A DNA stretch of 64,000 bases from Ruminococcus sp. (lineage in GTDB: Bacteria > Bacillota > Clostridia > Oscillospirales > Acutalibacteraceae), in contig JAFUOM010000084.1 in the NCBI GenBank assembly GCA_017481885.1, positions 7,959 to 71,958 on the forward strand. The letters run 5' to 3'. The notes beneath the pieces are model-generated. The model did not search any database. It was given only the letters and a program-made list of their open reading frames with translations, and was not told the origin of the DNA. Shown one piece after another: positions 1 through 64,000 of this stretch (position 1 is the stretch's first letter; each line of letters begins with the position of its first letter). Made by a program: the position numbers and the translations under genes.

Positions 1-122
1 GCTCCGCCTCCAAAGACCAGCGAGTGGTTTTTCTCAGCCATCGCTCTGCCCAGAGTTTCGCCAGCTTCTAAGTATGAACGGTCAATTTCGTCAGACGCCG
101 CACCATACACGCATATTCTCAT
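1..122 (-). CDS. LOG family (TIGR00730-like) nucleotide phosphoribohydrolase, N-terminal part; runs off window
   Basis: Not in ORF track. Manual translation from ATG at 122: MRICVYGAASDEIDRSYLEAGETLGRAMAEKNHSLVFGGG, the typical LOG N-terminus; GGAGG RBS at 131-135. Confidence 0.8.
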   Translation of the reverse strand, partial: MRICVYGAASDEIDRSYLEAGETLGRAMAEKNHSLVFGGG

Positions 123-142
123 AAATTAAGCCTCCGTTAATA

Positions 143-261
143 GCAATGTCTTAACTTTCGACATTGCCGTGAAATATCTGCTGATGCAGATGTGAATTTC
201 GCCTTAATGCGAGTGAAATTTTGCTTGTCGCAAAGTGAAATTTTTACCCTGATGGGTAAAA
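143..261. repeat. Tandem array of GTGAA(A/T)T-led short hairpins
   Basis: Units start at 169, 192, 213 and 235 (about 22-bp period), each GTGAAAT/GTGAATT followed by a different stem-loop; another hairpin at 143-167. Confidence 0.75.
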
Positions 262-271
262 GATAAGTTTA

Positions 272-1438
272 TTATAAGCACATTCTGTAGATTTTTTCGA
301 TATCTTCAGCTGTCAAATCCACAAAGCCTTGAAGTGTTGCGCCTTCGCACGCCTTTTTAGCCATCAGTGCAAAGTGCTCGTCGTTTATGCCGATTTCAGT
401 GAGTGTTGATGAAAGGCCCAGTGTGTTAAACAGGAAGTTTTCGAGCATCTCGATTGCCTTTTGAGCTATTTCCATAGGTGGTAAATTCTTGTCGATGTCA
501 AAAACATTCACGCCAAACTGAACGTATTTGCCGACATTTTTATCACTCAGGCAGTATCTTAAGAATCTTGGTGTGAGAATTGCAAGACCCAAGCCGTGGG
601 TGATGTCGTAAAACGCTGAAAGCTCGTGTTCAAGCGGATGACAGCTCCACTCGTGCTGTTTGCCACCTGTCACAAAGGTGTTGATTGCCCAGCTTGACGC
701 CCACATAAGGTTAGCTCTTGCTTCGTAATCATCAGGTTTTTGGAGAGCCACAGGTGTGTATTTTATAACAGTTTTTAAAAGTCCCTCCATTACACAGTCG
801 AGCATATAAAGGTCCTGTTCTCTTGCAAAGTAAACTTCCAAAATGTGGCTTAGAATATCCGCACTGCCGCACGCTGTCTGGTACTTGCTGACAGAGTAGG
901 TGAGAGTAGGGTCTAAGAATGATACCTTTGGAAGTAACGGCTTTGCAAGTCTGCCGATTTTGTCGTTTGTTTCAGGGTTAGAGATAACTCCACCGCAGTT
1001 CATCTCGGAACCTGTTGCAGAAAGTGTGAGCACTGTCAGCACAGGCAGAGCATCAGTAACATCTGCCCAATCTGAAAAGAAATCCCACGCATCGTGCTCA
1101 ACCTTTGCTGCAGCGGCAATCCACTTTGTGCAGTCGAGTGTTGAGCCACCGCCAACTGCTAAAAGTACGTCGATGTTCTGCTCTTTACAGATTTTAGCGC
1201 CCTCTCTTACTGAGTCAACCCTTGGGTTAGGCTCGATGCCGGAAAGCTCAAACATCTCAAGTCCTGCGTTTTCAATCTGCTCTTTAACTGTGTCGTAAAG
1301 TCCGCTTTTCTTAATTGAACCACCGCCGTAGCACAAAAGAACCTTTTTGCCGTAGTTTTTCAGCTCATCGCCTAAGTGCGACACAGCGTTTTCGCCGAAA
1401 TGTATTTTAGTTGGTACGTTGTAAATAAAACCGTTCAT
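272..1438 (-). CDS. Iron-containing alcohol dehydrogenase (NAD(P)H-dependent butanol dehydrogenase-like)
   Basis: GGGS motifs, LAVGGGSTLDCTK, metal ligands D..SH..E, HPLEH, HGLGL; start moved to MNGFIY (AGGAGG RBS at 1444-1449). Confidence 0.92.
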   Translation of the reverse strand: MNGFIYNVPTKIHFGENAVSHLGDELKNYGKKVLLCYGGGSIKKSGLYDTVKEQIENAGLEMFELSGIEPNPRVDSVREGAKICKEQNIDVLLAVGGGSTLDCTKWIAAAAKVEHDAWDFFSDWADVTDALPVLTVLTLSATGSEMNCGGVISNPETNDKIGRLAKPLLPKVSFLDPTLTYSVSKYQTACGSADILSHILEVYFAREQDLYMLDCVMEGLLKTVIKYTPVALQKPDDYEARANLMWASSWAINTFVTGGKQHEWSCHPLEHELSAFYDITHGLGLAILTPRFLRYCLSDKNVGKYVQFGVNVFDIDKNLPPMEIAQKAIEMLENFLFNTLGLSSTLTEIGINDEHFALMAKKACEGATLQGFVDLTAEDIEKIYRMCL

Positions 1439-1481
1439 AGTGTCCTCCTTTTGAATTGACTTATCTGTATAGATACAAAAA

Positions 1482-1568
1482 TTGTAGGGGAGGGAAATTC
1501 CCCTCATAGGGGAAATGTCCAAAGGACAAAAGGGTCTGGGCAACGCCGTACCTCTGTGACCTCCCGCA
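1482..1568. repeat. Composite REP-like palindrome (GTAGGGGAGG...CCTCCCG with a CCCCT..AGGGG-type palindrome inside)
   Basis: GTAG-led REP arm enclosing tcccctcataggggaaatgtccaaaggacaaaaggg. Confidence 0.55.
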
Positions 1569-1632
1569 AAAGCAACATTCCTAAATATCTACGATTTATC
1601 TGTGCATCAAACACAAATGAATCACAAATCAA

Positions 1633-1782
1633 AGGCTTCCCCTATTCTAGGGGAGGCTCCGCCATTGGCGGTGGTGAGGTAAAAAAGGTACGATAAAAGC
1701 AATGTGATTGATAAAAAGCAACGCTTTCAACCTCATCCGCTTCACATTTGTTCAGCACCTTCCCCATTCTCGGGGAAGGCTT
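1633..1782. repeat. About 150-bp palindromic REPIN/MITE-like element, copy 1
   Basis: aggcttcccc...ggaggctccgcc..ggcggtggtgaggt / caacctcatccg...caccttcccc...ggggaaggctt; second copy at 19096-19248. Confidence 0.85.
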
Positions 1783-1787
1783 GTTTT

Positions 1788-3632
1788 TTAATCTTGTTCA
1801 AACTGGCTGTTGTACAGCTCAGCGTAGAATCCGCCCTGAGCTAGCAATTCCTCGTGTGTGCCGACAGAGTCTATGTCGCCGTCTTTGAGCACTAAAATCA
1901 GGTCGGAATTTTTGATTGTTGAAAGTCTGTGAGCAATGACAAACGATGTTCTGTCCTTTGTCAGCTCATCCATAGCTCTTTGGATGATACGCTCTGTTCG
2001 TGTGTCAACCGAGCTTGTTGCTTCATCAAGAATGAGAAGCGGAGCGTTTTCAATCATAGCTCTTGCAATTGTGAGCTGTTGCTTTTGTCCTGATGAAAGC
2101 GATGTTTTATCGTCGAGCACGGTGTCGTAACCGTGTGGCAAAGCGTGGATAAAGTGGTGAATTCCCACAGCTTTGCAGGCTTTAATGATTTCATCGTCAG
2201 TAACGTTTTCTTTTGAATATACAAGGTTTTCTTTTACAGTGCCCTCAAACAGCCAGGTGTCCTGAAGCACCATACAGAAAAGGCTGTGCACATTTTCTCT
2301 TGTAAGCGTGTCAATCGGCACGCCGTCAATCAGTATATCACCCGAATTAACCTCGTAAAAACGCATCAGCAGGTTGACGATAGTGGTCTTTCCTGCACCT
2401 GTCGGACCGACAATTGCTACTTTCTGACCTGCTTTAACTTTCAGGCTGAAATCGTTGATGATAGTTTTGTCTTTTGTGTAGCCGAATTTCACGTTCTTGA
2501 ATTCAACGTCACCCTTAACATTTGTAAGGCGGGTTGTTTTGTGCCTTTCGTCGCTGAGCTCTTTTTCGCCGAGGTATTCAAACACTCGCTCACTTGCCGC
2601 CGCAGTTGACTGCATACTTGTGAACGCCTGAGCAATCTGTGACAGCGGATTTGTGAACAGTCTGACGTAAACCATAAACGCAACAATAACACCAAAGGTG
2701 ATTTTGCCGTTTAACGCAAGCAGTGCACCGACAATGCAAACTGCAACGTATCCTAAATTTCCGATAAATGTCATCAGCGGTTGCATAAGACCAGACAGTG
2801 CAGACGCTTTGAACGAACTGTCACGCAAATGACGGTTGATTCTGTCAAACTCCTGTTTTGAGCTTTTTTCTGCGTTGAAAGCTTTTACTACAATGTGACC
2901 CGAGTAAATCTCCTCAACGTGACCGTTTATTGCACCCAAGTGCCTTTGTTGACGTGAAAAATGCTTTTGCGAATTCTTCATAATCACGCTCATAAGCACA
3001 AAGCCTAAAATTGAAGTGGCCACCGCTGTGAGTGTGAGCGTAACGTTTGTAATGAGCATCATAAACAGCGAACCAACAAACAAGGTTACGTTTGAAACCA
3101 GCATACCGATGCTCTGGTTTAAGGTCATACCGATGGTGTCGATGTCGTTAGTGATTCGAGAAAGAACATCGCCGTAGCTTACTTTGTCAAAGTACGAAAA
3201 AGGCAGACGGTTTGTTTTTTCGATGATGTCGGTTCTAAGCCTTTTTGACAGCTTTTGTGTTACTGTCGCCATAATAAACTGCTGTGAAAAGCTTAAAATC
3301 CAGCTGATACCGTACAGCACCATCATTATAACCGCAAGCTGTGTTACCTTGTCAGTGTCGATGTGTGTCATCAAACCTGCTGTGATTATGTCTGTAATTT
3401 TGCTGAGCACCTTAGGACCAACAAGCGAAACAATAGTGCCAATCATAGCACACACAATCGCAACCACTGTTGCGGGGATGTACGATTTTGAGTAATTTAT
3501 GAGTTTACCCCAGGTTTTTTTGAAATCCTTTGGCTTTTCGCCGTGGAATTTGTTGCCACCCGGACCGCCTTTGTGGGCAGTGTGTGGCTTTGAGTATTTT
3601 TCGCCGACCATAGTCTTTTTCTTTTCAATCAT
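1788..3632 (-). CDS. ABC exporter permease/ATP-binding subunit (canonical Walker B/H-loop half of a heterodimer)
   Basis: Multi-TM domain, GPTGAGKT, LSSGQKQ, ILDEATS, IAHR; start at 3632 overlaps upstream stop (ATGA), AGGAGG RBS. Confidence 0.92.
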   Translation of the reverse strand: MIEKKKTMVGEKYSKPHTAHKGGPGGNKFHGEKPKDFKKTWGKLINYSKSYIPATVVAIVCAMIGTIVSLVGPKVLSKITDIITAGLMTHIDTDKVTQLAVIMMVLYGISWILSFSQQFIMATVTQKLSKRLRTDIIEKTNRLPFSYFDKVSYGDVLSRITNDIDTIGMTLNQSIGMLVSNVTLFVGSLFMMLITNVTLTLTAVATSILGFVLMSVIMKNSQKHFSRQQRHLGAINGHVEEIYSGHIVVKAFNAEKSSKQEFDRINRHLRDSSFKASALSGLMQPLMTFIGNLGYVAVCIVGALLALNGKITFGVIVAFMVYVRLFTNPLSQIAQAFTSMQSTAAASERVFEYLGEKELSDERHKTTRLTNVKGDVEFKNVKFGYTKDKTIINDFSLKVKAGQKVAIVGPTGAGKTTIVNLLMRFYEVNSGDILIDGVPIDTLTRENVHSLFCMVLQDTWLFEGTVKENLVYSKENVTDDEIIKACKAVGIHHFIHALPHGYDTVLDDKTSLSSGQKQQLTIARAMIENAPLLILDEATSSVDTRTERIIQRAMDELTKDRTSFVIAHRLSTIKNSDLILVLKDGDIDSVGTHEELLAQGGFYAELYNSQFEQD

Positions 3633-5389
3633 TTTGACAGCTCCTCCTGTGATAATTGTGACAGAGCAATCTCCTTGTAAACTTCGCAAGTTTCGAGCAA
3701 CTCGTGGTGTTTGCCCATTCCTGCAATTTCGCCCTCGTTAAGCACAATGATAAGGTCGGCGTCTTTGATTGTGCCAATACGCTGAGCTACGATAATGTTG
3801 GTTGTTCCTTTTGTCTGCTGTTTTAAAGCGTTTCTGAGCGTTCGGTCTGTTTTGTAGTCAAGCGCTGAGAACGAGTCGTCAAAAATGAGGATTTCAGGTT
3901 CTCTGCAAATTGCTCTTGCAATGCACAAACGCTGTCGCTGACCGCCCGAAACGTTAGTACCGCCTTGGGCTATGTCGGAATCATATTCGTACGGCATCTT
4001 TTCGACAAAGTCCTTGCCCTGTGCAATTCCAACCGCACGCTTTACGTCATCTTCTGTGTAGTTGTCTTTGCCGTTTGTGCCGAAAGCGACGTTTGTGTTT
4101 ACAGTTCCCGAGAAAAGCAGAGCTTTCTGCGGAACGTAACCGAGCTTGTTGTGCAAAGCTTCAAGCTTGTAGTCCTTTACGTTAACTTTGTCAACCAGCA
4201 CTTCGCCTTCTGTCACATCGTAAAAACGAGGAATCAGGTTAATCAGCGTTGATTTACCGCAACCTGTCGAGCCGATAATTGCAACAGTGTCGCCCTTGTT
4301 TGCTTTGAAGCTGATGTCTTTTAATACATAGTCACTTGCGTCAGGGTACTTAAAGCTGACGTTTTTAAATTCAACTTCGCCTGTAACAGCTTTATCTGTG
4401 CCCTCGTTTTCGCCATCAAATATAGTAGGCTCTGTGTCGATAACCTCGTTGATACGCTTTGCCGCAATAACAGCACGTGGTGCCATAACAAATATCATAT
4501 TCAGCACCATAAACGACATAATAACGTGGATTGCGTACTGCGAGAATACAATCATCTCGGAGAAAATCTCAACCCTGTCCATACCGTATGCCTGATTGAT
4601 GATAAACGCACCTAAAAAGTATATGACAACGGACATACCGTTCATTACAATCATCATTGTAGGACCCATAATTGACATAACTCTGTGTGCACTGAGGTTG
4701 TTTTTGGTAATCTCGTCGTTTGCTTTTTCGAACTTTTCTTCCTGATATTTCTCAGCATTGTATGCTTTTATAACACGCAAGCCTGTCAGGTTTTCTCTTG
4801 TAATGCGGTTGATGTTGTCGGTAAGTCCCTGAATTCTTTTGAATTTCGGTAACGCAAAGAAGTAGCAGATAAGTAGCACCGCACACACAATCAGCACCGA
4901 AATAACTGTTGTCAACGTCCACTGATAGTGCTTACCCCAGATTTTGCTGATTGCCCACACGCTCATTACAGGAGCTTTAATAAGTGCGAGCGTACCAAAA
5001 GCGATTATATTCTGCACTTGAGTAATATCGTTTGTTGAACGGGTGATGAGGGAAGCGGAGGAAAACTTGTTCATCTGCTCGAGTGAAAATGAGCTTACCT
5101 TGGTGTAGAGCTTTGCTCTTACTCTGAAAGAGTAGTCCGACGCAATTTTTGCAGAAATAATGTGTATCAGCACCGCCATTAAAAGCGATATGAGTGCACA
5201 TAAGAGCATTTTTCCACCGGCTATGAGAACACCGCCGAGTTCACTGCCCTGAGTTTGCACAAGCTGGGTGATTTCTGCCATATAGTCAGGCATTTTGAGT
5301 TCCGCAAAAACCTGTAGCAGAATAACTAAGGCGTTGAGCAGAACGTAAAGCCAGCTTTTTTTATCAAAGTGTTTAACAATTTCTTTCAC
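3629..5389 (-). CDS. ABC exporter permease/ATP-binding subunit (degenerate half of a heterodimer)
   Basis: GSTGCGKS, VSGGQRQR, degenerate Walker B IFDDS and H-loop VAQR, as in heterodimeric multidrug exporters. Confidence 0.92.
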   Translation of the reverse strand: MKEIVKHFDKKSWLYVLLNALVILLQVFAELKMPDYMAEITQLVQTQGSELGGVLIAGGKMLLCALISLLMAVLIHIISAKIASDYSFRVRAKLYTKVSSFSLEQMNKFSSASLITRSTNDITQVQNIIAFGTLALIKAPVMSVWAISKIWGKHYQWTLTTVISVLIVCAVLLICYFFALPKFKRIQGLTDNINRITRENLTGLRVIKAYNAEKYQEEKFEKANDEITKNNLSAHRVMSIMGPTMMIVMNGMSVVIYFLGAFIINQAYGMDRVEIFSEMIVFSQYAIHVIMSFMVLNMIFVMAPRAVIAAKRINEVIDTEPTIFDGENEGTDKAVTGEVEFKNVSFKYPDASDYVLKDISFKANKGDTVAIIGSTGCGKSTLINLIPRFYDVTEGEVLVDKVNVKDYKLEALHNKLGYVPQKALLFSGTVNTNVAFGTNGKDNYTEDDVKRAVGIAQGKDFVEKMPYEYDSDIAQGGTNVSGGQRQRLCIARAICREPEILIFDDSFSALDYKTDRTLRNALKQQTKGTTNIIVAQRIGTIKDADLIIVLNEGEIAGMGKHHELLETCEVYKEIALSQLSQEELSK

Positions 5390-5841
5390 TTGTTCTCCTC
5401 CTTTAGAAGATTTTGCTTGATTTTTTCGCAGGTCGCGTAAAACGCAAGAAGCTCGTCATCGGAAATTGAACCTCTGAGCACTTCTTCGAGTTTAAGTCGC
5501 TGAAATTTAATTTTGTCAACGAGTAGCTCTGCTTTTTGTGTCAGCACGATTTTTTTCAGCCTGCGGTCTGATTTATCGTCAAGTCGTGCGATGTAGTCTT
5601 TAGACTCCAGTTGCGAGAGCACCTTGCTCATTGTTGAGCGACGAACGTTGAATTCACGTTCCAAATCACGCTGGAAAATATTTTCTTCTGCGTGGTCGCT
5701 AAGATAGCCGATGATGCACGCACTTGAGTGTGAAAGGGCAGCTTTCTCGTCGTTTTCACAGCACCCATCGGTTTTCTGAATCAATCGGTGTACAAGGTTA
5801 TTGATTTCGGCAATCTGCCTGCCGATTTCTGAGTTTTTCAT
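5386..5841 (-). CDS. MarR family transcriptional regulator
   Basis: wHTH QRDLEREFNVRRSTMSKVL...DRR; first gene of the ABC operon. Confidence 0.9.
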   Translation of the reverse strand: MKNSEIGRQIAEINNLVHRLIQKTDGCCENDEKAALSHSSACIIGYLSDHAEENIFQRDLEREFNVRRSTMSKVLSQLESKDYIARLDDKSDRRLKKIVLTQKAELLVDKIKFQRLKLEEVLRGSISDDELLAFYATCEKIKQNLLKEENK

Positions 5842-5854
5842 AGTGCACCCCTTT

Positions 5855-5913
5855 TGTTAGCAGTAAAACTGTTTGATGTCTAACATTATACAGCACTTTG
5901 CAAATACCGTCAA
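5855..5913 (-). promoter_or_regulatory. Sigma-A promoter of the marR-ABC operon with putative MarR operator
   Basis: Minus strand TTGACG-17-TATAAT (5913-5885); inverted repeat TGTTAG(5855-5860)...CTAACA(5880-5885) just downstream. Confidence 0.65.
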
Positions 5914-6029
5914 TCGTATTTTGTCGCATACTACTGTGTTATCAAAACGAGGATGAAAAATTTGTAAAATTTCGTTGAATTTGGAGCGCTGTGGTGTTAT
6001 ACTACACTAAAGTAAAATGAGGTGAAATA

Positions 6030-6905
6030 ATGGTACATATTTTGTATAATCCAAAATCAAACTGTGGTTTTGGCACTCAGGTTATGCTTGATGACGCAAC
6101 AAAGTGCTTTGAGCAGAGCAAGTGTGTCAGCCTTTTTGATATTGCTGACTTAAAGGCTTACTTTGAAAAACTTTCGTCTGATGATGAAGTTATGCTTGTC
6201 GGTGGTGACGGCACACTGAACGTCGCACTAAATAAGTTAAGAGATGTTGAAATCAAAAACAACCTTTATCTTTATAAAGGCGGTTCAGGTAATGATTTCT
6301 TAAGAGATGTTTGTGCTGATAAGTTTGAAGACACAAAATTTATCAAAATTAACGAGTACATCGAAAACCTTCCTGTTGTGACAGTAAACGGTAAGGAGTA
6401 CCTTTTCATTAATAATGTAGGTTTCGGTATTGACGGCAGAGTGTGCACAGCGGCTGAGGACATCAGAGCCAAGGGCAAGACAAAGATTAACTACACAACT
6501 TTGGCAATCAAGCTTTTGCTCACTTCTTACAAGCCAAACGGTGCAACCATAACCGTTGACGGAAAAAAGCACAGCTATAAAAATGTGTGGCTTGCTCCGA
6601 TTATGAACGGACTTTACTACGGTGGCGGTATGATGCCGTGTCCAAATCAAAACAGAAAAAGCGATTTGATTTCTACCTGTGTTATTCACTCGACAAACGC
6701 TTTGCAGACACTCATCATTTTCCCGTCATTGTTCAAAGGCGAGCACATAAAGCACACGAAAAATGCGGTTGAGCTTTCGGGCAAGGTAATCAAAGTGGAG
6801 TTTGATAAACCACAGGATGTGCAGATTGACGGCGAAACAATCCGCGGTGTGACAGAGATTTCGGCTGTTAAATTTGCTAAAAGCAGAAAAAGTGCCACAG
6901 TATAA
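6030..6905 (+). CDS. Diacylglycerol kinase family lipid kinase (YegS/BmrU-like)
   Basis: YNPKS, VGGDGT, GGSGNDF, YYGGG and QIDGE motifs. Confidence 0.88.
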   Translation: MVHILYNPKSNCGFGTQVMLDDATKCFEQSKCVSLFDIADLKAYFEKLSSDDEVMLVGGDGTLNVALNKLRDVEIKNNLYLYKGGSGNDFLRDVCADKFEDTKFIKINEYIENLPVVTVNGKEYLFINNVGFGIDGRVCTAAEDIRAKGKTKINYTTLAIKLLLTSYKPNGATITVDGKKHSYKNVWLAPIMNGLYYGGGMMPCPNQNRKSDLISTCVIHSTNALQTLIIFPSLFKGEHIKHTKNAVELSGKVIKVEFDKPQDVQIDGETIRGVTEISAVKFAKSRKSATV

Positions 6906-7054
6906 CACCAAAAAATGAATATATAAAAATATATAGGGGACTGTTTCTTTGTAGAAAGGGTCCCTGTTTGTTTAATTATGATATAAATCTTTGTTAAAGT
7001 TGTCACTTTAGGAGGGTGAAATTTCAGCAAAAAGCCGAAATTGGGTTGTGTTAA

Positions 7055-7083
7055 TTGACTTTAGCATACTGATGTAGTAAAAT
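7055..7083 (+). promoter_or_regulatory. Sigma-A promoter upstream of hppA
   Basis: TTGACT-17-TAAAAT. Confidence 0.6.
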
Positions 7084-7096
7084 TTTATGCACACTC

Positions 7097-7375
7097 TAGA
7101 GTGAGTCAAGCATATTTGAACCAGCCTCAATCTTAGTATTTTCGCCACTTTTGAGCGTTTCGAACACCTCAAGGCGTCAGCCTTGCGGTATTCTCAGCCC
7201 CCAAAAATTGTCTGAAACTACTTAAGATTTAGGTCGAAGAATTTTTTAGGTGAGGATTTTTGACTCAATCTAGGCAAAAACGCAGTGAATCCTGTCGGAT
7301 TCACGAGTATTTTTACGAAGAGTGAGCAAAAATAATCCCTTAAAAATCTGATTCAGATATGTTTGACTCACTCTA
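7097..7375. mobile_element. Non-autonomous MITE, 279 bp including flanking TA
   Basis: 24-bp terminal inverted repeats TAGAGTGAGTCAAGCATATTTGAA / TTCAGATATGTTTGACTCACTCTA (2 mismatches), TA at both ends, internal hairpins, no transposase. Confidence 0.85.
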
Positions 7376-7396
7376 ATAGGAGGAGAGCAATATTTT

Positions 7397-9514
7397 ATGG
7401 AAAAATATCTTGTAATTGCGACCTTTGTCGGTGCGCTCTTAGCTATTACTTTTGCCGTTATTATGGCAAAAAGAGTGCTCAGCTTTGACGAAGGCACAGA
7501 AAAAATGAAAAAAATCTCCGCAAACATCAGACAGGGTGCTAACGCTTACCTCAAAAGACAGTACACAATCGTTTCTGTCTTCTTCCTTGGTATGTTTGTT
7601 ATTCTTTGTCTTATGGCTGCATTCAAAATGCTCACATGGTACGTTCCGTTTGCGTTTATCACAGGCGGTCTGTTCTCAGGTCTTTCAGGCTTTATCGGTA
7701 TGAAAATCGCTACAGCTGCTAACGCTCGTACAGCGAACGCTTGCCGTGAAGGTCTTAACCGTGGCTTGCGTGTAGCTTTCTCAGCAGGTTCAGTAATGGG
7801 CTTCACTGTTGTAGGTTTAGGACTTTTAGATATTTCAATCTGGTTCTTCCTGCTCAGATTTGTGTTCCACTGCGAAGCTGCTGAAATCACAAGTGCAATG
7901 CTCACATTCGGTATGGGTGCTTCATCAATGGCGCTGTTTGCCCGTGTAGGCGGCGGTATCTTCACAAAGGCTGCTGACGTTGGTGCTGACCTTGTTGGTA
8001 AGGTTGAGGCAGGTATCCCTGAGGATGACCCTAGACACCCTGCTTGTATCGCTGATAACGTAGGCGATAACGTAGGTGACGTAGCAGGTATGGGCGCTGA
8101 CCTTTACGAGTCTTATGTTGGCTCAATTATCTCAGCTTCAGCTTTAGGTGTTGCTGCTTTCTCTAATTTACACGACCCTGCGTTCGGTTTCAGAGCAATG
8201 GCTGTTCCAATGCTCATTGCCGCAATCGGTATTATTTGTTCAATTCTCGGTACATTCTTTGTACGCACAAAGGAAAATGCTACACAGAAAATGCTGTTAA
8301 AGTCACTTTCACGTGGTACAAACCTTTCTGCTATTGTTATTGCCGCTGCAGCTTTCCCACTTATTTACTTCATTCTTGGCAAAGCTAACATCGGCTTCTA
8401 CTTTGCGATTATCGCAGGTTTACTTGCAGGTGTGCTCATCGGTCTTTCAACTGAGTACTTCACATCTGATTCTTACAAGCCTACAAAGGGCCTTGCTGCT
8501 AAGTCAGAGACAGGTTCAGCTACTATTATTATCGGTGGTTTAGGTCTTGGTATGTTTTCAACAGTTCTTCCAATCGTTATCGTTGGTGTTTGTGTACTTG
8601 TTGCTTACTTTGTATCAGCAGGTAACTTAACAGAAGCAGGCGGTGCATCCGCAGGTCTTTACGGTATCGCATTAGCCGCTGTTGGTATGCTTTCAACACT
8701 CGGTATTACTCTTGCTACTGACGCTTACGGCCCTGTTGCTGACAACGCCGGCGGTATCGCTGAAATGTCAGGTCTCGAGCCTGAGGTAAGACAGAGAACC
8801 GACGCTCTTGACTCACTTGGTAACACAACTGCTGCTACAGGTAAGGGCTTTGCTATCGGTTCAGCCGCTCTTACAGCTTTGGCACTCGTTGCTTCTTACA
8901 TCGAGAAAGCTCAGGAAGTTGGCGCAAAGGTAGACTTCTCTACATTCACTGTAATGGACCCACTCGTACTTGTTGGTCTGTTCATCGGTGCTTGCTTACC
9001 ATTCGTATTCGCAGCGCTCACAATGGAATCTGTTGGCCGTGCGGCTCAGTCTGTTGTAATTGAAGTAAGACGCCAGTTCAAGTCAATCAAGGGTCTTATG
9101 GAAGGTAAGGCTGAGGCTGACTACGCAAAGTGCGTTGACCTTTGTACAAAGTCAAGCTTAAAGGAAATGATTCTTCCAACAATCGTTGCGGTTGTAACTC
9201 CTGTTGTTGTAGGTCTTGTTTTAGGTGTTGGCGGTGTAGTTGGTATGCTCGCAGGTGCAACAGTTACAGGCTTCTTGCTTGCTATCTTTATGTCAAACTC
9301 AGGCGGTGCTTGGGATAACGCTAAAAAGTACATCGAGTCCGGTGTACACGGCGGTAAGGGCAGTGACCAGCACAAGGCTGCTGTAGTTGGTGACACAGTT
9401 GGTGACCCATTCAAGGATACATCAGGTCCTGCAATTAACATCCTTATCAAGCTGCTCTCTATGGTTTCAATCGTATTCGCAGCATTGGTTGTTAACTTCT
9501 CAATTTTAGGTTAA
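7397..9514 (+). CDS. hppA: Membrane-bound K+-dependent (probably Na+-translocating) pyrophosphatase
   Basis: GGGIFTKAADVGADLVGKVE, DNVGDNVGD, GNTTAA (Ala, K+-dependent type), GDTVGDPFKD. Confidence 0.95.
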   Translation: MEKYLVIATFVGALLAITFAVIMAKRVLSFDEGTEKMKKISANIRQGANAYLKRQYTIVSVFFLGMFVILCLMAAFKMLTWYVPFAFITGGLFSGLSGFIGMKIATAANARTANACREGLNRGLRVAFSAGSVMGFTVVGLGLLDISIWFFLLRFVFHCEAAEITSAMLTFGMGASSMALFARVGGGIFTKAADVGADLVGKVEAGIPEDDPRHPACIADNVGDNVGDVAGMGADLYESYVGSIISASALGVAAFSNLHDPAFGFRAMAVPMLIAAIGIICSILGTFFVRTKENATQKMLLKSLSRGTNLSAIVIAAAAFPLIYFILGKANIGFYFAIIAGLLAGVLIGLSTEYFTSDSYKPTKGLAAKSETGSATIIIGGLGLGMFSTVLPIVIVGVCVLVAYFVSAGNLTEAGGASAGLYGIALAAVGMLSTLGITLATDAYGPVADNAGGIAEMSGLEPEVRQRTDALDSLGNTTAATGKGFAIGSAALTALALVASYIEKAQEVGAKVDFSTFTVMDPLVLVGLFIGACLPFVFAALTMESVGRAAQSVVIEVRRQFKSIKGLMEGKAEADYAKCVDLCTKSSLKEMILPTIVAVVTPVVVGLVLGVGGVVGMLAGATVTGFLLAIFMSNSGGAWDNAKKYIESGVHGGKGSDQHKAAVVGDTVGDPFKDTSGPAINILIKLLSMVSIVFAALVVNFSILG

Positions 9515-9531
9515 TTTAATAGTTAAAATAC

Positions 9532-9568
9532 AAAAACCGCGTGTGGTGTTATCTACACGCGGTTTTTT
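9532..9568 (+). terminator. Intrinsic terminator after hppA
   Basis: aaaaaccgcgtgtgg...ctacacgcggtttttt. Confidence 0.8.
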
Positions 9569-9711
9569 GTGCCTTGAAACGCATTATAGTCTTTGATTAT
9601 GCTAATGTTTTGGGTGGTTTGTGTAAAAAATTTACAGCAATATCACAAAAACTATTGTATATCACAAGTGAAAACTGTATAATTAGCCTATAAATATAAG
9701 GAGGGAACCTT

Positions 9712-12700
9712 ATGAAACATTCAAAATCATTAATATTTAAAGTGGTTTCGGTTTTGCTGACGCTTATTATGGTGCTGTCAACAGTACTTATGGTGCCGTT
9801 TTCTGTATCCGCGGCAACAACTTACTACCTGCGTGGCACATTTAACAGCTGGGAAGCCGAAGACGCCTATATCCTAAAAGACAACGGTAACGGAACATTC
9901 TCAATCACCGTTTCTTTGCCTAAGGGTACTCACAAGTACAAGATAGCTGTTCAGGACTGGACCTGGTCTGTTCCTGCACAGGACGCTACACTCAATCTTG
10001 CAGAAGACTCTATGGTTGAGTTCAGAATGAACCCTGCAACTTATACTCAGACTGCCAGAATTGTTTCAGCTCCTACTGCTGATGTATATCTCAGAGGTTC
10101 ATTTGACGGCGAGATGTGGCCTGCAAATGAAGAAAATATGCTCAAGTCAACAGGCGACAACAACTTCACTCTTACAAAGTCCCTGCCTGCAGGTTCTCAC
10201 GAGTACAAGTTTGCAGTATCTGACTGGAGCTGGGCTGTTCCTAGCGGTGCAAACGCAAAGCTCACTTTGTCACAGGAAAGTACAGTTTTGTTCGAATTAA
10301 ACACCCTTACAGGTGCTTATAATGCAACAGTTCTCTCCGGTGACACAAGAAACTTCTACAAATTTGACGACGTACAGAAAAACGTTACTATCCGCAGTGC
10401 TTGGAGCGACCACGCTGACCAGGTGCTTTGCGAAAAAGACGGCAAGCTTTCGTACATCAGCACAAGCGATGCAGACTACGAAAATGCAAACACAAGCTGG
10501 AACTTCATTCCTGCCAGAGCAGATGGTGATACAGATAACGCTGTAGAGCTTTGCATCATCCAGAACGCCGACACAGAAAAATGCCTTTACATTGCAGACA
10601 ATGGCGATGTTTGCACAAAAGATGTTGCAGACTACAAGTGCTGGTGGTACGTAGACAATTCAACAGGTAACTATCGTATTTTGAATATGAGCGATGAGTT
10701 TGCCGCTATTAACACAGAAGCTCAAAACGGCTATGTTCAGGCAGGCAATCTCCCTGCTTACTATTTAAGCTCACAGTTTGATATCGACCTTGCATACGTC
10801 TACGGCTATTCATACACAATTTCTCCTGACGGCATTGTTGACACAAAGGGTACTGTTACAGTTAACTCTCCAACATCACTGACTTCAACAACCTCAGGCT
10901 CAGCTAAAACTTGGACTCAGGTTGAGGATACATCAGGCTCACCAATATTTACAGCTCCGAACACTCCTTTAGCAGAGGCTGTGTACAACCTTTCAATGGA
11001 AGAGACAATCATCAACCAGTTTGAGTCTGAGTTTGGTACAGCACTTTTGACAGGTGAAACATGGTACAAGGTTTGGACAAGAGACACCGCTATGTCCTGC
11101 GAGTTCTCTTTAGCCGCAATTTACCCTGACCTGTCACTTAACTGTGCAAAAGAAAAGGTTGTATCTTACGACAAAACATTCTCGGTATTTGAAGAAGACA
11201 CAGGTACAGGCGGTTCTTACCCTGTATCAACTGACAAGATTATCACATACCTTTCAGTATGGGAGATTTACCTTGCAACAGGTGATGAGTCTGTGCTTGA
11301 GTATTTCTACGATATCTGTATGAACACAATCAATCAGGACTACAACACAGCTTACGACGCACAGTCTGGTCTTATCAAGGGCGAAACCTGTGGTCTTGAC
11401 TGGAGAAGCCAGACATATCCTGACTGGATGGGCAACGAGGTTGAAGAATCCCTTGCAAACATTGCTGAGTGTAAGGCTGCAAGCGTAAACCTCATTTACC
11501 TTGGCGTGCTCGACAGAATGATAAAGACAAGCGAAATTTTGGGCAAGGGCGACGAAGCACAGCTTCAGGCTAAGTACGACGCACTTTATGAAGCTGTTAC
11601 AACACGTCTGTGGCACGATGAGCTCGGTTGCTACGCCGCTTGGGAGTATCCAAGCTATATGGGTGCACCGCTTGCATACAAGATTGACTGTATCGCAAAC
11701 GGCTACGCTCTTTGGTTTAATATCGGCAGTGAGGAACAGCTCAAGTCAATTGCCGAAAATTATCCATTGGTTACTTACGGCGCAAACGTTGTTTACCCTA
11801 ACAAACAGGGTGAGCTTGAGCACAAAGACAGAGTATATCACAACCGTGGCGTATGGCCTGGCTGGGAAGCACAGCTTATGCTTGCAGGCGGACAGCACGG
11901 CTACGACGAGCTTTCAGAGGAAATCTGGAACTCCTGTATCACAGCGGCGGCTACATCCCTTGTTAACAAAGAGGTTGTAGACTTCACAACAGGCGAAGGC
12001 ATCCACGTTAACCATCAGCTGTGGTCAATTGCTGCAACACTCTCGGGTTACTACAAAGTTCTGTTCGGTATGATTTACGACACAGACGGCATCACATTTG
12101 AGCCTTATGTACCGGAGTGGATGGAGGGTCCGTTCTATCTTAATAACTACAAGTACTGTGACGCAACAATCGACCTTTCACTTACAGGTAAGGGTTCAAA
12201 CGTTGTTTCAATCACAGTAAACGGCGAAGACGTCGGCACATCCTACACACTTCCATTTGGTGCAAAGGGCGAGTACAAAATCGACATCGTTGTTGCAGAA
12301 AACGAGAACGAGTACAATGACGAAACAGTTAACTTAAACGACGAGAAAAACCACGTTATCAGCCCAAAAATGCCTGTTGCTAAGCTTTCAGGCAACACGC
12401 TCACTTGGGATGCTCAGGCTGGCTGTACATACAAAGTATGGACAGGTGCAAAGTACGTTGACGTTGACACAAATTCTTACACAATTGACCCATCGGTTTA
12501 CGGTGCATACTCAGTTGTGGTTGTATCAAAAGACGGCGTTTGGAGTGAAATGTCCCGTCCTGTAGTTGTCAGCCCTGACCGCATCAAGATTGAAGCTGAA
12601 AACTGCTCATTCACAGGCAACGGCATCTTCAAGGAAACAAAGAACGGCAAAGACCACCTTACAGACGTTTACGCCAACGCACAGCAGAGCGGTGTAATTA

Positions 12701-13287
12701 CAATTAACGTTAACATCGAAGAACCAGGAAAGTACGCTTTCTGGGCTTGCTACAACGATTGCAGTGCAAACGACCCTACTTCTTGTTCAAATGCGGCTAT
12801 CCGTTCCGTATTTGTAGACGGCAAAGACGTAGGTGCTCTCGTATTCCCGGTTGTAAACTACGACTACCAGACAAGTACACACCTCATTCTTGATTTAGCG
12901 GCTGGTGCACACGAAATCGTCGTTAAGTTTGACAAAGACAACTTCTACGATTTCAATATGTCACAGGATATCCACGTTTACGGTGACGAAACATACAACC
13001 CTGACAACACTGTTCAGTATGACTACTTTGTTTTAGACAAGGCAGACAGCCTTTTTGCTGAACAGGAAGAAAAGCTTATGATTGGTGACGCAGATTGTAA
13101 TGGCGACGTTGCTATCACCGACGCAACAACAATCCAGCTTGCAATCGCAATGAAGAACCCATCACCATACAACGAAAAAGCAGCCGATGTTGACCTCAGC
13201 GGAGATGCTACAATTATGGACGTAACATACATCCAGCGTTATCTTGCTCAGTACGACGACGGTTTCTCAATCGGCAGTTATAAGTAA
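9712..13287 (+). CDS. Secreted modular glycoside hydrolase: 2 starch-binding-like (X25/SusE-like) modules, beta-trefoil-like module, (alpha/alpha)6 GH (GDE_C/MGH1-like), CBM35/6-like module, C-terminal dockerin
   Basis: Signal peptide; repeated YLRG(T/S)F..W...YK(I/F)A..DW modules; VWTRD and DTGTGGSYPVSTD; IEAEN; dockerin GDADCNGDVAITDATTIQ...DVDLSGDATIMDVTYIQRYLA. Confidence 0.8.
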   Translation: MKHSKSLIFKVVSVLLTLIMVLSTVLMVPFSVSAATTYYLRGTFNSWEAEDAYILKDNGNGTFSITVSLPKGTHKYKIAVQDWTWSVPAQDATLNLAEDSMVEFRMNPATYTQTARIVSAPTADVYLRGSFDGEMWPANEENMLKSTGDNNFTLTKSLPAGSHEYKFAVSDWSWAVPSGANAKLTLSQESTVLFELNTLTGAYNATVLSGDTRNFYKFDDVQKNVTIRSAWSDHADQVLCEKDGKLSYISTSDADYENANTSWNFIPARADGDTDNAVELCIIQNADTEKCLYIADNGDVCTKDVADYKCWWYVDNSTGNYRILNMSDEFAAINTEAQNGYVQAGNLPAYYLSSQFDIDLAYVYGYSYTISPDGIVDTKGTVTVNSPTSLTSTTSGSAKTWTQVEDTSGSPIFTAPNTPLAEAVYNLSMEETIINQFESEFGTALLTGETWYKVWTRDTAMSCEFSLAAIYPDLSLNCAKEKVVSYDKTFSVFEEDTGTGGSYPVSTDKIITYLSVWEIYLATGDESVLEYFYDICMNTINQDYNTAYDAQSGLIKGETCGLDWRSQTYPDWMGNEVEESLANIAECKAASVNLIYLGVLDRMIKTSEILGKGDEAQLQAKYDALYEAVTTRLWHDELGCYAAWEYPSYMGAPLAYKIDCIANGYALWFNIGSEEQLKSIAENYPLVTYGANVVYPNKQGELEHKDRVYHNRGVWPGWEAQLMLAGGQHGYDELSEEIWNSCITAAATSLVNKEVVDFTTGEGIHVNHQLWSIAATLSGYYKVLFGMIYDTDGITFEPYVPEWMEGPFYLNNYKYCDATIDLSLTGKGSNVVSITVNGEDVGTSYTLPFGAKGEYKIDIVVAENENEYNDETVNLNDEKNHVISPKMPVAKLSGNTLTWDAQAGCTYKVWTGAKYVDVDTNSYTIDPSVYGAYSVVVVSKDGVWSEMSRPVVVSPDRIKIEAENCSFTGNGIFKETKNGKDHLTDVYANAQQSGVITINVNIEEPGKYAFWACYNDCSANDPTSCSNAAIRSVFVDGKDVGALVFPVVNYDYQTSTHLILDLAAGAHEIVVKFDKDNFYDFNMSQDIHVYGDETYNPDNTVQYDYFVLDKADSLFAEQEEKLMIGDADCNGDVAITDATTIQLAIAMKNPSPYNEKAADVDLSGDATIMDVTYIQRYLAQYDDGFSIGSYK

Positions 13288-13362
13288 TCAGTAACATAAA
13301 TATAATAACGACCGAGTTATCTCACTACCTTGCTTAGTGAGATAGCTCGGTTATTTTTTCGG

Positions 13363-13760
13363 TAAATTATAGTTTAGCGAACCACCAATCGTAGGGGCAA
13401 TTCACGAATTGCCCGTAAACATTCTTGAAAATGCACATTATATCTGTGTATTAAACACAAATGAACAGAACCTCGTAGGGGATGGCATCCTTGACATCCC
13501 GATGACGCAAATATCAATGAATAATATAGTGTGGTTAGACGTATCTAAAAATTGATATATTATTGTAGTTCACTGTAATTGTGACACAGATAAAAAGTAT
13601 CTTTTCATTAATGCTTCAATAACGGGTCGTCTGGGAAGCCGACCCCTACGATTTATTATTCAATGACGTTGAAACATAGATATAACATTGATATTCAGGT
13701 GCGTTTTCGGGCGATTCGTGAATCGCCCCTACGATTGGTGATACAATAAACTATAATTTA
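13363..13760. repeat. Nested REPIN-like element (two inverted GTAG-REP pairs)
   Basis: Outer arms 13383-13415 / 13708-13740, extended by a perfect 14-bp inverted repeat (13363-13376 / 13747-13760); inner arms 13473-13501 / 13623-13651. Confidence 0.85.
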
Positions 13761-13810
13761 GCACAAAAAAGCTCCCTGCATTGCAGAGAGCCGATTTTTT
13801 AAATATTCAG

Positions 13811-14746
13811 TTATCCGACATAGAGCAGATATCCTGTGTACACAGCATACAGCGAAACCATTATGATGCCTTCAATTCTGCCGAGCTTTTTGCGAGCAAC
13901 ACACAAAACGTACATCGCGATTGTCGCACCAAGCAACAACACTGTGTTAACAATCGCTCTGCTATCAATCGCAATCGGTGAAATGGATGATGACAATCCG
14001 AGGATAAACATAATGTTAAAGAGGTTAGAGCCGACAACATTTCCAAGTGCCAAGCCGTTTTCGCCTTTTTTAGAAGCAACTACACTTGTCACAAGCTCAG
14101 GCAGTGATGTGCCGATAGCGATAATTGTCAGACCGATGAAAGTTTCGCTCCAGCCCATAGCCTTTGCAAGTACAGTCGCATTATCAACAACCAAGTCACC
14201 GCCGAATATAACAGCCGCAAGACCACCAACAATGTAAACGATGCTCAAAACAGGGGATAATGTCTTGATGTCGTCAGAGCCTTCTTCTCTGTTTTTTAAT
14301 GCGTTTATAACAAGCCACACGATGTACACAGCCATCATCACAAGTAAAACTATGCCGTTGAATCTAGAGAGCACCGAGCCTACAAGCATCATTAAGAGCA
14401 ACACCGTATTTGCCGCAATATTAACAGGGAAGTCACGCTTAAGTATGTTTTTGTCAAGGTCAAACGATTTGATGATTGCACAAACTCCTACAACCATAAG
14501 CATATTGAAAATATTTGAGCCAACAACGTTACTTACAGCAATTTCGTTACTGCCTGATAAACCTGCTGTGATTGAAACCGCCGCCTCAGGAGCACTTGTA
14601 CCCAGAGCAACGATTGTAAGACCAATTACAACCGATGGAATTTTTAAGAGCTTTGCAACCGACGAGCTACCATCAACAAAAAAGTCAGCGCCCTTAATAA
14701 GTAGTACAAAGCCAACTAAAAGCAACAGTATATTTATAAGTATCAT
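13811..14746 (-). CDS. Calcium/sodium antiporter (YrbG/CaCA family)
   Basis: Two alpha repeats GTSAPE...SNVVGSN and GTSLPE...GNVVGSN; GGAGG RBS before MILINI. Confidence 0.93.
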   Translation of the reverse strand: MILINILLLLVGFVLLIKGADFFVDGSSSVAKLLKIPSVVIGLTIVALGTSAPEAAVSITAGLSGSNEIAVSNVVGSNIFNMLMVVGVCAIIKSFDLDKNILKRDFPVNIAANTVLLLMMLVGSVLSRFNGIVLLVMMAVYIVWLVINALKNREEGSDDIKTLSPVLSIVYIVGGLAAVIFGGDLVVDNATVLAKAMGWSETFIGLTIIAIGTSLPELVTSVVASKKGENGLALGNVVGSNLFNIMFILGLSSSISPIAIDSRAIVNTVLLLGATIAMYVLCVARKKLGRIEGIIMVSLYAVYTGYLLYVG

Positions 14747-14843
14747 GTTAACCTCCGCAATAATCAATGCTTTAATTAGTATAACCGCTCAAAGTTCTTA
14801 AATCAAGTATGAAAAAAGCTCCTGACTACTCAGGAGCTTCTTC

Positions 14844-15014
14844 TCATGCGATACAGTCAAGCTGTTCGTACTCGCATTTGACTTTCAAAAAGTCACCTTC
14901 CACGATGATGTCCACCGCACTCACTTTCCTCTCAGGGTGCACCTTGAGAAGTTCGTCTACATACATTCTTACAATTGTGTCGGACACTTTTTCGCCCATA
15001 ACGTTAATACGCAT
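14844..15014 (-). CDS. Small hypothetical protein (56 aa), possibly SOS-regulated
   Basis: AGGAGG RBS at 15021-15026; terminator hairpin 14813-14842 immediately downstream. Confidence 0.65.
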   Translation of the reverse strand: MRINVMGEKVSDTIVRMYVDELLKVHPERKVSAVDIIVEGDFLKVKCEYEQLDCIA

Positions 15015-15227
15015 ATTCTGCCTCCTCAAAATCCTAAAGTTTTTCATAGATGTTTATAGATGTTTATATATAAAAAATATATCTTTGTTATGATTTAATT
15101 TTAGCAGATGAAACGCCTGAGTTCCAGTTACACTTTAAGTACCTCACTTACAGTTTCTTCATCGTTAATTCCCTTTTGGATTAAAAAAATACAGAACGGT
15201 AATAGTTAATTCTTTGTGCGAATTATT

Positions 15228-15241
15228 CGAACGCCTGTTCG
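15228..15241. promoter_or_regulatory. Putative LexA (Cheo/SOS) box
   Basis: CGAACGCCTGTTCG matches GAAC-N4-GTTC; lies just downstream of a minus-strand TATAAT (15263-15268). Confidence 0.6.
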
Positions 15242-15394
15242 ATTTTGTCGTTCTGTGAGGGAATTATAGGGTGATTATTGGTAGTTTTTGGTGTATTGAT
15301 TGTTGCAGAATAATGGTGATATTTTAACACATTTTGCTTCAGATAAAAGAAATCGCCCGTCAGTTTGTGACGGGCGAAAAACGTTTAAAATTGA

Positions 15395-17074
15395 TTATTT
15401 AGCTGAGCTGTAATCCTTGTTTTTTGTCATAGCCTTGATAACAAAAAGTGTTACAACTGTGAGTACAATACCGATTGGAAGAACGATGTACCAGTTCTGA
15501 ATAAAGCCTGCTAAGATGTAGCAGACAAACGAAATACCTGCAACTGTTATAGCGTAAGGAATCTGAGTTGAAACGTGGTTCAAGTGGTCGCACTGAGCAC
15601 CGGCAGATGACATAATTGTTGTGTCGGAGATTGGTGAGCAGTGGTCACCGCAAACAGCACCTGCAAGACAAGCTGACATTGAGATAATCAAAAGCGGATT
15701 GCTTGGGTCTGCTGCAAAGAGGTATGTGACGATTGGAATGAGAATACCGAATGTACCCCATGATGTACCTGTTGCAAAAGCAAGAACGCAAGCAACAATG
15801 AAGATGATAGCAGGTAAGAAGTTCTGTAAACCTGCAGCGGCACCATTCATAAGGTCGCCAACGTAGTACTTAGCACCGAGAAGACCTGTCATATTTTTGA
15901 GGGAAGTTGCAAATGTGAGGATGAGGATAGCAGGAACCATAGCGATGAAGCCCTTTGGAATAGCATCCATACTCTCTTTGAATGTAACAACTTTTCTCAT
16001 AACAAGGTATGCGATAGAAACAACTAAAGCGATGAGACCACCCCATGGAAGACCAACTGTTGCGTCTGTGTTAGCAAAAGCGTCAACAAATGGAACACCG
16101 TCTAAGATACCACCGTTGTAAACAAGAGCGAATACAGAAACAACGATAAGAATAAGTACAGGAAGTACAAGGTCAATTACCTTACCCTTAGGGTTAGGAG
16201 TTTCGTCTTCACCCTCCTGCTTTTCACCGCAGAAAAGGTCACCGTACTCTCTTGCTCTGTACTCGTGCATAGCCATCTTGCCGTAGTCAAAGCCCATAAA
16301 TGCAATAGCGATGATGAATACAAATGTTAAAAGTGAGTAGAAGTTGTAAGGAATAGCTGAGATGAAAAGGTCAAGACCCTTGCCGTCCTCGGCATAAGAG
16401 GCAACAGCCGCTGCCCATGATGAAATAGGAGCAATCATACATACAGGAGCTGCAGTAGCGTCGATGATGTACGCAAGCTTAGAACGTGAAATCTTGTGAG
16501 CATCTGTAACAGGACGCATAACAGAACCAACTGTTAAGCAGTTAAAATAGTCGTCAATAAAGATGAGTACGCCCAGTACAAATGTAGCGAGCATAGCACC
16601 GACTTTAGTTTTGATGTGCTTAGCTGCCCACTTACCAAATGCGGCGGAGCCACCTGATTTGTTAACAAGAGCTACAAGTACACCAAGCTCAACAAGGAAG
16701 ATAAAAATACCTGCTGTATCACTTACTGCAGGGATAAGGCCGTCGTTGATAACAGTGTCCATTGTACCAAGGAAACTAAACTGTGAGTACAGCAGACCGC
16801 CTGTAACGATACCGATGAAAAGTGAGGAGTAAACCTCTTTTGTGATGAGCGCAAGACCGATAGCAATAACCGGTGGAAGTAAAGCCCAAAGTGTACCCTG
16901 AACAGCGCCCTCGCCTCCACAGGTTTCGCAAGCCGCATCATCGACTAAACCTGTTGCGTGACAGTCCATACAGTCTACTGTGCCGAGGTAACCGCCTGAA
17001 ATTGCACCGAAAACGAGCAATCCTACGATAACAACAGCAGCGATAGCAAGGACTATCTTGTTTGTTTTTGACAT
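15395..17074 (-). CDS. NhaC-family transporter, probable lysine transporter (LysW-type), with an extra N-terminal Cys4 module
   Basis: IFIDDYFN, IDATAAPVC..APISSW, ATGTSWGTFGI, GDHCSPISDTT; directly downstream of a lysine riboswitch. Confidence 0.88.
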   Translation of the reverse strand: MSKTNKIVLAIAAVVIVGLLVFGAISGGYLGTVDCMDCHATGLVDDAACETCGGEGAVQGTLWALLPPVIAIGLALITKEVYSSLFIGIVTGGLLYSQFSFLGTMDTVINDGLIPAVSDTAGIFIFLVELGVLVALVNKSGGSAAFGKWAAKHIKTKVGAMLATFVLGVLIFIDDYFNCLTVGSVMRPVTDAHKISRSKLAYIIDATAAPVCMIAPISSWAAAVASYAEDGKGLDLFISAIPYNFYSLLTFVFIIAIAFMGFDYGKMAMHEYRAREYGDLFCGEKQEGEDETPNPKGKVIDLVLPVLILIVVSVFALVYNGGILDGVPFVDAFANTDATVGLPWGGLIALVVSIAYLVMRKVVTFKESMDAIPKGFIAMVPAILILTFATSLKNMTGLLGAKYYVGDLMNGAAAGLQNFLPAIIFIVACVLAFATGTSWGTFGILIPIVTYLFAADPSNPLLIISMSACLAGAVCGDHCSPISDTTIMSSAGAQCDHLNHVSTQIPYAITVAGISFVCYILAGFIQNWYIVLPIGIVLTVVTLFVIKAMTKNKDYSSAK

Positions 17075-17100
17075 TGTATTGTCCCCCTTAAAATAATTGC

Positions 17101-17131
17101 AAAACAAAAACCGCGGCAAAAGTGCCACGGT
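17101..17131 (-). terminator. Riboswitch-controlled intrinsic terminator
   Basis: Minus strand accgtggcacttttgccgcggtttttgtttt between aptamer and RBS. Confidence 0.75.
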
Positions 17132-17146
17132 CGTGATTCAAACCCC

Positions 17147-17309
17147 AAAATAGCACTCCACCAAATGGTGACAGTGTAATACATATTCTGTATTACCCCA
17201 GCTCAAAAAGCTTCGGAACACTTTTTGAACTTCGGCGGTGAGTCCTTTTATACACAAACAAAACTCCGCGCACAATGTGTACTACTCTTAAACACCGCAC
17301 CTCTATTTT
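17147..17309 (-). ncRNA. Lysine riboswitch (L-box)
   Basis: Minus strand AATAGAGGTGCG...AGTA...AAAGG...CGCCGAA...CTGGG...ACTGTC...GGAGTGCTATT; P1 closes; upstream of an NhaC/LysW transporter. Confidence 0.93.
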
Positions 17310-17437
17310 TGCATACTATAGATTATATCAAAATTCGTCGATTCGTCAACCTTTTCGACAAAATTGTTACTATGTAATGAAAAATTTTATATAAAAAAGA
17401 AAAAGCTCCCCGAACTGAGGAGCTAAAAGAATGATTT

Positions 17438-19051
17438 TTACCTGTAACTTCTAAATTCTTCGATCAGAGCGTTAATCTGCTCGGTGAATTTCTTCATATC
17501 TTTGTTTGGAATACCGTCTAAATCTTTAGCGGCACTCTGAAGCCTGCGTGTGCTTTCAAGCAGGTTGTGATACAGCATATTGCTCTTTGGATTTTGCTCG
17601 TAGCTCTTACGCTCGATGCGAATTCCCTGAGTAACATTAATAAACTCGTCGTTTTTAAGGTCGTACTCAGTTCCGCTGAACGGTGCAAACGCATCATAAC
17701 CCAAAGCTTTGAGTTCGTTTACAAAGTTATCAGCCGCCGCTTCATCGCCGTGATTTACAAAAACTTTTTGCGGATTGTTCTGTAAACCCTGTATCCATTT
17801 GATAAGTCCGTTTTTGTCGGCGTGTCCGCTCACACCGAGCAATGTACACACTTCGCAGTTAACCTTGATTTCGTCACCAAAAAGTCGTACCGACTGAGCT
17901 CCATCGTGAATAAGCCTGCCCAGTGTTCCGTTAGCCTGATAGCCGACAAACAGAACTGTGCACTCACTTCTCCACAGGTTATATTTAAGGTGATGGCAAA
18001 CTCTGCCTGCTTCGCACATACCGCTTGCCGAAATAATAACCTTAGGCGTGCGGTCGGCGTTTAATTTCATCGACTCGCTTGTTGAAATATATGTGTGAAG
18101 ATTTGGGAAAATCAGCGGATTGTCACCGTTTTGCATTACAGCGAGGATTTCGTCATCAAGACAGTCCATATCGCACTGCTGGTAAATGCTTGTCGCTTCA
18201 TTTGCAAGTGGAGAGTCAACGTAAACAGGGAAGTTGCCGACTGAGTCCTCAATCATTTTGGAATTCTTGATTTCACGGATGAAGTACAGCATCTCCTGAG
18301 TTCTGCCAACAGCAAATGACGGGATAATCAGGTTGCCACCACGTGACAAAGTGCGTTCTATGTGGGACGCAAGAGCGTTTATGGTGTCCTCTCGTCTTTC
18401 TTCGTGGAGTCTGTCACCGTAGGTTGACTCAATCACAACGTAGTCAGCTTCATCAACAGTTGACGGGTCTTTGATAATCGGCTGATTTGTGTTGCCGACA
18501 TCGCCGGAAAACAGAATCTTCTTTTGTACACCGTCTTCTTTGAGCCACAGCTCAATACACGAACTGCCAAGCAGATGACCGACATCAGTGAAACGCACAG
18601 CCAAATTCTCGCTAAGCGGAATAACCTTTGCGTATTCGCATCTGCGGAAAAGTTTGCAGACTTCCTCTGCATCGCTAAGCGTGTACAGCGGTTCGATTAA
18701 ATCTTTGCCGGCACGCTTTTTCTTGCGGTTTTTGTATTTTGCCTCACTTTCCTGAATGTGAGCACAATCTCGAAGCATTATGTTGCACAGATTTGCGGTT
18801 TCGTTTGTTGAAAAGATAGTGCCTTTAAAGCCGTTTTTGTAAAGTAGCGGTAAATGTCCCGAGTGGTCAACGTGAGCGTGTGTCAAAAAAACGTAGTCAA
18901 TTTCATTAGGGGAAACAGGAATTTCGGCGTTTTCAAAAACATTGAAGCCCTGTTCCATACCGCAGTCAACAAGAATTTTGTGCTCTCCAACTTCAAGGTA
19001 AGTGCAACTTCCTGTTACCTCGTGAGCGGCACCTATGAACATAATTTTCAT
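17438..19051 (-). CDS. MBL-fold beta-CASP family nuclease
   Basis: DCG, THAHVDH, GHLLGS, SGD, ESTYG, FAVGRTQE, SASGM, SGHAD motifs. Confidence 0.92.
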   Translation of the reverse strand: MKIMFIGAAHEVTGSCTYLEVGEHKILVDCGMEQGFNVFENAEIPVSPNEIDYVFLTHAHVDHSGHLPLLYKNGFKGTIFSTNETANLCNIMLRDCAHIQESEAKYKNRKKKRAGKDLIEPLYTLSDAEEVCKLFRRCEYAKVIPLSENLAVRFTDVGHLLGSSCIELWLKEDGVQKKILFSGDVGNTNQPIIKDPSTVDEADYVVIESTYGDRLHEERREDTINALASHIERTLSRGGNLIIPSFAVGRTQEMLYFIREIKNSKMIEDSVGNFPVYVDSPLANEATSIYQQCDMDCLDDEILAVMQNGDNPLIFPNLHTYISTSESMKLNADRTPKVIISASGMCEAGRVCHHLKYNLWRSECTVLFVGYQANGTLGRLIHDGAQSVRLFGDEIKVNCEVCTLLGVSGHADKNGLIKWIQGLQNNPQKVFVNHGDEAAADNFVNELKALGYDAFAPFSGTEYDLKNDEFINVTQGIRIERKSYEQNPKSNMLYHNLLESTRRLQSAAKDLDGIPNKDMKKFTEQINALIEEFRSYR

Positions 19052-19095
19052 AAAATCATCTCCAATATATTAATGTCGAAATTTTAAGCATCTAG

Positions 19096-19248
19096 AGGCT
19101 TCCCCAATTTGCAATTTGGGAGGCTCCGCCGTAGGCGGTGGTGAGGTAAAAACTTATAATAGCAATGTCATTGATGTAATAATAAGGTTTTCAACCCCAT
19201 CCGTCATACTATCGTCTGCCACCTTCCCCAACTCTGAGGGGAAGGCTT
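19096..19248. repeat. About 150-bp palindromic REPIN/MITE-like element, copy 2
   Basis: Aligns end to end with 1633-1782, including the spacer gcaatgt(g/c)attgat. Confidence 0.85.
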
Positions 19249-19263
19249 TTGCAAGGCTGATAT

Positions 19264-20187
19264 TTACAAATACTTAAGCGAGCTTTCGCCGATAAATTCA
19301 CGCATCAGCGAATTTGACGGCACCAGTGCAGGGTCAAGCTGTTCTGCTTTGCTAATAACATCAATTAGTATTTTAACGTCATCGGTCTGTGGCAAAGCGT
19401 GAAGATTTTCTAAAAGCAGGGTGCGATAGATGTTAATTTCATACGGGATAATCGTGTCAATTGAGTAGTTGCATCTGCTCATAAACGGACGGATAAACTC
19501 GTCTTCACCTTTGTTAACACTCGAAAACATATTGAACGTGTCAAGCAAATCTCGGTCCCTTGTTTCCTGATCTCTTATCATTCTTCTGGCAAGTCTGATA
19601 ACCTTTGAGCGAAGCTCAGCTTTATCAGCTACAAACTGACTGCGGATGCTTACGTAAAAACGTGCACATTTTTCGTCAGAAACGGTTATCACATCAGGGT
19701 TAAGTGCGTGCGTGCCCTCAAAGATTATGATTTCGCCAACCTTGCGCTTTAGTGTCCAACCCGAAAACTCACGCTTACAGGTTGTGAAATTGTACTTTGG
19801 AATGTCAACGCTGTCGCAGTTGATGAAACCTCTGATTTGCATATTAAGGTAGTCTTTGTCAAGTCGTGCTGGTGATTCAAGGTCAAGCAAACCCTCTTTT
19901 GCGAGTTTGAACTCTTCGTCATTAAGCTCACGAAAATAGTTGTCCAGCGAGATTGTGTGGGTTTCAATTCCCCAAGAGTCCAGTAACGCTTCGAGCTTCA
20001 TTGCTGTGGTAGTCTTACCGCTTCCCGACGGACCAGAAATCAGCACAACAGGAGCAACGCTTGCGTTGTCTGCAATGCTTCTTGCTATTTTTTCAAGCTG
20101 AGTGTGATATTCGTTTTCGCAGAAGTTTATGAACTTTTGCGGATTGTTTTTAATCTGATAGTTAATGTCGTCCAGAAAATATTTCAT
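19264..20187 (-). CDS. Uridine kinase-like nucleoside kinase
   Basis: GPSGSGKTT, ISLDNYF, EGTHALN, RLARRMIRD, SLMREFIG. Confidence 0.85.
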   Translation of the reverse strand: MKYFLDDINYQIKNNPQKFINFCENEYHTQLEKIARSIADNASVAPVVLISGPSGSGKTTTAMKLEALLDSWGIETHTISLDNYFRELNDEEFKLAKEGLLDLESPARLDKDYLNMQIRGFINCDSVDIPKYNFTTCKREFSGWTLKRKVGEIIIFEGTHALNPDVITVSDEKCARFYVSIRSQFVADKAELRSKVIRLARRMIRDQETRDRDLLDTFNMFSSVNKGEDEFIRPFMSRCNYSIDTIIPYEINIYRTLLLENLHALPQTDDVKILIDVISKAEQLDPALVPSNSLMREFIGESSLKYL

Positions 20188-20299
20188 ATAAACACCTCTT
20201 GTCTGTATTTTATTCTACCACGCAAATGTGTAGAAATTGTATGTAAAATGTAAAAAATAACAGCGGAAAAATTTTGTTTATCCGCTGTTAAAGACGCAG

Positions 20300-21076
20300 T
20301 TACTCAATGTACTCGTAAGTGAGATAACCGCCATTGATTTTAAATTTTTGATTTTCGTTTTCGCCCATTACCGCCTTGGCGTTTTTGAGTCTGTACTCGT
20401 TTTCTCCGTCATTATACACCGCAAAAAAGCCGTAAAACGCCCTTGTTATCCTGTCGGCATCGTTAAAAGACGTGTTTTGAGTTATCACGTAGTCGTATTC
20501 ATCAGGCGCTTGTTGGTATTCACCATCTCCCTGAGGAGTAGCGTTTTTATAGTAAGAGTCAAAATCTAAGAGTAACTCACTCACCATATTGGGAATTAGA
20601 GCGTAAATTTTTTGCATAAATGTTTCTAAATTTTCGTCAGAGCTAAGCTCAAACGATTTTTGCATAATAATCTCGCCTGTGTCAAAGTCCTCTTTCATTT
20701 TGTGGAAGGTGACACCGCTTGTTTTTTCCTGATTTAAAATGCAAAGTGGCATTGGCCACGCACCTCTGCCAAATGGCAAAAGTGACGGATGAACGTTTAT
20801 CATTTTAAAGCCTTTTAGTATTGGCATACGGTAGTAGTAAGCCGCACAAAACAGAGCCTCAACACCTTGAGTCTTGAGCTTATCAAGGTCAGCTAAGGTG
20901 ATTTTGTCGTATGTTATAGGTATGTTGTGCTCGTTTGCAAAAGCTGTTACTTCTGTGTTAAACTCTGTCACATTGTCAACTTTGTTAGAGAAAATCTTCA
21001 CTATTTGGCAACCGTTATCATAAAGACTCTTAAGCACAGGGTAAAACAAATCAAAGCCTGCATACGCAATTTTCAT
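20300..21076 (-). CDS. Formyltransferase (Fmt-like)
   Basis: INVHPSLLP..RG..P, GVTFH, DTGEI motifs; shorter than canonical Fmt. Confidence 0.82.
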   Translation of the reverse strand: MKIAYAGFDLFYPVLKSLYDNGCQIVKIFSNKVDNVTEFNTEVTAFANEHNIPITYDKITLADLDKLKTQGVEALFCAAYYYRMPILKGFKMINVHPSLLPFGRGAWPMPLCILNQEKTSGVTFHKMKEDFDTGEIIMQKSFELSSDENLETFMQKIYALIPNMVSELLLDFDSYYKNATPQGDGEYQQAPDEYDYVITQNTSFNDADRITRAFYGFFAVYNDGENEYRLKNAKAVMGENENQKFKINGGYLTYEYIE

Positions 21077-21219
21077 ACACTCACCACCAGTTTACTATAC
21101 TACAAATATACTATAACACAAATGATATGGAATAATCAATCACATAAATTCACTTGCTTATTGACTTTATGATTACTTTGCGATAAAATACACGTAGACT
21201 ATTATAGGAGGTTACTACT

Positions 21220-21372
21220 ATGGAACATATCAAGACTATTGAAACTCGTAATCTTTGCGAAAGCGCAAAGAAGGGTGGCTGCGGCGAGTGCCAGACTTCA
21301 TGTCAGTCTGCTTGCAAAACAAGCTGCGGTATTGCTAACCAGAAGTGTGAGAGCACAAAGGAGAGCAAGTAA
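21220..21372 (+). CDS. scfA: SCIFF (six-cysteine ranthipeptide) precursor
   Basis: Missed by ORF track; MEHIKTIETRNLCESAKKGGCGECQTSCQSACKTSCGIANQKCESTKESK with AGGAGG RBS. Confidence 0.96.
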   Translation: MEHIKTIETRNLCESAKKGGCGECQTSCQSACKTSCGIANQKCESTKESK

Positions 21373-21386
21373 TTAGCAAAAAGAAA

Positions 21387-21413
21387 GTGCCGCTCGTTTG
21401 GGCGGCATTTTTT
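21387..21413 (+). terminator. Hairpin/attenuating terminator between scfA and scfB
   Basis: gtgccgctcgtttgggcggcatttttt. Confidence 0.7.
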
Positions 21414-21456
21414 ATAGCTTTTGTTTTTGATTTTGTTTTGTAGGAAGGTACATATT

Positions 21457-22833
21457 ATGATACATCAGTATAAATTAGGCGGATACAATATCGTTCTCGA
21501 CATCTGTTCGGGAGCTGTGCACGCAGTTGACGAGGTGGCTTACGATATTATCGCTGACTTTCAGACTAAAGAAAAAGAAGAGATTATCTCTGCTTTAAAT
21601 GAAAAGTACAAAGACAGAGAAGACATTACTTTAAATGATATAGAAGAGTGCTACGCTCAGGTTGTGGCTTTAAAAGACAGCGGTAAGCTTTTTGTAGAGG
21701 ACACCTTTGAGCCAATGGCAGGAGAGCTTAAACGCAAAACAGCAGGCGTTGTTAAAGCGTTGTGTCTGCACATTGCCCACACCTGTAACTTAAACTGTGC
21801 TTACTGCTTTGCGTCACAAGGTAAGTATCAGGGTGAGCGAGCTTTGATGAGCTTTGAAGTCGGCAAGCGTGCACTGGATTTTCTCGTTGAAAATTCAGGC
21901 AGCAGACACAACCTCGAGGTTGACTTCTTCGGTGGCGAACCGCTGATGAACTTCGACGTTGTAAAACAGCTTGTAAGGTACGCTCGTTCCATCGAAAAAG
22001 AAAAGGGCAAAAACTTCCGTTTTACACTTACTACAAACGGCGTTTCGATTGACGATGACGTAATCGACTTTGCTAACAAAGAAATGAGCAACGTTGTGCT
22101 CAGTTTAGACGGAAGAAAATCCGTCCACGATAAATTCAGAGTTGACTACGCAGGCAATGGTAGTTGGGAAAAGATTGTTCCTAAATTTAAAAAGCTTGTT
22201 GAAGCAAGGGGCAATAAAGATTACTATATGCGTGGAACATTTACTCACCACAACCCTGATTTCTTGGAAGATATCAAAACTATGCTCGACTTAGGTTTCA
22301 CAGAGCTTTCTATGGAACCTGTTGTCTGTGCCGATACTGACGAGTCAGCACTTACATACGACGATTTGCCTGTAGTTTTATACCAGTACGAAAAGCTCGC
22401 AGAGCTTATGATTCAGCGTAGAAAAGACGGCAAACCATTCACTTTCTACCATTATATGATTGATTTACAGGGCGGTCCGTGCATTTACAAGCGTATCTCT
22501 GGTTGCGGTTCGGGCACAGAGTATATGGCTGTCACTCCTTGGGGTGACCTTTACCCTTGCCACCAGTTCGTTGGCGACGAAAAGTACCTGCTCGGTAATA
22601 TATTCGATGGAGTAAAGAATACAGCAATTCAGGATGAGTTTATGGAGTGCAACGTGTATTCTCGTGAAGAATGTAAAGATTGTTGGGCAAGACTTTACTG
22701 TTCAGGCGGATGTGCCGCAAACGCATACCACGCAACAGGCTCAGTCAAAGGCGTGTACAAGTACGGCTGTGAACTGTTCAAAAAGCGTATGGAATGTGCA
22801 ATTATGGCAGAAGTTGACAGACTTTTATCATAA
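21457..22833 (+). CDS. scfB: Radical SAM/SPASM SCIFF maturase
   Basis: CNLNCAYC, FFGGEP, SPASM CGSG...GDLYPCHQF...CKDCWARLYCSGGC; follows scfA. Confidence 0.96.
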   Translation: MIHQYKLGGYNIVLDICSGAVHAVDEVAYDIIADFQTKEKEEIISALNEKYKDREDITLNDIEECYAQVVALKDSGKLFVEDTFEPMAGELKRKTAGVVKALCLHIAHTCNLNCAYCFASQGKYQGERALMSFEVGKRALDFLVENSGSRHNLEVDFFGGEPLMNFDVVKQLVRYARSIEKEKGKNFRFTLTTNGVSIDDDVIDFANKEMSNVVLSLDGRKSVHDKFRVDYAGNGSWEKIVPKFKKLVEARGNKDYYMRGTFTHHNPDFLEDIKTMLDLGFTELSMEPVVCADTDESALTYDDLPVVLYQYEKLAELMIQRRKDGKPFTFYHYMIDLQGGPCIYKRISGCGSGTEYMAVTPWGDLYPCHQFVGDEKYLLGNIFDGVKNTAIQDEFMECNVYSREECKDCWARLYCSGGCAANAYHATGSVKGVYKYGCELFKKRMECAIMAEVDRLLS

Positions 22834-22896
22834 ACAACTTGGGACGATGAAAAATCGTCCCTTACATTTTTATATAAACATTGATTTTACCAATAA

Positions 22897-23000
22897 AAGG
22901 CTCCCTTGTGTAAAGGGAGCTGTCACCATAAGGTGACTGAGGGATTGTTTGTGCGAAGCACCCATAGAATTAAAAATTGTAGGGGCGAGCATTGCTCGTC
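22897..23000. repeat. REP-like palindromes (GGCTCCCT...AGGGAGCTGTC...GACTGAGGG and GTAGGGGCGAGCATTGCTCGTC)
   Basis: Same two motif classes as at 1482-1782 and 13383-13740. Confidence 0.7.
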
Positions 23001-23039
23001 TGTGTGCATCAGCACCCAATAATTATTGTAGAGGTCACA

Positions 23040-24380
23040 ATGAAAACTCCTATCATTGATTTCGTAAAAAACTATAATGAAAGCAAAACCGTGCGTGCTC
23101 ATATGCCTGGACACAAAGGCGAACAGCACCTTGGCTTTGAGCATCTCGACATCACCGAGATTAAGGGTGCGGACTCGCTTTTTGAGTGCGACTCAATTAT
23201 TAAAGAAAGCGAGCAAAACTCTTCCGCACTGTTTGATGCTCACACTTTTTACTCAACCGAGGGTTCGTCGCTGTGTATCAGAGCTATGCTGTACCTTGCA
23301 ACCCTTTACGCTAAAAAAGAGGGCAAACGTCCGCTCGTTTTAGCAGGCAGAAATGCCCACAAAACATTTTTGTCAGCAGTTGCTTTGCTCGATTTAGATG
23401 TCGAGTGGCTTTTTGCAAAAAACAGCTCGTACCTTTCGTGTGTGATTACTCCCGAAGAACTTGAAAGAAAGCTATCGCAAATGAGTGAAAAACCGTGTGC
23501 TGTGTATTTCACCTCGCCTGACTATCTTGGCAACACGCTTGATATTAAGTCTATCTCACAGGTGTGCAAAAAGTACGGGGTTTTGCTCATAGTTGACAAC
23601 GCCCACGGAGCGTATCTCAAGTTTCTGGAAAATTCACAGCATCCGCTTGATAACGGTGCCGATATGTGCTCTGATTCAGCTCACAAAACCTTGCCCGTGT
23701 TGACAGGCGGAGCGTACCTGCACATCTCAAAAACCGCCGACAGCTTTTTGAAAGATAACGCAAAGAAAGCTTTGTCGCTTTTTGCGTCAACCTCACCATC
23801 ATATTTAATAATGCAGTCACTTGATTTTGCAAACCAGTATATTGCAAACGGCTACAAAGAAAGGCTCAGCACATTTATAAATAAGGTTGACGATTTAAAG
23901 CAGATTTTAACTGATAACGGCTACACATTAAGCGGTGACGAACCGCTGAAAATCACGATAAATGCTAAGAATTACGGCTACACAGGTGAAGAACTTGCAC
24001 AGCTACTAAGAGAACAGGAGATTGAGTGTGAGTTTGCTGACCCTGATTTTTTAGTGCTGATGCTGACACCGTCTATGACCGACAGCGATATGAGTAAAAT
24101 CAAAACAGCTTTGCTCGGTATAGAGAAACGCGATGCAATTAAAACAGCTGTGCCACAACTTAGTAATCCGAAAAAAGTTATGCGTGTGCGTGATGCTGTG
24201 ATGTCCGTTTCAAAAATAGTAGACGTAAAAGAAAGTGCAGGCAAGGTGCTCTCTGCGGTTTCTGTGTCGTGTCCGCCTGCTGTGCCGGTTGTTGTCAGCG
24301 GAGAGTTAATAGACGAAAACGCTGTCGCACTTTTTGAGTATTACAACATTACTCAGTGTGAGGTTGTAGAGAAACAGTAG
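23040..24380 (+). CDS. PLP-dependent Orn/Lys/Arg decarboxylase family protein
   Basis: HMPGHK, RNAHK, TSPDYLG, DNAHGAY, SAHKT (PLP lysine), STSPSY, PPAVP. Confidence 0.9.
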   Translation: MKTPIIDFVKNYNESKTVRAHMPGHKGEQHLGFEHLDITEIKGADSLFECDSIIKESEQNSSALFDAHTFYSTEGSSLCIRAMLYLATLYAKKEGKRPLVLAGRNAHKTFLSAVALLDLDVEWLFAKNSSYLSCVITPEELERKLSQMSEKPCAVYFTSPDYLGNTLDIKSISQVCKKYGVLLIVDNAHGAYLKFLENSQHPLDNGADMCSDSAHKTLPVLTGGAYLHISKTADSFLKDNAKKALSLFASTSPSYLIMQSLDFANQYIANGYKERLSTFINKVDDLKQILTDNGYTLSGDEPLKITINAKNYGYTGEELAQLLREQEIECEFADPDFLVLMLTPSMTDSDMSKIKTALLGIEKRDAIKTAVPQLSNPKKVMRVRDAVMSVSKIVDVKESAGKVLSAVSVSCPPAVPVVVSGELIDENAVALFEYYNITQCEVVEKQ

Positions 24381-24442
24381 GGTTTGACGCCTGCGAGTAA
24401 CCTGCAATCCCGTTGTGCAAAGCGCCAATACCCATATAAACC

Positions 24443-24471
24443 AAAACACCGCAATTAAGCGGTGTTTTTTT
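24443..24471 (+). terminator. Intrinsic terminator
   Basis: aaaacaccgcaattaagcggtgttttttt. Confidence 0.75.
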
Positions 24472-24483
24472 GTGCAAAATATC

Positions 24484-24520
24484 TTGACAAATCCGTCTAC
24501 AAGTGATAGATTGTAGACGG
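24484..24520 (+). promoter_or_regulatory. Promoter with overlapping BlaI-type operator
   Basis: TTGACA-17-TAGATT; perfect inverted repeat CCGTCTACAA-N8-TTGTAGACGG (24493-24520) with the TACA/TGTA core. Confidence 0.8.
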
Positions 24521-24550
24521 GGATAAAATAATATTAATGAGGTGTTTTTT

Positions 24551-24913
24551 ATGAAAGAATACAGACTTGGTGCATTGGAATCACGTTTTGCTGACATAGT
24601 GTGGGAGAACGCTCCGCTTTCTACAACACAGCTTGTACAGCTGTGTGAGGACGAGTTTAACTGGAAACGCACAACAACCTACACAGTGTTAAAGCGTTTG
24701 TCAAACGGCGGACTTTTCAAGCTCGAAAAGGGCACAGTTTCTGCACTTATGACACGTGACGAGTTTTACTCAAAACAGAGCAAGCACTACGTAAAGGAGA
24801 GCTTCGGCGGTTCGCTTCCTGCGTTTTTGTCTGCTTTTACATCTAACCGCAAGTTAACAAAAGACGAGGTTCAAGAAATCAAGAAAATGATTGGAAACTT
24901 CGAGGAGAAATAA
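24551..24913 (+). CDS. BlaI/MecI/CopY family repressor
   Basis: E..FADIVW...W...TTYTVLKRL...FGGSLPAFL. Confidence 0.92.
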   Translation: MKEYRLGALESRFADIVWENAPLSTTQLVQLCEDEFNWKRTTTYTVLKRLSNGGLFKLEKGTVSALMTRDEFYSKQSKHYVKESFGGSLPAFLSAFTSNRKLTKDEVQEIKKMIGNFEEK

Positions 24914-24914
24914 A

Positions 24915-26270
24915 ATGACCCTTCTTTTCAAGCAAGTCCTTAGCCTTAGCATCACTGCGTCTATTCTTATATTAGCGGTAGTGGTGCTTCGTATGATACT
25001 AAAAAAAGCGCCAAAAGGCGTGCGATACATCCTTTGGGCAATGGTGGGACTCAGGCTTTTAGTACCGTTTAAAATTGAAAGTCCGTTTTCTGTTATGCCG
25101 TCACACAAAGAAGTGAGTGCAGTTTCAACTGGGGTTTCACAGGCGGTGAGCACAGTATCGGTTGAGACTACACAAACAACACACAGCCTTGACGTTTTCG
25201 ACATACTTTCTTTCGTGTGGCTGACAGGTGCAGTGTTTATGCTTTTGTATATGCTCATAAGCTTTCTTAGAGTGCGACTTATGGTGCGTGAAAGCGTTTT
25301 GTACAAAGATAACGTCTACCTGTGCGACCACGTCAGCAGTCCGTTCGTGCTTGGTATTATAAGCCCTAAAATTTATCTTAACTCTTCAATCAGCAAAAAG
25401 GACTCAAAACTGATTATTGCCCACGAGCGTACACACATCAGACATCTGGATAACTTGTGGAAGCCACTCGGTTTTGTGCTTTTATCGGTGTATTGGTTCA
25501 ATCCGCTTTGCTGGCTGTCCTACTTTTTATTTGTAAAGGATATAGAGCTTTTCTGTGACGAAAGCGTTGTAAAAACTCTTTCCAAAAACGGCAAGAAGAA
25601 CTACTCCTACGCCCTGCTTTCCTGTAGTGCGAGCAAAAATATGGTCACTGCCTGTCCTTTAGCTTTCGCAGAAAACAGCGTCAAAACACGTGTGCGTAAT
25701 ATTTTAAGCTACAAAAAGCCTGCCTTCTACGTGGTTGTAATTTCAGTTATCCTGTGCGTTGTCACAATGCTGATGTTTATGACAAGTCCAGTTTCAGCGA
25801 AAGAAAATGACAACCAGAACACAGTAGCTGAAACTGTAGCACAAGTAATTGAGCAAACAGAACCTCAAACACAGCCACCAACAGAACCGGAAACCGAGGC
25901 TGAAACTGTTGCGTCTAAAGTTGCTCCAACAGAAAAATCTGTTGAAAAAGATACCGTTAAAAACAACAACTCAACCAACAATGAATATTCACAGAGCGTT
26001 GATAACAGTTACAACAATAATAGTAATGACTCAACGGATATAATAAGAACCGAGCCGAATAAAGTTGATGATGTTGGTACTCTTAGGGCAGAGGAAGAAG
26101 AGGATAGCAACTACAGCGGTGGTTATCCGTATCCGTTTTCAAACAGCGATTATGTTTCGCCGTATGAAGGTTATAGTAATAACGGCAGTAATTACCACTA
26201 TCCGTTTGAAAAAAATAATACAACCAACAATCAGGTCATTCAGTGGGATATGAACTCATCTTTATCATAA
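24915..26270 (+). CDS. BlaR1/M56 family membrane metallopeptidase with a low-complexity extracellular tail
   Basis: SPFVLGIISPKIY, HERTH (HExxH), WFNP, ELFCDE; C-terminal T/E/P and N/S/Y-rich region, no PBP domain recognised. Confidence 0.9.
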   Translation: MTLLFKQVLSLSITASILILAVVVLRMILKKAPKGVRYILWAMVGLRLLVPFKIESPFSVMPSHKEVSAVSTGVSQAVSTVSVETTQTTHSLDVFDILSFVWLTGAVFMLLYMLISFLRVRLMVRESVLYKDNVYLCDHVSSPFVLGIISPKIYLNSSISKKDSKLIIAHERTHIRHLDNLWKPLGFVLLSVYWFNPLCWLSYFLFVKDIELFCDESVVKTLSKNGKKNYSYALLSCSASKNMVTACPLAFAENSVKTRVRNILSYKKPAFYVVVISVILCVVTMLMFMTSPVSAKENDNQNTVAETVAQVIEQTEPQTQPPTEPETEAETVASKVAPTEKSVEKDTVKNNNSTNNEYSQSVDNSYNNNSNDSTDIIRTEPNKVDDVGTLRAEEEEDSNYSGGYPYPFSNSDYVSPYEGYSNNGSNYHYPFEKNNTTNNQVIQWDMNSSLS

Positions 26271-26330
26271 GGTGTTCAGAGAGCTGACGACTGGCTGACA
26301 GGCTTAAATTAGCAAAGGAGTGTGACTCGT

Positions 26331-29201
26331 ATGAAAAAACGAATCTTATCCATAATTTTGTGTATGGCATTATTGCTAACAGTTTTATTTTCTGTGCCAT
26401 TCAGTGTTAATGCTGAATCAACCAAGGTAGACACAGAAGTTGCAGAAAATATTGACAAAACCGAAAGTTGCGATACAGCAAAAGAGTCTGTCAAAAAACA
26501 AACAATTACTGAAGAAAGAATAGATAAGGCTGATATTGCAGATGTCGGAGCATCTTACTACCATATAGAGTATGAAGGTGTACGTTATGGAAAATATGAT
26601 GATAGTACACTCGGTATTGTAGGTTATAACCCTGATACCTTACCAGAACACGTTGTGATACCATCTTCTATTGAAGGTATGTCCGTTATAGGCGTAAATG
26701 GAAGAGATCGTCACAGTCCTTTTGCTAATGCAAACCTCAAGAGCATAGTTCTGCCTCCTACAGTAACTTATATTGGTTGGTACAGTTTTTATCTTTGTTA
26801 CTATTTGGAAAGTATAACAATACAAGGAGAAGTAAAAGAAATCCAAAGTCATACTTTTGAGTATTGTAATAAACTTGCTGAAATCAATTTACCCGATTCG
26901 ATAACATATATTGGAAGCGAAGCTTTTCAACATTGTGTTTCTCTTAAAAGCATAGAATTGCCAAAGAATCTCAAGAATATAGGCGAATTTGCTTTTAGTG
27001 AATGTGAGTCTTTAGAAAAAGTGATAATCGACCCTGCATTAGAAAAAATCGGTAGGGGTGCATTTTGTAAGCTTGAATCGCTAACTGATGTTGTTTTTGA
27101 AGGGAAAAATACAAATTTAGAGTTGGATGCTGCGGCTTTTAGCGGATGTTCTAATTTGGTAAATTTTGATTTCTCGTGCATAAAAAGCATCGGCGAAGGT
27201 GCATTTAGCAGATGTACAGGTTTTAAAAACTTGGACTTTGGAGCAATGGAAAGCTTAACGCTGGGAGTGTCAGCGTTTAGTTATTGTAAATCCTTGGAAA
27301 CTGTGACATTGTCGGATAATATGCTAGCTATACCGGATAATTGTTTTTTAGAGTGTACAAGGCTGAAAGATGTGGCTATGCCAAATGTGACGTCCATAGG
27401 TTCAGGTGCGTTTGAAAAATGCAGTAGTCTGGAAAGTGTTGATTTAACTAAAACAAAAGCGAGTGTTTTAGGTGAAAATGCATTTAAAGAATGCATTAAT
27501 TTGAAAGAAATAACCTTTTCGGATGAAGTAACCTATACAATGGGGGACGCTATATTTGAAAAATGTACTTCATTAAAAACAGTGAAACTTCCGTCTACTT
27601 TAACTAAATTGCCTAGTAGTTGTTTTCATGATTGCACAGCTTTAGAAAGTGTAGAGGCTGCTTCTTTAATCAGTCTTGGATATCAAGCATTTGGTGGTTG
27701 TAAGAATCTAAATGAGCTCAGTTTTGCAAAAGACAATAACATAAAATCAGTTGGACAAAGTGCTTTTTCAAGTTGTGTTTCTCTTACAGAAATCTCTTTG
27801 CCTTATGTAGAAACAATCTACGACAGTGCATTCGGAAATTGTGAAAATCTCTACAAGGTTGAATTGGGAGAGCATCTTACAAAAATAGGGGAATTTGCGT
27901 TTTCCAGATGCTATAGTCTTACAGAGGTGTATTTGCCTGCTATAAAAACAATTGATGAATACGCTTTCGAATATTGTTATAGTCTTTCAAAAGTAACCAT
28001 AGGCGAAAGGCTTGAAAGAATCGGAAAGAACGCTTTTTACAATTGTTATAGTCTCTTTGAATTCTATATACCTGAAAGCGTTAAGGAGATCGGACCATAT
28101 GCCATAGGTTGTTTTGATTACAATGGTGGCATTTATACCGACCCTGACTTCGTTGTACTCGGAAGTGCTGCTTCACTAGCTGATGAATATGCACAAGCGT
28201 ATATGTTGACTTGGGGAAATGGTTATCCTGCACCAAAACTCAACACAATCTCAAACACCTCAGACGGCATAAAGCTGACCTTTGAAAAGCTGTCGGGTGC
28301 CAGCGGACAGTACCGCATTTATCGCAAAACTGCAGACACAACTTGGACATCAATTGCAAACATTACAAGCAATACTTACACCGATAAAACAGCATTAGCA
28401 GGTGTTTATTACATCTACACGGTCAAGTTTATCGGTTATGACGGCACTGAAAGCCGTTACGATAAAAACGGACTTTCAATCACTCGACTTGTAACTCCAA
28501 AGGTTACTAAAATCCAGAACACTGAAAAAGGTGCGAAACTCACAATTGAAAAGGTTGAAGGTGCTTCATATTACCGTGTGTATTACAAAACAAGCGACGG
28601 TTGGAAAGGTATTGACAACACAGATACCACTACCTTTGTACACGAAAGTGCAAAGTCTGGTGAGTCTTACACATACACAGTAAAAGCCTTTGATGAGTTT
28701 GATAACTCAAGCTCGTTTAACTCAAACGGCTGGAGCAATACGTTTATCGCGACTCCTGTGATTTCTTCCATCACAAGCACCGAAAAGGGCGTGAAGATAA
28801 CCTGGGACAAGATTGACGGTGCGGTGAACTACCGTGTATACTACAAAAACGGCTCAGACTGGAAAGGTATTGGCAACACAACATCAACTACCTTCACTCA
28901 CACAGATGCCACCCCTGGTGTAAAGTACACCTACACTGTCAGATGTATGAAGTCAGACGGCAAAACCGCTGTGAGTGATTACAGCAAACAGGGCAAGAGC
29001 CACACATATTTCTACAGAGGCTCAATGGCGAGTATGCACAAGGCTATGCAGAACATAAAGAGCAATAACAGTGCGATAGAACCTGCCCAGAAATCTTCGA
29101 GCGCTTTAAAGCCTCAGGCTATAAAATCAGCGCTTGTGGCTAGTGTAAAGCAAGCAACTCAACAGCTTTACTCAAAGCTTTTGAGTTTTGCAAAAAGATA
29201 A
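26331..29201 (+). CDS. Secreted BspA-type leucine-rich-repeat protein with C-terminal FN3-like repeats
   Basis: Signal peptide; many IG..AF..C..L..I.LP repeats; three repeats such as GVKITW...YRVYYK...W..I...Y.YTV. Confidence 0.9.
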   Translation: MKKRILSIILCMALLLTVLFSVPFSVNAESTKVDTEVAENIDKTESCDTAKESVKKQTITEERIDKADIADVGASYYHIEYEGVRYGKYDDSTLGIVGYNPDTLPEHVVIPSSIEGMSVIGVNGRDRHSPFANANLKSIVLPPTVTYIGWYSFYLCYYLESITIQGEVKEIQSHTFEYCNKLAEINLPDSITYIGSEAFQHCVSLKSIELPKNLKNIGEFAFSECESLEKVIIDPALEKIGRGAFCKLESLTDVVFEGKNTNLELDAAAFSGCSNLVNFDFSCIKSIGEGAFSRCTGFKNLDFGAMESLTLGVSAFSYCKSLETVTLSDNMLAIPDNCFLECTRLKDVAMPNVTSIGSGAFEKCSSLESVDLTKTKASVLGENAFKECINLKEITFSDEVTYTMGDAIFEKCTSLKTVKLPSTLTKLPSSCFHDCTALESVEAASLISLGYQAFGGCKNLNELSFAKDNNIKSVGQSAFSSCVSLTEISLPYVETIYDSAFGNCENLYKVELGEHLTKIGEFAFSRCYSLTEVYLPAIKTIDEYAFEYCYSLSKVTIGERLERIGKNAFYNCYSLFEFYIPESVKEIGPYAIGCFDYNGGIYTDPDFVVLGSAASLADEYAQAYMLTWGNGYPAPKLNTISNTSDGIKLTFEKLSGASGQYRIYRKTADTTWTSIANITSNTYTDKTALAGVYYIYTVKFIGYDGTESRYDKNGLSITRLVTPKVTKIQNTEKGAKLTIEKVEGASYYRVYYKTSDGWKGIDNTDTTTFVHESAKSGESYTYTVKAFDEFDNSSSFNSNGWSNTFIATPVISSITSTEKGVKITWDKIDGAVNYRVYYKNGSDWKGIGNTTSTTFTHTDATPGVKYTYTVRCMKSDGKTAVSDYSKQGKSHTYFYRGSMASMHKAMQNIKSNNSAIEPAQKSSSALKPQAIKSALVASVKQATQQLYSKLLSFAKR

Positions 29202-29218
29202 AGTCAATAAACATAATT

Positions 29219-29248
29219 AAAGGGTTGCCTTTTTTGGCAACCCTTTTT
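29219..29248. terminator. Bidirectional terminator
   Basis: aaagggttgccttttttggcaacccttttt between convergent genes. Confidence 0.8.
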
Positions 29249-29254
29249 GTGTCT

Positions 29255-30178
29255 TTACGCAATGTCAAATAGTGTGTAGAGGTTTTCGTCTGAGTATTCA
29301 ATTTCACTTGAGAAAAGTCTTATAAGTTCGAGCTGTTCAGAGAGGTCAAAACTACCGCTTTTTGAGTAAATCATTGCACCAAGTGCACGCACAAGATTGT
29401 AAGCAAGCTTTACAAAACACGCTCTTAGTTGTGCCTCGAACAAGTCAGGAGAATTTGCAAAGTGGCGGTACACAAGGTAAACGCAAAACTGCTCGTACTC
29501 ACTTTGTCTGTCAGCCATATATGTGTCAAAAGCGTTAGTGTCGATAGTGTTTGTGCTTTCTTTCAGCTCTTTTATCAGTTTACCCCATTTATTGTCGAGC
29601 TGTTCAAGGCTCAAAAGTATGTCGCACAGCTCACTGATGCTGTATTCATTTCCCGTTGTACTGCAAAGAGAGAGCATATCGTCAATACGCTGAGCGATGT
29701 GCTTATCCCTGTTTTGCAAAACGTCAATCACCTTGTCACGCAGTAGGATAATCTCATCGTCTGTGGTGATATCTCCGTTGCTAATAAGTGTGCACTTTTC
29801 TTTTTGCGAAATGATGATTCTGCACGCTTCTTCACAGCAAAGTCCAAGACCGCTTTCGATTCTTTGTGGTAGCTCGTTGTGAAATCTCGGGTGCTGTGAG
29901 CAGATATCGCACAGCATGTCTTCACCTAAGGTTGTGATAATGTCGCACAGGTTTTTATCGTTCAAAAACGGGCAACGCTCATTGCTTAATAGCTTAAAAT
30001 GCGGTGTGTCATCTAGCTCAATATTGTCTTTCAGCCTTTTTGAAAAATCGCCCTCAACACAGTTGTAGTATTTAAGCGTGGTGTTGTCGATGTCGATTTC
30101 CCAACCGATACAGCAGTTGTGTTTGCACTTTGATGCGATGCATCTGAATTTTTCGTAATAATCAGGATAGATGTGCAT
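29255..30178 (-). CDS. FliB family lysine-N-methylase
   Basis: PDYY..F.C....C...CC.GWEI.ID, CPFL....LC, C.IC..HPR, LCCEEA, FSSEIEYS. Confidence 0.85.
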   Translation of the reverse strand: MHIYPDYYEKFRCIASKCKHNCCIGWEIDIDNTTLKYYNCVEGDFSKRLKDNIELDDTPHFKLLSNERCPFLNDKNLCDIITTLGEDMLCDICSQHPRFHNELPQRIESGLGLCCEEACRIIISQKEKCTLISNGDITTDDEIILLRDKVIDVLQNRDKHIAQRIDDMLSLCSTTGNEYSISELCDILLSLEQLDNKWGKLIKELKESTNTIDTNAFDTYMADRQSEYEQFCVYLVYRHFANSPDLFEAQLRACFVKLAYNLVRALGAMIYSKSGSFDLSEQLELIRLFSSEIEYSDENLYTLFDIA

Positions 30179-30180
30179 AT

Positions 30181-30696
30181 TTACCTTCCTTTGTACTCTT
30201 GTTTCAAAACCTCAGCCATTTCCTGCGGTGATTCTTTGCAACCACTATTGAGCCACATCTTGATGATAGCGTTCAGTCCGTTTCTGAAAAACTCAATGTG
30301 GTACTTTATGTACTGGTCGTTAAAGTCGTTTTTAGCTCTGCTTGTGTCGTAAACCTGAATTATGTGGCTTTCGTCGTACTGTAGCTTGAAGTATGTTTTG
30401 TAGAAAAGCTGGTTTTCATAGATTTGCGTGAACATTCTCAGCGCACCGTTTTTATCTTTGTTGTCGTAGTTTGCAAAAATGTTTGCAAAGTCATTTTCTA
30501 GCTTTTCGCGAAATTTGTCAGCAAGGTCGTATATGTCCAAAAAGTTAGCGTAAAAGGTGCTTCGGTTAAGCTGAGTTTTCTTGCAGATATCTGACACCGT
30601 GATGTCTTTTAGCTCTCGTTCCTGTAAAAGCTCTACAAAGGCTTTTTCTATTTTTTCGACCGATTCTCTGCGTCTTTTGTTGTTTTTAGTATTCAT
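30181..30696 (-). CDS. TetR/AcrR family regulator
   Basis: ITVSDICKKTQLNRSTFY HTH. Confidence 0.9.
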   Translation of the reverse strand: MNTKNNKRRRESVEKIEKAFVELLQERELKDITVSDICKKTQLNRSTFYANFLDIYDLADKFREKLENDFANIFANYDNKDKNGALRMFTQIYENQLFYKTYFKLQYDESHIIQVYDTSRAKNDFNDQYIKYHIEFFRNGLNAIIKMWLNSGCKESPQEMAEVLKQEYKGR

Positions 30697-30815
30697 AGCT
30701 GCTCCATTATTCCAACACTTGTTTAAAAATTGATGATTGTTTTTCGGCTTTTTTAAGTATTATAATTTAATTGCAATAAAAAGACAACTGTTGTTTTAAT
30801 GAGAGGAGAGTTTTT

Positions 30816-31184
30816 ATGAAAAAAAGTAGTTTTGTAGCATTGGTTTTGGGCACAGTAAGTGGAGTTTTGTTTGCACTAGGTATGTGTATGGCGTTGCTTC
30901 CTGAGTGGAATATGTTCACACAGGGTGTGGTGTTTGGCAGTGTTGGTGCGTTACTTGGACTGATTACTGTTTTTGTATGGCGAAAAATGGAGCGTAAACC
31001 CTCAATTAAGTTAAGCGGTAAAAATATTGTTGCTATTATCGTAGGCGTTGTCGGTGCACTTGTTTTAGGCGTGGGTATGTGCCTTTGCTTAGTGTGGGAG
31101 AGCTTTGTAGTAGGTACACTAGTCGGTTTGTGCGGTATTGTGATGCTTTTATCACTGATTCCGATTATTAAAGGTCTTAAATAA
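30816..31184 (+). CDS. Four-TM membrane protein
   Basis: Duplicated GMC..L.W helical hairpin; AGGAG RBS; divergent from TetR. Confidence 0.8.
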   Translation: MKKSSFVALVLGTVSGVLFALGMCMALLPEWNMFTQGVVFGSVGALLGLITVFVWRKMERKPSIKLSGKNIVAIIVGVVGALVLGVGMCLCLVWESFVVGTLVGLCGIVMLLSLIPIIKGLK

Positions 31185-31195
31185 GAGGTGAGTAT

Positions 31196-31399
31196 ATGGC
31201 AAAATCGAAAATTGTAAAAGGAATTAAAAGTATAGAAAAGAACGTAGTAAACGGCTACAAAATAATTGAGAACACCGTAGTCGGCGGGTACACAAAAATC
31301 GAAGACAAGTTTGTAGATGCATATCTGACAAAAGACGGCGAAACCGTTGAGCAGGCAAAGAAAAGGCTTAAACAAGAAACCGATGTTAACAAAAAGTAA
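31196..31399 (+). CDS. Small hypothetical protein
   Basis: Repeated IE..VV.GY.. motif; GAGGTG RBS. Confidence 0.7.
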   Translation: MAKSKIVKGIKSIEKNVVNGYKIIENTVVGGYTKIEDKFVDAYLTKDGETVEQAKKRLKQETDVNKK

Positions 31400-31435
31400 T
31401 TAAAACTAAAAGCGAGGCTTAATGCCCCGCTTTTT

Positions 31436-32305
31436 TTACTGCAGCAATTCTTTTTCAATCAGGTTAATCATAATCGAGGTGTTTAATTCCATCGCATCGA
31501 TAGGGTAGATGGTCTTAATGTAGCCGTGGTAAAACCTGTCTTTGACAAACTCCAAAATCTGAGCTTTGGTTTTGCCTTTTGCTAAAAGTTGTGCTATTTT
31601 TTCTGCTGTATCCTTTGTGGTTTCAAGAGCTTTGTCAAAGAACAGCTCAACCGTTTCATTTTGTATCAGTCCGTAATGCGGTAAAAGCATCTGCTCTACC
31701 TCAAGCTTTCGGGCTTTTTCGATTGACTGCAAGGTCATTTTGTAGCCAACCAGATACGACGGCACAACATCGTCTTTTGAGTTGAACACACCCAGTGTTT
31801 CGCTGGACAATAACAGCTTTTCTTCTTCACAGTAAAAGCCTACTGAGCATCTTGTGTGCCCCGGTAAAGCGATTACTTTAAAAGAATGGTCCCCTGTGTT
31901 TATTATGTCGCCGTCGTTAACCGCAATGTCAACGCTTAACTGGTCAATCAAATCTTCGTAGTCATCTACACCGCATTTTGTTGCAAATTTTCGGTCTAAA
32001 TCGCGCATAACGCTTTTGGCACTTTCTTTAGCGAAAATCTTTTCGGCGTAAGAAGATGCCACAATCTTTGCGTTTTTGTAGTGCTTTTTGACGTAAACTG
32101 CACCCAGTGCGTGGTCGTAGTGCGAGTGGGTCAGAAAGATGTAGTCAAGCTCTCTGTCTTTGAGTGCTGTTTTTATGCGCCCACAAACCTTGTCGCCTGT
32201 AAACGCAAAGCCACTGTCGTACAGTATTGCGGTTTTGCCGTCATCTAAAAGAAATGAGCTGTCCCCGGGTACTGCCCTGACGTCTGTTACTTTGAAATTA
32301 CTCAT
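31436..32305 (-). CDS. MBL-fold metallo-hydrolase
   Basis: THSHYDH, PGHT, PHYG. Confidence 0.88.
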   Translation of the reverse strand: MSNFKVTDVRAVPGDSSFLLDDGKTAILYDSGFAFTGDKVCGRIKTALKDRELDYIFLTHSHYDHALGAVYVKKHYKNAKIVASSYAEKIFAKESAKSVMRDLDRKFATKCGVDDYEDLIDQLSVDIAVNDGDIINTGDHSFKVIALPGHTRCSVGFYCEEEKLLLSSETLGVFNSKDDVVPSYLVGYKMTLQSIEKARKLEVEQMLLPHYGLIQNETVELFFDKALETTKDTAEKIAQLLAKGKTKAQILEFVKDRFYHGYIKTIYPIDAMELNTSIMINLIEKELLQ

Positions 32306-32475
32306 TTTTTCATCTCCATTAATGTTAACGCAAACATTTTACCACAATGCTTTAAATAACTCAATGGTTGCGTAGATAGCTGTATTTAACTTGTTGACAA
32401 CTCAACAACTACTTGAATTTTTTGTTAAACTGCTATATAATATTGTAGTAATTTTTATAAATCGGAGATTTTCTT

Positions 32476-33093
32476 ATGAATAATGTCAAGAGTATTGTTG
32501 CTAAAAATATAGCAGAACTCAGACTACTGAATAATATGACCCAGCTTGAGCTTGCGGCAAAGCTCAACTACTCTGATAAAACAATCTCTAAGTGGGAGCG
32601 TGGTGAGTCATCACCCGATATAGGGGTGCTGGTTGAGATTGCTGATTTGTTCGGTGTAACGCTCGACTATATGGTAAAAGACGAGAACATTGAAGAAAAG
32701 GTAGTTGAAAACAAACGCGTAGAGACAAAGTATAACCACAGGGTTATCACTTACATAAGTGAGGGCGCGGTGTGGTTTGTGGCGATTTTCGCTTTCATAA
32801 TCACTTCGCTGATTTCAAGTCAGGCAACCTTTCAGTGGCTGTATTTTATTTACGCTTTTCCGATTGTGTTGATTATCCGTCTGGTTTTCAACAGCGTGTG
32901 GTTTAATCCGCGACTTAATTATGTTATTATTTCGGCTTTGATGTGGTCAGTGCTTGCGGCGATTCACATAACATTCTGGTATTTCGGCATAAATGTAGCT
33001 TTGATTTATCTGCTTGGAATCGCAGGCGAGATTATCATTGTCCTGTGTGCATTCATCAAAAAGCCTAAGAAAAAGAGCGAGCCTCAAGTATAA
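32476..33093 (+). CDS. XRE-family HTH protein with C-terminal TM helices
   Basis: MTQLELAAKLNYSDKTISKWERGES plus about 4 TM segments. Confidence 0.88.
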   Translation: MNNVKSIVAKNIAELRLLNNMTQLELAAKLNYSDKTISKWERGESSPDIGVLVEIADLFGVTLDYMVKDENIEEKVVENKRVETKYNHRVITYISEGAVWFVAIFAFIITSLISSQATFQWLYFIYAFPIVLIIRLVFNSVWFNPRLNYVIISALMWSVLAAIHITFWYFGINVALIYLLGIAGEIIIVLCAFIKKPKKKSEPQV

Positions 33094-33355
33094 CAATGGA
33101 TAATTGAACAATGTAAACTTAATGTTGAACTTTGAAAAAGCTGGAGTTTCAGCACTTTAAAATTTAACATCTTGTCACACAACACCTCGTTTTTACTGTA
33201 AAAACGGGGTGTTTTTGCGTCTCTACTAAACGGAGAGTGGGGCGTAGAGTGGCTCTACGGCTGAGTTTTTAAAGAGGAGAGCCGTTTCTACAACATTTAG
33301 CTTTAGTTTTTAAAAACGCGTGTGTATAATGACCCTTGAAAAAGGAGGGGATGAC

Positions 33356-34159
33356 TTGAACATCCTTTACTGCGGTGACCAAAACATAACTCAAGGGGTG
33401 CTTATGTCTACTTTGTCACTGTGCAAACACTGTAACAAAAAACTAAATATATACATACTTACGGCAACGGTTGGTAATCACAAAGCAATTGAGCGTGAGT
33501 TTGCAGTAACTCTCGAAAAAGAAGTTCAAAGTGTAAACGAAAACAGCACGGTGACCTTACTTGACTTAAGCGAAAAGTTTCACTCGTATCTGCCGGTAGC
33601 TAATATGAACACACGCTTCACTCCGCTGTGTATGTTAAGGCTTTTTGCAGATGAAGTAGCCGAGCTTCCTGACAAGCTGTTGTATCTTGATACAGACGTT
33701 ATGTGCAGAAAGGATATTTCGTCTCTATACAATACCGATATCGAGGATGTCGAAATTATGGGTGTACCCGACAGATACGGCAAGTGGTTTTTCGGTAATG
33801 TTTTAAAGCACGATTATCTGAATTCAGGCGTGCTGTTGCTTAATATGAAATACATAAGAGAAAGCGGACTATTTTTAAAATGCAGACAGATGTGCCGTGA
33901 TAAAAAGATGTTTATGCCTGACCAGTCGGCACTTAACAAGCTTGCAAATAAACGTAAGCTACCTGATATATATAACTAGCAGGGAAAGATAAAACCTGAC
34001 ACAGTTTTAAAGCACTTTACAACGTTCTTCAAATTTCTGCCGTATTTTCGAGCGGTGACAATCAAGCCGTGGGATGAAGATAAATTACACAGTCAGCTTC
34101 ATGTTTTCGAGTTTGACGATATTATAAACAAAGCAAAAGGAGTATATGAAAATGAATAG
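33356..34159 (+). pseudogene. GT8 glycosyltransferase interrupted by an in-frame TAG at 33977-33979
   Basis: TTG start after AGGAGG; YLDTD, YLNSGVLLLN, PDQSALN; frame continues past TAG as QGKIKPDTVLKHFT...KPW...ENE* with the GT8 H..KPW motif. Confidence 0.8.
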
Positions 34160-35105
34160 AGAAATCCCAATCTTTTTTACAATTGACAACGGTTACGCAC
34201 CATATTTAGCAGTAGCCCTCAATTCAGCTATCAAAAATTCAAGCAAAGACAGAAACTACAAAGCTATTGTTTTGCACGAAGGCTTGACTGACGAAAATAA
34301 GGAAAAGCTGAGTTCACTTCAGACAGAGAATTTCAAAATAGAGCTGACAGAAATGAAAGCAAATTTTGAGGCTTTAGACGACAGAATGAGCAATCGTCTG
34401 CGTTGTGATTATTTCACATTGACAATTTATTTCAGACTTTTCATCCCTGCAATGTTCCCACAGTATGATAAGGGTATTTACATCGACTCCGACGTTGTTT
34501 GTACAACTGACCTTGCAAAGCTTTATGATATCGAAATCGGTGACAACTTCATCGGTGCGTGCAACGACCTTTCAATCGCAGATATCCCGCCGCTTGTTTC
34601 ATACACGGAAAATGCAGTTGGTGTTAAAAAGCACGAATACATAAACTCAGGTGTACTGCTTATGAACCTCAAAAAGATGCGTGAGTGTGACTTTGAGGGA
34701 CATTTTTTGAATCTTTTAAACGAGTATCATTTTGATTCTATCGCACCAGACCAGGACTACTTAAACGCAATCTGCAACGGTAAGATTTACTACCTTGATG
34801 AGTCCTGGGACGCTATGCCAAACGACAAAAAGCCACCGCTTTCAAACACAAACGTAATTCATTACAATCTTTTTTCAAAGCCATGGTGTTACGACGGTGT
34901 ACAGTACAGCGAGCAGTTCTGGAGTTATGCTAAGGACAGTGGATATTTAGACGAAATCAAAGCACACAAAAAAGCGTACTCCAGCGAGCAGAAAAAGGCA
35001 GACAGCGAGTGCTTGGAGCTTTTAGTCAAAAGAGGTATGGAAATCCCAAAAAACGAGATTACGTTTAAAAAGATGAACGAGAGTGGGGTTAAAGTAAGAC
35101 TATGA
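34146..35105 (+). CDS. GT8 glycosyltransferase
   Basis: YFRLFIP, YIDSD, YINSGVLLMN, DQDYLN, HYNLFSKPW. Confidence 0.92.
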   Translation: MKMNREIPIFFTIDNGYAPYLAVALNSAIKNSSKDRNYKAIVLHEGLTDENKEKLSSLQTENFKIELTEMKANFEALDDRMSNRLRCDYFTLTIYFRLFIPAMFPQYDKGIYIDSDVVCTTDLAKLYDIEIGDNFIGACNDLSIADIPPLVSYTENAVGVKKHEYINSGVLLMNLKKMRECDFEGHFLNLLNEYHFDSIAPDQDYLNAICNGKIYYLDESWDAMPNDKKPPLSNTNVIHYNLFSKPWCYDGVQYSEQFWSYAKDSGYLDEIKAHKKAYSSEQKKADSECLELLVKRGMEIPKNEITFKKMNESGVKVRL

Positions 35106-35965
35106 TTATAGGAGATAACCGAGAAGCTGTTATAAAGAATATAAAGAATTTTGCACAAAGCGGAGAATTTCACAACAAGGTCGAGCTTAACGACCCTGTT
35201 TTAACCCCTGAGCAAAACAGAGAGATAACACGCTTATTTATTGAAAACCGCACAAGTATGCTGTATAAGCTCAAATCAGCCGTAGCGGTTGCTATTGCAA
35301 AGACAGCAACTAAGATAATCAATAAGGATACAGAAATTGTGGGCATTGAAAAAATCCCAAAAGACATCGGTGGTGCCCTTATTACAAGCAACCATTTCAG
35401 TCCGATTGAAAACACCGTAATACGCCACCTGACTAATAATCTGAAAAGAAAACACTTAGGAATTATCAGCCAGACAACAAATTTTGCGATGGACGGCATC
35501 ATCGGCTTTCTTATGAACTACACAGACACTATTCCGATTTCGACCGAGCCGAGATATCTCGCTCGTGACTTTTTGTCTGTGTTAAAGGAAAAGCTCGTCG
35601 ACAAAAGAGAGATGGTTCTGCTTTATCCCGAGCAGGAAATGTGGTTTAACTACCGCAAACCTCGTCCGCCCAAAAACGGAGCTTACTTTTACTCTGCAAA
35701 GCTTAATGTTCCGATAATCTCCTGTTTTGTCGAGATGGTTGATATGGATGATGACGACACTGCTGAGTTTAAAAAGGTCAAGTATATTCTCCACGTTCTG
35801 GATGTGCTCTATCCTGATACAAATAAAACTCCTAAGGAGAATACCGAGCTTCTCTCTCAAATGGATTACAACTTAAAGAAAGAGTGCTATGAAAAGGTTT
35901 ACTCAAAAGAGCTTACCTATGACTTTGAGCCTACAGACATAGCAGGCTGGAAAAAAGCACTATGA
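35102..35965 (+). CDS. Lysophospholipid acyltransferase (LPLAT) family protein
   Basis: SNHFSPIE (HX4E variant), YPEQEMW. Confidence 0.8.
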   Translation: MIIGDNREAVIKNIKNFAQSGEFHNKVELNDPVLTPEQNREITRLFIENRTSMLYKLKSAVAVAIAKTATKIINKDTEIVGIEKIPKDIGGALITSNHFSPIENTVIRHLTNNLKRKHLGIISQTTNFAMDGIIGFLMNYTDTIPISTEPRYLARDFLSVLKEKLVDKREMVLLYPEQEMWFNYRKPRPPKNGAYFYSAKLNVPIISCFVEMVDMDDDDTAEFKKVKYILHVLDVLYPDTNKTPKENTELLSQMDYNLKKECYEKVYSKELTYDFEPTDIAGWKKAL

Positions 35966-36729
35966 AAGCAAAAGAAGAAAAAATAAGGTACTATAAAGAA
36001 TTCACAGACGATTTCGAAGAAACCGCCAACCAGAATTTTGAACTTGATAGTAACTACAAATGGGTAAGAACGGATTTCAAATCAAAGGTGCTTTCATTTT
36101 TGATTTACTCATTTGCGTTGCTGTTCTCAAGCATTTATTGTCCTTTGTTTTTGCATATGCGAGTAAAAGGCAGAAAAAATCTCAAAGGTATCAAAGGCGG
36201 ATTTTTTATTTACGGTAACCACACCCAGCCGTTCGGTGATGTGTTTATTCCTGCTTTGACGGTGTTTCCAAGACGCATTTACACAGTAGTCAGCCCTGCA
36301 AACTACGGCATCCCTGTTATCGGGAACATCCTGCCGTACTTAGGAGCACTGCCGATTGTTGATTCAATCAAAGGCTTTAAAGAGCTGTCTGTTGCAATGA
36401 AGCAACGGCTTGAAAAATCGCACCCTATTGTGATTTATCCTGAAGCTCACGTGTGGGAATACTGCACCACTATTCGTCCGTTCCCAGATACGTCGTTCAA
36501 ATTCCCCGTCAAGTTTGAAGTCCCTGTTTTCGCAATGACCGTTACATATAAAAAGAGCAGGTTTTACAAAAAGCCTAAGATGACGGTGTACCTTGATGGT
36601 CCGTTTTACGGCGAGGGAAACACAGCTAAAGAGAAAGTAAAAAACCTGCATCAAAAGGTGTACAGCACAATGGTAAATCGTAGTCAGGAAAGCAACTTTG
36701 AGTACATCAAGTACCGAAAGTTGAAGTAA
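35962..36729 (+). CDS. Lysophospholipid acyltransferase (LPLAT) family protein
   Basis: GNHTQPFGD, IYPEAH. Confidence 0.8.
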   Translation: MKAKEEKIRYYKEFTDDFEETANQNFELDSNYKWVRTDFKSKVLSFLIYSFALLFSSIYCPLFLHMRVKGRKNLKGIKGGFFIYGNHTQPFGDVFIPALTVFPRRIYTVVSPANYGIPVIGNILPYLGALPIVDSIKGFKELSVAMKQRLEKSHPIVIYPEAHVWEYCTTIRPFPDTSFKFPVKFEVPVFAMTVTYKKSRFYKKPKMTVYLDGPFYGEGNTAKEKVKNLHQKVYSTMVNRSQESNFEYIKYRKLK

Positions 36730-36797
36730 TTTTTCTCAAAAAGGGTGACAAAGTTATTCTTATGTGATATCCTATCCATAGAAACGGAGGCATCACT

Positions 36798-37190
36798 ATG
36801 GCTAACAAAGACACTACCGCTTATGTATGGACAGAAAGAAAGAGAACACTTTTCGGCTTACCGCTGAGCTTCACTGTTTATAAGTTAACAGACGAAAAGC
36901 TCTACATCGAGTCAGGCTTTCTTTCAAAAAAGGAAGAAGAAATCAGACTTTATCGCATTATGGACTTAACTTTAAATATGCCTTTAGGTCAGCGACTCTT
37001 CGGCTTGGGCACAATCCACTGCTGTACAGCAGACAAATCTACTCCTGAGTTTGACATCTGCAACATCAAAAACTCAAGAGAAGTCAAGAATATGCTTTCT
37101 GATATGATTGAAAAAGAGCGTCAGGCAAAGCGTATTACAGGCAGAGAGTATATGGATGACGACGTTGCTGACTACGGCGACCACTTCTGA
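36798..37190 (+). CDS. Bacterial PH-domain protein
   Basis: Y.LT...L...SG.L....EI.LYRI.D.....LGQRLFGLGTI. Confidence 0.82.
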   Translation: MANKDTTAYVWTERKRTLFGLPLSFTVYKLTDEKLYIESGFLSKKEEEIRLYRIMDLTLNMPLGQRLFGLGTIHCCTADKSTPEFDICNIKNSREVKNMLSDMIEKERQAKRITGREYMDDDVADYGDHF

Positions 37191-37257
37191 TAAAACTACA
37201 TATTTGTAAAAGCAAAGGCAGAACTGCAAAAAAACAGTTCTGCCTTGTTTTTTTATA

Positions 37258-38685
37258 CTACTTTGTGTATGTCAGCGTGTAATCTTCAATCGTCAGTTCT
37301 TGTAGTACGGAGCAATACATTATGCATATACAATCGTATGTTCCGCCGTCTTGTGGCACAGTGTTATATTCATCGGTGTCTGAGTTGTATGTAACAACGT
37401 AATCGTGCTTAGCAGGGATGTAGCTTGCAGATGCAATATAGTAAACATCGTTTGGCATAGTGCTCAGCCACCTGTCGTCTGCCTTGATTTCTTTAAGCAG
37501 TTGTATATTCTCAACATCGTTAAACCTTACTTTGGTGACAAATTGAGTTTTTCGATTCGGGTCTGTTGACGTTCCCATTCTCAAGTCCTGAGTAGCGATG
37601 CTCCTGTACTGTGGAATGTCGATGTCCATCACTTGCTCCGCTTGCAGTATAAGTTTGTCGTTTTCTGAGTACATATTTTTGAATATGAACGAGAACGAGC
37701 CGAAAGCACAGCATAAACCAAAAACTATAAAACCGGCGATAACATTTTTAAGGTATTTGTAGCCTTTGCGTTTAAGAAAATAGCCGTAAACAATGGATGC
37801 TATCGGGATAGGAGTAAGAATGTAGAAAACCCACATATATTTTGGTGAGGATAATCCATCACCGTCAAGGAGTGCAACAAGTCCCATACCAATATACAAA
37901 GTCAGCAAAGTTATAATAAATAGCAGGATGGAAATTACTCTGTGTTTGTCTGAGCTTTTTTGTACTTTTACTTTTAAAGGGTTATTACTTTTGTATCTCA
38001 AAAATGCTGAGTCGCAGTTGAGCACATCCTTTTTTATCGGGTAAAGCTGTCCGTTGACCAGAAGCTCAATATGAGTTTTGTAATCTATAACCTGTTCAAT
38101 TGATGAATACATTACTTTCTGCGTTTGCACTGTTTCACCGTTTTTCGTGATTTCCAAGGTGAAGTGTTCATCAAAAGTTTTATATATGTACACGCACTTT
38201 GGAATACGTTCAACAATATTTATTGAGGCTTTCTTCATTCTTTTGAGTGCTTGCAGGAACAATACAGAAAACACAAAAAGCACTCCGACAAGAAAACCGC
38301 TGACACCAGCATAGGTGTTATTGAATATTGAGTATGCAAGAAAGAGAGAAATCAAAGTGAAGAAAATAATCATTTTGTTACTAAACGAGGTGGCTTTACT
38401 TTTTTGGATTTCTGCTATTTCGTTATCAGAGAAGGAAAATTCGTACCGCTCCAGTAACTCTGGTTCAGGTGTGTTTTTCTTAGCAATTGCTTCAAGCCCC
38501 AACAGCTCATCAACGGAAACGTCAAAGATTTCCTTGAGGCGGATTAAGTTGTCAGTGGTTGGAACGGTCTGACCCTTTTCCCATTGACTGATAGTCTGCC
38601 TGCTGACAAGGAGTTTTTGTCCCAAATCTTCCTGAGACATACTAAGCCTTTTTCTGTGATATTGAATGATTTCGCCTGTTGTCAT
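37258..38685 (-). CDS. XRE-HTH membrane protein with YcxB-like domain
   Basis: MSQEDLGQKLLVSRQTISQWEKG HTH, several TM helices, soluble C-terminal domain. Confidence 0.8.
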   Translation of the reverse strand: MTTGEIIQYHRKRLSMSQEDLGQKLLVSRQTISQWEKGQTVPTTDNLIRLKEIFDVSVDELLGLEAIAKKNTPEPELLERYEFSFSDNEIAEIQKSKATSFSNKMIIFFTLISLFLAYSIFNNTYAGVSGFLVGVLFVFSVLFLQALKRMKKASINIVERIPKCVYIYKTFDEHFTLEITKNGETVQTQKVMYSSIEQVIDYKTHIELLVNGQLYPIKKDVLNCDSAFLRYKSNNPLKVKVQKSSDKHRVISILLFIITLLTLYIGMGLVALLDGDGLSSPKYMWVFYILTPIPIASIVYGYFLKRKGYKYLKNVIAGFIVFGLCCAFGSFSFIFKNMYSENDKLILQAEQVMDIDIPQYRSIATQDLRMGTSTDPNRKTQFVTKVRFNDVENIQLLKEIKADDRWLSTMPNDVYYIASASYIPAKHDYVVTYNSDTDEYNTVPQDGGTYDCICIMYCSVLQELTIEDYTLTYTK

Positions 38686-38816
38686 AGCTGTCCCTCCAGT
38701 TTGGTTTTATTATATAGCACGCCCTTGAAAAAGCAAAGCATAACTTACTTGATTTTGTCAAGTGTCGCTTGCAACGGCTTGCCTAAGCCAAAAATCGACA
38801 CTTTTAATTTGCGACA

Positions 38817-39770
38817 CTACTTTGAAAGATAGTGAAGATAATCGTTGTATGTGTAATAGTCCTTGGTTTGAGGTTCGTAGTTTTCGCAGGTGTCTGTTAC
38901 GTGTCTGGTGAGTTCTTCTAAGTTGTCAGAACTCATATTGTCAAACTGCTTGCACATATCTTCCTTTGAGTTGATAGCCTTATCTTTTGTGCAAAAGATT
39001 TTGCCCTGTTCATTGCCGTATGGACAAAAATTACCGTGTCGGCACGTTATACAGCACCTTAGTGTTACACCATCATCAAGCTGTTTTTGCAAATCGGCAA
39101 AAGCGTCTGCAAAGCAATAATCTGTGCCGTGTCCCCATATTGCTTTTTCTTTGTACTTAATTCCAACATTGACCGAAGGAGCTTTTTCGAGTTCACCGTT
39201 ATAATACACATCTTCCTCGTGAGTGATGATGTACATAATAGTCTCAAGCTTTCCTGTCGGCGTTTCAAGAATTATATTATGCTTATATTGTCTGTGCAGT
39301 TCATACCAAGCTTTTTTTAGGTACTCATCCCATTCCACGGTGACATCAGCAAAGGAAAATCCAACAAAGAACATTTCGTTTCCACAGGTGCTCATTTCAA
39401 TGGCGGTTCTGCCCGATTTGTGTGTAACATCAATGCAGTTTATATCGACACCTTTTTTTAGTGCGTCCAGCAAGCGATTGCGGGCTTCTTCACTTTTATA
39501 AATTACCTTCTCTTTGTCTGTGTAATAGTTTCCGTTTTCGTCGATTTTGTATCCTACCATCGGTTCAAGATAGTTAATCTCAATCTCATCAAAGGTCATA
39601 ACAGCGGATTTTATCTCTATATCATACTCAAACGGGTTTTCTTTTGACTCTTTACTGATATTTAAGTGACTGACATTGACAACCAGAGTTTTTTGGTCAT
39701 AATTTTTCAGTCTAAGTTCAGCATCGTGGAACGAAAAAACATCAAGGTCATTTTTTATTATATGGTTCAT
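38817..39770 (-). CDS. Hypothetical two-domain protein with a Cys-rich C-terminus
   Basis: N-terminal FSFHD domain; C-terminal CCITCRHGNFCPYG...FC...C; GAGG RBS. Confidence 0.7.
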   Translation of the reverse strand: MNHIIKNDLDVFSFHDAELRLKNYDQKTLVVNVSHLNISKESKENPFEYDIEIKSAVMTFDEIEINYLEPMVGYKIDENGNYYTDKEKVIYKSEEARNRLLDALKKGVDINCIDVTHKSGRTAIEMSTCGNEMFFVGFSFADVTVEWDEYLKKAWYELHRQYKHNIILETPTGKLETIMYIITHEEDVYYNGELEKAPSVNVGIKYKEKAIWGHGTDYCFADAFADLQKQLDDGVTLRCCITCRHGNFCPYGNEQGKIFCTKDKAINSKEDMCKQFDNMSSDNLEELTRHVTDTCENYEPQTKDYYTYNDYLHYLSK

Positions 39771-40142
39771 AATTGTCCTCTTAAATGTGAACGGTTTGTT
39801 AATAGCGGTGTATTCTACCGTTTGTAGCTTATTGCCTTTATTTTAACATTCATTTTACAAAAGTCAACGAGAAGTGTAAAGTTTTGGGTTAAAGTGTACA
39901 ACAGTTTTTATCAAATGCCAAAAAGCTTATGGCTTTTATAACCAAATGTTATGTTCGTGTTAAATGATTTGAAACTTCAGAAAACTGTCACATTGTTAAC
40001 AGTTTTTAAACTGTGGCTAAAAAGGTTGAAGTAGCAAAATTCAGGTGCTAGAATGTGCGCAGCGGTTGAGGCGAAAGACAAAAATCTAAAACCTCAGCGG
40101 CAAAATATTCTATATTATTACCCAAAGAGGTAAGGAGTGCCT

Positions 40143-42125
40143 ATGAAAAACAGATTAATCAGAACAGGTGCGGCAATATTGGCAATGGCTACACTTTGTT
40201 CAGCATCAACACTTTCGTCTTTTGCTGCTAGCACAAGTAATACAAGAACAGTGGATTACACGGTGTATTACACTGAAAACGGAGAGGACAAAGGAATAAA
40301 AAGCATTGAGGAAGACGGCGTTCTTTATTATGATGTTGTTAATAATACCAAAACAGACGTTACTACAGATTATTTAAAGAAATATCTGACAACTGAAGTC
40401 GAATATCTGGACCCTGACGGACCAACAGGCAAAATCACACCGCTCACACAGTGGGCAGAAGTAGCAGGCGCTATTTTTGAAAACGGTGGAAAATATACCT
40501 GCACGGATAATTACAGCACTTATTACGGCAAGAATTTCGAAAGCGGTTCAACCGAGAACAACTATGTTGCAGGAAATCTTGCTAATCCAAAAGCTGTATC
40601 AGTAGGTGACAAGAAGTGCGACAGCTATAAAAGCACAGGACTTTCAGTTGCTTCGTCTTTGGAGAATTTGAGATATAAAATGTGCGAAGAGATTTCAAGC
40701 AGTATAAACCGCTATACTTTAGACCCAGAGGATATTCTTAGTCAGGGTGACAACTGTCCGGACGCATTACCGGAGTTTGCAGATGATACTAATCGTGAAA
40801 TCCTCTACAACATCGTCACAGCTATTTCAAGGAACGGTAAAACCTGCAAGTACAAGTACAATTCATACGGTGTTGCATTTTTTGACTTTGACTTAAAAAT
40901 CATTAACGCTAAGGGTGTTGAGTATGTACAGGACCCATCTAGAGCAAAGCAGGATTCAAGCGTAAAGACATCTGTTGTTAATACCATAAAGAACAACGCT
41001 TTATATGACATATCTGCACAGACAACTACAGAAATGTCTAAATCTGAGACAGTTTCGACATCAATCTCAAACAGCGAGAGTTACAGCTTTGCAGAAATGT
41101 TCGGCGGTCACATTGAGTTTGGCAACAAGTTTGTAAAGGGACTTATCGAGAGTTCACTTACAACTACTCAGGCGTACGAATCAGCGAGAACCGACGAAAC
41201 AACAGTTTTAAGCTCTGTTTCACAGTCAGAATCAGTGGATTGCCTTGTTCCGCAACATACAATAGTCAATGTTGAGCAGAGCATTAGCACCGATTCAATG
41301 ACATTAAACTACGACACACCAGTTGCTTTAACCTACAAGGTGGCTGTGTTCTCAATGAGCGGTGATGTATACGCAGACTCAATTGCAACATTAGCTTTAA
41401 GTACAGCAGGTTACTCACAGTCAAACTTCTCAACATTCTTTGGTGGAGATTCTTCAAAGGAAGGCTTTTATGCTTATGATTCTCTTGCGAACAAGGTAGC
41501 AAATGCAAGCACTCCGGGTTGGGATTCAAGCAACGGTAACAACCATTTCTTCTACAAATATCACAACGGTAAATCAGACCAAACAGACAGAAAAGATATG
41601 GACCTTGACTGGACTGGTATCTGCAATACATATAACAATAACAAATCCGCAAAAGACAAAATTGCAGATTTTGCTAACAAGTGTCCTATGCTTCCTGCAG
41701 GAACAACCACAACAGTAACAGTTGAAGCTATTAACACAACTTTGTCAGAGCCTGTCCCGATGTACCTGCCTACATCGTTCAAGGTTACAAGCTCTGATAA
41801 CCCTAGATATTATTGCTTCACAGGTGGTACATTTAACCTCGGTACGATTTCAATCAATGCGTTTGACAGATTCGGTGCTGAGTATTACGACTTCTTGCCA
41901 AGTGACGGTTACTGGAGTGTAAAGGCTGGCTCAGAGGACATTGTTGAATTCGACTCTGCATCTTACTGTGTAAAAGCAAAGAACCCTGGCTCAGCAACTC
42001 TTGTGTGGCAGCTCAAGGACGGCGTTGAGTACACAGCAGAATACGAAAACGGCATAGTAACAAATGCCAACGCAAACCCTGTTGAAATAACAATCACAGT
42101 CAGAGATTACCCTTTAAACAAGTGA
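40143..42125 (+). CDS. Secreted protein with aerolysin/ETX-MTX2-like Ser/Thr-rich beta core
   Basis: Signal peptide; alternating S/T strands around SYSFAEMFGGHIEFGNKFVKGLIES, followed by VPQHT; AGGAG RBS. Confidence 0.55.
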   Translation: MKNRLIRTGAAILAMATLCSASTLSSFAASTSNTRTVDYTVYYTENGEDKGIKSIEEDGVLYYDVVNNTKTDVTTDYLKKYLTTEVEYLDPDGPTGKITPLTQWAEVAGAIFENGGKYTCTDNYSTYYGKNFESGSTENNYVAGNLANPKAVSVGDKKCDSYKSTGLSVASSLENLRYKMCEEISSSINRYTLDPEDILSQGDNCPDALPEFADDTNREILYNIVTAISRNGKTCKYKYNSYGVAFFDFDLKIINAKGVEYVQDPSRAKQDSSVKTSVVNTIKNNALYDISAQTTTEMSKSETVSTSISNSESYSFAEMFGGHIEFGNKFVKGLIESSLTTTQAYESARTDETTVLSSVSQSESVDCLVPQHTIVNVEQSISTDSMTLNYDTPVALTYKVAVFSMSGDVYADSIATLALSTAGYSQSNFSTFFGGDSSKEGFYAYDSLANKVANASTPGWDSSNGNNHFFYKYHNGKSDQTDRKDMDLDWTGICNTYNNNKSAKDKIADFANKCPMLPAGTTTTVTVEAINTTLSEPVPMYLPTSFKVTSSDNPRYYCFTGGTFNLGTISINAFDRFGAEYYDFLPSDGYWSVKAGSEDIVEFDSASYCVKAKNPGSATLVWQLKDGVEYTAEYENGIVTNANANPVEITITVRDYPLNK

Positions 42126-42392
42126 AAATATAGTAAAGTCAAAAGTGTTGCAGTCAGGTTAATTCCTGACTGCAATGCTTTTATATCAGCCGAAATCTTT
42201 TGAAATTAAAATGATTTACAGTATTTGACAATCTTGCTTCAAAACCATTGACAATTGTCTTATTCTAATATATTATTTACTGTGGAGAACGTTAGTTTGC
42301 TCCTATGTTATTAAATTAAATTTGATAACATAATTTCACTTTTGTTGGTAAATTTATTACTATAATACGATTAGAGAAAAGAGGTAAATTTT

Positions 42393-43997
42393 ATGAAAAA
42401 CGTAGATTTAAGCATTTACGGCATCACTGGCGTGAAAGAGATTATCCACAACCCTTCTTACGAAGAGCTCTTCATTGCTGAGACAGACCCTGCGCTCGAA
42501 GGCTTTGAAAAAGGTCAGGAGACAGAGCTTGGTGCTGTTAACGTTATGACAGGTATCTACACAGGTCGTTCACCTAAGGACAAGTTCATCGTTATGGACG
42601 AGAACTCAAAGGACACAGTTTGGTGGACTTCTGACGAGTTCAAGAACGACAACCACCCATGTTCAGAAGAGACTTGGGCTACACTCAAAGACCTTGCTAT
42701 CAAACAGCTTTCTGACAAGAAGCTCTACGTTGTAGACGTTTTCTGCGGTGCTAATGAAGATTCAAGAATGTCAATCCGTTTCATTATGGAAGTTGCTTGG
42801 CAGGCTCACTTTGTAAAGAATATGTTCATCAATCCAAGCGAAGAGGAACTCGAGAACTTCGTTCCTGACTTTGTTTGCTACAATGCTTCAAAGGCTAAAG
42901 TTGAAAACTACAAGGAGCTCGGCTTAAACTCTGAGACAGCTGCTGTATTCAACATCACATCCCGTGAGCAGGTTATCCTTAACACATGGTACGGTGGTGA
43001 GATGAAGAAGGGTATGTTCTCAATGATGAACTACTACCTCCCACTCAAGGGTATGGCTTCAATGCACTGTTCAGCTAACACAGATATGAACGGCGAGAAC
43101 ACAGCACTCTTCTTTGGTCTTTCTGGTACAGGTAAGACAACACTTTCAACAGACCCTAAGCGTCTTCTCATCGGTGACGACGAGCACGGTTGGGACGACA
43201 AGGGTGTGTTCAACTTCGAGGGCGGTTGCTACGCAAAGGTTATCAACCTCGACAAAGAGTCAGAGCCAGACATCTACGCTGCTATCAAGCGTAACGCTCT
43301 TTTAGAGAACGTTACTGTTGACGAAAACGGTGTTTGCGATTTCGACGACGGTTCTGTTACAGAGAACACTCGTGTATCATACCCAATCGACCACATTGAA
43401 AAGATTGTTCGCCCTGTTTCTGCAGCTCCTGATGCTAAGGACGTTATCTTCCTTTCAGCTGATGCTTTCGGCGTACTCCCACCAGTTTCAATTCTTACAC
43501 CTGAGCAGGCTCAGTACTACTTCCTCTCAGGCTTCACATCAAAGCTCGCTGGTACAGAGCGTGGCATTACAGAGCCAACTCCAACATTCTCAGCTTGCTT
43601 CGGTCAGGCTTTCTTAGAGCTTCACCCAACAAAGTATGCTGAAGAGCTTGTTAAGAAGATGGAAAAAGTTGGTGCTAAGGCTTACCTCGTAAACACAGGT
43701 TGGAACGGCACAGGCAAGCGTATTTCTATCAAGGATACACGTGGTATCATCGACGCTATCCTCGATGGCTCAATCCTCAAGGCTGATACTAAGACAATTC
43801 CTTACTTCAACCTCGAGGTTCCTACATCACTTCCAGGTGTAGACCCTGCAATCCTTGACCCACGTGACACATACGAAGATGCTGCACAGTGGGAAGAAAA
43901 GGCAAAAGACCTCGCATCACGTTTTGTTAAGAACTTTGACAAGTACACAGGCAACGAAGCTGGTAAGGCTTTAGTTGAGGCAGGTCCAAAGCTCTAA
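42393..43997 (+). CDS. pckA: Phosphoenolpyruvate carboxykinase (ATP)
   Basis: [42 protein letters not shown]; highly biased codons. Confidence 0.97.
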
Positions 43998-44029
43998 TCT
44001 TTGCAATCAATATAGTATAATATTTAATT

Positions 44030-44062
44030 CAGCGACAGTGGTTTTCACTGTCGCTGTTTTTT
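44030..44062 (+). terminator. Intrinsic terminator after pckA
   Basis: cagcgacagtggttttcactgtcgctgtttttt. Confidence 0.8.
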
Positions 44063-44222
44063 GTTTCTTCTTGCCATATATTACTGGATGTTATAAAATG
44101 AATATGTGATTTGATTAAGTTTTATTATAAAAATAACATAGACAAAAAATCTGCGATATCGGTGGTATCATAAAGCCACGGTTCTTGTTACTTATCGCAG
44201 AGGTCAAAACAGAGGTGCAGTT

Positions 44223-45398
44223 ATGAAGTATAAAAATGCGAGCGATGTGTTGCCAAACGATTTGGTGGAAGAACTTCAAAAGTATGTTCAGGGAGAGTTT
44301 TTGTACATTCCAATAAAAGAAAGGAAAAAGCACAAGGCTGTCACTGAGTATAAAATTGAGCTTGAAAAACGAAACAACAGACTTTACAAAATGCACCTCG
44401 AGGGAATGAGCAATGAGCAGTTGGCTAAAAATTTTAGCCTTGCTCAGTCTAGCGTGCGCAGAATAATTGTCAGTCAAAGAAGGCGATTTGAAGTTATGAG
44501 CGAAATAATAAAAAGCCTGCTGCCTTGTTGGAACTTGCAAAACGAAAAAGCAAAGCAGATATACGGCACAGTGTGGCAGATAGGCGAGGACTACGTCTTG
44601 AAAACTTACAGCGATATAAAGTCGCTGAAAAGAAACATATTGATAAACAGCCACCTCGAAAGTATGGGCATACCTGTTACCAAGGTGCTCAGTACCACAG
44701 ACGGTAAGCTGTTCGTCGAAAAAGAAAACCAGTTTTTCTTTGTTTCAACAAAGCTTTCGGGTAGTAACATAGTCAACCTGAAATTCAGCAGTAAAATAGC
44801 TTTGACAATGGGCGAAATAATTGCAAAACTGCACATAGCCTTTGACAGCCTCGAAGATAAATTGGAGCTGTGGGACAACAGTTTTCTCGATGAAATGAAC
44901 GGCTGGGTCAAAGACAGCTTTGAAAAAAGCGGTTGGCAGAATATAGAAAAAGTCGAATACGAACAGGTTGTAAATAATCTTGAAAAATCCTACGACAAGC
45001 TGCCTGTGGGACTTATCCACCGAGATGTGCACTTTGGCAATTTTTTGTTTAATAATGGGGAGTTCAGCGGTTACATTGACTTCGATTTAAGCCAGAAAAA
45101 CATCAGGATTTTTGACTTGTGCTACTTTGTGCTGTCGGTTTTGTCGGAGCAGGAAAAGTTTCAGATAGAAAGAGAAAAGTGGTTTGACTTTGTAAAAAAT
45201 GTTTTTGCAGGCTACAACAAAATTCTGCCGTTAAAGCTTATCGAAAAAGAGTCCGCTGTATATGTTATGGAGTGCATAGAGCTGTTGTTTTTAGCATTTT
45301 TTGATGGTCAACAAGACGTTACTCTTGCAAAAAGTACATATGCAGTTTTCGAGTTTATCAAGTCAAACGAGAGAAGAATTACAAAAGCAATAAGCTAA
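44223..45398 (+). CDS. CD3324/Mor-like HTH domain fused to an APH/homoserine kinase II-like phosphotransferase
   Basis: N-terminal MKYKNA..VLP..LV.ELQKYVQG..LYIP; C-terminal IHRDVHFGN and IDFD. Confidence 0.8.
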   Translation: MKYKNASDVLPNDLVEELQKYVQGEFLYIPIKERKKHKAVTEYKIELEKRNNRLYKMHLEGMSNEQLAKNFSLAQSSVRRIIVSQRRRFEVMSEIIKSLLPCWNLQNEKAKQIYGTVWQIGEDYVLKTYSDIKSLKRNILINSHLESMGIPVTKVLSTTDGKLFVEKENQFFFVSTKLSGSNIVNLKFSSKIALTMGEIIAKLHIAFDSLEDKLELWDNSFLDEMNGWVKDSFEKSGWQNIEKVEYEQVVNNLEKSYDKLPVGLIHRDVHFGNFLFNNGEFSGYIDFDLSQKNIRIFDLCYFVLSVLSEQEKFQIEREKWFDFVKNVFAGYNKILPLKLIEKESAVYVMECIELLFLAFFDGQQDVTLAKSTYAVFEFIKSNERRITKAIS

Positions 45399-45442
45399 CA
45401 CAGCGGGCGTCTTGGGTGCTCAGAATAAGAGGAGGATGAATA

Positions 45443-46288
45443 ATGTTAAAAATAACAGACACTTATGATTTGTTTGAAATTTACAAATTTCAGAAAAGCT
45501 TTGTAACACCATACTTTTACGATGTTGATTTTGAAAGCTTTAAAAACAGCTTTCTTGATGATATCGACGGCGAAGGCAGAGTGTTGTTCAAGGAACTGAA
45601 CACAAAAGCTGTTTACGATGATGACACACTGCTAGGCTTTGTCCAGTACGGCAAAACTGCCTTTGGCTTTGCAGATAACGGCGAGATATCTAGCGAGATT
45701 TCATATCCTGTAATCCGCAATTTCTACTTCAAAGAGGGCAGGGATGATGCCGGCAAAATGCTTTTAAGCGAGGCTGTGAAAAGCTTAGGGACAAACGAGA
45801 GGGTATATGCGTTTTTCCATTATTTTGGAATGACTTGCTTTGCCCGTCACGGAAAGCTTTTCGAAAAGCACAGTAATATTGAGGCTTTGCTAAAAGAAAA
45901 CGGATTTGTAATTGAGCACGAAAATGTGTATTATTCATCAGTTTTGAGTGGTGTTGAAAGCTCAGACGTCACAATTAACGCAAATGATTTGACCGCAGGC
46001 AAGCACCAGTACATCGACTTCAAACTTCAGGACAATCAGGTTGGCGGTTGCGAAGTGCACTATCTTGATGAAACCACAGCGTTTTTGCGTTGGATTTACG
46101 TTAATGGTGACATAGTCGGCAAGGGCATCGGCACAAAATGTATGAGCGCACTAAGGAGCTTTCTTTTTGAAAAAGGTATCAAGAGATTTGACACTGACAC
46201 AGCTCTTGATAACACAGTTGCTCAGCACTATTACGAAAAGAACAACTTCACCCGTGAGGGCATCACAAAAAGCTATTATACAAAGTGA
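45443..46288 (+). CDS. GNAT family N-acetyltransferase (two-domain)
   Basis: IYV....GKGIG, N.VAQHYYEKNNF. Confidence 0.82.
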   Translation: MLKITDTYDLFEIYKFQKSFVTPYFYDVDFESFKNSFLDDIDGEGRVLFKELNTKAVYDDDTLLGFVQYGKTAFGFADNGEISSEISYPVIRNFYFKEGRDDAGKMLLSEAVKSLGTNERVYAFFHYFGMTCFARHGKLFEKHSNIEALLKENGFVIEHENVYYSSVLSGVESSDVTINANDLTAGKHQYIDFKLQDNQVGGCEVHYLDETTAFLRWIYVNGDIVGKGIGTKCMSALRSFLFEKGIKRFDTDTALDNTVAQHYYEKNNFTREGITKSYYTK

Positions 46289-46298
46289 ATATAAGCAC

Positions 46299-46346
46299 AA
46301 AAAAAGCGTTGCATATCAGGTTTTACCCCTTATGCAACGCTTGTTT
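46299..46346. repeat. AAGCGTTGC hairpin repeat, copy A (also terminator-like)
   Basis: aaaaaagcgttgcata...tatgcaacgcttgttt. Confidence 0.8.
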
Positions 46347-46360
46347 ATATATGCTAAATA

Positions 46361-46810
46361 TTATTTTTTGTAAACAATCAGTTTTCTTGCTATGTAATTC
46401 CACGCCAGTACTACAACAGTAGCTATAGCCTTTGCAATCATATAGTGCATACTGCTGAAGCTTGTGAAAAAGTATAGTATCAGCTCGGTTATGCCAAGAC
46501 CAATTACTCCGATTATAGCGTAGCTTACAAACTCCATTATAGCGTTTACTCTGGCATCGTTTGCTTTGAATACAAGAAGCTTTGACAGAAAAAAGTTTGT
46601 AATCAAGCCTGCAACAAAGGCGATTATCGCAGAAACAAGATAATGGATGTGAGCAAAATCTGTAAGTACGAACAAAAAACCCCAGTCAACAATTGTGGCA
46701 ATTCCGCCGACAAATATATATCTGAAGAACTGCAAAAAACCGTTTTTGGTCGGTGTTATGAACAGACCTTTTAAATCGAATTTTTTAAGTAATTCAAAAA
46801 ACTCTTTCAT
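46361..46810 (-). CDS. GtrA family lipid-linked sugar translocase
   Basis: QFFRYIFVGGIATIVD...NF.LS...VF...AK..A...V..WNY. Confidence 0.9.
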   Translation of the reverse strand: MKEFFELLKKFDLKGLFITPTKNGFLQFFRYIFVGGIATIVDWGFLFVLTDFAHIHYLVSAIIAFVAGLITNFFLSKLLVFKANDARVNAIMEFVSYAIIGVIGLGITELILYFFTSFSSMHYMIAKAIATVVVLAWNYIARKLIVYKK

Positions 46811-46812
46811 AC

Positions 46813-48372
46813 TCAGTTCTCCTGCTTTGCTTCGTGATACTCTTTCTCGGTGTTAACATTCCAGATGTTGTCCTTGTTTGTTTCACCCGAAAGAATATTT
46901 CTGACAGTTTCAAAAGAAGTGCACATACTGTGGTCGATATTGTTGTATCTGTGCTGGCCGTTACGTCCGATACAGAACAGGTTAGGGATAGTGTTAAGGT
47001 AATCTCTCAAATCGTCCATATGGTCATATGTATCAAAGTATGCAGGGTAAGCTTTCTTAACACGCTCAACGTGTGAGTCTAAAACTTCGTTTACATCACT
47101 AATCAAGCCCATAGTTACCATTTCTTTGATAGCCATCTTAGCAAAGTCGTTATCTGTCATTGACCACATATCGTCGCCTTCGTTACAGAAGTACTCAAGA
47201 CCAATCCAGATGTTATTATTAATGTCCTTAACCATATATGGTGACCAGTTGTTGTAAATCTGGAAACGACCCATTTTGACGTTTCTGTCGTGTACATAAA
47301 CCCAGTTGTCAGGAACAATGTTGCCGATAGTCTTTGTCTTAGTCTCGTTTTTGAGGTTAAGTCTTGGGATAAGCACACCGACTGTCATATAGTCACGGTA
47401 AGGCAGACCCTCTGCAATTTTTGTGTACTGCTCAGGAACATCGTTCATACCCATAACTAAATCCTTAACAGGCATAGATGAGATAACGTAGTCGCCGTTG
47501 AGTGTAACCTGCTCGCCGTCCTTTTCGTAAACAAGACCTGTCATAACGTTGTCAGCGTCTTTGATAACGTTAACAACCTTAGCGTTCTTGATGATTTTGC
47601 CACCCTTTTTCTCAAATTCTGCAGCAGTGAGCTCCCACAACTGACCAGGGCCGAGCTTTGGATAAGCAAATTCTTCGATAAGTGAGGTTTCTACCTTACG
47701 GTTTTTCTTGTTGAAGATTTTGCCGAAGATGTCTTTTAAAACAGCTTTGATAGAAAGACCCTTTACACGCTGAGCACCCCATTCAGGAGAAATCTCGCTT
47801 GGGTGTCTGCCCCAAAGATTTTCGGTGTAGTTCTCAAAGAACATAGAGTAGAGCTTTTTACCAAAACGGTTGATGTAGAAGTCTTCCAGTGAATTCTCTT
47901 TACGCTTATGGAAAATAGTTTTTAAGTAGCTGAAACCAACAACGATAGTAGTGCCAAAGCCCATATTTTTGATTGTTTCAAATTTAAGTGAAACAGGGTA
48001 GTCGAAAAACTTTGAATTGAAAAAGATTCTTGACAATCTGTTACGTCTAAGCATTACTCTGTCGGTTTTTTCCGGGTCAGGACCGCCCTGTACAGTTGTT
48101 GATGTTCTGTCAAGAACGATATCATCATATGGCAGAGCACCCTGAGTAGGGAGCATCTTTTCCCACCACTGATTAACTTCCGGCACCTTGGAGAAGAAGC
48201 GGTGACCGCCCATATCCATACGATTGCCTTTATAGTTTACTGTTCTGGAAATACCGCCGAAGCAGTCGCTTTCCTCAAGCACAATAACTTCATATTCATT
48301 TGATTTATCGAGCAGCTCGTAAGCAGCTGTTAAACCGGCAGGACCTGCGCCGATAATTAAAACTCTTTTCAT
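46813..48372 (-). CDS. FAD-dependent oxidoreductase (UDP-galactopyranose mutase/protoporphyrinogen oxidase-like superfamily)
   Basis: [37 protein letters not shown]; co-transcribed with GtrA. Confidence 0.85.
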
Positions 48373-48527
48373 TTTTGCCCTCCAAAAAGTAATTGTCTGA
48401 TTGATAATCTTTATTAATCAACTGTATGAACATTAATTTCCATTATTAAGTATATATCAATAAATCTACATAATCAACACTTTTTTTGCATTTTTCGTGT
48501 CACTGTAACTGTATTGTAAAACTTCGG

Positions 48528-49181
48528 TTATTCTTTCCAAACAAAGTTGTAGTTTATGGATTCGCCACCATCTACCAAAATACTCTGTCCGGTGCAAAAT
48601 TTGTTTGTAACTGTAAGAAAATACGCCCACTGTGCAATTTCTTCTGCGGTTGCCCATCTTTTTAACGGAGTTTCGTTCATAATCTGAGCCCACAGCTTTT
48701 CATCATTGATTACGCAATCATTAAGAGGTGTTATAACCCCGCCGGGGTCAAGACTGTTGCAAGTAGCATTAAAAGGTGCAACACGCAAAGCAACGTTTTT
48801 GGTGTAAGCCAAAATTCCCGCTTTGCTTGCACAGTATTCAGGGAATTCCGCACCAGTATGTGCACTTGCTGAGCCGATGTTCAAAATCGAGTGAATATCC
48901 TCTTGAACACCATATTTTTCAGTGATGTGTATGAGTGCCTTTAGATTAATGTCGATATCCTGCTCGTTCTGTGTGCCAGCGTTGTTAATCAGTATGTTAA
49001 CACCCGTAAGTTCAGGCAGTTTGTCGTAATCCCTTATGTCGCATTTGTAGTGGGTGTAGTTGTCGTCAGCAATGCTAGCGTTCTGTCTGTCAATACCGAT
49101 TACTGTGTGGTTTTCTTCTAAAAACAGCTTTGCAATAGCTTTGCCGATACCCTGTGAAGTTCCTGTTACTAAAACTTTCAT
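48528..49181 (-). CDS. Classical SDR oxidoreductase in the preQ1-regulated operon
   Basis: TGTSQGIG, Asp after beta2 (NAD-type), NNAG, Ser and YCASK, VDGG; 4-nt overlap with VUT gene. Confidence 0.9.
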   Translation of the reverse strand: MKVLVTGTSQGIGKAIAKLFLEENHTVIGIDRQNASIADDNYTHYKCDIRDYDKLPELTGVNILINNAGTQNEQDIDINLKALIHITEKYGVQEDIHSILNIGSASAHTGAEFPEYCASKAGILAYTKNVALRVAPFNATCNSLDPGGVITPLNDCVINDEKLWAQIMNETPLKRWATAEEIAQWAYFLTVTNKFCTGQSILVDGGESINYNFVWKE

Positions 49182-49927
49182 ACCTTACCTCCGTTAATAA
49201 ACTCGAGATATTGCTCTCCAACCCTTTGTTTTTTCCATTTCTGTATGATTGAATATCCGATTGGAGAAAAGATAATTTCCATAATAAGTTCTGCAACCGC
49301 ACCGGTCAGCGCACACATTGAGCACTGCAAAAACGACCAGCAAAAACCGTCCCAGTATATCGGTGCAAACAGCATAAAGACAATCACCGAGAAAATCAGA
49401 TTGTCCAGAAACTGGCCTATAAAGGTTGAGATGTAGCACTGTGTAATATATGCCAGCTTGCCGTCAGGATTGCTGACAAACGCTTTGCCTATAAGCCAGT
49501 TCAAAAAGTTGTTAATCAAAGCTGATATCAAAAAGGCGATTGTACTGCCAAGCAAAATAAACCACGTTCCACCTAAAATAGAGTTAAGTGCAGTGTAATC
49601 ATTTGCGTTTGATGGAATTATGCTCGCAATATAAAAAATCATACAGGTCAGCAGGTTTATACCGCAAGCAAGCAGTGCAACCTTGTTCGATGCCTTCGGA
49701 CCAAAATACTTCGTAATAATGTCCATACACATAAAAGACAGCCAGGATATTAAAATTCCGCCGTCAAGTGCGATAATCTCGGTTTGCACAAGAGTTTTGT
49801 TTGCAAGCAGGTTCATACAAATGACGCTCACAACAAACAGCGATACAACCGTTGAGGGGATACTTCGAAATAAGAGCGTAGTTTCATCGTGTTCTCTCTT
49901 AATCAAACTTTTAAAATCTGTTTTCAT
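49178..49927 (-). CDS. VUT/YhhQ (COG1738) queuosine precursor transporter
   Basis: NLLANK, DII...FG, STIAF, ST..GQFLDN..F motifs; preQ1 riboswitch upstream; start MKTDFK with AGGTG RBS. Confidence 0.85.
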   Translation of the reverse strand: MKTDFKSLIKREHDETTLLFRSIPSTVVSLFVVSVICMNLLANKTLVQTEIIALDGGILISWLSFMCMDIITKYFGPKASNKVALLACGINLLTCMIFYIASIIPSNANDYTALNSILGGTWFILLGSTIAFLISALINNFLNWLIGKAFVSNPDGKLAYITQCYISTFIGQFLDNLIFSVIVFMLFAPIYWDGFCWSFLQCSMCALTGAVAELIMEIIFSPIGYSIIQKWKKQRVGEQYLEFINGGKV

Positions 49928-49955
49928 TTTATCACCTGAAAAGAAAGTGTTATAC

Positions 49956-49991
49956 AAAAAATAAAGTGGCTGAGCAAAACGCAAAGCCACT
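49956..49991 (-). terminator. Riboswitch expression-platform terminator
   Basis: Minus strand agtggct-ttgcgttttgctc-agccact-ttatttttt. Confidence 0.7.
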
Positions 49992-50018
49992 AATCATTAC
50001 AATATTTATGAATAGCAG

Positions 50019-50061
50019 TCCTGGTTTTGTTTAATGACAGGATGGTACAAGCGAACTGTCA
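50019..50061 (-). ncRNA. preQ1 class I riboswitch
   Basis: UGACAG-UUCGCUUGUACCAUC-CUGUCA-UUAAACAAAAC-CAGG: P1 stem, UUCG/CCAUC loop, A-rich tail, CUUG/CAGG pseudoknot; starts just after an extended -10 (TGATATAAT, 50070-50078). Confidence 0.85.
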
Positions 50062-50189
50062 GCAAAGTAATTATATCAAATTATCGCAAAAAAACAAGTG
50101 GTTTGTACATCTGATATTGCTATGATTTTATTTGATGTGATATAATTATCCCGACAAAATGAATTTGACGATGCAAAGGAGGAAATATT

Positions 50190-50585
50190 ATGAACGCGTT
50201 TGATAACAGCGATTTTGAAAAACATAAAGCAGAGGCTAAAGAAAAATGGGGAAAAACGGAAGCGTACAAGGAGTATGAAGAAAAGACAAAAAGCTACTCT
50301 AATCAGAAATGGAGCGATCTTGTCGAAGGGTTAGACCACATTATGGCAGAGTTTGCACTTTGCCTGAAAAATGACGAAACACCGGATTGTGTTACAGCTC
50401 AGGAACTTGTGAAAACACTGCAGGACTACATTACCGAAAACTACTATCTCTGCACAAACGAGATTTTAGCAGGACTCGGTCAGATGTATGTTGCAGATGA
50501 ACGCTTCACCAAAAATATAGATAAACACGCTGATGGAACAGCGGAATTTATCTGTCAGGCAATTAAAGTCTATTGCAATAAGTAA
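50190..50585 (+). CDS. Stand-alone TipAS antibiotic-recognition domain protein
   Basis: EAKEKWG.T.AY, GLGQMYV.DERF..NID...G.AEF; no MerR HTH. Confidence 0.85.
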   Translation: MNAFDNSDFEKHKAEAKEKWGKTEAYKEYEEKTKSYSNQKWSDLVEGLDHIMAEFALCLKNDETPDCVTAQELVKTLQDYITENYYLCTNEILAGLGQMYVADERFTKNIDKHADGTAEFICQAIKVYCNK

Positions 50586-50589
50586 ATTC

Positions 50590-50652
50590 AAAAAAGCGTT
50601 GCGGATGAGGGTAACGTAAGTGTATATCCTCAAACTGCAACGCTTGTTTTTT
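50590..50652. repeat. AAGCGTTGC hairpin repeat, copy B
   Basis: aaaaaagcgttgcgg...caaactgcaacgcttgtttttt. Confidence 0.85.
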
Positions 50653-50656
50653 ATAT

Positions 50657-51409
50657 TCAACTTAAGATAGTATCCGTTAAAAGCATTAAACAAAAGCCAA
50701 TTAGCAAGGCATACGTAGAAGCTCTCTCGTTGCCATGAGCATGAGTTTCGGGTATCATTTCATCGCTGATAATATAGAGCATTGATCCTCCGGCAAAACT
50801 CAGAGCAAACGGAAGTATTGCAGTGGAAATGCTAACCGCAAAGTATCCGATTAGTGTCCCGATAACTTCTACAAAACCCGTAATAGATGCAAGTATGAAG
50901 GTTCTTGATGGTTTGATTTTTGCTGATAGCATAGGACCGATGATAACCATACCTTCAGGGATGTTTTGTAGAGCAATACCTCCTGCAATTATAAGTGCCT
51001 GAGATAAGTCTTCAGAACCAAATCCCACACCTGCTGCGATACCTTCAGGAAGATTGTGAATAGCAATAGCAATAACAAACAACAATACTTTGTTGGTGTT
51101 TGAATTTGGTCTATATTCTGTACTTATTCCTGTGAGCCTGTGCAGATGAGGAACCAGTTTGTCTATCAGATTAAGACATATCGCTCCAACAAAAATACCT
51201 GTTATAGTTATAAGAATTCCGTATTTACCACCATACTCAAGTGAGGGTAATATCAGCCCCAAAATTGAAGCTGAAAGCATAACTCCCGCAGCAAAAGACA
51301 GAACAATATCAGAAAACTTATGTGATATGTTTTTGAAACAGAACCCCAGCAAAGAACCAAACACCGTAGCGGTACCGACACCGATTGCGGCAAGAAATAC
51401 AACTCTCAT
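50657..51409 (-). CDS. ZIP family (ZupT/GufA-like) metal transporter
   Basis: FAAGVML, HNLPEG, QNIPEG, DEMIPE. Confidence 0.92.
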   Translation of the reverse strand: MRVVFLAAIGVGTATVFGSLLGFCFKNISHKFSDIVLSFAAGVMLSASILGLILPSLEYGGKYGILITITGIFVGAICLNLIDKLVPHLHRLTGISTEYRPNSNTNKVLLFVIAIAIHNLPEGIAAGVGFGSEDLSQALIIAGGIALQNIPEGMVIIGPMLSAKIKPSRTFILASITGFVEVIGTLIGYFAVSISTAILPFALSFAGGSMLYIISDEMIPETHAHGNERASTYALLIGFCLMLLTDTILS

Positions 51410-51477
51410 ATACTCCTCCTCTTGAGTAGTTTACTACAAATCGCATTTAAAATACCTGTGTACTATAAGCAGTTTAC

Positions 51478-51687
51478 AGCCGATATGAAAATTTACAGCA
51501 AAAGCGAGAACGCAGACTATATCAGGCAGATAATCTTAGTGCTTTTATGTTTGCCCTGAAAGAACTCGACATCCTCAACCTCAAATTCACCCCAACCCTC
51601 TGGCACACAACAGTAGATAAAGTCACAGTAAATGCAGACGGAAGTGTGGTGTTCAGCTTCAAGAACGGTAGTGAGGTAGAGGTGTGA
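51478..51687 (+). pseudogene. 3' remnant of a large serine recombinase gene
   Basis: Frame SRYENLQQKRERRLYQADNLSAFMFALKELD...LWHTTVDKVTVNADGSVVFSFKNGSEVEV* resembles the coiled-coil/C-terminal end of clostridial serine integrases; no 5' part. Confidence 0.72.
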
Positions 51688-51705
51688 GTAAATAAATTAC
51701 AAACA

Positions 51706-52755
51706 TTATTTTAATTGCGTTGTATTATCTCGAAACAAAAAATCTATACCGAATTCTTTTTTACTAAACCAATGCACTTCGATTTCAAGAACTTGTTTCG
51801 GTTCTGTTACTCTCCTGATTTTTGGCATCAACAACTCTATCGGGATTAATCCATTTGCCATGAATATTATTACATATTCGCTTATAGTGGCACGAAGCGA
51901 ATGCCTAACACCTGTTTTTCCTCTCTTTGCTTCAGCTTTAGTCTTTTTCAACATCTTCCAAAACGCAACGATTTCATCTCTTTGAAAATGAGCAAAGAAA
52001 AGTAGGATTTTATACCCTCCATTTTCTGTTGAACTATTCACAGTACGTTCTGGTAAAAGATGCAAAAAATTCCGAAAGTATTGAATGGATAACTTCTGTT
52101 TCGCAGATTTCTTCATTCCATATTTTCCTGCTAAGAACTGATGCACTAACGATTCGTTTTTTTGAGGCTTGGTCAGAACCATCTCATTATCGATTCCATC
52201 TGAAATCATAATATCGATATCGCCATACTTTTCATATATAGACTTTCTATATTCTAGATATTCGACTATTTCAATAGGGGTAACTAGAATGCGACACATT
52301 TCACAGTAATCAGTAAAAGACATACAATTTATGTTCATACCTGAAGCAGAATGTTTCCTCAGCAAATGTGGATAATCATCAATTTGGTTATTTTCAAAAA
52401 CTACTAGAGGGATTACCTCTGCATCTGGTTGCAGCGAAATGTTCTGTCCACGCTTATTAGTAAAGGTTGGAAGTGTTCCAGACGAAATAAATTGTAATGT
52501 TTCCTTTATTTGTCCCTTTGCATTCTTACATTTCTTTTGAAGCCATTTGTTCTCGGTAAAATAGTCGTCAGTTTGATCTTTGCCGTTACGAGATTTAAGT
52601 TGGATTGCAATTATGACATCATCAAGATTGATAAGAAGATCAGCGACTTCCACTTCTGTGGATCCCTCTGGAGTGAATTTCAATTCATCAATTACAAGCT
52701 CTTTAAAAAAATAATCCTCCGAAAAAGCACTTAACAGTTGTTCTGATTTATTCAT
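51706..52755 (-). CDS. Hypothetical protein, possible PD-(D/E)xK/NERD-like nuclease
   Basis: EVADLLI...IAIQLKSR motif; AT-rich, atypical codons; own extended -10 promoter. Confidence 0.55.
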   Translation of the reverse strand: MNKSEQLLSAFSEDYFFKELVIDELKFTPEGSTEVEVADLLINLDDVIIAIQLKSRNGKDQTDDYFTENKWLQKKCKNAKGQIKETLQFISSGTLPTFTNKRGQNISLQPDAEVIPLVVFENNQIDDYPHLLRKHSASGMNINCMSFTDYCEMCRILVTPIEIVEYLEYRKSIYEKYGDIDIMISDGIDNEMVLTKPQKNESLVHQFLAGKYGMKKSAKQKLSIQYFRNFLHLLPERTVNSSTENGGYKILLFFAHFQRDEIVAFWKMLKKTKAEAKRGKTGVRHSLRATISEYVIIFMANGLIPIELLMPKIRRVTEPKQVLEIEVHWFSKKEFGIDFLFRDNTTQLK

Positions 52756-52907
52756 AATTCATCATCCCCATTCTACGTATATAAAATAATTATATCACAC
52801 TATAATGAGCTTCGCAATAAACTGCAGTTTAACGATAACCCCATAGTTTAACGATAGGGTTATTGATTTCACCGGCAAAAACTTAAAACTACATATTTTT
52901 ACACAAC

Positions 52908-52970
52908 AAAAAAGCGTTGCACATCAGGGGAGATACAAAAATACTCCTTCAAACTGCAACGCTTGTTTTT
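52908..52970. repeat. AAGCGTTGC hairpin repeat, copy C
   Basis: aaaaaagcgttgcaca...caaactgcaacgcttgttttt. Confidence 0.85.
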
Positions 52971-52979
52971 ATTATCTGC

Positions 52980-53795
52980 TTATTTACTTTGCTTTTTGCT
53001 AAGCTCATAGAATGCTACTGCTGATGCAGCGGCAACGTTTAAAGAATCAACGCCGTGAAACATAGGAATCTTTACGGTGTAATCGCAATTGTCTATGGTT
53101 TTATCCGCAAGTCCGTCGCCCTCTGTTCCCATAACGATAGCGAGCTTTTCCTCTTTTGCAAGCCTTGAATCTCCAATAGAAAGAGAGTTATCCTTAAGCG
53201 CCATGGCAACGGTCTTAAATCCCAGAGCCTTGATTTCGTCCAGACTGTCATTTTCTAAAAACGTCCAGTCAATCTGAAAAACAGTGCCCATACTGACTCT
53301 TGCGGCACGTCTGTAAAGCGGGTCAGAACACCCGGGCGTAAGAAGCACCGCGTTCATTCCAAGAGCAGCGGCTGAGCGGATTATCGCACCCACGTTTGTT
53401 GGATTCATAACCTTGTCCAGAATAACGATTCTGCTTTTGTCTTTGCAGATTTCGCTTACACTTTGCAGTGGCTTTCGTTTCATAGCGCACAGCATACCTC
53501 GGGTGAGCTTAAAACCTGTGAGCTGAGTCAGAATGTCAAACTTTGCACAAAAAATCGGAACGTCTTTCATCCGCTCGAGAATATGTTGGTTTTCACCGTC
53601 AATACGCCCTTTTTCCATAAGACAGGAAACAGGTTCGTAGCCAGCGTTGAGAGCACGCTCGATAACTTTCGGACTTTCTGCTATAAACAAACCTTTTTCG
53701 GGAAATTCTTTGTTAAGTAACTGAGCTTCGGTCAGCCTTGCATATACATCAAGCTCAGGGGCATTGAAATCTGTTATTTCGATAATATTATTCAT
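52980..53795 (-). CDS. TrmH/SpoU family RNA methyltransferase
   Basis: NPTNVGAIIRSA, R.SMG, GTEGDGL, IPM...VDSLNVA; GGAG RBS before MNNIIE. Confidence 0.92.
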   Translation of the reverse strand: MNNIIEITDFNAPELDVYARLTEAQLLNKEFPEKGLFIAESPKVIERALNAGYEPVSCLMEKGRIDGENQHILERMKDVPIFCAKFDILTQLTGFKLTRGMLCAMKRKPLQSVSEICKDKSRIVILDKVMNPTNVGAIIRSAAALGMNAVLLTPGCSDPLYRRAARVSMGTVFQIDWTFLENDSLDEIKALGFKTVAMALKDNSLSIGDSRLAKEEKLAIVMGTEGDGLADKTIDNCDYTVKIPMFHGVDSLNVAAASAVAFYELSKKQSK

Positions 53796-53897
53796 ACTGT
53801 TCTCCATAGTATTGATGTGTCTATTGTAGCCTTAATGACACCAAAGTGTCAATGTTTTTTGCCCCAAAGCTCAAAAGCCGATATGAAATTTTACAGC

Positions 53898-53959
53898 AAA
53901 AAAGCGTTGCAAATGTGGGGACGATACTTTTATCTCCATCAAACTGCAACGCTTGTTTT
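53898..53959. repeat. AAGCGTTGC hairpin repeat, copy D
   Basis: aaaaaagcgttgcaaa...caaactgcaacgcttgtttt. Confidence 0.85.
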
Positions 53960-54041
53960 CGTTGGTATTATTCAACATAGCTATATTGTTGCCTTTGTTA
54001 TGTAATGCTGATATAAAAAAATGCATGTAAACTCGGATTGT

Positions 54042-55208
54042 TTATACATTTTCGCTTTCAGCATCTGCTTTTTCAAACGGGAGATAAATCCTGTCGTTTG
54101 AAAAGACAATATGCAACTGGGTGTTGTGTATTTTATCAAACAAGCGGATTTTGTCAGCGAACACGTTGATACCGCAGTCATCGACAAAGTCAAACTGAGC
54201 TATCGCTTTATCTATGGACTTCTTGTTGTACTCCTCAACCTTGTCGCTACCAGTAACCAGCTTGTCATCGAGCTTGATCATATCCTCAAGCTCAGGGATT
54301 TTTGAAAGCTGTCTGCCGACAAATTTACCCATACGGGCGACACTCTTGAGCGCTCGGGATTTGATTGAATTTGATGCATAGTTTTCGGCTTCGTGCACAC
54401 ATCGCTTGTAGAACAGCTCATAATCCTGTGCGTATCTCTCAATCTTGTATACAACACTGTTAAGATATGAGCTCTCGAAATTTCCGATCAACAAAACATC
54501 GAGAAAAGACGCAAAAGCGTACAGATACACAGAAAGCTTGTAGTACTTGAACTCTGTGCGTATAAAACTTATGAGGTTTGCTGTATCCATATGCAAAGCA
54601 GGTTGGCTCTGGATTCGTTTTTCAATCATACTGCGATAAAAGAGGATATTGTGCTCGGCATTTCTCTTTATATCGATGATCTGCATTTCACGATTGTTGC
54701 TGTAGCCTTCGTTGTCCCAGTTGTGCTGATAGTCGCCGATAATGTCAGACAGAATAATAAGGTCACCCCTAAGTTGAGATTGCTTGTCCATCTCAAGAAA
54801 GCCGAGAATCTCCCGCTGGGTTTTAGATATATCTTTCATGATTTTGTTATTCGCAAGTATAGTCAGCGCCATAAACATAGAACCCGAAGAAGCACTTCTG
54901 ACAGTTTTAAGCACAGTTTTTCCCAGAACAGCATTGTCCTTTACAATGCCTGCAACCGCAGCACCGTGATTTTTCGCAAATTCACCCGCAACCGGCATTA
55001 CCGCCTCATACAAACCCTCAGTAGCGTCACTTCCGCTTACTACCGAACACACCGCCGAAGACAATGCCTTAAAGGCAACCCCGAGTGCTACGAGATCGTT
55101 GAGCGAAAAGGATACACAGTCCTTAAGCTTCGCTTCATCAAAATCATAGACTTTAAGTTCCTGGGCCTGAGTGACCTCAAGAAATCTTTCCATAGCTACC
55201 TTGTCCAT
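54042..55208 (-). CDS. Hypothetical, predominantly helical protein
   Basis: Long ORF with GGAG RBS before MDKVAM; no recognised catalytic motif. Confidence 0.7.
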   Translation of the reverse strand: MDKVAMERFLEVTQAQELKVYDFDEAKLKDCVSFSLNDLVALGVAFKALSSAVCSVVSGSDATEGLYEAVMPVAGEFAKNHGAAVAGIVKDNAVLGKTVLKTVRSASSGSMFMALTILANNKIMKDISKTQREILGFLEMDKQSQLRGDLIILSDIIGDYQHNWDNEGYSNNREMQIIDIKRNAEHNILFYRSMIEKRIQSQPALHMDTANLISFIRTEFKYYKLSVYLYAFASFLDVLLIGNFESSYLNSVVYKIERYAQDYELFYKRCVHEAENYASNSIKSRALKSVARMGKFVGRQLSKIPELEDMIKLDDKLVTGSDKVEEYNKKSIDKAIAQFDFVDDCGINVFADKIRLFDKIHNTQLHIVFSNDRIYLPFEKADAESENV

Positions 55209-55447
55209 AACAAGTACTCCCATTTCAATATGATAGAATTTGTTTAACACAAACTAATTCTATCACACAATCAGTTGGTTTTCTATATTTTTTCACAAAA
55301 TATATTAAGTCGGTTTAATTTTTTCTGAGTTTTGAGTATAATCTGACTTCAGATACGGCTATCGTGTAATTGTGCCGAAACATGTCAACATTAAAATAAA
55401 AAGTGGGGAATGTGTTGCTCCGGTGGGGGAGTGTGGTTCAGGTGAAC

Positions 55448-55494
55448 CAACGCTTGTTTTTTATTCTCTGCTTATTCACTTGAGTTCTTGCTAA
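55448..55494. repeat. Partial AAGCGTTGC repeat, copy E (right arm plus flank)
   Basis: About 85% identical to 52957-53002. Confidence 0.7.
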
Positions 55495-55685
55495 AATTTA
55501 GCGATAAAACGACGAAACCGCTGTCGACACGATTGTATCAACAGCGGTATCTGATTTGGTACGAGTGTTAATAACGGATTTATTTTAATATAGGTTTTAT
55601 CGGCAGTTACACGCATTTCTCGCTCGCACATAAGGGACTCTTTCAAATTCTTCGTAGAATATTAGTGTAATCGGAGGAATTACAG

Positions 55686-55994
55686 ATGAAAAACATTATA
55701 GAAGAGTTATTCTACGGAAACATCGACCCACAGGCTCGTACAGTCAAGAAAGGCAGTTGCATACAAAAGCAGATAGCTATCCTTGCAAACAGCGAAAGCT
55801 TATTGAACGAGAAACTTACAGGTGAAGAAAAGAAAGCTTTTGCTTCTTTTGTTGATGCTTCAAGTGTAATTCTCGGAAAGTCTGAACTGGACAGCTTTAT
55901 GGTTGGGTTCAGACTTGGTGCAAGGTTTGTTTATGATACATTTGTAGATACCAAAACTCTTTATAACAACTTGTTGGAGGAGGAAAGCGAATGA
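55686..55994 (+). CDS. Small mobile-element-associated protein (DUF6809-like)
   Basis: I.EELFYGNI.P...F..GFRLGA pattern. Confidence 0.7.
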   Translation: MKNIIEELFYGNIDPQARTVKKGSCIQKQIAILANSESLLNEKLTGEEKKAFASFVDASSVILGKSELDSFMVGFRLGARFVYDTFVDTKTLYNNLLEEESE

Positions 55995-56167
55995 GAAAAA
56001 AGTATCACATCTACCTCACTTATGAGGAAAGACGAATGTTATTGAATAATCTGAATGATTTCAGGAACAAGCTGATTGCCGAGGGTAAATATACAGACTT
56101 GTTAGATGAAGTAATAATCAAAGTAGCAAATGCAAAACTCAAACGAGTTAAAGTTAAGGAGGGCTAA
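55991..56167 (+). CDS. Small hypothetical mobile-element protein (58 aa)
   Basis: Not in ORF track; MRKKYHIYLTYEERRMLLNNLNDFRNKLIAEGKYTDLLDEVIIKV...; ATGA overlap upstream, RBS of tnpV inside. Confidence 0.7.
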   Translation: MRKKYHIYLTYEERRMLLNNLNDFRNKLIAEGKYTDLLDEVIIKVANAKLKRVKVKEG

Positions 56168-56170
56168 ATA

Positions 56171-56521
56171 ATGGAAATTACATATACAATGCAGGGCGAT
56201 TATCTTCTCCCTAATCTTACATTACCTGAGCAGGAAAACAGAGAAATCGGAATATGGGGACAGCGACATAAAACGTATTTGCTGAACCACCATAAAGTCA
56301 GATATTATAACTTACTCACAAGCTGTAAGCTCATAGATTACCTCGCAGATATTAACGTACAAGCTGAAAATATGTATCAAACATTAGTCAAACAACTTGC
56401 CGAACAAGAAGAAGTAACCGAACAGCTTAAAGCAGAAAATCTTATGCTTTGGGTTCAGAAAATGAATAATATCCAAAACAGAGCAAGAGAAATAGTGAAT
56501 AAAAATATTATCTATCAGTAA
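56171..56521 (+). CDS. tnpV: TnpV family protein (Tn4451-type mobilizable elements)
   Basis: Y...GDYLLPNL.L....IG.WG.RH..YL...GxTEQLKA-like ...WV..MNNI..RA.EIV. Confidence 0.85.
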   Translation: MEITYTMQGDYLLPNLTLPEQENREIGIWGQRHKTYLLNHHKVRYYNLLTSCKLIDYLADINVQAENMYQTLVKQLAEQEEVTEQLKAENLMLWVQKMNNIQNRAREIVNKNIIYQ

Positions 56522-56616
56522 GACAAATACTTATATAGTGAAAATCTATAATAGAAAGCTATAAAATATAAATAGACAGCAAATTTTCAAGTTATATTGA
56601 AGATTTGCTGTTTTGT

Positions 56617-56675
56617 TTTACTTCGATTTTACATCGTTTGGGTTACGGATTTTACAGCCTGAAATTACACTATAA
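56617..56675 (+). promoter_or_regulatory. Putative Pho-box promoter of pstS
   Basis: TTTAC(A) at 56617, 56628 and 56650 (11-bp phasing), -10 TATAAC at 56670, no clear -35. Confidence 0.65.
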
Positions 56676-56718
56676 CTGTGGACAAAAGAAATAACCACAG
56701 AAAGGATATTAAAGATTT

Positions 56719-57516
56719 ATGAAAAGAATTCTCAGTTTAGTGCTGGCAGTGATTTTAATGTGTACAGTATTCGTAGGCTGCGGCAACACAAGTGAAACAG
56801 TAACAACAGACGGCTCAACTTCTATGGAGAAGGTAATCGGAGCATTAGGTGAGGCATTTGAAACAGAGAAAGGCATCACAGTAACCTATAATCCTACAGG
56901 TTCAAGCTCAGGTATCAAGGCGGTTAAAGAAGGAACTTGCGATATTGGTCTGTCTTCAAGAAACCTTAAGGATGAGGAAATCGCAGAAGGTCTTAAAGGT
57001 ACAGTGTTAGCTTACGACGGTATCGCAATTATCGTTAACAACGCAAATTCAGTCAGCGATATGGATTTAGAAACTATCGCAAAAATTTTTAAGGGTGAAA
57101 TCACAAACTGGAAGGAACTTGGCGGCAAGGATGCTGAAATTGTTTTAATCGGTCGTGAGGCAGGTTCAGGTACTCGTGATGGTTTTGAAAGTGTTACAGA
57201 TACAGAAGACACTTGTAAATATCGTCAGGAGCTTACCTCTACCGGTGATGTTATCACAACAGTTTCATCAAATGAAGATGCAATCGGTTATGCTTCAGTT
57301 GCATCTGTTGAAGAAACAGTAAAGACAGTAACAGTCGGTGGTGTAGCACCTACAGAGGAAACTATTAAGAACGGTACATATGTAGTACAAAGACCATTTG
57401 TACTTGTTACAAAAGAGGGCGAGGCACTTTCAGAAAGTGCGAGTACATTCTTTGACTACATCACAAGCGATGAGGCGGCGGAGATTATTGCATCAGCAGG
57501 TGTAGTTGCAGCTTAA
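56719..57516 (+). CDS. pstS: Phosphate ABC transporter substrate-binding lipoprotein
   Basis: Lipobox FVGC, GSTS, TGSSSG, SSR, REAGSGTR. Confidence 0.93.
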   Translation: MKRILSLVLAVILMCTVFVGCGNTSETVTTDGSTSMEKVIGALGEAFETEKGITVTYNPTGSSSGIKAVKEGTCDIGLSSRNLKDEEIAEGLKGTVLAYDGIAIIVNNANSVSDMDLETIAKIFKGEITNWKELGGKDAEIVLIGREAGSGTRDGFESVTDTEDTCKYRQELTSTGDVITTVSSNEDAIGYASVASVEETVKTVTVGGVAPTEETIKNGTYVVQRPFVLVTKEGEALSESASTFFDYITSDEAAEIIASAGVVAA

Positions 57517-57588
57517 AAAAGGAAAAATAGCGAGCGACGGCTGAATTTTCAGTCGCCGCTTTTGCCCTGTTCGGGCGAGGTATGATTT

Positions 57589-58452
57589 ATGAAGAGAAAA
57601 AGACTTTTTGAAAATATTATCCACGGAGTATTTCTAATTTTAGGACTTATTACCGTAGGATTTGTTTTACTTATCACAATTTATCTGATTGTATCCGGTA
57701 TACCTGCCATTAAAGAAATAGGACTAATTGATTTTCTTTTTGGCACTCAATGGGCACCAACAAAATCAGAACCACAGTATGGAATTTTACCATTTATATT
57801 AACAAGCGTATATGGAACAGCAGGTGCAATTTTAATCGGTGTACCTATCGGCTTTATGACAGCTGTCTATCTTTCTAAGGTCGCAAACAAAAAGGTTAGA
57901 GCAGTTGTGGAAAATGCAGTTAATCTGCTTGCAGGTATTCCGTCAGTTGTATATGGTTTGGTAGGTATGCTGATTCTGGTTCCGAGTATTAAAAAGATTT
58001 TTGATGTGCCTGACGGAGCAAGCCTCTTTGCGGCAATTATAGTGCTTGCTGTTATGATTCTTCCATCAATTATTAAGGTATCCATAACATCCCTTGACGC
58101 AGTGCCTAAGGAGTATGAAGATGCATCTCTTGCACTTGGTGCTACACCTACTGAAACATATTTCAAGGTGTCTGTACCTGCCGCAAAAAGCGGTATTGCC
58201 GCCGCAGTAGTGCTTGGTGTAGGCAGAGCTATTGGGGAAGCTATGGCGGTTATGATGGTGTCGGGTAATGTGGCAAATATGCCTTCCCTTTTTGAAAGTG
58301 TGCGTTTTCTTACAACAGCCGTTTCAAGCGAAATGGCATATTCAAGCGGACTTCAGCAACAGGCACTTTTCTCTATAGCGTTGGTGCTATTCCTCTTTAT
58401 TATGCTAATAAATGTAACTCTCAACTTCTTCTTGAAGAAGGAAAGGAAGTGA
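57589..58452 (+). CDS. pstC: Phosphate ABC transporter permease
   Basis: LAGIPSVVYG, GRAIGEAMAV. Confidence 0.93.
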   Translation: MKRKRLFENIIHGVFLILGLITVGFVLLITIYLIVSGIPAIKEIGLIDFLFGTQWAPTKSEPQYGILPFILTSVYGTAGAILIGVPIGFMTAVYLSKVANKKVRAVVENAVNLLAGIPSVVYGLVGMLILVPSIKKIFDVPDGASLFAAIIVLAVMILPSIIKVSITSLDAVPKEYEDASLALGATPTETYFKVSVPAAKSGIAAAVVLGVGRAIGEAMAVMMVSGNVANMPSLFESVRFLTTAVSSEMAYSSGLQQQALFSIALVLFLFIMLINVTLNFFLKKERK

Positions 58453-58456
58453 TACT

Positions 58457-59329
58457 GTGAACACGAGTCTTAAAGGTGAAATGAAAAAGAGTCGCAAATA
58501 TTACATAACTTTTATGAAAGTCGGTATGCTTTTTTGTACTGCATTAGTAGCGTTATTGACATTGTTTATGATAGCGTATGTTCTGATAAAAGGTGTACCA
58601 AATATCAGCTGGGAGCTTTTATCAACAAAGCCAAGCTATATCTCGGACAGAATCGGTATCTTGCCTGACATTCTAAATACACTTTATATTGTAATTACAA
58701 CTCTTATAATCGTAATTCCCTTGGGTGTGGGTGCGGCGATTTACCTTACAGAATACGCCAAGAATAAGAAAATCGTAGCGGCTATAGAGTTTGCTTCGGA
58801 AACTCTTTCGGGTATTCCGTCAATTATTTACGGTCTTGTCGGTATGCTTTTCTTCTGTCAGTTTATGGGAATGAAAACCTCACTTATTGCAGGCTCATTA
58901 ACACTTGTTATTATGAATCTGCCAAATGTTATGAGAACTACTCAGGAAAGTCTTAAAACTGTTCCACAGAGCTATCGAGAAGGTGCATTTGGACTTGGTG
59001 CAGGCAAGTGGCGAATGATTCGTACAGTTGTACTGCCCGGTTGTGTAGATGGTGTTATTACAGGTTGTATTCTATCAATAGGTAGAATATTGGGCGAATC
59101 TGCGGCACTTTTGTTTACGGCAGGCTTTGCACACGCAATGGGCGGTGTACTTGATGCACTAACAAGTCCCGGAGCTACACTTACAGTAGCACTTTATGTG
59201 TATGCAAAAGAGCAGGGTGAATTTTCAGTAGCTTTTGCTATTGCGGCAATTCTGATGATTTTAACACTTATTATAAATTTCTCAGCTACTTTAGTTCAGA
59301 AACATTTTGAAAAAAGGAGAAAAGTATGA
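58457..59329 (+). CDS. pstA: Phosphate ABC transporter permease
   Basis: [27 protein letters not shown]; start may instead be ATG at 58481. Confidence 0.92.
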
Positions 59330-60081
59330 GCAGTATAATTAAAGCTAAAGATTTGTGCCTTTGGTATGGAACTTCTCAGGCACTCAAAAATATAAACATT
59401 GAAATTCCTGAGAAAAGTATCACCGCTTTCATAGGTCCCTCAGGTTGTGGTAAATCTACATTTTTGAAGACTTTAAATCGTATGAACGACCTTATCCCAA
59501 GTGTTAAAATTACGGGTGAGGTAACCTACGGCGGTACAGATATTTTCGATAAAAGCGTTGATGTGAATGAACTCAGACGTCAGGTGGGTATGGTTTTCCA
59601 GAAGCCTAATCCATTCCCTATGAGTATTTACGATAATGTTGCCTATGGTCCTCGTACTCACGGAATCAAAAATAAGGTTCAGCTTGATGAAATTGTCGAG
59701 CGTTCTTTAAAAGGTGCCGCTCTCTGGGATGAGGTTAAGGATAGACTTAAGAAGAATGCTTTAGGTCTTTCGGGTGGTCAGCAACAGCGTCTTTGTATCG
59801 CTCGTGCTCTTGCTGTTGAGCCTCAAGTGCTTTTGATGGATGAACCTACTTCGGCACTTGACCCGATTTCTACATCCAAAATAGAAGAACTTGCAATGGA
59901 GCTGAAGGAAAAGTATACTATAGTTATGGTTACTCACAATATGCAGCAGGCTGTGCGTGTTTCCGACTATACCGCATTCTTCCTTTTGGGTGAGCTTGTT
60001 GAGGTTGATAAAACCGACAAGCTGTTCTCAACTCCTAAAGACAAGCGAACAGAGGATTATATTACAGGAAGGTTTGGTTAA
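59326..60081 (+). CDS. pstB: Phosphate ABC transporter ATP-binding protein
   Basis: [33 protein letters not shown]. Confidence 0.96.
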
Positions 60082-60082
60082 T

Positions 60083-60724
60083 ATGCGAAATAGATTTGAT
60101 GAACAACTTGCACTTCTTAACAAAAAGATGATTGAAATGGGAGCTTTGTGCGAAAATATAATTGCCTTGTCAACAAAAGCGTTGCTTGATGGTGACGTTG
60201 AGGGTGCGAAAAGAGTAACCGCAATCGGCAGTGACATTGACCATATGGAAAGAGAAATCGAGTCTATTTGCCTTAAACTCCTTTTGCATCAACAGCCTGT
60301 GGCAAGAGATTTAAGGCAGATTTCAGCGGCTCTTAAAATGATTACCGATATGGAGAGAATAGGCGACCAAGCCGAGGATATTGCGGAGATTATCCCTTTT
60401 CTCTCAGGTAGAACTGGAGAAGAGTGTGCTGAAATCCGTGAGATGGCAGAGGTAACAATCAATATGGTAACTGATTGTGTAGATGCTTATGTAAAACAGG
60501 ATTTAAAACTTGCAAGGTCAGTTTATGACCATGATGATGTGGTTGATACTTGCTTTGACAAAGTAAAAAGTAAACTGATTTCTATGATTGCACAGAATAC
60601 CGACAATGGAGAGTATGCTATAGACTTACTGATGATAGCAAAGTATTTTGAGCGTATTGGTGACCACGCAGTCAACATCGCCGAGTGGGTAGAGTTTTCT
60701 GTTACAGGTGAGCATAAGGAATAA
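60083..60724 (+). CDS. phoU: Phosphate signalling protein PhoU
   Basis: QQPVARDLR, DMERIGDQA, ERIGDHAVNIAE; start moved to MRNRFD. Confidence 0.95.
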   Translation: MRNRFDEQLALLNKKMIEMGALCENIIALSTKALLDGDVEGAKRVTAIGSDIDHMEREIESICLKLLLHQQPVARDLRQISAALKMITDMERIGDQAEDIAEIIPFLSGRTGEECAEIREMAEVTINMVTDCVDAYVKQDLKLARSVYDHDDVVDTCFDKVKSKLISMIAQNTDNGEYAIDLLMIAKYFERIGDHAVNIAEWVEFSVTGEHKE

Positions 60725-60746
60725 ATGTGATTTTGGAGGTGTTGTT

Positions 60747-61424
60747 ATGATCTATTGTGTAGATGACGACAATACAATAAGAGAAATAGAGGTGTATACG
60801 CTTACACAAACAGGTTTTGAAGCAAAAGGTTTTTCGGGTGGAGAGGAGTTGTTTGAAGCACTGAAAACTGAGACACCTGACCTTATCGTACTTGATATTA
60901 TGCTTCCGGGCAAAGATGGAATGGAGATACTCTCAGAGCTAAGAGCAAACTCCGACACAAAAGATATACCGGTGATTATGGCAACTGCTAAAGGTACTGA
61001 AATTGACAAGATTAGAGGACTTGATAAGGGTGCTGACGATTATCTTGTGAAGCCTTTTGGAGCTATGGAGATGGTGGCAAGAATCAAGGCGGTTCTCAGA
61101 CGATGTAAACGAGAAGAACCTTTAGCAGATACTCTTGTATCAGGTGAGATTGTATTTAAAGATAAGGAGCACAGGGTTACTGTCAACGGTGAACGTGTGA
61201 ATCTCACTTTCAAGGAATACGAACTATTAAAAACTTTTATGCTCAATCCTGATATTGTTTTTACAAGAGATAAATTGCTGTCTTCTGTTTGGGGACTTGA
61301 CCATATTGGCGAGTCAAGAACAGTTGATATGCATATAAAAACTCTCCGTAAAAAGCTCGGTACAGCAGGCTCACAAATAGAAACTGTGATTGGTGTAGGT
61401 TACAGAATGGAGAAAAAGGTATGA
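60747..61424 (+). CDS. phoP: OmpR/PhoB family response regulator
   Basis: DDD, LDIMLP, GADDY..KPF, RTVDMHI; GGAGG RBS; sits within the pho operon. Confidence 0.88.
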   Translation: MIYCVDDDNTIREIEVYTLTQTGFEAKGFSGGEELFEALKTETPDLIVLDIMLPGKDGMEILSELRANSDTKDIPVIMATAKGTEIDKIRGLDKGADDYLVKPFGAMEMVARIKAVLRRCKREEPLADTLVSGEIVFKDKEHRVTVNGERVNLTFKEYELLKTFMLNPDIVFTRDKLLSSVWGLDHIGESRTVDMHIKTLRKKLGTAGSQIETVIGVGYRMEKKV

Positions 61425-63067
61425 CCAAAAAAATATTTAGAAGTATAGTGCTTGCAGTAGCAGTAGTTCTTGTTATTAGCTTTTCTGTTGTAACTCTGGT
61501 GCTTTATAACAACTTTTCTCAGGTAAGCTCTGACAAACTGGCAGAGCAACTTAATATTGTATCAACAAGTGTGGAGCTTATGGGAGATGATTACCTTTCA
61601 GCTTTTCAAAGTGAGAATTACCGAGTAACGTGGATTGACACAGATGGTACTGTGCTTTTTGATACTGAAGCTGACAGCGACTCTATGGATAATCATAGTA
61701 ATCGTGAGGAAATCGAGGAAGCGTTTAAAGTGGGTGTAGGTGAAAGTGAGCGTTATTCTGATACACTGATGCTAAAAATGATATATCGTGCAGAAAAGCT
61801 TTCTGACGGCACTGTGCTCAGAATATCTTCAACTCAGGATACAGTTGTGGCACTGGTACTTGATGTGCTTGTGCCTGTAATAGTGATATTGGTTTTATCA
61901 ATACTGTTGTCAGCTTTTTTGGCAAGATGGCTTTCGAAGAGCATTGTTAAACCTCTTAATACGCTTAATCTTGATAATCCGACTGATAATGATGTATATG
62001 ATGAATTAACTCCTATGCTGACAAAAATTAACAAACAGCACAAACAGATTTCAAAGCAAATGCGAGAACTCAAAAAGCGTGCTGATGAGTTTGAGCAGAT
62101 TATGGCATCTATGAATGAGGGTTTGGTGGTTCTTGATAAAACAGGTTCAGTTATAAATATGAACTCAGCGGCAAAAAATGTTTTTGGTGTGAAAGACGAA
62201 GTTCAGGGAGAAAGCTTTCTTGTTGTTGACAGAAGCATTAAGATGAGCAAATGTGTAAACGATGCTTTGAGAGGTTCGCACAGCGAATTCAGAGAACAGA
62301 GAAACGGCAATGAGTATCAGTTTGGAGTGAATGCCATTGAGTCAGGTGGCAAAGTTATTGGTGTGGTAATAATTTCCTTTGACATAACTGAAACAGCATT
62401 TGCAGAGCGTAATCGTCAGGAATTTACTGCTAATGTTTCCCATGAGCTTAAAACTCCATTGCAATCCATTATCGGCAGTGCAGAGCTTTTGGAAAACGGA
62501 CTTGTAAAACCTGAGGATGCAAACCATTTTGTGGGAAATATCCGCAAAGAAGCATCTCGACTTGTTACTCTTATCAATGACATAATCCGTCTTTCTGAGC
62601 TTGATGAGAATCTTGAGATAATTACCGAGGAAACTGACTTGCTTTCATTGGCTTTGGAAGTGAGGGCAGTTCTTGAGTCTTTTGCAAAAAGTAAGCAGAT
62701 TGATATTATAGTCACAGGAGAAAGCCGAGTGCTTAAAGGCGTACGCAGATATCTCTATGAGATTATTTATAATCTTTGCGACAATGCAATCAGATACACC
62801 GGAAATGGCGGTAAAGTTGAAATTGATATAGGTTCCGAGAATGAAAAAACTGTGCTGACAGTTACAGATAACGGAATAGGAATCCCCTTTGAACATCAGT
62901 CAAGAATTTTTGAGCGTTTCTACAGAGTTGATAAAAGCCACTCCAAAGAAACAGGCGGTACAGGTTTAGGACTTTCTATTGTAAAACACGCTGTAGCGTG
63001 TCACGGTGGTATCATAAAACTCGATAGTACCGTTGGTAAAGGCACAACTATAAAAATTATATTTTAA
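61421..63067 (+). CDS. phoR: PAS-domain sensor histidine kinase
   Basis: 2 TM helices, PAS, ANVSHELKTP, NL.DNA, DNGIG, FERFYRVDK, GTGLGL. Confidence 0.9.
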   Translation: MTKKIFRSIVLAVAVVLVISFSVVTLVLYNNFSQVSSDKLAEQLNIVSTSVELMGDDYLSAFQSENYRVTWIDTDGTVLFDTEADSDSMDNHSNREEIEEAFKVGVGESERYSDTLMLKMIYRAEKLSDGTVLRISSTQDTVVALVLDVLVPVIVILVLSILLSAFLARWLSKSIVKPLNTLNLDNPTDNDVYDELTPMLTKINKQHKQISKQMRELKKRADEFEQIMASMNEGLVVLDKTGSVINMNSAAKNVFGVKDEVQGESFLVVDRSIKMSKCVNDALRGSHSEFREQRNGNEYQFGVNAIESGGKVIGVVIISFDITETAFAERNRQEFTANVSHELKTPLQSIIGSAELLENGLVKPEDANHFVGNIRKEASRLVTLINDIIRLSELDENLEIITEETDLLSLALEVRAVLESFAKSKQIDIIVTGESRVLKGVRRYLYEIIYNLCDNAIRYTGNGGKVEIDIGSENEKTVLTVTDNGIGIPFEHQSRIFERFYRVDKSHSKETGGTGLGLSIVKHAVACHGGIIKLDSTVGKGTTIKIIF

Positions 63068-63075
63068 AATCAGTG

Positions 63076-63104
63076 AGGACATCGCAAATTTGCGGTGTCC
63101 TTTT
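63076..63104 (+). terminator. Intrinsic terminator after phoR
   Basis: aggacatcgcaaatttgcggtgtcctttt. Confidence 0.7.
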
Positions 63105-63125
63105 CTCGTTAGATATCACATAAAA

Positions 63126-63169
63126 TTTACATCCCTATGGTATTGGATTTTACTTAGCCTTGTTATAAT
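63126..63169 (+). promoter_or_regulatory. Second putative Pho-box promoter
   Basis: tttacatc...ggattttac..agcct resembles the pstS promoter; extended -10 TGTTATAAT. Confidence 0.55.
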
Positions 63170-63195
63170 AAGCACAACATAGAAAAGGACAGGAG

Positions 63196-63825
63196 ATGCT
63201 AATGAAGAAGTTATGTGTGATAATGACAGTTGTTATGTTGTTATTGTTTGTCAGTATGCCTATTTCCGTTTGTGCTGAAGAAAATGAAAACAAAACAATA
63301 GTTACAATTGATGAGCTTACGGTTGATGAAACAAATGCGAGTTTTAGTTTTATAGTAAACATAGAAACGGACGAAGCGTATGCGGGAGCAGAGTTTGGAG
63401 CTTTTTGTAGTCAAGGAGTAGAAATAACTTCGGTTGAAAGCTCGTGTGATTCACTTGCAGGTCCAACTCAGGCTAATGGTCTTGTGTGGTTTAGCTTTTT
63501 TGATGGAGAAAATAGTTTCAACGGAAAGCAAAGCGTTACTGTTTATGGTAGCTATGAGATTGGACAGGAATCTGCGGTCAAGTTTTCAGATATAAAAATC
63601 TACAGTATAAACGCTAATGAATATATTACAACCTCTGTAGAAGATGATGTTGATGTGCAGATTAGCAAAGGTGTTCAGAAAACAACAGAAGTTGACAAAG
63701 AAAATGATATGAATATATTACTGTTGCTTGCTTTAGTATTGGTGGTTGTGGTAACAATGGTAGTTATGTTTATATATATTAAGAAAAACAAAGTTAAAAA
63801 AGGAGAAACAGATAAGAATGTTTAA
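63196..63825 (+). CDS. Membrane-anchored secreted beta-sandwich (cohesin-like) protein
   Basis: Signal peptide, about 130-aa alternating beta-strand domain, C-terminal TM helix and Lys-rich tail. Confidence 0.6.
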   Translation: MLMKKLCVIMTVVMLLLFVSMPISVCAEENENKTIVTIDELTVDETNASFSFIVNIETDEAYAGAEFGAFCSQGVEITSVESSCDSLAGPTQANGLVWFSFFDGENSFNGKQSVTVYGSYEIGQESAVKFSDIKIYSINANEYITTSVEDDVDVQISKGVQKTTEVDKENDMNILLLLALVLVVVVTMVVMFIYIKKNKVKKGETDKNV

Positions 63826-64000
63826 AAAAGTATTTAAGAAAACAGGAGCGGTATTGGTAATGTGCTCATTGCTGGTTACATGTATACCTGTAACAGCAGT
63901 ACAGGCTACATCAACTAATGACACAACAAACGAAGTAGTACAGTATTCAGTAATTGATGAGAACAAAGCTCCTGAGCAGCTTAATGTTCATGTTGGAGAT
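63818..64000 (+). CDS. Secreted protein, N-terminus only; possible purple acid phosphatase-type N-domain
   Basis: Not in ORF track; AGGAG RBS, MFKKVFKKTGAVLVMCSLL... signal peptide, then APEQLNVHVGD; truncated by window. Confidence 0.5.
   Translation, partial: MFKKVFKKTGAVLVMCSLLVTCIPVTAVQATSTNDTTNEVVQYSVIDENKAPEQLNVHVGD

What the first reader, a model, noticed from the sequence alone, without database searches (positions are those of the whole stretch)
46299..55494. Co-oriented AAGCGTTGC-N-GCAACGCTTGTTT hairpins each follow a different cargo gene, like a cassette array
Seen: four full copies (46299, 50590, 52908, 53898) and one partial (55448) within 9 kb, and I saw none elsewhere in the window. 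All share one orientation, with conserved arms and a variable but self-pairing centre. Each full copy lies just downstream of a minus-strand gene (GtrA, ZIP, TrmH, hypothetical). Three nearby genes carry their own TGTGATA(T/G)AATTA extended -10 (50136, 52799, 55267). Ordinary terminators do not share sequence like this. Inference: these are recombination sites or element termini left by repeated single-gene acquisition, conceptually like integron attC sites, and perhaps linked to the serine-recombinase remnants interleaved with them.
Basis: partly seen in the sequence, partly recalled or inferred. Interest (0 to 1): 0.72.

Follow-up and report, generated by a model that had tools for sequence, protein, structure and literature searches.

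The report
Shared terminator hairpins mark stacked mobile elements
The repeated hairpins are real two-way transcription terminators at the core of a roughly 240-base module found only beside the tRNA-Met gene of one group of gut Clostridia, where serine-recombinase elements insert repeatedly; they mark a gene-shuffling hotspot, but nothing shows they are integron-like crossover sites.

Summary
Four co-oriented hairpins (AAAAAAGCGTTGC…GCAACGCTTGTTTT) and one half copy lie at the stated places. They are the only copies in the 1.94-Mb assembly.

The hairpin (H2) is the core of a ~240-nt unit: P arm with a second hairpin H1, then H2, then P' arm. In relatives the unit starts at the CCA end of tRNA-Met, next to metG. 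It was detected in only 35-39 of 222 species of the genus and in none of 300 genomes from other genera. It forms arrays of 2-8 copies within about 10 kb, all co-oriented with the tRNA, separating different genes in each species.

Every P-arm start is preceded by CCA. That CCA belongs to the tRNA, to a displaced tRNA fragment, or to one of at least five unrelated element ends. In this genome an 18-kb Tn4451-like mobilisable element with a large serine recombinase sits exactly there.

I read the array as serial integration at tRNA-Met, followed by decay and recombination between unit copies. H2 is kept as a bidirectional terminator and is a rearrangement hotspot.

The link to serine recombinases is supported. 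Crossover inside the hairpin, attC-style, is not: the integron R-box consensus is not met, no nearby integrase gene was found, and hairpin centres do not travel with their genes.

The parts
46299..46350 (.). Hairpin copy 1: short-form H2 with a 39-nt core, between convergent GNAT (+) and GtrA (-). No unit arms.
   Evidence: RNA fold -23.7 kcal/mol, z -5.9, followed by a U-tract. Weak profile match to unit positions 96-167.
50589..50656 (.). Hairpin copy 2: naked long-form H2 between convergent TipAS (+, stop 50585) and ZIP (-, stop 50657).
   Evidence: unit positions 83-158. Fold -21.1 kcal/mol, z -5.2. Homology to G021 starts exactly at 50589.
50589..51687 (-). ZIP block: H2 + ZIP gene + its promoter + recombinase 3' remnant. 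It is 94-96% identical across five species whose neighbouring metG region is 70-85% identical.
51478..51685 (+). Remnant of the 3' end of a large serine recombinase gene. It is 83% identical in DNA, and 84% in protein over the last 69 residues, to the intact gene in L010/G023.
52828..53001 (-). Hairpin copy 3 with the P' arm (52828-52907) and the last ~22-35 nt of the P arm, fused to the last codons of SpoU. Unit positions 64-237; H2 itself is 52905-52971.
   Evidence: Fold -26.1 kcal/mol, z -5.5 on the minus strand; -21.4 kcal/mol, z -6.2 on the plus strand.
53867..53899 (+). 33-nt fragment of the same recombinase gene (100% identical to L010 1199-1231), joined to hairpin 4 through the microhomology ACAGCAAAAGCG.
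   Evidence: The same arrangement occurs in G082.
53895..53961 (.). Hairpin copy 4: naked long-form H2 downstream of the 402-aa gene and upstream of the SpoU promoter (53852-53823).
55448..55560 (-). Half unit: complete P arm (unit positions 2-108) with hairpin H1 (stem 55517-55524 / 55541-55548), one arm of H2 (55447-55459), and the last four bases of tRNA-Met (TGGT, 55557-55560). This is the attL-type junction.
   Evidence: In a relative's contig the sequence runs straight on into tRNA-Met at 55560.
55561..64000 (+). Left part of an ~18.2-kb Tn4451-like integrative mobilisable element (G000:C72:63514-81724). Terminal repeat 55563-55582, then DUF6809, TnpV and pst/pho cargo. Beyond the window it carries NikA, MobA relaxase, ParB_N, TnpW and a TnpX-like large serine recombinase, followed by tRNA-Met and metG.
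42144..42179 (+). Diverged relative of the hairpin (AGTGTTGC…GCAATGCT; both changes keep G·U pairs in the plus-strand RNA) after the aerolysin-like gene. Orthologous to an exact-arm copy in G009 (L015 5791-5823).

Best explanation
What the hairpin is. Each hairpin (H2) is a bidirectional intrinsic terminator. It has a 9-bp invariant G+C-rich stem extended by an A-tract and a T-tract, an internal loop, a variable self-pairing top, and a U-run on both strands.

What it belongs to. H2 is the core of a clade-specific unit of about 240 nt: P arm with hairpin H1, then H2, then P' arm. The ancestral place of this unit is immediately 3' of the tRNA-Met gene next to metG.

How the array forms. The boundary between the tRNA CCA end and the first bases of the P arm is an attachment site used again and again by integrative elements. 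At least one family, the large-serine-recombinase elements seen in G120 and G023, carries its own copy of the unit at its end. Each integration therefore adds another co-oriented unit and pushes older elements outward (tandem accretion). The elements then decay. Recombinase genes are deleted down to fragments. P and P' arms are lost. Blocks are swapped between species and between copies by recombination that uses the invariant arms.

Result. H2 is kept because it insulates the tightly packed, individually promoted genes. This gives the present row of 'gene + shared hairpin' slots.

Shown: the unit and its anatomy; restriction to one locus and one subclade; co-orientation with the tRNA; CCA-bounded junctions; the intact 18-kb element at that junction in this genome; recombinase remnants; exchange of the ZIP block.

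Inferred: terminator activity; that the unit is part of the G120-type element; the order of events; the mechanism that concentrates breakpoints at the H2 base.
For: Restriction to one locus.
- The motif occurs only at this locus in the genome.
- It was found in 39 of 222 species of the genus, almost always clustered.
- The unit is BLAST-detectable in 35 of 222 species.
- It was not found in 300 genomes of 152 other genera.

Anatomy and position.
- Alignment and profile define a 238-nt unit that begins at the tRNA-Met CCA.
- In all 17 loci with at least two long copies (47 hairpins) the copies are co-oriented. In the 14 tRNA-bearing loci scanned they have the same orientation relative to the tRNA.

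The CCA junction.
- All 21 P-arm starts are preceded by CCA (TCA in one). The CCA belongs to the tRNA, to displaced tRNA 3' fragments of 16-45 nt, or to at least five unrelated sequences.
- In G120 a 25-kb element with three serine-recombinase genes lies between two 240-nt units that are 83% identical. The second unit is preceded by GCCA.
- In this genome an 18.2-kb element lies between the P arm and tRNA-Met. It has 20-bp terminal inverted repeats, a shared TGGT, and TnpV, TnpW, relaxase and a TnpX-like recombinase.
- The empty site is seen in L010 and in a relative's contig.

Terminator position and fold.
- Folds of -21 to -26 kcal/mol (z -4.5 to -6.2) are followed by U-runs on both strands.
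- 41 of 46 long copies face a gene 3' end on at least one side.

Decay and exchange.
- Recombinase fragments lie at 51478-51685 and 53867-53899, the second joined by microhomology.
- Unit copies fall into full, P+H2, H2+P' and naked classes.
- The ZIP block is 94-96% identical between species whose metG region is 70-85% identical.
Against: - Termination was not measured. The simple terminator scan misses H2 because of its internal loop.
- The 18-kb element of this genome carries no unit, so accretion by unit-bearing elements rests mainly on G120 and G023.
- Recombinases about 60-65% identical in other species come without the unit.
- Simple decay does not obviously explain why at least 14 independent junctions lie within about 0-12 nt of the H2 stem.
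- It also does not explain why the 5' half of H2 (AAGCGTTGCAGTTTGA) is nearly invariant while the centre is only 59% identical.
- The conserved P' arm, with its TAnAAT box and three TATCGTTAAA motifs, has no assigned role in this account.
- Cargo such as dltABCD, ZIP and SpoU looks chromosomal rather than element-borne.
Confidence: 0.5

Rival explanations
1. H2, alone or with P', is itself a dedicated site-specific recombination site. It would work like an integron attC or a Vibrio VCR. Circular gene cassettes carrying one hairpin would be captured and excised by recombination between hairpins, catalysed by a recombinase encoded nearby or now lost, for example the paired large serine recombinases.
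For: - The architecture parallels attC: a conserved outer stem, a small internal loop, a conserved inner stem (TGA…TCA), often a bulged base, and a variable top. The size is 53-67 nt.
- Copies are strictly co-oriented in arrays of up to 8 with single genes between them (G108, G119).
- At least 14 independent junctions lie within about 12 nt of the stem on either side.
- Split units P+H2 … cargo … H2+P' occur, as in G070.
- In 34 of 46 copies a gene end precedes P'+H2 at about 106-130 nt, like an ORF followed by its site.
- Recombinase remnants lie inside the arrays.
Against: - The arms read 5'-GTT…AAC-3' on both strands, the reverse of the attC R-box order. The RYYYAAC/GTTRRRY consensus is not met (read from the sequences).
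- None of the five tyrosine-recombinase genes of the genome lies on this contig. No recombinase is consistently next to the arrays.
- Hairpin centres are not inherited with either neighbour. ZIP has an identical last 60 nt in five species but five different centres. The 946-aa gene has three different downstream centres. Centre types do not track P' subtypes.
- In the split unit of G070 the arms are cut 10 and 22 nt from H2, not at a fixed point.
- One fusion is explained by 12-nt microhomology.
- Cassettes carry their own promoters and lie in both orientations.
Confidence: 0.17
2. The repeated 150-nt piece (P' + H2) is a small-RNA gene or a 3'-UTR regulatory module present in several paralogous copies. 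P' would supply a promoter and operator (TTCAGC-16-TATAAT flanked by TTAACGATA). H2 would be the terminator of an RNA of about 130 nt. The copies would be conserved for that function, and the gene shuffling around them would be incidental.
For: - In 35 aligned copies the hexamer keeps A2 and T6 throughout (TATAAT, TACAAT, CATAAT, TATGAT, GATAAT, TAAAAT), while neighbouring bases vary. This is the pattern of a -10 box.
- The TTAACGATA motif recurs right after TATAAT in P' and after TATAAA in the P arm.
- P'+H2 is the commonest class of copy.
Against: - There is no Rfam match.
- No covariation was seen, and the -35 element is weak.
- The window's own copy has a degenerate box (CATAGT) that the promoter scan does not pick up.
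- Three of the four window copies lack P' altogether.
- RNA contigs gave no information on small transcripts.
- This account does not explain the restriction to one locus or the CCA junctions.
Confidence: 0.12
3. H2 with its A/T tracts is a small non-autonomous mobile element (MITE- or REP-like), or a palindrome that copies itself into nearby gene ends. Its spread would be independent of the tRNA-Met integrations.
For: - Naked copies of about 70 nt abut stop codons within 2-13 nt in several unrelated contexts: TipAS, ZIP, GNAT, and the 946-aa gene.
- Short forms with the same arms follow pckA and other genes in G009, G023 and G118, sometimes in mixed orientation.
Against: - Copies are confined to one ~10-20-kb neighbourhood per genome rather than dispersed.
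- No target-site duplications or terminal repeats other than the stem were seen.
- No partner transposase, such as a RAYT or IS200/IS605 TnpA, was looked for.
- Long copies are strictly co-oriented, which random insertion would not produce.
Confidence: 0.08
4. The hairpins are ordinary unrelated terminators whose resemblance is due to chance or to base composition.
For: They are in terminator positions and fold like terminators.
Against: - The 13-nt arms are identical in four copies, and the pair pattern occurs nowhere else in 1.94 Mb.
- No shuffle reached the observed counts.
- Flanks are shared over 150-240 nt.
Confidence: 0.01

Closest known systems
Tandem accretion of integrative elements at a tRNA or other conserved gene end. 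Examples from my own knowledge: CIME/ICE accretion at fda in Streptococcus thermophilus, and composite SCC arrays at rlmH in staphylococci, driven by Ccr large serine recombinases.
   Same: A fixed chromosomal attachment point at the 3' end of a housekeeping gene. Direct, co-oriented repeats bound each slot. Slots hold varied cargo and often no recombinase. Large serine recombinase genes, partly in adjacent pairs, are present in intact members. The result is a mosaic of decayed elements.
   Different: The repeat here is not a short att core. It is a 150-240-nt module with two hairpins, and its terminator hairpin survives alone. Many junctions lie at that hairpin rather than at the att point. 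Much of the cargo is ordinary chromosomal-type genes.
Integron attC sites (59-base elements) and Vibrio cholerae repeats in chromosomal cassette arrays
   Same: Imperfect palindromes of about 55-70 nt with conserved ends and variable self-pairing centres. All copies are co-oriented. Each separates one or a few genes. They are clustered at one locus and gene content differs between relatives.
   Different: The R-box consensus and its order are not met. There is no IntI-type integrase and no attI/Pc platform. Genes have their own promoters and either orientation. Centres are not inherited with the neighbouring gene. The demonstrable crossover point is about 100 nt outside the hairpin.
Tn4451/Tn4453-family mobilisable transposons of clostridia (TnpX, TnpV, TnpW, TnpY, TnpZ)
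   Same: The 18-kb element next to the partial hairpin encodes TnpV, TnpW, a ParB_N protein, a MobA-type relaxase and a TnpX-like large serine recombinase with DUF4368. It has inverted-repeat ends.
   Different: It carries a pst/pho operon rather than catP, sits at a tRNA-Met 3' end, and carries no copy of the hairpin unit.
Repeated sequences that double as terminators. From my own knowledge: Neisseria DNA uptake sequence pairs, Correia elements, and enterobacterial REP/BIME.
   Same: A shared inverted repeat sits at gene ends and acts, or is predicted to act, as a transcription terminator.
   Different: Those families are dispersed in hundreds of copies genome-wide. This one has 1-10 copies confined to one neighbourhood.

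Membership tests
Rho-independent (intrinsic) terminator | Stable G+C-rich stem-loop directly followed by a U-run in the transcript | tested here: met
   Folds of -21 to -26 kcal/mol, z -4.5 to -6.2. The stem GCGUUGC/GCAACGC is followed by UUUUUU on the minus strand and UUGUUUU on the plus strand.
Rho-independent (intrinsic) terminator | Position just downstream of a gene's stop codon | tested here: met
   In the window all four copies lie 2-88 nt after a stop codon, two of them on both sides. Across relatives 41 of 46 copies do.
Rho-independent (intrinsic) terminator | Transcripts end at the U-run | not testable with these tools
   Only assembled contigs of related strains were available. They cannot show RNA ends.
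Integron attC site | R'' RYYYAAC at the 5' end and R' GTTRRRY at the 3' end | tested here: not met
   The arms read AAGCGTTGC … GCAACGCTT on both strands: GTT first, AAC last. No 7-mer fits the consensus (sequences).
Integron attC site | Adjacent or genomic IntI-type tyrosine integrase with attI and Pc | tested here: inconclusive
   The genome holds five PF00589 (Phage_integrase) matches; none lies on contig C72. Whether any of the five is IntI-type was not examined. No integrase was seen among the array genes that were annotated.
Integron attC site | The site is inherited with its cassette gene | tested here: not met
   The ZIP 3' end is identical in five species, yet they have five different hairpin centres. 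The 946-aa gene has three different downstream centres.
Integron attC site | Folded single strand with paired R and L boxes, unpaired spacer, extrahelical bases and variable top | tested here: inconclusive
   A comparable layout is predicted. The stems are invariant, however, so covariation cannot be measured.
Large-serine-recombinase attachment site (attL/attR of an integrated element) | Element bounded by imperfect inverted repeats around a shared short core, recombinase gene at one end, and an empty site in relatives | tested here: met
   This holds for the junction at 55557-55582, not for the hairpin. The ends are …TTTGGT|ACGAGTGTTAATAACGGATTTA and TAAATCCGTTATGAACACTCTTAC|TGGTTGCGG. The recombinase lies at C72:79880-81619. 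The empty site is …ATTTGGTTGCGG….
Large-serine-recombinase attachment site (attL/attR of an integrated element) | The hairpin H2 itself lies at the crossover | tested here: not met
   H2 lies about 100 nt from the junction. The element's terminal repeats share nothing with H2.
tRNA-linked genomic island / tandem accretion | Intact tRNA at one end, with direct repeats or displaced tRNA 3' fragments at internal and distal boundaries | tested here: met
   All 21 P-arm starts follow CCA. Displaced tRNA fragments of 16-45 nt occur in G118 and G119. In G119 the 12-kb array runs from the tRNA to a tRNA fragment plus P arm.
MITE / REP-like dispersed repeat | Many copies dispersed over the chromosome | tested here: not met
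   There are 1-10 copies per genome, clustered.

The most novel reading that the evidence does not exclude
The hairpin, with or without its P' arm, is a true cassette-recombination site of a gene-capture platform anchored at tRNA-Met in a lineage of Acutalibacteraceae (Bacillota). It would be run not by an integron integrase but by large serine recombinases or an unknown enzyme. That would be an independently evolved, integron-like system in a phylum where, to my knowledge, classical integrons have not been reported.
Probability: 0.15. Interest if true: 0.85.

Novelty: new variant of a known kind. Interest (0 to 1): 0.55.

Why it matters
The result shows how a small chromosomal neighbourhood in uncultured gut Clostridia is built and rebuilt. 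One tRNA-Met end receives element after element. A shared terminator-bearing module stays behind as the 'punctuation' between genes. Blocks such as the zinc-transporter gene move between species.

For annotators it gives a recognisable marker for a variable, exchange-prone region: the 240-nt unit, and the CCA-bounded junctions.

For mobile-element biology it offers natural attB/attP pairs for at least two families of large serine recombinases. It also offers a test case for why rearrangements concentrate at a conserved palindrome. If the hairpin proves to be an active recombination site, it would be a new kind of cassette system.

Tried and rejected
- Rfam at gathering and at E<=1 on the window region and on six related loci found no family for the hairpin or the unit. 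Only tRNA-Met, a fluoride riboswitch, a lysine riboswitch and Gut-1 were found.
- RNAalifold and pair counting on 47 copies gave no result either way. The stems are invariant, so there is no covariation to count. The variable centre does not align in register, so I used per-sequence folding instead.
- The simple terminator scan does not report H2, because it allows only 3-8-nt loops.
- RNA evidence was uninformative. Only three runs held small shares of the region, all as contigs of related strains. They confirmed an empty site and variable hairpin centres but say nothing about transcript ends or a small RNA. Uncovered parts are no evidence.
- Two literature searches found no description of this repeat.
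- I looked for a donor lineage in which the motif is genome-wide. None was found among 300 genomes of the order.
- I looked for the terminal repeat of the 18-kb element near other units. It occurs only at its own two ends and in one related element in G108, at a different site.
- I did not build a covariance model. The exact-pattern, nhmmer and BLAST searches already answered the mapping question.
- The ZIP-based locus search mainly gave organism names. Its 80 loci lie mostly outside the subclade and were not analysed.

Full report
1. THE OBSERVATION

The arms AAGCGTTGC and GCAACGCTT pair up as hairpins at window 46304-46342, 50594-50645, 52912-52964 and 53902-53954. A lone right arm lies at 55447-55459. 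No dinucleotide-preserving shuffle reached the observed counts.

The window is G000:C72:7959-71958, part of a 1.94-Mb, 109-contig assembly with 40% G+C. In that assembly the paired pattern occurs only these four times. A profile of the larger unit finds nothing else at E<=1.

The four copies follow the minus-strand genes GtrA, ZIP, a SpoU/TrmH-family methylase and a 402-aa hypothetical. Copies 1 and 2 also follow the plus-strand genes GNAT and TipAS.

Each copy folds strongly (-21 to -26 kcal/mol, z -4.5 to -6.2). Each is followed by a U-run on both strands, the form of a bidirectional intrinsic terminator.

A diverged relative sits at 42144-42179.

2. THE HAIRPIN IS PART OF A LARGER UNIT TIED TO tRNA-Met

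The same motif occurs in 39 of 222 species genomes of the genus. There are 1-10 copies per genome, nearly always within about 10 kb of each other. The long form was not found in 300 genomes of 152 other genera of the order.

Aligning the copies with their flanks shows conservation far beyond the hairpin. A 238-position profile describes a unit of three parts:
- A P arm (positions 1-85). It holds a second hairpin, H1, whose stem changes compensatorily (ACCGCTGT/ACAGCGGT versus CCTCTAT/ATAGAGG) around a conserved 16-nt loop.
- The big hairpin H2 (about positions 86-160).
- A P' arm (positions 161-237).

The motif TATCGTTAAA occurs three times in the unit.

In relatives the unit begins right at the CCA end of a tRNA-Met(CAT) gene that lies beside metG.

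BLAST detects the unit in 35 of 222 species only. Record titles name these genomes as MAGs, many from ruminant guts by their isolate names (goat, sheep, deer, yak). They are labelled Ruminococcus sp., Acutalibacteraceae or Clostridia.

3. ARRAYS

- G119 has six long copies in 10 kb.
- G108 has eight hairpins in 14 kb.
- G068, G125 and G070 have three each.

In 17 loci with two or more long copies (47 hairpins) none is discordant in orientation. In the 14 tRNA-bearing loci scanned the orientation relative to the tRNA is the same throughout.

What lies between copies differs from species to species:
- NUDIX, ZIP, dltABCD, PAP2 and an HTH protein in G119.
- A fluoride-riboswitch-controlled Na+/H+ exchanger in G023.
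- A 946-aa aerolysin/dockerin protein in G018, G068 and G108.
- A 25-kb recombinase-bearing element in G120.

The metG side is syntenic throughout.

SpoU and ZIP recur, but with different neighbours in each genome.

It is not what is seen.

4. WHERE RECOMBINATION DEMONSTRABLY HAPPENS

All 21 P-arm starts that I could examine are preceded by CCA (TCA once). The CCA belongs to one of three things:
- the tRNA itself;
- a displaced tRNA 3' fragment of 16-45 nt (G118, and twice in G119);
- one of at least five unrelated sequences: …TTTATGCCA, …GCGACGAGCCA, …CAGCTTACCA, …TTTTTGCCA, …CACTCGTACCA.

In G120 a 25-kb segment with three large-serine-recombinase genes, two of them adjacent, lies between two units that are 83% identical over 240 nt. 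The first unit follows the tRNA. The second follows GCCA.

In the window's own genome the P arm at 55448-55556 ends with TGGT. Then come 18.2 kb bounded by 20-bp inverted repeats (GAGTGTTAATAACGGATTTA / its near-copy). After these come TGGTTGCGG…, which is tRNA-Met, and then metG.

That element encodes DUF6809, TnpV, a pst/pho operon, YibE/F, NikA, a MobA relaxase, ParB_N, TnpW and a TnpX-like recombinase with DUF4368. It is a Tn4451-like mobilisable element.

The uninterrupted site is present in G023 and in a relative's contig.

They end at the tRNA/P-arm boundary, about 100 nt from the hairpin.

5. RECOMBINASE REMNANTS

The ORF L010:32-1417 in G023 is a large serine recombinase (Resolvase + Recombinase + Zn ribbon). 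It is 92% identical to those of G108 and G120.

Window 51478-51685 is its 3' end at 83% identity. Window 53867-53899 is a 33-nt piece at 100% identity, joined to hairpin 4 where gene and hairpin flank share ACAGCAAAAGCG.

In the orientation of the window the order is: recombinase → one or two small genes → P' → H2 → P. This order is seen in G023 and G120. In decayed form it is seen around hairpin 3 of the window.

This is why I take the unit to be the terminal module of that element family, with H2 as the terminator at its end.

6. THE HAIRPIN AS A BREAKPOINT AND AS A VARIABLE OBJECT

Unit copies fall into four classes: full, P+H2, H2+P' (the commonest) and naked H2.

On the P side, at least seven unrelated sequences are joined within about 12 nt of the stem. 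They include the ZIP stop, the 946-aa gene stop, two promoter types and a recombinase fragment. At least seven more are joined on the P' side.

Homology between the window and G021 starts exactly at the outer edge of hairpin 2.

The ZIP block (50589-51687) is 94-96% identical to G119, G021, G018, G068 and G085. The metG/tRNA region next door is only 70-85% identical. This points to recent exchange between species.

Among 47 copies there are 43 different centres. Most are self-pairing (mean z -1.5). The outer stem never varies, and the tRNA-side half AAGCGTTGCAGTTTGA is nearly invariant.

Centres track neither the neighbouring gene nor the P' subtype. I read this as conversion between copies through the invariant arms (inference).

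7. WEIGHING THE READINGS

Best explanation (0.5). H2 is a bidirectional terminator inside a unit that marks the tRNA-Met attachment region and the end of one family of serine-recombinase elements. The array is the product of serial integration at CCA, then decay, then recombination among unit copies.

attC-like reading (0.17). It keeps its attraction because of the architecture, the strict co-orientation and the clustering of junctions at the stem. It fails three tests:
- the R-box consensus is not met;
- no integrase gene was found next to the arrays or on the contig;
- the site is not inherited with its gene.

Small-RNA or regulatory role for P'+H2 (0.12). This is suggested by a -10-like box whose A2 and T6 never vary. 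It is untested.

MITE-like spread (0.08). This does not fit the confinement to one locus.

Chance. Excluded.

8. COMPARISON AND NOVELTY

The closest known process is tandem accretion of integrative elements at a conserved gene end: CIME/ICE arrays, and composite SCC arrays driven by Ccr serine recombinases (my own knowledge, not tested here).

What is unusual is the module left behind. It is a 150-240-nt unit whose terminator hairpin persists alone, stays sequence-invariant in its arms while its centre is shuffled, and attracts rearrangement end points. I file it as a new variant of a known kind.

The earlier scan note on the duplicated recombinase fragment (e1-5492154) agrees with what I found. 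I checked it directly.

Noticed in passing
window 55561-64000, continuing to G000:C72:81724 (L123 1-9766): An ~18.2-kb Tn4451-like integrative mobilisable element (TnpV, TnpW, ParB_N, MobA relaxase, NikA, TnpX-like recombinase). It appears to carry a complete pstSCAB / histidine-kinase phosphate operon and a YibE/F gene as cargo. A phosphate-uptake operon on a mobilisable transposon is unusual. I did not check whether the genome has a second pst operon.
   Followed up: partly
window 50019-50061: An earlier scan note places a preQ1-I riboswitch here, upstream of the Vut_1 transporter and SDR operon. My Rfam scans (gathering threshold on the window; E<=1 on 44000-57000) did not list it. The aptamer is very short, so this is inconclusive.
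   Followed up: partly
L010 2184-2260 (G023:C73): A fluoride riboswitch precedes a Na+/H+ exchanger-family gene that occupies one hairpin-bounded slot. It is driven by a promoter (TTGCTA…TGTGCTATAAT) that recurs next to hairpins in G119 and G014.
   Followed up: no
L021 11380-11480, L020 8545-8645, L012 4026-4126: In three species a ~115-nt insert with its own terminator hairpin (GTCGCAAACG…CGTTTGCGAC + T-run) lies between tRNA-Met and the unit. It replaces the first half of hairpin H1.
   Followed up: no
window 40137-42125, and L012 4459-7299, G068, G108: A secreted aerolysin-like protein, with a dockerin in the 946-aa relatives, occupies hairpin-bounded slots in three relatives. In the window it lies just outside the array, followed by the diverged hairpin at 42144.
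   Followed up: no
window 167-246 and 17143-17313: Gut-1 RNA and a lysine riboswitch match above the Rfam gathering thresholds.
   Followed up: no
G120:C31 (L029 8307-11154), G108:C22: Two large-serine-recombinase genes overlap head to tail (527 aa and 425 aa), with a third at the far end of the same 25-kb element. This recalls the ccrA/ccrB pair plus ccrC layout of staphylococcal cassette chromosomes.
   Followed up: no

Follow-up and report, generated by a model that had tools for sequence, protein, structure and literature searches.

What does a classical SDR do in an operon that appears to be governed by preQ1? The question is raised by the window analysed here, a stretch of 64,000 nucleotides of Ruminococcus sp. 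DNA (order Oscillospirales). On its minus strand, read 5' to 3', an extended -10 promoter is followed by a preQ1-I-like pseudoknot of 51 nt, a terminator, a VUT/QPTR transporter, and the SDR (Table 1). An earlier sequence-only reading had noted these five elements, and all of them are confirmed at the positions it gave. It had also proposed that the SDR acts on an imported queuosine (Q) metabolite, either by oxidising the queuine cyclopentenediol with release of preQ1, or by reducing a 7-deazaguanine precursor in the manner of the pterin reductases FolM and PTR1. Animals depend on their microbiota for queuine, a micronutrient, and Q precursors are an object of competition among gut bacteria. 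To our knowledge, the sole route from queuine to preQ1 is the oxygen-sensitive radical-SAM enzyme QueL. In a literature search, mostly outside subscription journals, no SDR turned up with a role in Q salvage or in the deazaguanine clusters of phages. We put the SDR described below forward as a strong candidate for a hitherto undescribed enzyme of queuosine salvage.

Table 1. Features of the predicted operon (positions in the window)
Feature	Coordinates	Strand	Evidence
Classical SDR, 217 aa, NAD-type Asp31	48528..49181	-	adh_short_C2 93.1 bits (cut-off 27), adh_short 77.3 bits (cut-off 26.6); PF00106 / PF13561 families
VUT/QPTR-family (YhhQ-like) transporter, 249 aa	49178..49927	-	PF02592 97.4 bits (cut-off 27.2)
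Intrinsic terminator, presumed expression platform: 7-bp GC-rich stem, inner GC pair, then UUUAUUUUUU	49956..49991	-	RNAfold
preQ1-I type I-like aptamer, 3-nt-insertion variant	50015..50065 (core 50061-50020)	-	Model R1 and comparative pairing
Putative sigma-70-type promoter, extended -10: TTGTTT, 16 nt, TG-A-TATAAT	50070..50097	-	Consensus match, sequence reading

A variant preQ1-I aptamer in the leader

The putative promoter combines a TG (50078-50077) and a TATAAT (50075-50070) with a -35-like TTGTTT (50097-50092). A promoter scan also returns an overlapping neighbour candidate, TGTACA/GATAAT, at 50109-50080. The pseudoknot that follows is invisible to the Rfam model by which the sequence-only reading had suggested checking it: RF00522 gives no match to the leader at its gathering score (39 bits), at E <= 10 over 301 nt, or in a whole-genome search. 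In 151 related genomes the same model yields 11 matches, all of them sub-cut-off at 24-35 bits. Model R1 is a covariance model made from 11 preQ1-I type I aptamers, all from genomes of this order, and eight of the 11 lie directly upstream of QueT. This locus was left out of the model, which matches the leader with 42.6 bits (E 4.7e-10, 82 kb searched). Because R1 finds it without having contained it, the predicted aptamer is to be taken as real and not as a chance match. It is a variant beyond the reach of the Rfam model, and R1 matches it over 50065-50015, where the earlier placement was 50061-50019.

The RNA can be folded as an H-type pseudoknot, as expected of the class (a 5-6 bp P1, and a P2 that pairs the loop with the 3' tail). 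P1 is formed by UGACAG/CUGUCA and P2 by CUUG/CAGG, a UU follows P1, a UC precedes its 3' strand, and the tail reads AUUAAACAAAAC. All the positions through which type I aptamers contact their ligand according to PMC8752633 and PMC11625349 (the UU, the UC with its specificity C, and the A then C at the tail end) are present, and they are invariant in the alignment. The type I riboswitch of Carnobacterium antarcticum (PMC8752633; RF00522) has the same H-type pseudoknot, UU, UC and A-rich tail ending in A-C, and there the shared positions contact two stacked preQ1 molecules (PMC8752633). The two differ in the loop, which is UUCG-YUUGU-ACCAUC in the variant and UUCG-(A/U)A-ACCAUC in canonical type I, giving the variant three extra nucleotides, and in the tail, which is ACCAGG instead of ACUAGG. 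The variant thus probably has a regular 4-bp P2 (YUUG/CAGG) in place of the C8-A12-U32 ceiling triple. Across 32 variant sequences P1 is paired in 100% and P2 in 99%, against 27-50% for slid controls. The variant P1 shows one compensatory change, from C-G to U-A, and among the canonical relatives such changes are seen in five of the six P1 pairs.

Downstream, the terminator arms AGUGGCU/AGCCACU and the UUUAUUUUUU that follows them form a hairpin of -13.4 kcal/mol (RNAfold) with its U run. All 32 aptamer-bearing leaders carry a hairpin and U run 30-90 nt further on, with stem sequences that differ. A simple terminator scan of the leader reports no site, probably on account of its loop limit of 3-8 nt, and no anti-terminator pairing was identified in the leader. 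The sole alternative helix seen there by RNAfold, UCCUG/CAGGA, competes with P1 and P2. The leader is best read as a variant of the preQ1-I type I riboswitch that terminates transcription, and it is predicted to bind preQ1 and to repress the operon.

The transporter and the SDR

The likely start of the transporter is the ATG at 49927, 5 nt past an AGGTGA. The GTG at 49990, where the listed open reading frame begins, was rejected, since a gene starting there would overlap the terminator. YhhQ/QPTR proteins (COG1738, PF02592) carry preQ0, preQ1 or queuine (PMC5372724, PMC11570991). The transporter belongs to the same Pfam family, known members of which also stand under preQ1 riboswitches. However, TIGR00697, the NCBIfam equivalog for queuosine precursor transporters, scores it at 36.7 bits, under the cut-off of 50.95, and the clade to which it belongs is always followed by the SDR. 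A search of the window's genome finds no other Vut_1 gene.

The SDR start overlaps the transporter stop as ATGA, by which the SDR is predicted to be translationally coupled to VUT. Its motifs (TGTSQGIG at residues 6-13, NNAG at 66-69, S104, Y116-x3-K120, and D31) fit the TGxxxGxG, NNAG and Ser-Tyr-Lys pattern of classical SDRs, in agreement with the Pfam scores. Asp31 lies at the end of strand beta-2, which points to NAD(H) as the probable cofactor. Beyond this, database searches lead only to generic enzymes. None of the NCBIfam models passes its threshold, the best family matches being generic and FabG-like, and PDB searches by sequence and by fold return only the generic SDRs PA4098, FabG, 17beta-HSD14 and AldT. 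The best solved relative, PA4098 (4avy), is itself of unknown function, and the predicted fold compares with SDR structures at TM 0.7. No FolM or PTR1 entry is among the NCBIfam and PDB matches listed. Neither a Radical_SAM domain nor the QueF T-fold (PF14489) is matched, SDR families being the only ones that are. The catalytic Ser, Tyr, Lys and Asn are kept in nearly all family members, and no Cys is invariant in either the close or the diverged alignment. The alignment of diverged homologues is too divergent for a pattern scan. Longer proteins from the representative search were considered as informative fusions and set aside, as they are double SDRs or have mis-called starts.

Distribution of the VUT-SDR module

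The sequence-only reading had suggested looking around SDR homologues for yhhQ-type genes, preQ1 riboswitches and queT. Of 80 genome loci with close SDR homologues, 79 have a VUT gene directly upstream in the same orientation, and no third neighbour is conserved among the 80. The 51-nt aptamer variant recurs upstream of VUT-SDR at 30/80 other loci (31 other genomes), and 49/79 modules have no riboswitch. Through sequence divergence of 35-87%, the SDR is kept and remains translationally coupled. It occurs in 21 of 151 sampled genomes (about 14%) of this large order of gut and rumen bacteria, and several hundred stretches of other genome contigs match it as well. Gallibacter intestinalis DSM 108706 is one carrier of the module.

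The relation with queT proved to be one of mutual exclusion. Among the 151 genomes, 21 have the SDR, 111 have QueT, 19 have neither, and none has both (Fisher 5e-15, for counts that are not phylogenetically independent and come in many cases from incomplete MAGs). The exclusion recurs in nine families, one SDR-bearing genome retains a broken QueT remnant, and QueT is likewise missing from all 50 further genomes that carry the module. Across the order, VUT-SDR takes the place of QueT, the preQ1 importer. The QueT/QrtT ECF S-components (PF06177, predicted preQ1 importers) have the same role, to supply preQ1 to TGT, and the same riboswitch class upstream in the same order. In contrast to VUT-SDR, they are single membrane proteins without an enzyme partner.

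The other Q genes are consistent with a need for preQ1. The window's genome has TGT (531.8 bits, of the preQ1 type, with a GGLAVGE motif), QueA and QueH, and true QueC, QueF and QueT were not found in it (88% complete). TGT is present in 43/50 module-bearing genomes, a count of little weight, since nearly all genomes have TGT. True QueF is found in none of these 50 genomes, but its absence is general in the order, module or no module, and QueC occurs in only 3/151 genomes. The expected anti-correlation of the SDR with queC and queF therefore carries no information, since the order is nearly without both.

Diverged SDR homologues also occur in viral contigs, where they adjoin VUT and DpdA (phrog_887). 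DpdA, SDR and VUT are clustered in ten loci (L115, L122, L123, L126-L130, L144 and L166). In nine viral contigs the gene order is VUT-SDR-QueF-QueC-QueD-QueE-FolE, with a bona fide QueF (113 bits) 1-2 genes from the SDR, and some phages have the reverse order of the pair, SDR-VUT. A protein with the GT-A glycosyltransferase fold is part of the cluster in seven of the viral contigs examined (five aligned, and L124/L125 by tblastn), and directly follows the SDR in five. Phage 7-deazaguanine DNA-modification clusters are known to contain DpdA, FolE-QueD-QueE-QueC, QueF and DpdM/DpdN, and YhhQ homologues have already been noted in some phages (PMC6884629, PMC10516641). The diverged SDR members lie inside such clusters, whereas the SDR, its fixed pairing with VUT and the GT-A-fold neighbour are absent from the descriptions in PMC6884629 and PMC10516641. 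Searching the curated phage genomes of INPHARED returned no close SDR homologue.

A proposed route from queuine to preQ1

The pairing with VUT, the exclusion of QueT, and the viral DpdA and Que clusters make it very probable that the SDR belongs to 7-deazaguanine salvage. The earlier interpretation is partly supported: its core, that the SDR acts on an imported Q metabolite, is now backed by the obligate pairing, the recurring riboswitch, QueT exclusion and phage clusters for DpdA and preQ1 synthesis. Between the two chemistries then put forward, oxidation of queuine with release of preQ1 appears to be the best fit. Reduction of a 7-deazaguanine precursor, in its QueF-like form, loses ground, as QueF stands beside the SDR in nine viral contigs and no cysteine is conserved across the family. 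That the SDR carries out queuine-to-preQ1 chemistry specifically is our best guess, at just under even odds, and the assignment to queuine comes from chemical plausibility and ecology, not from a computed result.

The VUT-SDR module would be a self-contained salvage unit of the Q pathway, repressed by preQ1. VUT would import a 7-deazaguanine other than preQ1, most likely queuine, the free Q base that is common in the gut, and the SDR would turn it into preQ1 in one NAD-dependent step. To do so, it would use NAD+ to oxidise a hydroxyl on the cyclopentenediol ring, a reaction with which an intact Ser-Tyr-Lys triad is compatible, secondary-alcohol oxidation being established for SDRs. Oxidation would make the C-N bond labile, and beta-elimination or imine hydrolysis would then free preQ1. 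This product would be used as a substrate by TGT and, in phages, by some DpdA enzymes, and once built up it would switch the operon off via the riboswitch. In its fullest form, the proposal is of a new class of Q salvage, with an NAD-dependent queuine dehydrogenase that frees preQ1, is always found with a QPTR-type importer, and feeds tRNA modification in gut Clostridia or 7-deazaguanine DNA hypermodification in phages, the riboswitch being a fourth preQ1-I subtype; we give it a probability of about 0.4.

Such an enzyme would do the work of QueL, the radical-SAM queuine lyase, without radical chemistry. As cited in PMC11130926, QueL comes from Clostridioides difficile, where it occurs with QueK and ECF-QueT. 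The net function proposed for the two is the same, namely to obtain preQ1 from salvaged queuine for an ordinary bacterial TGT, and the QueL host is likewise a gut Firmicute, one unable to make preQ1. The families and chemistries are unrelated: the SDR is of the NAD type and has no radical-SAM domain, its partner is a VUT transporter and not an ECF S-component, and its activity is deduced. The proposed SDR reaction also shares nicotinamide dependence and the preQ1 product with QueF, the NADPH-dependent preQ0 reductase (PF14489), which differs in its T-fold and in its catalysis through a cysteine thioimide.

Alternative explanations

The same associations would arise if the SDR served 7-deazaguanine salvage with another substrate or at another step. 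It could reduce an aldehyde or imine 7-substituent, act on other N-substituted forms of preQ1, or provide a hydroxyl-bearing base for DpdA and then for the phage glycosyltransferase. The GT-A-fold protein adjoining the SDR in phage clusters hints that the product bears a hydroxyl and is not plain preQ1. Moreover, every DpdA enzyme tested so far inserts preQ0, not preQ1, so that a preQ1-producing SDR fits DpdA phages less neatly (PMC10516641). Yet the bacterial side needs preQ1 as its end product, as indicated by QueA, QueH, and the preQ1-type TGT and riboswitch, which leaves this alternative possible but doubtful. We also know of no such substrate that is abundant in nature, which counts against it as well. 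From the riboswitch and from the displacement of QueT it follows only that preQ1 is supplied by the module, and members of the YhhQ family in E. coli are transporters of preQ0 and preQ1 (PMC5372724, PMC11625349). VUT might therefore import preQ1 itself, with the SDR as an accessory off the preQ1 path that handles by-products, stabilises the transporter or traps cargo. This is improbable for a protein that is kept and coupled at 79/80 loci over such divergence, that persists in phages with the other gene order, and whose catalytic residues are nearly always retained; QueT needs no such partner.

Less probable again, and unlikely, is that the SDR replaces QueF as a non-orthologous enzyme converting imported preQ0 into preQ1. 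YhhQ-family transporters do import preQ0 (PMC5372724), and true QueF is missing from the window's genome and the 50 module-bearing ones, but it is missing as a rule from the order with or without the module, as is QueC outside three genomes. In the nine viral contigs, a bona fide QueF and the SDR occur together, so there at least they are not substitutes for one another. QueF chemistry requires a covalent thioimide, and the SDR family has no invariant cysteine to form one; Asp31 is of the NAD type, and we know of no SDR nitrile reductase. The lowest probability goes to an SDR unrelated to queuosine, which would reduce some other vitamin-like compound imported by this VUT clade. The transporter's score under the curated YhhQ cut-off, the generic, FabG-like matches of the SDR, and the lack of a riboswitch at most modules would all agree with it. 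Against it stand the preQ1-type aptamer upstream of the module in 32 genomes, the perfect exclusion with QueT, and the phage SDRs that lie between VUT and QueF-QueC-QueD-QueE-FolE or beside DpdA.

Implications

If the SDR is indeed a queuine dehydrogenase, a simple NAD-dependent enzyme would fill a missing step in maps of Q salvage, and would explain how organisms that have tgt, queA and queH without queT, queC and queF are supplied with Q. It would also offer a tractable enzyme, paired with a reporter, with which to measure queuine. The Rfam PreQ1 model is too insensitive for the type I aptamers of this order, and the Q regulons of the order are therefore under-annotated. Finally, the occurrence of the module in phages suggests that viruses take up 7-deazaguanines from the environment to modify DNA, and their clusters contain a further uncharacterised partner, the glycosyltransferase-like protein.

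A conserved transporter-dehydrogenase unit

Between 50097 and 48528, the minus strand carries a promoter, a structured leader, a terminator hairpin, a VUT-family transporter gene and the gene for a 217-aa short-chain dehydrogenase (SDR). The transporter scores 97 bits against Pfam Vut_1, and 36.7 bits against the YhhQ equivalog TIGR00697, under its curated cut-off of 50.95. The alternative start GTG 49990 falls within the terminator. The SDR ATG and the transporter TGA share ATGA, so the genes overlap. The SDR displays the motifs TGTSQGIG, NNAG, S104 and Y116-x3-K120, with Asp31 ending strand beta-2; its family matches are all to generic SDR families, and it reaches no NCBIfam cut-off. Downstream of the SDR come a PRK07208-type flavin oxidoreductase gene and then GtrA, which are not kept beside the pair at other loci; no intrinsic terminator is seen in the gap before the first of them.

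Scanning 185,579 species genomes with a pattern yields at least 599 matching stretches, and 554 of those listed encode an SDR relative. Among the best 80 of these at least 554 relatives (76-87% identical to the window SDR), 79 have VUT directly upstream in the same orientation, with codons that mostly overlap or nearly touch. The same 51-nt aptamer as in the window precedes the pair at 30 of the 79, while loci without it have short leaders and their own promoters. Clustering of all neighbouring ORFs finds no third conserved gene, and the pair is also kept at more diverged loci (SDR identity 48-57%). The two genes form a single unit. Most hosts are Clostridia of gut and rumen (Oscillospiraceae, Acutalibacteraceae, Lachnospiraceae, Christensenellales), including the cultured Gallibacter intestinalis DSM 108706. 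Many sampled genomes are MAGs, and mis-binning may account for a few bins placed in other phyla.

Two side observations concern this set. The sole locus of the 80 without an adjacent VUT by tblastn is L099, a Candidatus Cryptobacteroides MAG with a 77%-identical SDR. For a few other loci the bin label is Kiritimatiellae or Spirochaetales, pointing to mis-binning or horizontal transfer.

Features of the operon and of related loci
Feature	Position or locus	Strand	Basis or content
Extended -10 promoter	TTGTTT 50097-92, TG 50078-77, TATAAT 50075-70	-	sequence reading
Structured leader, 51 nt	50065-50015	-	R1 match
Hairpin + U run	49991-49956	-	
VUT-family transporter gene	likely start ATG 49927, behind AGGTGA	-	Pfam Vut_1
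Sub-threshold aptamers (11)	L021-L031		G063, G167, G051, G139, G127, G080, G111, G066, G047, G135, G170
DpdA cluster	L115		ParB-DpdA-SDR-VUT-DUF5020, then terminase, portal
Other DpdA/SDR/VUT clusters	L122, L123, L126, L127, L128/L129, L130, L144, L166		
~280-aa phage protein	L122:4060-4899, L123:913-1752, L126:8656-9495, L127:8687-9586, L130:8708-9550		

A variant preQ1-I leader

The sequence-only reading had placed a preQ1-I aptamer in the leader. Rfam RF00522 gives no match there by three search routes, but R1, a covariance model from 11 preQ1-I aptamers of the host's order with the window locus left out, matches it at 42.6 bits (E 4.7e-10). In building R1 the 11 aptamers were aligned and a 6-bp P1 was assigned, in which five of six pairs show compensatory changes. 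Across 151 genomes of the order, RF00522 has 11 matches, the aptamers used for R1, which all stay below its cut-off of 39 bits with scores of 24-35; eight of them lie directly upstream of genes for QueT, the predicted preQ1 importer. None of the order's type I aptamers reaches the Rfam model's gathering score, so the Q regulons of these gut Clostridia are under-annotated. By its sequence, the window leader is a preQ1-I riboswitch overlooked by Rfam, with predicted ligand binding.

The type I structure holds two stacked preQ1 molecules, and the window leader retains all of the contacting positions defined there (PMC8752633, PMC11625349), namely UU following P1, UC preceding the P1 3' strand, and an A-rich tail ending A-C. 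Unlike related aptamers, however, its loop is 3 nt longer (UUCG-CUUGU-ACCAUC versus UUCG-(A/U)A-ACCAUC) and its tail reads ACCAGG instead of ACUAGG. Together these changes make possible a regular 4-bp P2 (YUUG/CAGG), which would stand in place of the C8-A12-U32 ceiling triple. Pairing across 32 variant copies is 100% in P1 and 99% in P2, with a single compensatory change from C-G to U-A and, in P2, C-G/U-G and G-C/G-U alternations. All 32 leaders have a strong hairpin and U run 30-90 nt downstream, and since this is conserved while the stem sequences differ, the switch most likely works through transcription termination; no anti-terminator pairing was resolved in the leader. We predict the variant to be a new riboswitch subtype, in a system whose kind is known.

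Mutual exclusion with QueT

In the same 151 genomes, QueT occurs in 111 and the SDR in 21, with both in none and neither in 19 (Fisher 5e-15, phylogeny not corrected for). The split is seen within nine families, with counts of 3 + 4 and 4 + 3 out of 7 in families f8 and f16, and QueT is found in 0/50 module-bearing genomes of the wider scan. Because a preQ1 importer has been displaced repeatedly, we argue that VUT-SDR delivers the same product. Within the window's family, the SDR-positive genome G061 retains an 81-aa QueT remnant with two stops, TAG and TAA (G061:C23:93970-94221), which looks like a trace of VUT-SDR replacing QueT.

The window's genome encodes a TGT (531.8 bits) whose GGLAVGE motif we take, as a lead only, to mark a bacterial preQ1-type pocket. 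QueA adjoins TGT, QueH is also found, and there is a single VUT gene; true QueC, QueF and QueT were not found in this 88% complete genome. QueC exceeds the cut-off in none of the 50 module-bearing genomes and QueF-domain matches are marginal (28 bits, two of 50), an absence that does not discriminate, as QueC occurs in just 3 of the 151 genomes of the order.

Phage relatives

Among 1.84 billion representatives searched, the SDR family is narrow (102 at E <= 1e-30). Members at 35-60% identity lie mostly on viral contigs, as judged by IMG/VR labels and by phage genes observed in several of them, and in a tree the tight bacterial clade (support 98/95) is nested in viral-dominated diversity. Of the 25 closer viral contigs, 18 have VUT next to the SDR and two more have it within 1 kb. 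In one architecture a DpdA-type transglycosylase (phrog_887) is clustered with both genes; in the other, VUT-SDR is directly followed by QueF-QueC-QueD-QueE-FolE (nine contigs, four sequence groups). Directly after the SDR, five contigs encode a conserved ~280-aa protein with an invariant WxDxN motif and no match in Pfam or PHROG. The fold predicted for it is that of a GT-A glycosyltransferase (Foldseek matches to ppGalNAcT2 and TarP, E about 1e-7), and it may decorate a 7-deazaguanine base in phage DNA.

Other phage genes were noted in passing. The DUF5020 protein encoded right after VUT in a DpdA-SDR-VUT cluster (L115:3861-4472) may be a further uptake component. A phage QueD (L146:10477-11400) carries its PTPS domain at residues 177-286, behind in-frame N-terminal HTH_50 and HNH endonuclease domains. 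Two viral lineages (L145, L146) share an unannotated 172-aa ORF between SDR and QueF (L146:8685-9200), without Pfam match.

Proposed role of the dehydrogenase

These associations assign the SDR to 7-deazaguanine metabolism and link it to what the transporter carries, not to de novo synthesis. QueT by itself is enough for preQ1 import; as it needs no partner, yet the SDR is always kept, this implies a VUT cargo that needs conversion. Queuine, an abundant free Q base in guts, bears a cyclopentenediol on the preQ1 nitrogen, and NAD+-dependent hydroxyl oxidation is ordinary SDR chemistry. With NAD+, the SDR would oxidise one hydroxyl of this diol, and the C-N bond could then be cleaved by E1cB elimination or via an imine, releasing preQ1. 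We infer this role by association, and room is left for another substrate or product by the GT-A-fold partner in phage clusters and by the preference for preQ0 of DpdA enzymes tested to date (PMC10516641). The sequence-only reading had also offered reduction of a 7-deazaguanine precursor. In its QueF-like, nitrile-reducing form this is unlikely, since nine contigs carry QueF next to the SDR, the SDR family lacks an invariant cysteine, Asp31 is of the NAD type, and no nitrile-reducing SDR is known.

Queuine oxidation by an SDR would add to a known repertoire: QPTR/YhhQ, QueT/QrtT, QueK, Qng1 and the radical-SAM QueL in Q salvage (PMC11130926, PMC5372724), and DpdA, DpdL, DpdM and DpdN in phage DNA modification, with YhhQ homologues noted in some phages "with no correlation" (PMC6884629, PMC10516641). 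The searchable literature holds no mention of an SDR in Q salvage or phage deazaguanine clusters; the SDR is therefore a new enzyme component of a known kind of system, its function assigned by association.

Other elements in the window

A hairpin repeat occurs in four co-oriented copies (46300-46350, 50589-50656, 52907-52975, 53897-53965), whose conserved arms (AAAAAAGCGTTGCA ... TGCAACGCTTGTTTT) enclose a variable centre. The copies resemble terminators, and each is located immediately beyond the 3' end of a gene on the minus strand; since two of them flank the riboswitch operon, transcription starting at the riboswitch promoter may continue to the copy at 46350-46300. A full-length lysine riboswitch (RF00168, 118.6 bits) lies at 17143-17313 on the minus strand. 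A Gut-1 RNA at 167-246 on the plus strand (RF01706, 52.9 bits, barely above cut-off) fits a gut-metagenome origin.
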